Positions 1 through 32,000 are shown, numbered from the stretch's first letter. The stretch is 32,000 bases of DNA from Thermococcus kodakarensis KOD1 (GCF_000009965.1 NC_006624.1:360001-392000), one strand, 5' to 3'. Program-made: numbers and translations. The notes: generated by a model from the letters alone, not told the origin.

Positions 1-177
1 GAAAAGGGTGAGGAGCTTACCGTTGAGCACACGAGGGAGGTCTTTCCGGGGCTGTACGCAACTGGAATGGCGGCCAACGCCCTGGCTGGAGCTCCGAGGA
101 TGGGTCCGATATTCGGCGGCATGCTCCTGAGCGGGAGGAAGGCGGCACTTGAGATTCTCCAGAAGCTCGGAAAGTGA
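1..177 (+). CDS. thi4: 3' end of Thi4-family thiazole synthase gene (truncated by window edge)
   Basis: Frame 1 is open from base 1 to TGA at 175-177. The translation ...[43 protein letters not shown] carries the conserved C-terminal RMGPxFGxMxxSG block of Thi4 proteins. Its stop overlaps the thiD start by 1 nt (GTGATG). Confidence 0.75.
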
Positions 178-1472
178 TGCCCATGGCCGTGCTTATAATA
201 GCGGGCCTCGACACGGGCGGTGGGGCGGGGCTGAAGGCGGACATCGAGACGGTTTCCGCTTTGAACGAGCACCCGCTCCCAGTAGTTTCCGCGATAACAT
301 ATCAGAACCCCAACGAGGTTAGGGGCGTCTTTATAGCACCACCAGAAACTATCAGAGAGCAGATAAGGGCCGTCAGGGATGCCTTTGACATCAGGGCCGT
401 TAAAATCGGCCTCATCCATGGCGGTGCGATAGAGGCCATAGCCGAGGAGACGAAAGGGCTGAGGAAGATTCTCGATCCGGTTATGGCTTCTACCTCTGGC
501 TTCCAGTTTTTAAGCCCGGAAGATGTTGGGAGGCTGAAGAAAAGGCTCGTTCCGGGCTCGATAGTCACCCCGAACGTCCCTGAGGCAGAGGTTCTAACGG
601 GAATTAAGATAAACTCGGTAGAGGACATGAGAAAAGCCGCGAGGGTTCTCGTGGAAGAGCTGAGCGCGGAAGCGGCGGTCGTCAAGGGCGGGCACTTGAA
701 CTTTACCGACGTCCTCTACTGGAATGGAGAGGTCTTCGAGATTCCGGGAGAGCACGCTGAGGGCTTCACACACGGGACTGGTTGTGCCTTCTCGACGGCC
801 CTTGCCGCTTTCATTGCCAAAGGCCTAAGGCTTCCAGAGGCCGTCGAGAAGGCAAAACGCTTCGTCGAGGGGGCGATAAGGTTCTCGAGGGGAGAAGGAA
901 AAGCAATCAATCCTATCTGGGAGCTTCAGAGGGATGCTCAGAGATGGAGATCTAAGGAAGAGCTTGGAGATGCAGTGAACAGGCTTGTGAAAATGGGCGA
1001 GCTTCTGAATCGGCATGTGGCTGAAGTAGGCACGAACTTCGCCCTAGCAACGGATTTCAACGAGGTCTTTGCAGTTAAGGGCCGGATAGTCCGCTACGAT
1101 AAAACGGTGAAGCCAGTAGGTCCAGTTGAGCTCAACGCCAGCGACCATCTGAGAAGGGCCCTCCTGAAGATGAGGGAGTTCTACCCAGAGGTCAAAGCAG
1201 TACTCAATCTCCGCTATTCAGAAGAACTCGTCGAGAAGGCGAAAAAGCTCGGGCTCAAGGTTTCCTTCTACGACCGCAGGGAGGAGCCGGAGGAAGTCAA
1301 GAGGGCCGAGAGGGGCACGATGGAGTGGGGCATTGAGACCGCAGTCAAAAGGCTTGGAGAGAGGCCAGACATAGTTTACCACCTCGGAGACTGGGGAAAG
1401 GAACCGATGATACTCGTGTTTGGCAGTAATGCAGAAGAAGTCGTCGAAAGGGTGAGGCTCCTCATTAGCTAA
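177..1472 (+). CDS. thiDN: Bifunctional ThiD/ThiN: hydroxymethylpyrimidine/phosphomethylpyrimidine kinase fused to a ThiN-type thiamine-phosphate synthase domain
   Basis: The N-terminus AGLDTGGGAGLKADIET, followed by ...GTGCAFSTALAAFIAKG, is typical of ThiD kinases. A C-terminal extension of about 170 aa is as seen in archaeal ThiDN. The ORF track starts at GTG 174; ATG 177 is more likely. The thi4 neighbour supports a thiamine operon. Confidence 0.85.
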   Translation: MPMAVLIIAGLDTGGGAGLKADIETVSALNEHPLPVVSAITYQNPNEVRGVFIAPPETIREQIRAVRDAFDIRAVKIGLIHGGAIEAIAEETKGLRKILDPVMASTSGFQFLSPEDVGRLKKRLVPGSIVTPNVPEAEVLTGIKINSVEDMRKAARVLVEELSAEAAVVKGGHLNFTDVLYWNGEVFEIPGEHAEGFTHGTGCAFSTALAAFIAKGLRLPEAVEKAKRFVEGAIRFSRGEGKAINPIWELQRDAQRWRSKEELGDAVNRLVKMGELLNRHVAEVGTNFALATDFNEVFAVKGRIVRYDKTVKPVGPVELNASDHLRRALLKMREFYPEVKAVLNLRYSEELVEKAKKLGLKVSFYDRREEPEEVKRAERGTMEWGIETAVKRLGERPDIVYHLGDWGKEPMILVFGSNAEEVVERVRLLIS

Positions 1473-1511
1473 CGTTATAACCTCTCCTCCCTATTTTTAT
1501 TGGTGGCTCTC

Positions 1512-3413
1512 ATGATAGTGCGGGGAAAAGTGACAGGAAACGAAATCCCGCGGTTCAAGCACCGGTGGTTCGGCGTTCTTGAGGTTGATGCCGGGGAAAA
1601 GTACAGGCTCTATATGACGGGCAACGCGGCCCAGTGGTTTCTGACTGGGGACGAGGTTGAGATTGAGATTCTGAGCAAGCCAAAGGAGAAGAACGGCTTT
1701 AAGGTTCTCGACTTTGATGACTACCGCCTGTGGAAGTTCTACAACGGTGAAAAGATCCCGGTCTGGCCCCTCTGGGAAAAGGAGCTTGAGGCAAAGCGCT
1801 ACTCTCCGCTGACGGGTGAGCTCCTCTACACATACAAAATCCAGGCGAGGGAGGCCAAATACGAGTCCGACTTCGAGGCGATAGCGGAGCTTGAGCAGTA
1901 CCATTACGCGAGCCAGAAGGAGAAGGTGGCGCTGTGGCGCTGTGAGAACGGCCACATCTTCGAGGCCAACACGAAGGGGGCCTGTCCCGTCTGCGGGAGC
2001 GAGGACGTCCACATACTCGAAATCAAGGGCTCAACTCCGGCCTCGCGCTTCCTGATCCTTGAGCTAGTTGAGAGGGAGGAGTACGAGCCGAGGATTCTCA
2101 GCTACGTCCGCGTTGACCCGCCTATACCCCTGATGCACCGCAGACTGCCGAACGGAGAAATCGAGAAGAACATCCGCGAGAAAGTCTTCCCAGAGGACTG
2201 GTTCCACCCCGCATTCTGGCCGGAGAGGATAATGCGCGAGCTTTACGAGGAGCTGAAGAAGAAGTACAAGAAGAGGGTTGCCCGCTCGTACCTCTGGGAG
2301 GAGGCCAAGTGGAAGGCCCTAAAGGAGACGAACACAGCTGGGGCGAGGATAGCCAGGGTTGTGGTTCACCCCGACTACCGCTCCGACGGCCTCGGTCAGC
2401 TGAGCGTTAAGGCCGCGCTCGAGTGGATAGCCGAGCGCAGAATTCCGGAGATGAGGAAGAGAAAGCACATAGTAGAGACCATAGCCCAGATGGCCCGCTA
2501 CAACCCGTTCTTCGAGAAGGTGGGCTTCAAGTTCCTCTGGGAGACTGCAAGCGGGAGGCCCGTTCTCTTCTACCCTCTGACCGAGGAGGCGAAGGAGTAC
2601 ATAGAGCGCTTCCTTAAGGAGGATCCGTACGCCCCAAAGGACGGAAGGCTCTGGCGCCCGAGCTACGGAAAGGTCGAGCCTCTCAGCGGGCCGATAGTAT
2701 TCAAGGATGTGAGCAAGGTCTTCGAAAGCGAGCTCGACGTGAAGGGCCTTCCGGATGAGATAAGGGAACTCCTGGAGGCGTTCGGCGTCAGGCACCGCGT
2801 CATCCAGAGGCCCGTCCTTAGGAACCTCAACTTCGAGATAAAACCCGGCGAGCTCATAGCGGTCGTGGGTGCGAGCGGAGCTGGGAAGACCACCCTCCTG
2901 AGGCTAATTTTGGGGGCGGCCAACGGCTGGTGGGAGGAGCGCTTCAGGCCGACGACTGGAGAGATAGAAGTTCCCAAGAACGTTAAGGTCTCCGTTATGA
3001 TACCCGGCGAGTTCGAGCCGAGCTTTGGGACTGAGAGCATACTTGAGCACGTTTACAGGAAGATAGGCGACCTTAACGCGGCAGTTGAAGTTCTCAACAG
3101 GGCTGGACTGAGTGACGCAGTCCTTTACAGGGCAAAGTACTCGGAGCTCAGCACGGGTCAGAAGGAGAGGGCCAGGATAGCCTCGCTCCTCGCTGAGAAA
3201 CCAAATCTGCTCCTCATAGACGAGTTCGCGGCACACCTTGACACTCTAACGGCCATGAGGGTCGCCAGAAAGGTTGCCGAGATAATCCGCGAGGCAGGGA
3301 TTACCGCGCTCATAATAACCCACCGGCCGGAGGTCCTAAAGGCCCTTGATCCGGACAGGGTGCTCTTCGTCGGCTACGGAACCGCGAGGGTTCAAGGTAA
3401 AGAAAAGAGTTAG
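1512..3413 (+). CDS. Soluble fusion protein: N-terminal domain with CxxxxH...CxxC zinc ribbon, GNAT acetyltransferase domain, and a single ABC-type ATPase domain
   Basis: GNAT motif A: VVVHPDYRSDGLGQLSV (R-x-x-G-x-G); motif B-like: NPFFEKVGFKF. Zn ribbon: WRCENGHIFEANTKGACPVCGSED. ABC Walker A GASGAGKTT, signature LSTGQKERARIA, Walker B LLLIDEF. The ORF track starts at TTG 1500; ATG 1512 lies just downstream of the TATA-like CTATTTTTATTG, so the start is uncertain. Confidence 0.8.
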   Translation: MIVRGKVTGNEIPRFKHRWFGVLEVDAGEKYRLYMTGNAAQWFLTGDEVEIEILSKPKEKNGFKVLDFDDYRLWKFYNGEKIPVWPLWEKELEAKRYSPLTGELLYTYKIQAREAKYESDFEAIAELEQYHYASQKEKVALWRCENGHIFEANTKGACPVCGSEDVHILEIKGSTPASRFLILELVEREEYEPRILSYVRVDPPIPLMHRRLPNGEIEKNIREKVFPEDWFHPAFWPERIMRELYEELKKKYKKRVARSYLWEEAKWKALKETNTAGARIARVVVHPDYRSDGLGQLSVKAALEWIAERRIPEMRKRKHIVETIAQMARYNPFFEKVGFKFLWETASGRPVLFYPLTEEAKEYIERFLKEDPYAPKDGRLWRPSYGKVEPLSGPIVFKDVSKVFESELDVKGLPDEIRELLEAFGVRHRVIQRPVLRNLNFEIKPGELIAVVGASGAGKTTLLRLILGAANGWWEERFRPTTGEIEVPKNVKVSVMIPGEFEPSFGTESILEHVYRKIGDLNAAVEVLNRAGLSDAVLYRAKYSELSTGQKERARIASLLAEKPNLLLIDEFAAHLDTLTAMRVARKVAEIIREAGITALIITHRPEVLKALDPDRVLFVGYGTARVQGKEKS

Positions 3414-3425
3414 TTCCAAGGTGTT

Positions 3426-5372
3426 TCAAAGCTTAATTTTGGCTATATTTTTTATATCTTCAACGAATTCACCAAGATCCACAAGGTTCCAGCCATTTTC
3501 CCACACGAGAACTTTGAACTTTATCGGGACTTCCCCAAACAGCTTATGCCATATCTTCTGGCGTAATTTGATTTTATGGTGGTGTATGAGTGCGGACACC
3601 GGTCTAAGGACTATCCAGAGTTCATTTTCAGGAAGTTGCAACTTTCCACTGACTACGTACTTTTCAACGGTGTGGTCAATTTTCTTTAAGGGATTCTCTG
3701 TTCCGATCAGAGTCTCGATTTCAATCACTGAGTGGTCTGCCCATTGAATATCAGGAATTATGCCTGTTTCTAGAGGTTCTTCTATCTTGACAATTTGGTT
3801 TGAGATAAGTTCAATAGCCTTGTCTAGTATCTCCGACTCTGCGTACTCTTCGATCTCCTGAGAAAGAATATAAGAGAGAACTGCACACTTCAGCTTATAG
3901 TGGGTTCCCTCCGAGGAAGTTTTTGGCACCAGTGGAGAGAACACTTTGGTGGTCTCGATTAAATACTCGTCCATCTTTTCCTCAGCTTTTAGGAAATCTT
4001 CGTCCCGAATTCCAGTTACCCCATAAACAAGTGCCCTATATCTCGGCAAAATCTCTGAGCTTTCCGTTTCTGGAAGGATTATCGTATGCATTATCCCTCT
4101 AAAGCTGGACATTACATCTTCCAAGTTCTCCACACTAAGCCTATCAGTTATCGTTACTAAAAAGCCGAGACCTGTTAAATAACTGGTCTGGAGCCTGCCT
4201 GCAACTTTGTATATGAACGTCTTGAGCTTATTAAGTGAAACTCCTCTTGAGTCAATGACCTCTATCTTTGATGCGGGTGAAAAGGATGTCATTAGATAAA
4301 CATCCTTAGTGGAATCAACTCTCTCAATACCGTCCATGTATTCCTTGAGGGTTCTATATGTCGGTCTAGGTCTTTCTCCCTTATACTCGAGGTATATCTC
4401 CGAAAGAATGCGCAGGAGTGGCCATTGCCACTCTCCTAGTTCTTGACCGAGTAGAATGAAAACGGGTTTGTCAGTGATTTCGTCTGCCCCATGGGGGAAT
4501 TTTCCCCTCACTCCAAGCAGGGTATCTAAAACGTTGCTCATCTTTCGTACCTCCCACTCAACGAATCCGGAGATATCTGCCAAGTAGGGATTTATTTCAA
4601 AATTCAAATCCAGCTGTAAGGGGGCAATAGCGTTTCTTTTTAGGTCAATGAGCTGTATTGACCTTTGATCATAATAAGGCAAAGAGACTTTGAATTCAGC
4701 TTTTGGAAAAGTCTCGGATTTTAAGGGGAACTCCATTCTACCAACATTTGAGCTCTTGGACACTCTCAAAGAGACTTTAAGCTCCTTTGGAACCTCTGTA
4801 TTGGATAGAGGAATCTCTGTAATTGTCCTAACTTGATGTTGAGTAAATTCGAGGGACAGGGAAAGACTATGTGAGACCATATCGGCGGGGACTCCACGTC
4901 CAAACGGGGGTGGATTAGAGTGTTTGCTGGGAATTTTTGAATGAACAGTGATTCTAAGCTCCTGTGGGGGCGAAAGGGTAAACCTAAAAGAAGGTTCTTC
5001 CCCGGTTTCGGATGTTCTAATGTCTATACTTAAATCTCGTGGAAAGTTCTCTTCTTGGAAGAGTAGAGAAATCTCGTGTGGAGCCGTTACAGGATTTACA
5101 TCGCTTTCCAGTGAAATACCCTCCATTGCTGAATAAGGAGAGATCAGTTTAATCTCGCTAAACTTTCTCTCAGAAGTTTTTCTCTTTGGAGAAATTGGTG
5201 TTCTGGCAATTTGTTCCTCATTTTTTGACGTTTTGCGGGTATCCATTGAGCGAGGAACATTCCCACTAGAGCTTGGTTGTTTTATAGTGCTTGGAATTTT
5301 CTTGACTTTGAGTTTTTCATCTTCCTCAGGGGCCTCTTGGATCAGCGGCTTTTTCTTTTGAATTCTCCTCAT
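3426..5372 (-). CDS. Hypothetical protein (about 648 aa), second gene of an AT-rich two-gene operon; charged/S-P-K-rich N-terminal third, no recognisable catalytic motifs
   Basis: Long uninterrupted ORF. The likely start is ATG 5372, preceded by AGGTGGGAAT and lying 8 nt after the TAG stop of the upstream gene. The ORF track extends to 5405. I could find no Walker, helicase, nuclease or TM motif. Confidence 0.6.
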   Translation of the reverse strand: MRRIQKKKPLIQEAPEEDEKLKVKKIPSTIKQPSSSGNVPRSMDTRKTSKNEEQIARTPISPKRKTSERKFSEIKLISPYSAMEGISLESDVNPVTAPHEISLLFQEENFPRDLSIDIRTSETGEEPSFRFTLSPPQELRITVHSKIPSKHSNPPPFGRGVPADMVSHSLSLSLEFTQHQVRTITEIPLSNTEVPKELKVSLRVSKSSNVGRMEFPLKSETFPKAEFKVSLPYYDQRSIQLIDLKRNAIAPLQLDLNFEINPYLADISGFVEWEVRKMSNVLDTLLGVRGKFPHGADEITDKPVFILLGQELGEWQWPLLRILSEIYLEYKGERPRPTYRTLKEYMDGIERVDSTKDVYLMTSFSPASKIEVIDSRGVSLNKLKTFIYKVAGRLQTSYLTGLGFLVTITDRLSVENLEDVMSSFRGIMHTIILPETESSEILPRYRALVYGVTGIRDEDFLKAEEKMDEYLIETTKVFSPLVPKTSSEGTHYKLKCAVLSYILSQEIEEYAESEILDKAIELISNQIVKIEEPLETGIIPDIQWADHSVIEIETLIGTENPLKKIDHTVEKYVVSGKLQLPENELWIVLRPVSALIHHHKIKLRQKIWHKLFGEVPIKFKVLVWENGWNLVDLGEFVEDIKNIAKIKL

Positions 5373-5380
5373 ATTCCCAC

Positions 5381-6619
5381 CTAAAGAAGCCCTTTGATGA
5401 CCCAAGACCCACCATCGTAATAAAACTGCTTTCCATACCTGCTTTCGGTTCTGTTGACCTTTATCTTGAGATATCTCTTCTCTAAAGGAGTCCCCGACTC
5501 ATTGCCCACCCAATTGGGTGTCCTGATGTACCCCGCGGAGATGAGGGGGAATATCTCCTCGATGAACCTTGAGAGAGGAATAGTGGCTGTATAGGTCTTA
5601 TAACCAGCATTGTCCACAAGTACAAATGAAGTGCCTGAAGTGGGGACTAAACTGTATTCATCACCATTTTGAATGTATCTTAATATCCCCCTGGTATCTT
5701 CCGATATGTCCCAACCTTCCAAGTTATACGTCCTTGTTACAAAGTTGTACTTGTCCTTCCACCACTCTTTAAAGGCGCTCCTTACATCTCTTGAGAGCCT
5801 TGAAAGAATCGCAGAGACATCTCCAAACTCCCCAAAGAGAGCGTTTATTAAGGCTGGAATGCTCGGTGGGGAAGGGTTAAAATGACTTAGCCAGAAGAAA
5901 TCATCCACATCTTCTTCACTGGCCTTCTCAAGATCAACCTTTTCGAGCTTTGAGTTGTAAATGTACCCAATGCGCCATAACGAGGAGAGTTCTCTTAGGC
6001 TGTGGATGTCTCCATTGAGTATCTCCTCAATGTGTAACAAGGGAGCGGTGTCAAGATAGTACGAAATTGCGGAGTATGGGTTAAACATGGGCAGCAGAGC
6101 GCATCCGGTTCTTAGAAGATGATTGAATTTCTCCACAAGCTTCGGCTCATCTGGAGAGACCCATGAGAGAAACTCTTCCTTGGGAATCTCTGGTACTTGG
6201 CCCCCGAGACTGAGAATAAGATCCTTAAGCTGGTTTAGGATTTGTTCAAAGTTATCATGCGAGGTACCCAGTACTAGATCACCAACGACGAACGCCACTC
6301 TATCACCTCTTCTTTTGTAGAGGGTTAGTGTATCATCATAGTCGTTCGCCCCAAGGGCGCGAACCCCGAACAAAGAATACATAAATCTTCCTATGGCATT
6401 TGGAGAGTCTTCTCCACCTATTAGAAGCATTCTTGCGGAATTCTTTAGGTGATCATCAAGAAAGGCTATTCTTTTTCCATGAAGTTCAGTTTTCGTCCAC
6501 TTCCAGAAGTTCTCGAACTGATAAAGAGCCACATAGAGCTCAGAAAGCTGGTTGGTGTATTCTCCCCAGTTCTTTCTGTTCCATAGTGCTTTTTCACGAG
6601 CCCACGATGTTAAATCCAT
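5381..6619 (-). CDS. Hypothetical protein (about 412 aa), first gene of an AT-rich two-gene operon
   Basis: Long ORF. ATG at 6619 is preceded by GGTGAGGATT. The ORF-track GTG 6628 sits inside that RBS. A/T-rich TATA-like elements lie at about 6637-6664 upstream. No recognisable domain. Confidence 0.6.
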   Translation of the reverse strand: MDLTSWAREKALWNRKNWGEYTNQLSELYVALYQFENFWKWTKTELHGKRIAFLDDHLKNSARMLLIGGEDSPNAIGRFMYSLFGVRALGANDYDDTLTLYKRRGDRVAFVVGDLVLGTSHDNFEQILNQLKDLILSLGGQVPEIPKEEFLSWVSPDEPKLVEKFNHLLRTGCALLPMFNPYSAISYYLDTAPLLHIEEILNGDIHSLRELSSLWRIGYIYNSKLEKVDLEKASEEDVDDFFWLSHFNPSPPSIPALINALFGEFGDVSAILSRLSRDVRSAFKEWWKDKYNFVTRTYNLEGWDISEDTRGILRYIQNGDEYSLVPTSGTSFVLVDNAGYKTYTATIPLSRFIEEIFPLISAGYIRTPNWVGNESGTPLEKRYLKIKVNRTESRYGKQFYYDGGSWVIKGLL

Positions 6620-6704
6620 AATCCTCACCGTTTATAATTTTGCTTAGGAGTGTTATAAAGCTTTGTTGTGGAGAGTCGCTCGTCAAACTATATTCTGTTG
6701 GGAT

Positions 6705-7292
6705 TTAGAGCGCGCAGAGCACGTCGAAGAAAGCCGAACCGAGCCAGTGAAGGAGGAAGCTTGGGACGAAGCTCTCTCCTTTTAAGTCCATTTTTGCAAA
6801 GACTATCCCGGCTATGAAAGCGTAGGGAACTTCTATTCCGGGCTTTCCGATGTGGACTATTGTATAGGGGATGTCCTGAAGGATTACGGCCAGCCACTCG
6901 TTCTTTTTTGCCAGAGGGAAAAGAAGAAAGCCTCGATAAAAAGCCTCGTGGGCCAGCATTGTAATCCCCATGGCAAGCTCACCCAGAACGAAGTCAAAGG
7001 CGCTTGAATACGGAAAAACCGGATAGTAAGACCTCATCTCGGGGATGCTTCTCCCGTAGATGCTCAGTGGAATTGAAGCCAGAAAGAGAACGGCAAAGAG
7101 CTTTAGACCAGTCCTGTTTGGTAGGCTTATGCCGACTTCTCCCCACTGGAAGCCCATAAGTCTTGAGACTACCGCCGGAATTAGGAGGTAAAAGAGGCCG
7201 ACTATGGCAACGTGGTCCCAGAAAGAGGTATGAATAAGCCATGGGACGAAGCTAAGGGGCAGTAAAAGTATGAAGAGCAAAACTTCCCTCAA
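6705..7292 (-). CDS. CPBP-family (CAAX protease/Abi-like) intramembrane metalloprotease
   Basis: The protein is hydrophobic and multi-spanning. It carries AHEAFYRGFL (EExxxR-like motif 1), YTIVHIGK (FxxxH-like) and LLHWLGSAFFD (HxxxN/D-like). The TTG start lies 3 nt after the TGA of the upstream gene. Confidence 0.6.
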   Translation of the reverse strand: MREVLLFILLLPLSFVPWLIHTSFWDHVAIVGLFYLLIPAVVSRLMGFQWGEVGISLPNRTGLKLFAVLFLASIPLSIYGRSIPEMRSYYPVFPYSSAFDFVLGELAMGITMLAHEAFYRGFLLFPLAKKNEWLAVILQDIPYTIVHIGKPGIEVPYAFIAGIVFAKMDLKGESFVPSFLLHWLGSAFFDVLCAL

Positions 7293-7295
7293 GGC

Positions 7296-8198
7296 TCACA
7301 CCATGAAGCTTATGTGCGCCGTTCTGACGTACCTTCCAATCTGAATGCCGCGGTTTGTGAACGCTATCTCTATCTCAAGCGGCCGGTGGGGGTTTCCCCT
7401 TCTGACAACCCTGATTCCGACAAAATCACCAAGTCTGTCCTTGTTGAGTCTGTTCACGTGGGAGTATAGAAGCCTGAGGAAATTGCGGTAGTCCTGCATC
7501 TCCTCGAAGAACTCCCTCTGCTCGGGGTTCAGATTGGGATAGACGTATTTGTGGAAGAACCAGTCGAAGGAGCCATACGTGCTCGTTGCATACGTGAAGA
7601 GAACCTTGTAAAACTCGATGTTCTTGTTCCCAAAGGCCGAGTCCATGTATTCAACGGCCTTTCCAAGGTAGCTAGCAGCCTCGCTGAGCTTCATTCTGAT
7701 AAGCCCGAGCTCAATGTCGTTGCCTCTAAGGGTTACGAGTATATACCTGCCGCCGCCGTAGTCCAGATAGACGGAGCTGTAAAACAGGACGAGCTTTCTC
7801 GGCCTAACGCTCATGTACTGGGCTATTCTCCTGAGGGCGTCCCCCATTCTGTTCAGGGTTCTCGGGTCGCCGATAAGCACGGCATCAACCCCGAGAAGGC
7901 TTTCGTGGACGGCTATATCGTTGTCCAGCCAGAACTCCACGACCCTCTTCCAGCCGGGCATGTTGTAGCGGTTGAGGATCTTCAGCTCAAGCAGGGAAAC
8001 CGGGACTTCCTTGACTACCCGCCCAAAGCGCTTTTTGAACACGACAACAGGATGGTAGCCGCTCGAGGGATTTAGATACGAAACGGGGAGCTCCATCACT
8101 TGTCTGAGAGCGAGTACGGCGTCGCGTATCTTAGGCACGTCATCTTTCGTGAACCTTCCGCCGAGGTCTTCAAGGAGAACGTCAAAGCGAGACTTCAT
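7296..8198 (-). CDS. Conserved-looking hypothetical protein (about 300 aa)
   Basis: Long ORF in native-like GC. ATG 8198 (MKSRFDVLLEDLGG...) is preceded by GGGGAGAGGTT and by a TTTTTATTATA box at 8213-8224 (minus strand). The ORF-track start at 8246 would overlap the FKBP gene. Confidence 0.6.
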   Translation of the reverse strand: MKSRFDVLLEDLGGRFTKDDVPKIRDAVLALRQVMELPVSYLNPSSGYHPVVVFKKRFGRVVKEVPVSLLELKILNRYNMPGWKRVVEFWLDNDIAVHESLLGVDAVLIGDPRTLNRMGDALRRIAQYMSVRPRKLVLFYSSVYLDYGGGRYILVTLRGNDIELGLIRMKLSEAASYLGKAVEYMDSAFGNKNIEFYKVLFTYATSTYGSFDWFFHKYVYPNLNPEQREFFEEMQDYRNFLRLLYSHVNRLNKDRLGDFVGIRVVRRGNPHRPLEIEIAFTNRGIQIGRYVRTAHISFMV

Positions 8199-8242
8199 AA
8201 CCTCTCCCCACAGTATAATAAAAAGAACGGGGGTTAAAAACC

Positions 8243-9295
8243 TCACTCAGAGGCCTCGGCGTTTTCAGCCTCGGCTTCACCATTCTCTTCGGCTGCTTTG
8301 GCTTTCTTCTTGGTTGTGCTCTTCTTCCTTGTGGTTCTCCTAGTCTTCCTGCTCTTGGTGCTCTTCTTGGGCTTTTTCTCCTCAGTCTCTTCAGCCTTTT
8401 CTGAGGCCTCCTCAGCTTCCGACTCCTCCGCACTCTCCTCGGTCTCCCCTTTCTCCTCGCTCTCTTCCTCAGGGGCCTCCTTGATTGCTTCCTGTTCAGC
8501 TGCCTTTTCGGTTTCAGTTTCCTCAGGAGCTTCGGTTGTCTCACTGGCCTCCTCCTCAGAGGCCTCGCCCTCCTCGGCTTCCGGCGGCTTGAGAAGCTCG
8601 TCAACGCTGGGCCTGAACTTGACTTCCTCGTAACCAAGGAACTTGAGGTCGCCCTCGAGGAGGAGCTCGCCGAGAACGAGGGTGCCCTTGTCAACCTCCT
8701 CCCTAACCGGGGTGAAGTCAACGACGACGTCCTTCTCGCCGACCTCTATGACGACCTTGTTCGCGTCAAGCCTGGGCAGGCGAAGCTCGATGAGGGCCTT
8801 AACCTTCTCAATCGGGTCGTCAATCTTCTCAACGACCTCGACCTCGTAAACGAGGTGCTTGCCTGCGTAGGGGTGGTTGAAGTCAACCCTGACACGGCCT
8901 CCGCTAACGGTGAGAACCCTGCCCCTGAGTTTCCTGCCACCCTCGGTCTCTATCTCGACGGGCATCCCAGGGAAGGGTATGAGCCCCTGCCTCCTGAACT
9001 GGCCGAGGGTGAAGGTCTTGATGAGCTTGGGATCGCGCTTTCCGAAGCCCTTCTCGGGTGGAACCTCGATCTCGTACTTCTTTCCGACTTCAAGACCCTC
9101 AAGCTGCTCGTCAAGGCCCTGAATCACGTGACCAGCACCGACGGCTATCGGGACGGGCCCGTAAACGCCGTTCTCCTTGTAGATTCCAGCCTGCTTCGCG
9201 ATCTCTTCATCGGTTGTGTCGAATATCTCACCGGTCTCCTTTATCCTTCCGGTGTACTTGAGCCTGATAACGTCACCCTTCTGAACCTTGGTCAT
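8243..9295 (-). CDS. Long-type archaeal FKBP peptidyl-prolyl cis-trans isomerase with a low-complexity acidic-then-basic C-terminal tail of about 114 aa
   Basis: The N-terminus VIRLKYTGRIKETGEIFDTT...GAGHVIQGLDEQLEGLEVGKKYEIEVPPEKGFGKRDP is typical of SlyD/FKBP with an insert-in-flap domain. ATG 9295 is preceded by AGGAGGT. The tail is 8243-8587. Confidence 0.85.
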   Translation of the reverse strand: MTKVQKGDVIRLKYTGRIKETGEIFDTTDEEIAKQAGIYKENGVYGPVPIAVGAGHVIQGLDEQLEGLEVGKKYEIEVPPEKGFGKRDPKLIKTFTLGQFRRQGLIPFPGMPVEIETEGGRKLRGRVLTVSGGRVRVDFNHPYAGKHLVYEVEVVEKIDDPIEKVKALIELRLPRLDANKVVIEVGEKDVVVDFTPVREEVDKGTLVLGELLLEGDLKFLGYEEVKFRPSVDELLKPPEAEEGEASEEEASETTEAPEETETEKAAEQEAIKEAPEEESEEKGETEESAEESEAEEASEKAEETEEKKPKKSTKSRKTRRTTRKKSTTKKKAKAAEENGEAEAENAEASE

Positions 9296-9416
9296 TTTCG
9301 TGACCTCCTTTCCTTTTCCAGACCCAGTTGGGTGGTCGGTTTTTAAGCTTTTGCAGATTTTCAGAAATAGTGCCTACTGAAGAATTTTAATACTAAGAAG
9401 TTATATAAATAATATC

Positions 9417-9430
9417 AAAAAGTTTATAAG
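9417..9430 (+). promoter_or_regulatory. BRE/TATA-like element upstream of the 9464 gene
   Basis: AAAAAGTTTATAAG lies about 38 nt upstream of ATG 9464, within a very AT-rich divergent intergenic region (9296-9463). Confidence 0.4.
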
Positions 9431-9463
9431 TAGAATATTGATATTGAATAATGATGATGCTAC

Positions 9464-10369
9464 ATGAAATTCGGATTATGGTATATCAAGTGGGATAGTT
9501 CGACTGGCAAGTACATCTCAAGGATACGAACACTAAGCAAGAATCCTGCAACAGTTTATGATTTTAAAGAGAGATTCGATATTGCAATCTTTACAACTCG
9601 AGAGGGACTAGATGCAAATTACAGCGGTAATGGATATAGGGATGGAAAAGAGCTTGCAAGTTTCACAAAGTTAATGGCCAAAAGGGAGATAGAATATTAC
9701 GTTTCAATACCATATTACATGCCCTCAAAGGATATTCTACTGGGAAGAGGGAATATTCAGACTGGGGATTATTGGCTTAGTTGGGTTGATGGGGTTCTAT
9801 CAGTGGAAGAAGATAACCTTTTGGGGTTTTACTGGGATCTAGAATATGCATGGATGTTCAAAGATTACTGGAAGGGGAAACAGAACTCAGTGATAAATCC
9901 AGAGGCACTTTTGAGAATAGCCGAAAAAATTCACGATCACGGATTAAAATTCATCTGGATACCATCAGCACATACATACGCGTTAAGCAATACTGACATT
10001 TGGTCACCTCAATCTCTTGACGCCTTTGATCTCATTTTCGTGCAACCAAATTACTATATGAACAATTCAGGAAGGTATCCTTTCTCATTTTACGAATTTA
10101 AAGAGTGGTTAAGGACTTTAAAAAATATGAGTTCCTCTAAAGTACACATGGTGATGGAAGCCGATGAATGTATATTAACAAAGGGCAATGGAAATTGTAG
10201 GACCTGCGGCAATCATGAGCAATGTCTTAAACTTGCCAGTGATTATTACCTCGTTCAAAGAGAAGTTCTTCGTAGACTGGACACCAATTTAGCATACTAT
10301 TTCGGGATAACTCTAGATGTAGTTGATATCGTATTTGATTACTATCTAAAAAGAATGGGGGTGCTATAG
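9464..10369 (+). CDS. Hypothetical cytoplasmic protein (301 aa) with a C-terminal Cys cluster
   Basis: Long ORF in an AT-rich island with no signal peptide. Aromatic-rich strand-like motifs: GFYWDLEY, FIWIPSAH, VQPNYY, MEADE. Cys cluster: C-x10-CxxC-x5-C (ADECILTKGNGNCRTCGNHEQC). A glycosidase-like TIM-barrel is only a guess. Confidence 0.55.
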   Translation: MKFGLWYIKWDSSTGKYISRIRTLSKNPATVYDFKERFDIAIFTTREGLDANYSGNGYRDGKELASFTKLMAKREIEYYVSIPYYMPSKDILLGRGNIQTGDYWLSWVDGVLSVEEDNLLGFYWDLEYAWMFKDYWKGKQNSVINPEALLRIAEKIHDHGLKFIWIPSAHTYALSNTDIWSPQSLDAFDLIFVQPNYYMNNSGRYPFSFYEFKEWLRTLKNMSSSKVHMVMEADECILTKGNGNCRTCGNHEQCLKLASDYYLVQREVLRRLDTNLAYYFGITLDVVDIVFDYYLKRMGVL

Positions 10370-10372
10370 GCA

Positions 10373-11455
10373 GTGAAAAGTTATCCCAGAAATACTCACT
10401 CAAATTTTATTGAATTGATGCTAGTGCTTTCTTTGTTTTTCCTGATTTTTATCCCTTCCTCAAAGGCAGACCCCACTCTAACCATTAGTTTCTGCTCCTC
10501 GGGCTTCAGAATAATCATAATGCCCACCAGTGAAGGTTTCATCTACGTATCAACTGGATACTACGGATTAAAACCCCACTCATTGGGACAGTGCACCGTT
10601 GAGTATGACCCGACAACCCAGTACGACAGGTTCTACCTCGTGAACTCGAGCGGAGCCCACTACATCGGCGGCTACTACGAGTACGAAGGCCAAAACGAGA
10701 GCCTCACCAAAATCCTGAATTCGATCTCAGAACGGAAGACGACCAACCCAGTGCGAGGGAAGGTAGAAGGGGACAGTGTGGTGTTCCAATTTAAAAATCG
10801 GACTTACGCTATAAAAATAAGAGAGATAGCTCCGTATCTGTGGGATGAGAAGGAGCTAAGCAACCTGATCGCGTTCTCCCGCGGAAACGACATCGTCATA
10901 GTTCCAGCCATTGAGATGGACGTGATAGAGAACAATTTTACCCTGAACGCAGTTCCAGGGGAAAAAACAGGGACGACTCGGATTGAGCTCAATTTCACCT
11001 ATAAGCTCTACCTGGGGTATCCCTTCCTTCTAAATGGCTCCACTACAGGTATTATCGAATGGGCAAACACCTCAATGGACTATGACCAGATACCCTGGGA
11101 GAAGCTCAAGGATATGTTTGAGAAACCCCTCTACGTCTTTTACTTCAATGAGACATCAATAATTCCGCTACCCATTCTGAAAGTGACGCCAGACATGGTG
11201 CTAAAAGACTTCGAGCTTTCTCCAGAGTACGGTTTTGAGAACCTGGCGGACGTCTACATCCTCAAAGATAAAGCATCCTCAACGAGCCCGACGTTCAACG
11301 TCTCCGAGGGCACACATTCCTCACTGACGGCATCGTCCATGGTCTCCAAAGGATCGCAATTCAATGAGAACACTGAGCTCTTAAAAGAGTTCTTCCTGGT
11401 TGCGCTCATAGTTAGTATGGCGGTTATGGCACTCCACCGACACCTGCGGCGATAA
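10373..11455 (+). CDS. Secreted/membrane-anchored surface protein, probable N-glycoprotein
   Basis: GTG start lies 3 nt after the upstream stop, preceded by GGGGGTG. N-terminal signal/anchor: LMLVLSLFFLIFIPSSKA|DP. Nine N-x-S/T sequons (NSS, NES, NRT, NFT, NFT, NGS, NTS, NET, NVS). C-terminal TM helix FFLVALIVSMAVMAL followed by HRHLRR. Confidence 0.65.
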   Translation: MKSYPRNTHSNFIELMLVLSLFFLIFIPSSKADPTLTISFCSSGFRIIIMPTSEGFIYVSTGYYGLKPHSLGQCTVEYDPTTQYDRFYLVNSSGAHYIGGYYEYEGQNESLTKILNSISERKTTNPVRGKVEGDSVVFQFKNRTYAIKIREIAPYLWDEKELSNLIAFSRGNDIVIVPAIEMDVIENNFTLNAVPGEKTGTTRIELNFTYKLYLGYPFLLNGSTTGIIEWANTSMDYDQIPWEKLKDMFEKPLYVFYFNETSIIPLPILKVTPDMVLKDFELSPEYGFENLADVYILKDKASSTSPTFNVSEGTHSSLTASSMVSKGSQFNENTELLKEFFLVALIVSMAVMALHRHLRR

Positions 11456-11495
11456 GCTAATAAAAAGCCACTCCCAAAAGCGCCCGGTGGTAGGA

Positions 11496-12926
11496 ATGGG
11501 GATCAAAATCTACAACACCCTGACGAGGCAGAAGGAGGAGTTCAAGCCCCTGAGAGAAGGCGAGGTCAGGATGTACGTCTGCGGGCCAACGGTTTACGAT
11601 TACACACACATCGGTCACGCGAGGACTTACATCGCCTTCGACGTTATAAGGCGCTACCTTGAGCACAAGGGGTATACCGTTCTCATGGTCATGAACTTCA
11701 CAGACATAGACGATAAAATCATCAAGAGGGCCAATGAGACCGGCGAAGACCCGAAGGAGCTGGCCGAAAAATTCCTGAAATACTTCCTTGAGGACATGAA
11801 AGCTTTGAAGGTCAAGCCGGCGGACATCTACCCGCGCGTCACCGAGCACATCCAGGACATCATAGACTTCATAAGGAAGCTCCAGGAGAAAGGCTACGCC
11901 TACGAGGGGAGCGATGGCGTCTATTTTGAAGTCAGGAAGTTCAAAGACTACGGAAAGCTCAGCAAGGTAAAGCTGGAAGACCTCGTCAAGGGCGCGCGCG
12001 TTGAGCCAGGAGAGGGCAAGAAGAACCCCGAAGACTTTGCCCTCTGGAAGAAGGCCAAGCCAGGGGAGCCCAAATGGGAGAGTCCCTGGGGCGAGGGAAG
12101 GCCCGGCTGGCATATAGAGTGCTCCACGATGAGCACCAAGTACCTCGGCGAGAGTTTTGACATCCACGGCGGGGGAAGCGACCTCATCTTCCCTCACCAC
12201 GAGAACGAAATAGCCCAGACGGAAGCGTGCACCGGCCACGAGTGGGTTCGCTACTGGATGCACACGGGCTTTCTCATGGTGAATGGCGAGAAGATGAGCA
12301 AGAGCCTCGGCAACTTCGTGACGATTAGGGAAGCACTGGAGCGCTACGACCCGGAGGTAATAAGGCTCTTCGTCCTGCAGAGACACTACAGGTCGCCGCT
12401 CGACTACACCGAGGAGGGCCTCGAGCACGCCAAGAACAACCTTGAGAGGCTCTACAACACCCTCGAGAACATCCGCGTGGCGATGGAGAGAGCGGAGATA
12501 TCCTTCAAGTGGGGCGAGGAGGAGTTTGAGGCCTACGAGGCCATAAGGGACGGCAGGAAGAAGTTCTACGATGCAATGGACGACGACTTCAACACGGCCG
12601 AGGCACTCAAAGCGGTCTTCGAGGTCAGCAACGCGATTAACCGCTACCTAACGCAGGTCGAAAAGCCCAAGGAGAGCATTCTCAGGAAGGCCTGGGAGTT
12701 CTTTAAGATGGTGAGCGAGGTCTTCGGCATCTTTGAGGACTACTTCAGGGAGCAGAAGGCTGGAGAAGAAGAGGCCCTGATAAAGCTCCTCATCGATGTT
12801 CGCGCCCAGCTCAGGAAGGAGAGGAAGTTCGACCTCGCCGATAAGATAAGGGACGAGCTGAGAAACCTCGGAATCCAGCTTGAGGACACGCCGCAGGGAA
12901 CTGTTTGGAAGAGGATCAAGGTCTGA
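11496..12926 (+). CDS. cysS: Cysteinyl-tRNA synthetase
   Basis: Class I aaRS motifs HIGHARTY and KMSKS, plus CGPTVYD near the N-terminus. ATG 11496 (MGIKIYNT...) is preferred over the ORF-track GTG 11487. The TATA-like TAATAAAAAG lies at 11459-11470. Confidence 0.9.
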   Translation: MGIKIYNTLTRQKEEFKPLREGEVRMYVCGPTVYDYTHIGHARTYIAFDVIRRYLEHKGYTVLMVMNFTDIDDKIIKRANETGEDPKELAEKFLKYFLEDMKALKVKPADIYPRVTEHIQDIIDFIRKLQEKGYAYEGSDGVYFEVRKFKDYGKLSKVKLEDLVKGARVEPGEGKKNPEDFALWKKAKPGEPKWESPWGEGRPGWHIECSTMSTKYLGESFDIHGGGSDLIFPHHENEIAQTEACTGHEWVRYWMHTGFLMVNGEKMSKSLGNFVTIREALERYDPEVIRLFVLQRHYRSPLDYTEEGLEHAKNNLERLYNTLENIRVAMERAEISFKWGEEEFEAYEAIRDGRKKFYDAMDDDFNTAEALKAVFEVSNAINRYLTQVEKPKESILRKAWEFFKMVSEVFGIFEDYFREQKAGEEEALIKLLIDVRAQLRKERKFDLADKIRDELRNLGIQLEDTPQGTVWKRIKV

Positions 12927-12931
12927 GGATC

Positions 12932-12936
12932 TTTTT
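12932..12936 (+). terminator. Oligo-T tract immediately after the cysS stop
   Basis: TTTTT begins 6 nt after TGA 12924-12926. Archaeal termination typically uses oligo-T runs. Confidence 0.4.
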
Positions 12937-12960
12937 CTCGGACTTTCTCTTTCTGAATTC

Positions 12961-14072
12961 ATTTTGAATTTTTCTCAGAGTTTTTATTGCAACTGTGCGG
13001 GATGCATTCAGGGAAGCCGTGGCCATGACGTACTTTCAATTCTCTTAGAGTCTTATTGCAACGGGCGCTCCGTGACGTCACCGAGGCACCTAACACCTAA
13101 TTTCAATTCTCCTAGAGTCTTATTGCAACACGGCACCACCCCTGCAAACACCACCAGCCAAAGCACGGATTTCAATTCTCCTAGAGTCTTATTGCAACTT
13201 TTCCGAAGTTCACTCCTGAGGCCGAGAGGAGGATTGATTTCAATTCTCCTAGAGTCTTATTGCAACACATAGATATAGAGAAGCCCGCAGACATCAAGAA
13301 GGCGATTTCAATTCTCCTAGAGTCTTATTGCAACGTGATGGAGGTGAAAGCCGATGTCTGATGTCCAGATTCATTTCAATTCTCCTAGAGTCTTATTGCA
13401 ACGAATGGCGATGAAGAGCAGGCGAAGATTGACGCTCAAAATTTCAATTCTCCTAGAGTCTTATTGCAACTATCCTCCTCACCGCTGGCCTCTGCGCCGT
13501 ACCCTTATTTCAATTCTCCTAGAGTCTTATTGCAACCAAAGAACCCGAACCCTACCACCCTCGCGGAATTGATTTCAATTCTCCTAGAGTCTTATTGCAA
13601 CTTTCGCGGAGTATTTGCCTTAAATCCTCCTTGATAATATTTCAATTCTCCTAGAGTCTTATTGCAACTTTCACGTTACCTCACTCAGAAAGCCCTCGCA
13701 AACTCGTTTCAATTCTCCTAGAGTCTTATTGCAACAGAAAGCACCAGTATGAGATAGCTCCAATGAAAAACCTGTTTCAATTCTCCTAGAGTCTTATTGC
13801 AACTCGTTGAACCCGTTAAAAGCCATCTCCCCATCTTCGTGTTTCAATTCTCCTAGAGTCTTATTGCAACTTCTCGACATGAAAAGGGAGATGGGCAGAG
13901 TCATTGAGTTTCAATTCTCCTAGAGTCTTATTGCAACTTGAGTTTGAAGAGCTTTACCTTTTTCTTTGCGTGGACGTTTCAATTCTCCTAGAGTCTTATT
14001 GCAACTACCCGAAGCAGAACATGAAACATTTATCGCCTTAACGTTTCAATTCTCCTAGAGTCTTATTGCAAC
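12961..14072 (-). CRISPR. CRISPR array: 17 repeats (30 nt; the low-coordinate terminal copy is degenerate) and 16 spacers of 35-39 nt
   Basis: Plus-strand repeat: (G/A)TTTCAATTCTCCTAGAGTCTTATTGCAAC. Repeat starts: 13033, 13100, 13169, 13237, 13305, 13373, 13441, 13507, 13572, 13639, 13706, 13774, 13841, 13908, 13976, 14043. A degenerate copy with indels sits at about 12961-12993. The reverse complement GTTGCAATAAGACTCTAGGAGAATTGAAAC resembles the P. furiosus repeat GTTCCAATAAGACTAAAATAGAATTGAAAG (from memory), whose 3' ATTGAAAG forms the crRNA 5' tag. Together with the degenerate repeat at the low end and the AT-rich non-coding region at the high end, this argues for minus-strand transcription. 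Confidence 0.97.
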
Positions 14073-14120
14073 AGGGCGGTTTTTTCCTCCTTTCTCCCTA
14101 CAAACTACTAAGAACGCTCG

Positions 14121-14136
14121 GATCTTATAAGCTTTT
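14121..14136 (-). promoter_or_regulatory. Candidate pre-crRNA promoter (BRE/TATA-like)
   Basis: The minus strand reads AAAAGCTTATAAGATC, centred about 56 nt upstream of the first repeat (14072). The core CTTATAAG is palindromic, so orientation is not proven. Confidence 0.35.
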
Positions 14137-14152
14137 CCGCAAAGGGTGCTCT

Positions 14153-14177
14153 AAAAAGCCCCTAACGGTCCCCAATT
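14153..14177. repeat. Leader box 1, copy 1 (AAAAAGCCCCTAACGGTCCCCAATT)
   Basis: 20 of 25 positions are identical to 14352-14376 (AAAAAGGCCCTAAAGTGCCCCCATT), at an offset of 199 nt. Confidence 0.7.
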
Positions 14178-14351
14178 AAAAAGCTTTTGAGCGGTTTTTT
14201 TCAGCCAGAAACAAGTTCTCCTCCTTCCGTTAAGAGCATGCACAACAACGTTCAGAAGACTTCCCAGGCATCTTTAGAGTCTTAAAAAGAACTTTAGTGG
14301 TTTTCAGACGCTTTTTGCCAAAAATATCGTGTCAGAATTAGGAACGGGCAC

Positions 14352-14376
14352 AAAAAGGCCCTAAAGTGCCCCCATT
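14352..14376. repeat. Leader box 1, copy 2
   Basis: See 14153-14177. A second box pair, AACGTTCAGAAGACTTCCCAGGC (14247-14269) and AACGTTACTAAAGACTTCCCGAGGC (14443-14467), keeps the same offset of about 196-198 nt. Confidence 0.7.
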
Positions 14377-14546
14377 CAGAATTCCGAAAAAATTTCGTCA
14401 CGATTTTTGCTGAATATATAACTTTTCGTTTGATAGTAACCAAACGTTACTAAAGACTTCCCGAGGCTGATCAGCAAATATTTTGAAAATTCAATGGCTA
14501 ATACACCTCAGTTCAGACAACTGGACGATTTAAACGTGATAGGACC

Positions 14547-14560
14547 GAAAATATAAAAGG
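14547..14560 (+). promoter_or_regulatory. cas2 promoter (BRE/TATA-like GAAAATATAAAAGG)
   Basis: A strong A/T box about 35 nt upstream of the cas2 ATG at 14589. Confidence 0.5.
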
Positions 14561-14588
14561 AACTAACCGGAGTTTGTACGGTGGTGGC

Positions 14589-14846
14589 ATGTACATCATA
14601 GTGGTCTACGACGTCTCGGTCGAGCGCGTGAACAGAGTCAAGAAGTTTCTCCGCCAGCACCTTCACTGGGTCCAGAACAGCGTTTTTGAAGGCGAGGTTA
14701 CTCTAGCAGAGTTTGAGCGCATAAAAGCCGGAATAGGAGAACTCATAGACGGGGATGAGGATTCGGTTGTCATATACAAACTTCGCTCGATGCCAAAAAG
14801 AGAAGTAATGGGAGTGGAGAAGAACCCGATTGAGGACATTATCTAG
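14589..14846 (+). CDS. cas2: Cas2 (CRISPR adaptation protein)
   Basis: MYIIVVYDVSVERVNRVKKFLRQHLHWVQNSVFEGEV... is a canonical Cas2 N-terminus and ferredoxin-fold pattern. ATG 14589 is preceded by GGTGGTGG; the ORF track starts at TTG 14574. Confidence 0.93.
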   Translation: MYIIVVYDVSVERVNRVKKFLRQHLHWVQNSVFEGEVTLAEFERIKAGIGELIDGDEDSVVIYKLRSMPKREVMGVEKNPIEDII

Positions 14847-15540
14847 ACTTCTCCCATGGCCTATCTATCGCGGCGCATATGGGTCTGAATGGACAGTGGT
14901 TGCAAACCCACGTCTTGTTGCCGACGGTGGATATCCACTTTGGGAACTCCCCCCTCTCCAAGTCCTCAACTGCCTCTATAACTTTCTCCGCCCTCTTGAT
15001 GAATCTCCTGAAGAGTCTTTCGTTAAAGGTCACCTCAAAGACCCTGAAGTCAAGCCCGTTCCTGTCGAAAATGTAAATGTACCCTTTTTCCTTCCCGAGG
15101 ATGCCCATGTATGCGTTTATCTGCTCAATCGATTCTTTGGACGGCTCGGCGTGATCTAAGTCGATGTTTTTCTTTGATTTTTTCGAATTCTTCTTCGAAT
15201 CGTTGTTCTCGAAACCCCTGAACTTAAACTCCAGGAGGTAATCGCCTTTCACGGCATCGACCTTTCCAACGAGCTTCCAGCCGTCTTTGAGGTCGTGCTC
15301 AACGGGAATCTCGAACTCCGCGCCCCTAACGACTTCCCCGAGCCAGCCGTGGAGGGCAGTACCTATCCTAGCCTCCCAGCTTCTGGAGGGATTGTACGTG
15401 TTGAGGTATATCGAGAGCGCCGTCTTCCTAAGGCAGTGGCTCAGCGAGGTCACCCATATCTTCCTCTCCACTATAGGGCTTCCACTCACGGCGCGGCGGA
15501 TTCCCTCGTTGAACTCCTCTATTTCTGCAGGGAGGGACAT
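14839..15540 (-). CDS. cas4: Cas4-family RecB-like nuclease (paralog 1; last gene of the type I-A operon)
   Basis: N-terminal Cys (SLSHCLRK) plus C-terminal CNHCPFRPIC give a four-Cys cluster. D...ExK motif: VDAVKGDYLLEFK. QxxxY-like: QINAY. The ATG immediately follows the cas6 TAA (TAAATG). Confidence 0.85.
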   Translation of the reverse strand: MSLPAEIEEFNEGIRRAVSGSPIVERKIWVTSLSHCLRKTALSIYLNTYNPSRSWEARIGTALHGWLGEVVRGAEFEIPVEHDLKDGWKLVGKVDAVKGDYLLEFKFRGFENNDSKKNSKKSKKNIDLDHAEPSKESIEQINAYMGILGKEKGYIYIFDRNGLDFRVFEVTFNERLFRRFIKRAEKVIEAVEDLERGEFPKWISTVGNKTWVCNHCPFRPICAAIDRPWEKSR

Positions 15541-16314
15541 TTAAATCACCTCAACCATACCAAACCCGTGAGGGTTCCTCATTCCGATTCCAAGCTCATA
15601 CGCAACCCGAAGGAGCTCTTCCTCGCCCCACATCTTGAAATCAAACTCCCAGACGCGGGCGTAGATTGGCTTTCCTGTTCTCTCATCTATCTTGACGAGA
15701 AGCCTGCGGCTCTTCGGCTTCTTTGTGAGGACTCTAATGTCAAAGCTCCCCTCATAAGGCTCGCCGTAAACCATCATGTACTTTGACTTAAGGTTTTCAA
15801 AGAGAAGCTCCTTCCAAACCTTAGGCTCGTTCTCAAAGGGGCTGTTTGGCGGACCAACTGGAGAAAGATCCCACTGCCGAAATCCATTTGGAGGATTGTT
15901 GTGGTAAACACTGACGGGCGAGAGGGTTTTAAAGCGCTTTCCAGAGAGGTGTTTAGGGATCTCTTCGAGCTCGGCCTCGTAGCTCAGGAGTCTCTGACCC
16001 CTTACGTGGAGCATTCCTACTCCCTGCCCGAGGCCTCTAACAAGAGATTCAAGGATGATGTCCTCCGTGGAACCCACGTAAAGCTCCACGGTTCCTGACT
16101 CGACAAGAAGGCCCTGTTCAAGCCTTTTTGTGCTCCCAATAGGCATGAACTTAGAGGCCACGAACTTGATGTCTCTCTTGTTGTTGTGAATCCTGCCCGC
16201 GACTTCCTTATCGGCGAGCTCAATGGCACGGAGGAGGAAGGAGTAGAGGTAGCGCGGGTAGTTGTAGGGGATAAGAAAGGGAGGCTTGAAGCGGAGGAGC
16301 AGTTTAATCCTCAT
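15541..16314 (-). CDS. cas6: Cas6 crRNA-processing endoribonuclease (paralog 1)
   Basis: Typical N-terminus MRIKLLLRFKPP and a C-terminal glycine-rich loop GIGMRNPHGFGMVEVI. Position is within the cas operon. Confidence 0.88.
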   Translation of the reverse strand: MRIKLLLRFKPPFLIPYNYPRYLYSFLLRAIELADKEVAGRIHNNKRDIKFVASKFMPIGSTKRLEQGLLVESGTVELYVGSTEDIILESLVRGLGQGVGMLHVRGQRLLSYEAELEEIPKHLSGKRFKTLSPVSVYHNNPPNGFRQWDLSPVGPPNSPFENEPKVWKELLFENLKSKYMMVYGEPYEGSFDIRVLTKKPKSRRLLVKIDERTGKPIYARVWEFDFKMWGEEELLRVAYELGIGMRNPHGFGMVEVI

Positions 16315-16981
16315 GGCAGTTTTCCCCCTTGATCTTCAGGTAGAGCCTCCCGGCATTGGTTGCTTTATATCTTGGAGCCCTTCCATCGAGCTTTTCGGCT
16401 TTAACAAGGCCGTATTTTGTCATTTCTTTCAGCTCGTTGCTGATAGTTGCTGGAGAAACCCCAAGCTCCTCGGAAATCTTCCTCACACTTTTACCCTCAA
16501 GGAAGCCGCAGATTATCTTTGCCCATCTTCTGTTGGAAGGCGCCAGAAAGAGCCCCAGTTCAAGAGAAATATGTCCTGAGAGGTTCTCGAAGTCACTTTC
16601 CACTATAACCCTAACATCCTCAATGTTCAAAAGTGCCAGGAGCGTGGATACGATGAGTGGCCTCATACCACCTGAGAGAACCGCTAGGATGAGACGGTCG
16701 TCGGTTAGGTTGTCCTTTATGGCTTGGGATATCCTGGTTACTATCTCCTCGCCGTTAAGAGGAACTTCCAGAATCATGATGTGCTCTTCTCCAATTATAG
16801 GGGAGGCTATGTTTTTTATTGCATTGATTGCGTTTGTGGTTCTTTGCTCACTCCGATAACCTTCTGGAACGATTGCCAAAAGCGTATCTCCCGGTTCGAG
16901 TCCATCAACATCCTCTCTCTTCCTCACTAATGCCCTAATGATAAATCTCTCATCAAAGCCCACAGGAAAGACCACCAGCAA
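16304..16981 (-). CDS. csa3: Csa3-type CRISPR-associated regulator (CARF-like N-domain plus C-terminal winged HTH)
   Basis: N-terminus LVVFPVGFDERFIIRAL is like the first Csa3 Rossmann strand. C-terminal HTH: KSVRKISEELGVSPATISNELKEMTKYGLVK. The start is TTG 16981 or GTG 16975, after GGGGGTGGGA. Confidence 0.8.
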   Translation of the reverse strand: MLVVFPVGFDERFIIRALVRKREDVDGLEPGDTLLAIVPEGYRSEQRTTNAINAIKNIASPIIGEEHIMILEVPLNGEEIVTRISQAIKDNLTDDRLILAVLSGGMRPLIVSTLLALLNIEDVRVIVESDFENLSGHISLELGLFLAPSNRRWAKIICGFLEGKSVRKISEELGVSPATISNELKEMTKYGLVKAEKLDGRAPRYKATNAGRLYLKIKGENCHED

Positions 16982-17615
16982 CGTCCCACCCCCTAACTTT
17001 TAAGACTTCAAAAATTTCTTCTACAAGTGTGCTGCCCTTTCCACCCCTATTTAAGTGCGCGGCGTAGTTGTCTGCAACAACCAGAGGAAGAAGGAGTGAA
17101 TAAACGCTTCTGAGATTTCGTCTCATAACTTCTTTTGTTTCTTGCATAAATTCATTCCACTCCTTCCATTGGATTTCCCTAGGTAGCTTTTCTCCTGAAA
17201 GCTCCTCAAGCACGGCTATACAGTCATCACAAAGCCTAAGATTCCCTGGTCTTTTGGGACTTTTACCTCTAATCCAATCGTGATGGTGAAGTAGTATCGC
17301 AACGGACATCACATTCCCTATGGCCCCATATTTTCCAAAAACGTTTCTCGCCACAAGCGCGGAGTAGAACTCATGGAAACCAAAGCTTGCCCTTCTTTTC
17401 TGGAATTCTTCAAGGCACTTTCCAACGTCGTGAAGGATGTAGGCCTTTCTTAGAAGCTCTCCCGCAAGCTTGGGATCTACGTCCAAAATTCTGGACAGGA
17501 AGCGAGCATAGCCCCTACGAAGGTATAACCCGTCGATAATCTCAAGGCCCTTTCTTATGTGGGCTTCCATCGGTTCCACGCAGGCTCCATTCTCAAAAAA
17601 TGCGCACGTACTCAT
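16953..17615 (-). CDS. cas3: Cas3'' HD nuclease (split Cas3, type I-A)
   Basis: HD motifs ILHDVGK and LLHHHDW. ATGA overlap with the cas3' stop. Confidence 0.88.
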   Translation of the reverse strand: MSTCAFFENGACVEPMEAHIRKGLEIIDGLYLRRGYARFLSRILDVDPKLAGELLRKAYILHDVGKCLEEFQKRRASFGFHEFYSALVARNVFGKYGAIGNVMSVAILLHHHDWIRGKSPKRPGNLRLCDDCIAVLEELSGEKLPREIQWKEWNEFMQETKEVMRRNLRSVYSLLLPLVVADNYAAHLNRGGKGSTLVEEIFEVLKVRGWDVAGGLSCGL

Positions 17616-19186
17616 GGGATACCACGCTCCCAGTCATACTCGCCTATAAAAACGACCTCAACATTTTTTCCGAGTGCAACGGATTTCGCCACGTTGTAGG
17701 CATCGTTTAAGCTCCGTATATTCCCCTTCCAACCTCTTATCTCCACGACTCCTCTGTAGTAAAGCTCCACCAGCTTGGAGGGGCTTATCAGCACGGCTTC
17801 TCCCCCTACTGAAAGCGGAATTAGGAAACCTCTCATGATCGGAGTGCCACTAGCTGTTAACCGCTCTATCGAGCTTAAAACATGGGGTGCTCTTTTAGTA
17901 GGATCTGACATAAGCTTGAGAAGCGTTCTCTTGAGCTCTCTATTAACGTTCTTTTTGACAGATATTGGCTTTTTCCCGTGAACCTCAGTAACTATTGCCT
18001 GATATGTGTCTGGCACCCGTGGGAGGATCTGGTGTTCCTTCATCAAGTTCACAGTCTTTTCGACTTTATCCTTTGGATATGGCCCACAAGGTGCATCTTC
18101 AAGGACAAATATATTAGCTTTCATGTCACTGCCATATCTGGCCACTCTCCCAAAACGCTGGAGGAGGGAATTTATGGGCGCCCTATCCGTTATCATAAGG
18201 TCAACTGAAAAGTCAACGCCGGCTTCGACTGCCTGTGTTCCGATGAGGAGGAAATTTTCCTTCTTTGTCCACTCTCTTAAGCGTTTGATAAGCTCCCGCT
18301 TGTGACTTGGAGTCATCCTGCCATGGATCAGCATAATTCTCTCGCTTTCAGGCCAGATTTCTGGATTGTTTTTGGCTTCGTTAAACAGATCAACGGCTCG
18401 TTTAACTGAGTTTACTATAATTGCGTTTCTTCTCCCAGGCTCTATAAAATCAAGGGGATTTCCTTCCCTAAACTCAATTTCAACTTCTTTTTTCAGCTCT
18501 CTCTCGATGAACGGATCATCTTCTTGGGGACATAAAACATAAAAGTTATAGCCGTTTTTCTTTGCATATTTCTCGAAGATTCCTCTGTGGGCTTCCGATA
18601 AGGTGGCTGTCATAACCACGATGGGAACTTTCTGGGATGTGAGGAACTCAATAGCTGATAGAAATGCGGTCACCATTGATTCATCCTCAAGAAGGAAGTG
18701 GGCCTCATCAAAGATTACCAGCGAGGTCAGTATTGAGGCCTGGGTCAAGTAATCGTAGCCGAACTCTAAGCCAGCTTTAATCCTGTGCCTCTTCTTTGTG
18801 TTGAGCTTTAGCAAATCCCACGTGAATGTGTCCGCGGTGGTTATGTTGAGCGGAAAGAGGTGAAGGAATTCACCGCTCGAACCCATCATCTTGGTTCTGG
18901 AGAATCCGAATGCATCCTCCGCTGTTTTCTGGATGTCCTCTATGATTGAACGCATCGGGAGAACATGAATCACCCTGTCAAAGATGGAGGCATCCCAAAG
19001 GGAGTGAACAGCCAGGGCAAAGCTTAGGAGAGTTTTTCCGTAGCCTGTTGGTGCCTGGAGGATTAAAAAAGGCGGATTCTCGGAGGGGGTGATAAAATGA
19101 AAAGCCTCCTCTAGTAGGGGCCTTTTTTCTGGCTTAAACCCCTTTGCCTCCGCGAGCTTCTGGAGTGCCTTCTTGAATGCCCTCAA
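17612..19186 (-). CDS. cas3: Cas3' SF2 helicase (split Cas3, type I-A)
   Basis: Motif I QAPTGYGKT, motif II FDEAHFL, motif VI-like QRFGRVARYG. The probable start is TTG 19186, after GGAGGTGCTTCT and overlapping the cas8a TGA. The ORF track starts at GTG 19213. Confidence 0.88.
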   Translation of the reverse strand: MRAFKKALQKLAEAKGFKPEKRPLLEEAFHFITPSENPPFLILQAPTGYGKTLLSFALAVHSLWDASIFDRVIHVLPMRSIIEDIQKTAEDAFGFSRTKMMGSSGEFLHLFPLNITTADTFTWDLLKLNTKKRHRIKAGLEFGYDYLTQASILTSLVIFDEAHFLLEDESMVTAFLSAIEFLTSQKVPIVVMTATLSEAHRGIFEKYAKKNGYNFYVLCPQEDDPFIERELKKEVEIEFREGNPLDFIEPGRRNAIIVNSVKRAVDLFNEAKNNPEIWPESERIMLIHGRMTPSHKRELIKRLREWTKKENFLLIGTQAVEAGVDFSVDLMITDRAPINSLLQRFGRVARYGSDMKANIFVLEDAPCGPYPKDKVEKTVNLMKEHQILPRVPDTYQAIVTEVHGKKPISVKKNVNRELKRTLLKLMSDPTKRAPHVLSSIERLTASGTPIMRGFLIPLSVGGEAVLISPSKLVELYYRGVVEIRGWKGNIRSLNDAYNVAKSVALGKNVEVVFIGEYDWERGIP

Positions 19187-20382
19187 AGAAGCACCTCCAG
19201 GTGTTCCTGCCACATGAAGGTTTTCATGACCTTCCGAAACTCTCCGCTCGCCCTACCGCTTCCCTCCAGAAGGGCCCTGCCCTGACGGAACAGTCTGAAA
19301 ACGGCGTCTCTGATTAACTCTCTCCTTCCGCTGTTAATGGCCCTGTACAGGTCTTTGACAAAGATATATGCTAGCATCTCGCCGTCACCGTTAACACCCT
19401 TCCAGAGTTCTCTTTCTGCAATATCCACAAGGGCCCAGAGGGGGTACTTCTGAATCGTGGCGTTTCCCGCTTTAAGTTCCACGAGAATGGGCAAACCACC
19501 CATACTAGCAGACTCTATTCTATTCACGTATTCTTCCATATACTCGCTCAATCCAGTCAAATTGAGCTGTGTGGTCTTGAGCTCGGTGTAAACCTGCCCC
19601 TCAAGGCTTATCAGATGTAGTGTCACGGGATAGACTTCCTCAATGACGTCGCGTCCCTCCTCGGCGAGCTTCATTGCCAACTTCATCTCATAGAGCTCCT
19701 CCGTGCTCAGAGAAATTCTACCCGATGCTCCTGCACCTGTTAGCGGCAGGATGCCCTTCTCGATGATCTCTTCAACCTCGTATGGCCAGAAAACCTCAAT
19801 TCCAGGCTTCGTCATTAGGTAATACTTCCCCCCTATGAATCCCGCAAAGCTCGTGAAGAAACCGAGGGCCATGAAAGAGAACCAGAGGGGATCCATGCGT
19901 ATCTGGGCTTTCTGGCCGGTAGTCGGACTTAGAAAACCGCTCTGGCGCTCGTAATACTCTGGTTGCTTGATTATTGCTGGCAGGATGGCTTGCTCCCCGT
20001 TGTACGCTATTCCGAGATAGGTTCCGTTTTTGTCTGTTTTTATTGTGGATAAAGACTCCCCAGGGTCTATATTCCCGTCTCTGAGCAGCTTTATGGTCTC
20101 AGTGACCACAAGTTCAAAGAGTTCACCGTAAGTTTCAGGGGCACTCCTCCCGAACCATGCCTTTAGAACCTTGTCAAAGGAACTCCTGTCGTTTCTGCCC
20201 ATTTTTGATGTGTGAATCTTCACCCTACTACCGAGGGATTTCAATGCCCCTTCCAATGTATCGGCGAGTTCTTCTTCGTCAGGCTCAATACCTGCGTCCA
20301 TTACAACCCACGACATGCCTAGGGAGAGCAGTTCCTTGGTCAAACCTTCGTATGGATAGCTTGAGAGAGCCTCAAGGAGCAA
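19183..20382 (-). CDS. cas8a: Type I-A large subunit, Cas8a (Csa4-like)
   Basis: A protein of about 400 aa sits between cas5a and cas3', the position Csa4/Cas8a2 occupies in Csa operons. Start is uncertain: TTG 20382 after GGAGGTGG, or the ORF-track TTG 20436. The family call rests on context more than on motifs. Confidence 0.6.
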   Translation of the reverse strand: MLLEALSSYPYEGLTKELLSLGMSWVVMDAGIEPDEEELADTLEGALKSLGSRVKIHTSKMGRNDRSSFDKVLKAWFGRSAPETYGELFELVVTETIKLLRDGNIDPGESLSTIKTDKNGTYLGIAYNGEQAILPAIIKQPEYYERQSGFLSPTTGQKAQIRMDPLWFSFMALGFFTSFAGFIGGKYYLMTKPGIEVFWPYEVEEIIEKGILPLTGAGASGRISLSTEELYEMKLAMKLAEEGRDVIEEVYPVTLHLISLEGQVYTELKTTQLNLTGLSEYMEEYVNRIESASMGGLPILVELKAGNATIQKYPLWALVDIAERELWKGVNGDGEMLAYIFVKDLYRAINSGRRELIRDAVFRLFRQGRALLEGSGRASGEFRKVMKTFMWQEHLEVLL

Positions 20383-21106
20383 GGATAACCACCTCCCCGT
20401 CGAGCTCCACAATCGACAGTCCCCCCTCGACTTCAACTGTTTCTTCCGGATAAAACATTACCATGCGCTTGGCATTGGAGTAGTCGCCGATTCCTAAGCG
20501 CCAGTCTACAACTGCCTGGAGGGTTCCTTTTCCATGCACGTTGACTCCCTTAAAGGGAAACGCGTACGCTGTTCTAACCTTATTCGCCTCCCGAAATACG
20601 GCCTTTCCCATCTTAACATCCTCAACGCTGACTATGGATTCCCTTGAGCCGAGCCTCGTTATTCCCCATGCGGCTCTCTCTAAGTCTTTTGCACTGTAGG
20701 TACTCTCAGAGAGAGCGTCCTCGTCAACAAAATAAGCGGCTGTGAGTGAGTTGGTAGACTCTCCATAGAAAACTGCAAATGGGAACGAAGTCACTGCGCT
20801 CTGAACTTTTCCGCGGTAAATTGTGTTGATCTTCAGTAGAGACCCATAGAGCTTTGGTCTGCCCTCTGTCTTAATGGTGACCCATTTGAAGAGGCCAATT
20901 ACTGATTCTGCTTTGCTCTTGAAAGTTTTCTTTTCGTAAATTGTCTCTCCTCTGTCGTCGCTGATGTGGAGAAGGGGGTATGATATTGCCCCTATTAGCG
21001 TAGTTGGTGGAACGTAGCGTAGGGCAGTGCGCATCTTGCTCTGGGGGAGGGCACGGAGGGCTATTATTCCCGTGGGTCTTAGCTGAACCTTCAAAAATAA
21101 AGTCAA
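20372..21106 (-). CDS. cas5: Cas5a (type I-A)
   Basis: Cas5-like N-terminus ...LFLKVQLRPTGIIALRALPQSKMRTALRYVPPTTLIGAISYPL, positioned after cas7. Start is uncertain: TTG 21106 or GTG 21115, both just after the GAGGTGG that overlaps the cas7 TGA. The ORF track gives TTG 21148. Confidence 0.75.
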   Translation of the reverse strand: MTLFLKVQLRPTGIIALRALPQSKMRTALRYVPPTTLIGAISYPLLHISDDRGETIYEKKTFKSKAESVIGLFKWVTIKTEGRPKLYGSLLKINTIYRGKVQSAVTSFPFAVFYGESTNSLTAAYFVDEDALSESTYSAKDLERAAWGITRLGSRESIVSVEDVKMGKAVFREANKVRTAYAFPFKGVNVHGKGTLQAVVDWRLGIGDYSNAKRMVMFYPEETVEVEGGLSIVELDGEVVILAP

Positions 21107-21116
21107 GGGAACCACC

Positions 21117-22315
21117 TCAAAAGGCTTCCTTCTCGTGGAGGTAGTCAATTGCCTCCTTCAGAGCCTCTTCTGGGACTTTCTCCTCTCCCGCCACGACGAG
21201 AAAGCTCTCCTCCCCAAAGCTCTTAAGGACTTTCAGCCGTCTCTGAGTTTTCTCAATGTAGTCGTCGTAAATCGGGGAGGTAACGACAAAAGGATGATCC
21301 GTGACTGCCACAATAAGCTCCGTTATTCCCCCAACCGGGAAGAAGCGGGAGAGTTTGGCTCCAAACTGGCTCGAAGAAAGCATTCTGAAGAGCGCCTTTA
21401 GAGACGCCTCACGTCTCTTCTTTATCTCATTCTCATCGAGTATTGGCTTCGATGTTATCGCGCTCACACCTATTGCGTCAAGGTCGAGGTTGAACGTGAA
21501 ACCGTAGAGTGCGGTGCCAGTTTCAACGTAGTATATCATCTGCTCGGAGGCGTTGCCCTTCTTGCTCGATGCATCCATCTGAGCGTGCCTAGCGTGGAGT
21601 TGCGGCTCGGAAGTGGCGAAGAGGGCGACCGACTTGACTGGGAGGGCGTAGCTTACTTGGAAGGCTGAACTCCGTCTTATGGGTGCTGAACCAGTATATA
21701 GGAACCCTCCAACATCTTCTACGACACAGCTCTTGACAATTATGTCTTCTATCTTGACAGGAGGCAAATCTAAGATGCCTTTTTTGATTACATAATTGCC
21801 AAAGACCTGTGAAGCGAGTGAGAGGTTTTTGAGGATATAGTCTCGAGGCTTCTCGGACTTCACTAAGTTCTCCATGAACCCTCTGAATTTCTCAAGTTCT
21901 TTGATCTTATCTTCGTTCTGTTTCTTCTTATTGCGCTCTTTTTCAATCTCTGAAGATAAAACGGAGATTGTGATATCCACTACTTCTGACAAGTTGGCCA
22001 GAACACTCTCAAATACTTCTTCTCTATTGAATAGCTTGGGGGCGAAGTGGACCTCGTCCATGGACTTGTAGAACTCGCCTCTCTGACAGTCATCACAGAC
22101 AGGTAGACCTGCCGAGAGGGCCTCCCTAACGAGGTGCTCCTGGTATGCGTGGGCTAGGCTTTCGCCGCTCATGGCGGGCACGTAGACCGTTTTCAGCTTT
22201 CCGTCTTCCTCGACTAGGTAGGGAACACGCCTGTGCTTGCCGTAGTTTCCGGCTGTTTCGACCATGTTGAGGGCCTCAACATTGGCCTCAAACCTAACTC
22301 CAACGCTCAAAAACA

Positions 22316-22316
<1 letters not shown>
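21117..22316 (-). CDS. cas7: Cas7 of type I-A (Csa2), unusually long, with a charged internal segment
   Basis: The N-terminus FLSVGVRFEANVEALNMVETAGNYGKHRRVP is the hallmark Csa2 start. ATG 22316 overlaps the csa5 TGA, and GGAGGTG lies 8 nt upstream. Confidence 0.88.
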
Positions 22317-22719
<403 letters not shown>

Positions 22720-22744
22720 ACGTTTAGTTAGTGTTTAGCTAGGA

Positions 22745-22766
22745 TTAAAAAGATGTTTAGAAAAAG
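22745..22766 (-). terminator. Possible cas1 terminator (two T5 runs on the minus strand)
   Basis: Plus-strand A5 runs at 22747-22751 and 22761-22765 lie about 90-110 nt downstream of the cas1 stop and upstream of the csa5 promoter. Confidence 0.3.
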
Positions 22767-22855
22767 TCAAACACAGATCCCTCTCCTACAGGGTGATATA
22801 TCTACCATTTTGCGGGCGGCATCTAACTATGTCTGTTTAAAGATTATCAATCACC

Positions 22856-24492
<1,637 letters not shown>

Positions 24493-24500
24493 TTAGTAAG

Positions 24501-24530
24501 TTAGAGTATCTACTATATTAGAGTTTCTAC
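24501..24530 (-). promoter_or_regulatory. vapB promoter with a candidate operator: TATA flanked by 13-nt direct repeats
   Basis: The plus strand reads TTAGAGTATCTAC (24501-24513), TATA (24514-17), TTAGAGTTTCTAC (24518-24530), with 12/13 identity between the repeats. It lies about 39 nt upstream of ATG 24477. Confidence 0.55.
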
Positions 24531-24533
24531 TAC

Positions 24534-26145
<1,612 letters not shown>

Positions 26146-26205
26146 TACAGTCTCACCTGTAACAGTTTATACTGTAATGATTTTTATAGTTTTGGCTGTA
26201 ATCAC
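26146..26205 (-). promoter_or_regulatory. Promoter region of the ATPase-cas4 unit, with repeated TTACAG motifs
   Basis: The minus strand reads GTGATTACAGCCAAAACTATAAAAATCATTACAGTATAAACTGTTACAGGTGAGACTGTAATG. The TATA element AAACTATAAAAAT is flanked by ATTACAG copies. A third TTACAG and an inverted CTGTAA bracket the RBS and start codon. Confidence 0.5.
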
Positions 26206-28428
26206 TCAAATAATATCGCCCTCACTCAACGGGACTCTCTGGAGTCCTTTATTGGGATCGTACTCAAGCTCCGCAACAAGAATGTATTTCCCATAGCCCT
26301 TATCGGAGAGCCTGTGGAAGTTTTTCCGCTCAGCGTGATAGAACCACATAGGGATTGGAATAAGATATCTGTACAATTCCATACCCATTTTCTTATCAAG
26401 CAGTTCGCTGACCCTCCCTTGATAAACCCCAGGAACAGCTTCGAGACCGTTAAACATCTGATAGAACTTTTGTTCATCTTCACCTGTCCTCATAGGTTTC
26501 ACATTGTTGAAGACATCTTGAGCTGTGTTTTGATAGTCGCGAACCTTTTCTACAAGCTCGTCGGAAACGGGTGCGTAAGCCTCACTTACTAGCTCAGGGA
26601 TTAAGGATTCTCTTAGTTCTTTACCATCGAAGTCTTGGAGTATCTTTAAGCTCTCCTCAACAACATCATAGGGATTGTAAATCTTTCTATCAGCGTCTGC
26701 GCCTTTGGTTAGGACGTAGACGTCCTCAATCCGCCCCTCCTTCCAACCTTGCCTATTCACGCGTCCAAAGCGCTGTATTAACGCGTCTAGAGGTGCCGGC
26801 TCAGTTAGTATCGTCGAGAAGCTGAGGTCAAGGGAAACTTCCACAACCTGGGTGGCAACAACAAAGTCGTACTCGGACATCTTCTCAAGGAGTAACTTCT
26901 CCTTAGTCTCTCTATCGCCGTATGTAAACCGGCTGTGAAGAAGCAGAACTCTATAATCTTCACTCAGCTCTTTGTAGACTCTAACCGCTTGATCTACGCT
27001 ATTGCATGCTACCAATCCAGGCCTTGAAGTTTCCTCGACCTTTTTGTGAATTCCAAGATCAGCTATTAGCTCCCCTACAGACTCCATTCCCCCATCGATA
27101 ACATGAACCCTATGGCGGGTAAACTTGTCCGCTTCTTCTGCAGAGGTCTTGAGCTCTCTAAAATCAGCAGTATCCGTGATAAGTTCTTCAAGGAAGTCCG
27201 GTAAGGTAGCTGTCATTACCATTGTCTTTGCTTTCAGACCTTCGAGTTCTTTAAGCATTGCAAGGATTATGCCGAGAACGTTGGGCTCATAGGCGTGGAT
27301 CTCGTCGAATATGATGAGGGATCCTGAAAGCTCGGTTTTCAGCATCTCGTGGAATCCAACCCCAAAGAAGGCCTTCATAAGCTGAAATGGCGTGGTGACC
27401 TTTAGCGGAGTGTAAATTTTATGGTACAGCGAGCTCAGTCGCTTGTACTCAAGGGCAGATGTGTAAAGATAAAAGCTCGCAGAGCTGTGTAGAACCCCCA
27501 CCAAGGATGGGTCGGAAAATATATCCATCATTCTCTGGTGCATCGCGTTTATGCTGGCTTTGTAGGGCAGGACATAAAAAATTCTGCTCGTTATACCTTC
27601 CTTGTTTCTGAAAGCGTTCCTGTTAGCCCACAGGAGAGCCGCTTCGGTTTTTCCGTATCCTGTAGGTGCTCTTAGGAGCAGGTTTCCCTCCGAATTGGAA
27701 GCCGCAACCTGAAGAGGCCTGAGCTTCCTCATTGGGATTTTTAATTCAAGCCGCTCGACAATGTCGGGGAGGAGGAGTATTTCTGTTTCGCCCGCAGATG
27801 CAAGATGGTCTGACGCATTAAGGAGGCCGCGCATGAACGTCAATGTTCCTCTTTCAGCTTCGAGGTTGTTCTCATACCATTCAGTCAGCTTTTGGAAATC
27901 GAAATCTCTAAGCCGTTCTTTCCAGTCTGGCGGAAGGTTAAACCTTTTTGGCAGTTTTGTCGTACCAAAATAGTAAGCCTCAATGTTCGGAATCCGTGAT
28001 ATGAACGTCTTCTCTATGTACTCAGCTCGTTCAAGGAGTTCATCAAGCTTTTCGTCGAACTCGAGGGGACCTATGTTGTCAATACGAACTGGGAGAATCT
28101 CTTCAAGTTCATCCAGAGTTTTATGGTGGGTTAATATGGCGAGCGCTATCAGGTTGCGTTCCCTCTCCGAAAAGTCCAGAAACTGCACAAACGGAACCGA
28201 GAGTATCTCATGGCGGTAACCCCACTTGTTTTTCTTTTTCTGAAAGCCTGAAGCACACTTCCCGATATCATGGAGGAGAACGGCATAAAATGAACGTTCA
28301 AAGATGCCAGGCGAGAGCTCCTCAAGCCAGGGAAAGGAGTTCTTTATGCTCTTCAGCACGTTGATTGCATCGAGTGTGTGGCACTCAAGGTACTGGTGCG
28401 GATTGAATTTGGCGTAGCAGAGCTTCAT
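26206..28428 (-). CDS. cas3: Cas3 (fused HD nuclease plus SF2 helicase), type I-B/Cst
   Basis: HD motifs LLHDIGK and ILTHHKT. Helicase motif I APTGYGKTEAAL, motif II IIFDEIHAYE, motif VI QRFGRVNRQG. ATG 28428 overlaps the cas5 TGA (ATGA) after AGGTGGAG. Confidence 0.92.
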   Translation of the reverse strand: MKLCYAKFNPHQYLECHTLDAINVLKSIKNSFPWLEELSPGIFERSFYAVLLHDIGKCASGFQKKKNKWGYRHEILSVPFVQFLDFSERERNLIALAILTHHKTLDELEEILPVRIDNIGPLEFDEKLDELLERAEYIEKTFISRIPNIEAYYFGTTKLPKRFNLPPDWKERLRDFDFQKLTEWYENNLEAERGTLTFMRGLLNASDHLASAGETEILLLPDIVERLELKIPMRKLRPLQVAASNSEGNLLLRAPTGYGKTEAALLWANRNAFRNKEGITSRIFYVLPYKASINAMHQRMMDIFSDPSLVGVLHSSASFYLYTSALEYKRLSSLYHKIYTPLKVTTPFQLMKAFFGVGFHEMLKTELSGSLIIFDEIHAYEPNVLGIILAMLKELEGLKAKTMVMTATLPDFLEELITDTADFRELKTSAEEADKFTRHRVHVIDGGMESVGELIADLGIHKKVEETSRPGLVACNSVDQAVRVYKELSEDYRVLLLHSRFTYGDRETKEKLLLEKMSEYDFVVATQVVEVSLDLSFSTILTEPAPLDALIQRFGRVNRQGWKEGRIEDVYVLTKGADADRKIYNPYDVVEESLKILQDFDGKELRESLIPELVSEAYAPVSDELVEKVRDYQNTAQDVFNNVKPMRTGEDEQKFYQMFNGLEAVPGVYQGRVSELLDKKMGMELYRYLIPIPMWFYHAERKNFHRLSDKGYGKYILVAELEYDPNKGLQRVPLSEGDII

Positions 28429-29057
28429 CTGCTCCACCTGTGTAGGTAGACTCCAATCCCAAGCTCGCTGTCATAGAAACCTCTTGTGGTCTGTCTCCTT
28501 TTTTCTGCCGCTGTTTTTGGATACGGTAGTACTACAAATGGCTTCACGAGCTTTGCTCTTCGTGGAACTGTGGAGTAGTCGTATTCAACAACGAGCGCAT
28601 GAACCATTCCAGGGACTCCAAGCTCGATAGGCACTACGGTTCCTCCAAGGGGTGCCTCTTTTTCGTCGAGTGAAATGTTTTCTTTGATCTCCTCGACAAT
28701 CGCCAGGTCACTTGATCTGCCAAGCAGAAGCTGATAGCGAGGTCTTTTGAAATATTGCTTCCACTCATCTGGAAGATAAAGGTAGAGCTCCGCGTTGTAG
28801 TGAAACTCGCGCTTCATGATATCGGTCTCGACCTTTCCAAGGGCATAGATCTTTTCAAGATCCACTCCCTTTCCACTGCTTTTGAAGATATAGCCAACAT
28901 ATGGAAGCTGGGTGAGGTAGACTGGTTCCCCTTTTGCGGCCGAGAGTATGCCCTGAATAGTTGATGGCGGCGGAACTGGCAGAGTTGGCTGGTACCCCGA
29001 CTGAAATGTTGGGAAGCGGAAAGATGCCGTCCACGCCCTTAGTTTCACCCGTATCAT
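28425..29057 (-). CDS. cas5: Cas5 (Cas5t, type I-B/Cst)
   Basis: MIRVKLRAWTASFRFPTFQSGYQPTLPVPPPSTIQGILSAA is a canonical Cas5 N-terminus. Confidence 0.88.
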   Translation of the reverse strand: MIRVKLRAWTASFRFPTFQSGYQPTLPVPPPSTIQGILSAAKGEPVYLTQLPYVGYIFKSSGKGVDLEKIYALGKVETDIMKREFHYNAELYLYLPDEWKQYFKRPRYQLLLGRSSDLAIVEEIKENISLDEKEAPLGGTVVPIELGVPGMVHALVVEYDYSTVPRRAKLVKPFVVLPYPKTAAEKRRQTTRGFYDSELGIGVYLHRWSR

Positions 29058-29061
29058 GGGC

Positions 29062-32000
<2,939 letters not shown>

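What the first reader, a model, noticed from the sequence alone, without database searches (positions are those of the whole stretch)
3426..6704. AT-rich two-gene operon with no recognisable domains: candidate horizontally acquired system of unknown function
What the sequence shows:
- Two long minus-strand ORFs of about 412 aa and about 648 aa are separated by only 8 nt (TAG, then GTGGGAAT, then ATG). Each has a GGTG-type RBS.
- The block is visibly much more AT-rich than its flanks. For example, the 60-nt line at 3421 has 18 G+C, against 41 in the line at 2341.
- I could find no Walker, helicase, nuclease, HTH, TM or signal-peptide motif in either protein.
- The second protein has a highly charged, S/P/K-rich N-terminal third. 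This is followed by beta-strand-like alternating segments (KVSLRVSKSS, EFKVSLPYYDQ, LQLDLNFEINPY) and a large C-terminal globular part.

Inference: the compositional contrast, the tight coupling and the location about 6 kb from a CRISPR-cas island make this a reasonable candidate for an uncharacterised accessory or defence module. The function is entirely open.
Basis: partly seen in the sequence, partly recalled or inferred. Interest (0 to 1): 0.68.

Follow-up and report, generated by a model that had tools for sequence, protein, structure and literature searches.

The report
Undescribed archaeal accessory gene pair
Two "orphan-looking" genes of Thermococcus kodakarensis (TK0438 and TK0437) belong to a rare, patchily distributed archaeal gene module that nobody seems to have described. 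Its larger protein probably ends in a DNA-cutting domain, and the host can be genetically manipulated, so the module's role (probably genome defence) can be tested directly.

Summary
There are two minus-strand genes of 412 aa (5381-6619) and 648 aa (3426-5372), separated by 8 nt. Their GC is 43%, against 53-57% in the flanks.

The window is T. kodakarensis KOD1. The genes are TK0438 (A) and TK0437 (B), and both are transcribed in published dRNA-seq data.

They are not orphans:
- An exhaustive HMMER search and a motif-based metagenome scan found B homologues in at least 71 lineages. Those with a source name are Thermococcales, Archaeoglobus, Thermoplasmata and Asgard archaea.
- An A homologue lies directly upstream in 57 of 65 loci that have room for one.
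- A classic AAA ATPase follows B in 15 lineages.
- A proteasome-beta-like peptidase (6 lineages), a short A-like protein (13 lineages) or a HEPN-like protein (2 lineages) join in others.

The pair sits at different chromosomal sites in different Thermococcales. It is AT-richer than its host in 10 of 13 loci and is under purifying selection (dN/dS 0.06-0.29).

B's C-terminal domain has invariant K, E, D and E-x-E residues arranged like a PD-(D/E)XK nuclease site of the BamHI type. No Pfam, PADLOC or PDB profile confirms this, and the structure models failed.

Best reading: a new nuclease-based conflict or defence module, seen here in its minimal two-gene form. The function remains inferred.

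The parts
5381..6619 (-). Gene A (TK0438), 412 aa. A mostly helical protein with no known domain. It is the founding member here of a family found directly upstream of B homologues.
   Evidence: ORF and start codon. Homologues upstream of B in T. barophilus (29% identity, E 7e-58) and Pyrococcus sp. ST04 (E 2e-38). 81 genes in 54 lineages, 70 of them at position -1 on the same strand. dN/dS 0.11 against L001. No Pfam or PDB hit even with a 37-sequence profile. Transcribed, DESeq baseMean 81.
3426..5372 (-). Gene B (TK0437), 648 aa. The core protein of the module.
   Evidence: ORF. About 50 representative homologues in the exhaustive phmmer search. 116 genes in 71 lineages in the fetched loci. 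Transcribed, baseMean 186, comparable to cysS at 129.
4578..5372 (-). B residues 1-265. A fast-evolving, low-complexity N-terminal region: a charged, S/P/T-rich head followed by short beta-strand-like segments.
   Evidence: Not alignable across the family. It is 136-614 residues long in homologues. 69% identity and dN/dS 0.29 against L001, compared with 94% and 0.06 for the next domain. Composition. The beta strands appear only in a low-confidence AF2 model.
3939..4577 (-). B residues 266-478. A conserved alpha/beta (Rossmann-like) middle domain of unknown function.
   Evidence: Nearly invariant P303, E325, P335, R393, G403 and G454 over 62 lineages. The PDB profile search gives only generic designed alpha/beta proteins, E >= 0.03. 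Foldseek hits of the poor model to G domains are not significant.
3429..3938 (-). B residues 479-648. C-terminal domain with an invariant charged constellation (K495, E531, D541, E551-x-E553, K564, K571/Y572). Inferred to be a PD-(D/E)XK-type nuclease domain. The candidate catalytic codons lie between 3714 and 3890.
   Evidence: Alignments A3, A5 and A9. K495 and D541 are 62/62 and E531 is 60/62 in lineages selected by a pattern that did not include them. Weak single-member Pfam hits to three families that I recall (not tested here) as PD-(D/E)XK folds: DpnII 0.007, XisH 0.03, L_protein_N 0.049. No significant Pfam or PDB profile match.
5373..5380 (-). The 8-nt A-B spacer, which carries the GGTGGG ribosome-binding motif for B.
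   Evidence: In homologous loci the A stop and B start overlap or lie within about 20 nt in most cases.
5573..5603 (-). Published primary transcription start site for TK0437 (window 5573), inside gene A, with a TATA-like TTATAAG at 5603-5597 (about -27).
   Evidence: Jager et al. 2014, Table S2 (PMC4247193). Sequence read.
6623..6659 (-). Upstream region of A: TATA-like TTTATAA (6659-6653), a second A/T box (6638-6631) and RBS GGTGAGG (6629-6623).
   Evidence: Read directly from the sequence. Promoter function is inferred only. The dRNA-seq table lists no primary TSS here.
6705..7292 (-). TK0439, an Rce1-like (CPBP) membrane protease gene directly upstream of A. Possibly associated, but uncertain.
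   Evidence: Pfam PF02517, E 5e-10. The same arrangement occurs in the sister contig L001. An unrelated Rce1-like gene follows the AAA gene in L012. It is absent from all other loci. Its GC is intermediate (49.7%).

Best explanation
TK0438-TK0437 is the minimal two-gene form of a previously undescribed, horizontally mobile archaeal module. Its most likely role is genome conflict: defence against viruses or plasmids, or a related addiction-type function.

Shown:
- The A-B pair is an evolutionarily conserved unit.
- It is patchily distributed and sits at different chromosomal sites.
- It is AT-richer than most hosts, is under purifying selection, and is expressed in T. kodakarensis.
- In other lineages the same core is extended by a classic AAA ATPase, a proteasome-beta-like peptidase, a short A-like paralogue or a HEPN-like protein.

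Inferred:
- B is the effector. Its C-terminal domain is a metal-dependent PD-(D/E)XK-type endonuclease with a BamHI-like E...D...ExE site plus invariant lysines.
- The conserved alpha/beta middle domain mediates assembly or regulation.
- The fast-evolving N-terminal tail is a specificity or regulatory handle. In the three-gene versions it is a plausible substrate for the AAA unfoldase.
- A is a helical partner that binds and restrains or targets B. It is made first, and its stop is close to or overlaps B's start in most loci.

Proposed working cycle: the A:B complex is inert. A trigger removes or remodels A or B's tail, either through the dedicated AAA ATPase or peptidase or, in Thermococcales, through host Cdc48/PAN-proteasome. 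That releases the nuclease activity.
For: Family and linkage:
- Exhaustive phmmer found about 50 representative B homologues over residues ~260-648.
- A motif scan gave 99 true B loci out of 120 metagenome hits.
- In total there are 116 B genes in 71 lineages. A is directly upstream in 57 of 65 loci, and an AAA ATPase directly downstream in 27 of 63 (37 genes in 15 lineages, always at +1 on the same strand).

Accessory genes:
- A proteasome-like peptidase (PF00227, E 7e-5 and 1.2e-4; invariant T/D/K) occurs in 6 lineages.
- A DUF4145/HEPN-like protein occurs in 2 lineages.
- A short A-like paralogue (hhalign probability 93.7%) occurs in 13 lineages.

Mobility:
- The pair occupies three different sites in Thermococcales.
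- Its GC is below the rest of the locus in 10 of 13 loci.
- In the window it is 43.3% GC against 53-57% in the flanks.

Functionality:
- dN/dS is 0.11 for A, 0.29 for B's N-terminal region and 0.06 for B's middle domain.
- Both genes are transcribed.

Active-site-like constellation:
- K495, D541, E551, E553, P561 and K564 are invariant, and E531 is 60/62.
- The only weak Pfam echoes include DpnII, XisH and the bunyaviral L endonuclease, which I recall (not tested here) as PD-(D/E)XK folds.

Conflict-type neighbours:
- Type I R-M plus PIN/toxin-antitoxin genes in T. barophilus.
- McrBC-like genes in L010.
- Mrr in L014, L135 and L156.
- CRISPR-Cas 6.6 kb away here.
Against: - No profile method links B to any nuclease family. 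Pfam was run on all members, PADLOC and PDB searches used 28-58-sequence profiles, and hhalign was run against single Mrr, Cas4 and NucS sequences. All were negative.
- Both AlphaFold models are unusable (pLDDT 36-39), so the fold is unverified.
- E551, E553, P561 and K564 were part of the pattern used to fish the metagenome loci. Their invariance there is partly ascertainment, though they are also near-invariant in the unbiased set.
- About half of the well-sampled contexts are housekeeping or DNA-repair neighbourhoods: Lhr, XPB-Bax1, Mre11-Rad50, TtuA, aIF5B.
- No defence-island enrichment statistic was computed.
- The family was not found on phage, plasmid or IMG/VR records.
- The link to an AAA ATPase and a proteasome-like peptidase could equally indicate a protein-processing role.
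Confidence: 0.45

Rival explanations
1. An accessory DNA-repair or recombination nuclease complex. In this reading B is a structure-specific nuclease and A its regulatory subunit. They act on the host chromosome, for example on stalled forks or breaks, rather than on invaders.
For: The pair lies directly after the Lhr helicase gene in L006. It lies about 1.4 kb from XPB-Bax1 in T. barophilus and about 2.4 kb downstream of Mre11-Rad50 in L013. An XPB-like gene is at +1 in L091. Expression in T. kodakarensis is constitutive and at the level of housekeeping genes.
Against: The distribution is patchy: only a handful of Thermococcales carry it. The chromosomal position varies, the GC is low relative to the host, and B's N-terminal region evolves fast. 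These features are unusual for core repair factors. The repair neighbours differ from locus to locus and are not conserved partners.
Confidence: 0.15
2. A protein-remodelling or proteolysis-linked module. In this reading A and B are adaptors or substrates of an AAA unfoldase and a proteasome-like peptidase. B's invariant residues form a non-nuclease site, and the Thermococcales pair is a remnant that uses the host Cdc48/PAN and 20S proteasome.
For: A classic-clade AAA ATPase (PF00004, with AAA_lid_3) is strictly adjacent to B in 15 lineages. A proteasome-beta-like peptidase lies beside the module in 6 lineages, and Rce1-like proteases in 2. B has a long disordered tail of the kind AAA unfoldases engage. 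No nuclease homology is detectable.
Against: Most lineages (about 50 of 71) have neither the ATPase nor the peptidase next to the pair. The K...E...PD...ExE...K pattern on alternating strand-like segments is typical of PD-(D/E)XK sites. A HEPN-like protein and R-M, Mrr and McrBC neighbours point to nucleic-acid conflict.
Confidence: 0.15
3. Cargo or maintenance genes of a degraded integrated mobile element (virus- or plasmid-derived, like the TKV regions). In this reading they serve the element, for example in replication, partition or addiction, rather than the host.
For: Low GC and a patchy distribution. Many homologues lie on short metagenome contigs that are binned inconsistently. A TnpB/IS605 gene lies 8 kb away in Pyrococcus sp. 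ST04. A second AT-rich two-gene insertion lies 3 kb away in the window.
Against: There is no integrase, tRNA, att-like flanking repeat or other element gene around the pair. tblastn found no homologue in 50,697 phage or 72,556 plasmid records. None was found in IMG/VR with peptide or motif patterns. None of the fetched contigs shows terminal overlap indicating a circle. The pair is stably inherited with its flanks in the sister lineage L001.
Confidence: 0.1
4. Spurious or decaying ORFs with no function.
For: No domain hits. Only one close homologue of A appeared in the word-indexed search of 5.8 billion proteins.
Against: A and B are conserved together across 54-71 lineages at 15-47% identity. 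dN/dS is 0.06-0.29. Residues are invariant. Both genes are transcribed.
Confidence: 0.01

Closest known systems
McrBC-type and related ATPase-plus-PD-(D/E)XK nuclease restriction modules (McrB AAA+ GTPase with McrC nuclease; CoCoNuT-like variants). Comparison from general knowledge.
   Same: In the extended versions a nuclease-like subunit with a long N-terminal part is encoded next to a ring-forming AAA-type ATPase. The distribution is patchy and the genes sit at accessory sites. The likely logic is an ATPase-controlled endonuclease.
   Different: The ATPase here is a classic-clade AAA (PF00004 plus AAA_lid_3), not the McrB AAA_5 GTPase. It follows the nuclease gene rather than preceding it. 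The window's version has no ATPase at all. An additional obligatory partner A has no counterpart. B has no detectable similarity to McrC/PDDEXK_7.
BamHI-type active-site variant of the PD-(D/E)XK superfamily (E77, D94, E111, E113; recalled from the literature, not tested here).
   Same: An acidic residue on an upstream element, a D at the start of one strand-like segment and E-x-E on the next (B: E531, D541, E551-x-E553). Invariant lysines lie nearby (K495, K564).
   Different: There is no sequence or profile similarity to BamHI or any other restriction enzyme. The spacing is shorter (10 + 10 residues). The domain is the C-terminal third of a 648-aa multidomain protein.
IetAS and TRIP13-containing defence systems (AAA ATPase components in PADLOC).
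   Same: The AAA ATPases next to B homologues score best against IetA (E 1e-28 to 1e-33) and TRIP13 (E 1e-17 to 1e-21) models. A protease partner, as in IetS, has a parallel in the proteasome-like or Rce1-like genes of some loci.
   Different: The hits cover only the generic AAA core. There is no S8 protease, HORMA or CD-NTase gene. A and B have no PADLOC hits. The T. kodakarensis locus lacks the ATPase.
Type II toxin-antitoxin modules.
   Same: Two co-directional genes whose stop and start are close or overlapping, with the putative inhibitor first and the putative nuclease second. The pair is mobile, patchy and AT-rich.
   Different: The proteins are several times larger (412 and 648 aa). 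A has no recognisable DNA-binding domain. TK0437 has its own TSS inside TK0438. No known toxin or antitoxin family matches.

Membership tests
PD-(D/E)XK (restriction-endonuclease-like) nuclease superfamily, for B residues 479-648 | Catalytic motif: an acidic residue at the start of a core strand, followed by (D/E)-x-K or an accepted variant (such as ExE) on the next strand, with a conserved lysine. | tested here: met
   D541 (in IPDI), E551-x-E553 (in IEIET) and K495 are invariant, and E531 is 60/62, across 28-62 diverse members. This is motif level only.
PD-(D/E)XK (restriction-endonuclease-like) nuclease superfamily, for B residues 479-648 | The alpha-beta-beta-beta-alpha-beta core fold. | tested here: inconclusive
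   The AF2 model has pLDDT 35.8. Its secondary structure after residue 549 (strand, helix, strand, helix, strands) is compatible, but the model is unreliable. Foldseek gave no significant match.
PD-(D/E)XK (restriction-endonuclease-like) nuclease superfamily, for B residues 479-648 | Significant sequence or profile similarity to an established member family. | tested here: not met
   Pfam on every member gave nothing above noise: single-member hits to DpnII 0.007, XisH 0.03 and L_protein_N 0.049. PDB profile searches were negative. hhalign against Mrr, Cas4 and NucS-like sequences was negative.
PD-(D/E)XK (restriction-endonuclease-like) nuclease superfamily, for B residues 479-648 | Divalent-metal-dependent nuclease activity. 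| not testable with these tools
   Requires biochemistry.
Known anti-phage defence systems (PADLOC-DB v2.0.0) | Component proteins match the system's HMMs. | tested here: not met
   There were no significant hits for A or B from the window or from four other loci; the only match was a noise-level one (Csm5, E 0.02) for one A homologue. Only the neighbouring AAA ATPases hit the generic AAA models of IetA and TRIP13.
Defence-island gene (guilt by association) | Statistical enrichment near known defence genes across independent genomes. | tested here: inconclusive
   R-M, toxin-antitoxin, McrBC-like, Mrr or CRISPR-Cas genes lie within 10 kb in about 4-6 of 10 annotated contexts. The other contexts are housekeeping. 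No background model was computed.
Integrated mobile element (TKV-like provirus or integrated plasmid) | An integrase, att or tRNA target, and element-type genes flanking the cargo. | tested here: not met
   No tRNA in the window. No flanking repeats. The neighbours are ThiDN, a GNAT-ABC fusion, an Rce1-like gene, FKBP and CysRS. No phage, plasmid or IMG/VR homologues.
Type II toxin-antitoxin module | A small antitoxin with a DNA-binding fold upstream of a small toxin from a known family. | tested here: not met
   The gene order and the close or overlapping stop-start arrangement fit. However, the proteins are 412 and 648 aa and match no toxin-antitoxin family.
McrBC-like restriction | A McrB-type AAA_5 GTPase partner and a McrC/PDDEXK_7 nuclease. 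| tested here: not met
   The associated ATPase is PF00004, not AAA_5 as its best family. It is absent from the window. B has no PDDEXK_7 or DUF2357 hit.

The most novel reading that the evidence does not exclude
A-B is the core of a new class of archaeal immune or conflict system. In it a latent nuclease (B) is held in check by a dedicated helical partner (A). It is switched on by ATP-dependent unfolding or proteasome-type proteolysis, either of A or of B's hypervariable N-terminal tail. Dedicated AAA and proteasome-beta-like genes do this in Asgard, Thermoplasmata and other lineages, and the host Cdc48/PAN-20S machinery is co-opted in Thermococcales. That would be a proteasome-gated nuclease defence with no bacterial counterpart described so far.
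Probability: 0.15. Interest if true: 0.85.

Novelty: new variant of a known kind. Interest (0 to 1): 0.62.

Why it matters
[quoted passage not shown] This analysis turns two "hypothetical proteins" of a genetically tractable model hyperthermophile into the entry point for a module that is absent from Pfam and PADLOC. The module is spread over at least 71 lineages, including Asgard archaea.

Its accessory genes are unusual: a classic AAA ATPase, a proteasome-beta-like peptidase and a HEPN-like protein. Together they suggest a regulated nuclease, possibly gated by unfolding or proteolysis.

T. kodakarensis expresses both genes and has markerless deletion tools and shuttle plasmids. Function, toxicity and the predicted catalytic residues can therefore be tested directly. 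If the defence reading fails, the same experiments would show whether the pair is instead a repair or proteostasis factor.

Tried and rejected
- Single-sequence or near-single-sequence AlphaFold2 for A and B gave pLDDT 38.7 and 35.8, which is unusable.
- Foldseek of the poor B model gave only weak G-domain hits (E >= 0.02, TM <= 0.15). I treat these as meaningless.
- The word-indexed homology searches returned almost nothing: 2, 1 and 3 proteins. The third search was swamped by low-complexity words from B's N-terminal regions.
- Two genome-contig scans with window-specific peptides found no relatives, and two of the viral-contig scans likewise. These scans are uninformative for distant homologues.
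I replaced it with a degenerate DNA motif search.
- tblastn against phages and plasmids found no match.
- PDB sequence and profile searches for A, B, B-middle, B-C-terminal and the peptidase family found nothing significant.
- hhalign of the B C-terminal profile against single Mrr, Cas4 and NucS-like sequences found nothing.
- The Calx-beta repeat protein P0041 (E 5e-11 through six repeated weak stretches) was rejected as a compositional or repeat artefact.
- A weak SprT-like hit for the 213-aa gene in L010 was not pursued. The recurrent ~215-aa family C has no HExxH motif and is an A-like paralogue instead.
- I considered a Toprim or degenerate P-loop reading of B's middle domain. I dropped it because the candidate acidic residues are not conserved above 85%.
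- Literature searches for the locus tags and for a comparable archaeal system found no prior description.

Full report
**1. Observation**

The window contains two long minus-strand ORFs. Gene A runs from ATG 6619 to TAG 5381 (412 aa). Gene B runs from ATG 5372 to the stop at 3426 (648 aa). The spacer between them is 8 nt, TAG-gtgggaat-ATG, and GGTG-type ribosome-binding motifs precede both starts.

The compositional contrast is real.
- The block 3426-6619 is 43.3% GC, against 56.5% in the left flank and 53.2% in the right flank.
- Only 1 of 289 equal-length sliding windows in the 32-kb window is lower.
- GC3 is 42% (B) and 49% (A), against 65-80% in the neighbouring housekeeping genes.

Pfam, NCBIfam, PHROGs and PADLOC give nothing significant for either protein. 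A CRISPR array begins at 13237, and cas genes (Cas4, Cas6, Csa3, HD, Cas3, Csx9, Cas7, Cas1 and a second Cas3) follow from 14839. The stated distance of about 6 kb is therefore right.

**2. Identity of the locus and expression**

The supplementary tables of Jager et al. 2014 (PMC4247193) list these genes on NC_006624.1:
- TK0437 at 363426..365372 (minus);
- TK0438 at 365381..366619 (minus);
- TK0439 at 366705..367292;
- cysS (TK0444) at 371496..372926.

These are exactly the window coordinates plus 360000. The window is therefore Thermococcus kodakarensis KOD1, with A = TK0438 and B = TK0437.

The neighbours are:
- ThiDN (TK0435);
- a GNAT-ABC ATPase fusion (TK0436), convergent with B;
- an Rce1-like CPBP protease (TK0439) just upstream of A;
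- an unknown protein (TK0440);
- a long FKBP (TK0441);
- two more AT-rich unknowns (TK0442 and TK0443);
- CysRS.

Both genes are transcribed in that dRNA-seq study. DESeq baseMean is 186 for TK0437 and 81 for TK0438, against 129 for cysS and 17 for TK0439.

The TSS table lists a primary TSS for TK0437 at 365573, which is window 5573. This lies inside TK0438, 201 nt upstream of B's ATG. A TATA-like TTATAAG sits at about -27. No primary TSS is listed upstream of TK0438. A TTTATAA box (6659-6653) and an RBS are visible there, but their function is inferred only. The two genes are tightly juxtaposed, yet B also has its own promoter.

**3. The pair is not an orphan**

The word-indexed search found only one close relative of A (85% identity, JGI contig L001) and none of B. 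L001 has the same Rce1-like-A-B arrangement next to FKBP and CysRS.

The exhaustive phmmer search with B changed the picture. About 50 representative proteins (27-47% identity, 550-760 aa) align to B residues ~260-648 but not to the N-terminal part.

Source names, where available, are all "hypothetical protein". They come from Thermococcus barophilus, Pyrococcus sp. ST04, P. kukulkanii, a Thermococci MAG, Archaeoglobus sp., Thermoplasmata, Promethearchaeota and Baldrarchaeia MAGs. A few come from evidently mis-binned short contigs.

In every genomic locus fetched, the gene directly upstream of the B homologue is a homologue of A. Examples are T. barophilus (29% identity, E 7e-58) and Pyrococcus sp. 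ST04 (E 2e-38).

**4. A larger sample**

Of these, 99 encode true B homologues. The same pattern in IMG/VR gave 30 loci, none of them true.

With my own gene calls and HMMs, the counts are as follows.

| Gene family | Genes | Lineages | Position relative to B |
|---|---|---|---|
| B | 116 | 71 (80% identity clusters) | reference |
| A | 81 | 54 | directly upstream, same strand, in 57 of 65 loci with at least 900 nt of upstream sequence |
| Classic AAA ATPase | 37 | 15 | always +1, same strand; present in 27 of 63 loci with room |
| Short A-like protein (~215 aa) | 17 | 13 | -2 or -1 |
| Proteasome-beta-like peptidase (~270 aa) | 8 | 6 | mostly +1 |
| 486-aa HEPN-like protein | 4 | 2 | +2 or +3, after the AAA gene |

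Further details on these families:
- The A stop and B start mostly overlap or lie within about 20 nt.
- The AAA ATPase matches PF00004 plus AAA_lid_3. Its best PADLOC models are IetA and TRIP13, through the generic AAA core.
- The ~215-aa family is homologous to the central part of A (hhalign probability 93.7%, E 2e-7).
- The ~270-aa family matches the proteasome subunit family PF00227 (E 7e-5 and 1.2e-4). Its invariant T, D and K are spaced like Thr1/Asp17/Lys33.
- The 486-aa protein has a DUF4145/HEPN-like C-terminus.

The T. kodakarensis pair is thus the minimal version of a modular system.

**5. Anatomy of B**

B has three parts.

(i) Residues 1-265 form a charged, S/P/T-rich and then beta-strand-like region. 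It cannot be aligned across the family and is 136-614 residues long in homologues. Against L001 it is 69% identical with dN/dS 0.29. The next domain is 94% identical with dN/dS 0.06.

(ii) Residues 266-478 form a conserved alpha/beta domain. P303, E325, P335, R393, G403 and G454 are nearly invariant. Profile searches hit only designed Rossmann-like proteins.

(iii) Residues 479-648 carry the family's invariant charged residues:
- K495, in a Y-x-x-K motif;
- E531;
- D541, in IPDI;
- E551-x-E553, in IEIET;
- P561;
- K564;
- K571/Y572.

K495 and D541 are 62/62 and E531 is 60/62 in lineages fished with a pattern that did not include them. E551, E553, P561 and K564 were part of that pattern, but they are also near-invariant in the unbiased set.

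The order is lysine, acidic residue, PD at the start of a hydrophobic segment, E-x-E on the next segment, then a helix-like GT.EP.KKI..T..KY and a further hydrophobic segment. From general knowledge this is the signature of PD-(D/E)XK nucleases, with the E-x-E variant known from BamHI.

This assignment is an inference.
- Pfam on all members, PDB profiles and hhalign against single nucleases gave no significant match.
- The only echoes are single-member sub-threshold hits to DpnII, XisH and the bunyaviral L endonuclease.
- Both AlphaFold models are unusable, and Foldseek on one of them is not meaningful.

**6. Anatomy of A**

A is a mostly helical protein. W18, G68-G69, G85, N180 (in an NPY motif) and P358 are invariant or nearly so across 37 diverse members. 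It has no Pfam or PDB relative. Its dN/dS against L001 is 0.11.

**7. Evidence that the module is accessory and mobile**

In Thermococcales the pair occupies three unrelated sites:
- between TK0436 and TK0439 in T. kodakarensis and L001;
- between a UPF0175/DUF3368 toxin-antitoxin pair and a type I R-M system with PIN genes in T. barophilus;
- between the TrkA/K-channel genes and TtuA in the two Pyrococcus genomes, with a DUF234 ATPase inserted beside it in P. kukulkanii.

The pair is AT-richer than the rest of its locus in 10 of 13 loci, typically by 5-10 percentage points. No tRNA, integrase or flanking repeats mark the window copy. No homologue was found in phage, plasmid or IMG/VR collections, and no fetched contig looks circular.

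Conflict-type neighbours occur in several contexts: R-M and toxin-antitoxin genes, McrBC-like genes, Mrr, and CRISPR-Cas. Other contexts contain DNA-repair genes (Lhr, XPB-Bax1, Mre11-Rad50) or plain housekeeping genes. I could not compute an enrichment statistic.

**8. Interpretation**

The best-supported reading (confidence about 0.45) is a new nuclease-based conflict or defence module. B is the effector, A is its obligatory partner or regulator, and the optional AAA unfoldase and proteasome-like peptidase control it in the larger versions.

The rivals are:
- an accessory DNA-repair nuclease complex (0.15);
- a protein-remodelling module whose invariant site is not a nuclease (0.15);
- cargo of a degraded mobile element (0.10);
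- non-functional ORFs (0.01, effectively refuted).

The remaining probability covers functions I have not thought of.

**9. Comparison with known systems, and novelty**

The module resembles McrBC-type ATPase-nuclease systems and IetAS in logic, and type II toxin-antitoxin pairs in gene arrangement. It fails the membership tests for all of them: a different ATPase clade or no ATPase, no family matches, and much larger proteins.

Searches of the open literature for the locus tags and for comparable archaeal systems found no description. I rate it a new variant of a known kind (accessory nuclease-centred conflict modules). There is a minority chance that it is categorically new, namely a proteasome- or unfoldase-gated nuclease.

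Its value lies in being expressed in a genetically tractable model archaeon, with clear catalytic-residue predictions to test.

Noticed in passing
window 9464-11455 (+), TK0442/TK0443: A second AT-rich two-gene block lies between the FKBP gene and cysS. GC is 38% and 47%, GC3 37% and 60%. There is no solid Pfam hit; DUF4855 at E 2e-5 is below its cut-off. The block is absent from the syntenic FKBP-CysRS gap of the related contig L001, so it is probably a separate, more recent insertion.
   Followed up: partly
window 7296-8246 (-), TK0440: A 316-aa ORF with no Pfam hit lies between the Rce1-like gene and FKBP. It has host-like GC (52%), is absent from L001, and has its own primary TSS in the published dRNA-seq table.
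   Followed up: no
window 1500-3413 (+), TK0436: An unusual fusion of a GNAT acetyltransferase domain (residues ~280-345) with a C-terminal ABC-type ATPase domain. It is convergent with gene B, with only 12 nt between the two stops.
   Followed up: no
window 13237-28437: A CRISPR array (68-nt period) is followed by two sets of cas genes: Cas4, Cas6, Csa3, HD, Cas3, Csx9, Cas7 and Cas1, then a second HD-Cas3 fusion. An 'archaeal ATPase' (PF01637) gene is embedded at 25036-26145.
   Followed up: partly
window 3341-6682, both strands: The published dRNA-seq table lists several internal and antisense TSS within TK0437 and TK0438. Antisense sites are at window 3341, 3476, 3897 and 5905. Internal sites are at 3936, 4204, 4271 and 6397. 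Their significance is unknown.
   Followed up: no
L014 4591-10902 and L135: A Baldrarchaeia-type locus has the order A - B - AAA - second A paralogue. An Mrr-type restriction endonuclease gene and a NucS-like gene lie nearby.
   Followed up: partly
L118 998-4048 (-): A B homologue of about 1015 aa, with roughly 400 extra N-terminal residues and no Pfam hit. It is preceded by the short A-like family C protein instead of a full-length A.
   Followed up: no
L065 3203-4069, L119 1664-2470, L110 6975-7793, L109 1602-2459, L061 135-692: A divergent proteasome-beta/HslV-like peptidase family of about 270 aa, with invariant T/D/K and a C-terminal helical extension. It is encoded beside A-B(-AAA) in six lineages. 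It barely reaches the Pfam PF00227 threshold and has no significant PDB sequence match.
   Followed up: partly
L073 903-2363 (-), L047 1558-3018 (-), L054 5617-7077 (+): A 486-aa protein with a DUF4145/HEPN-like C-terminus follows the AAA gene in two lineages. It is split into two ORFs in L054.
   Followed up: no
Proteins P0017, P0077-P0079, P0069: Near-identical B homologues on 3-7 kb contigs are deposited in bins named Minisyncoccia bacterium, Thermoplasmata archaeon and Latescibacterota. One is annotated 'ssRNA-specific RNase YbeY' by its source. Both the binning and that name look unreliable.
   Followed up: no
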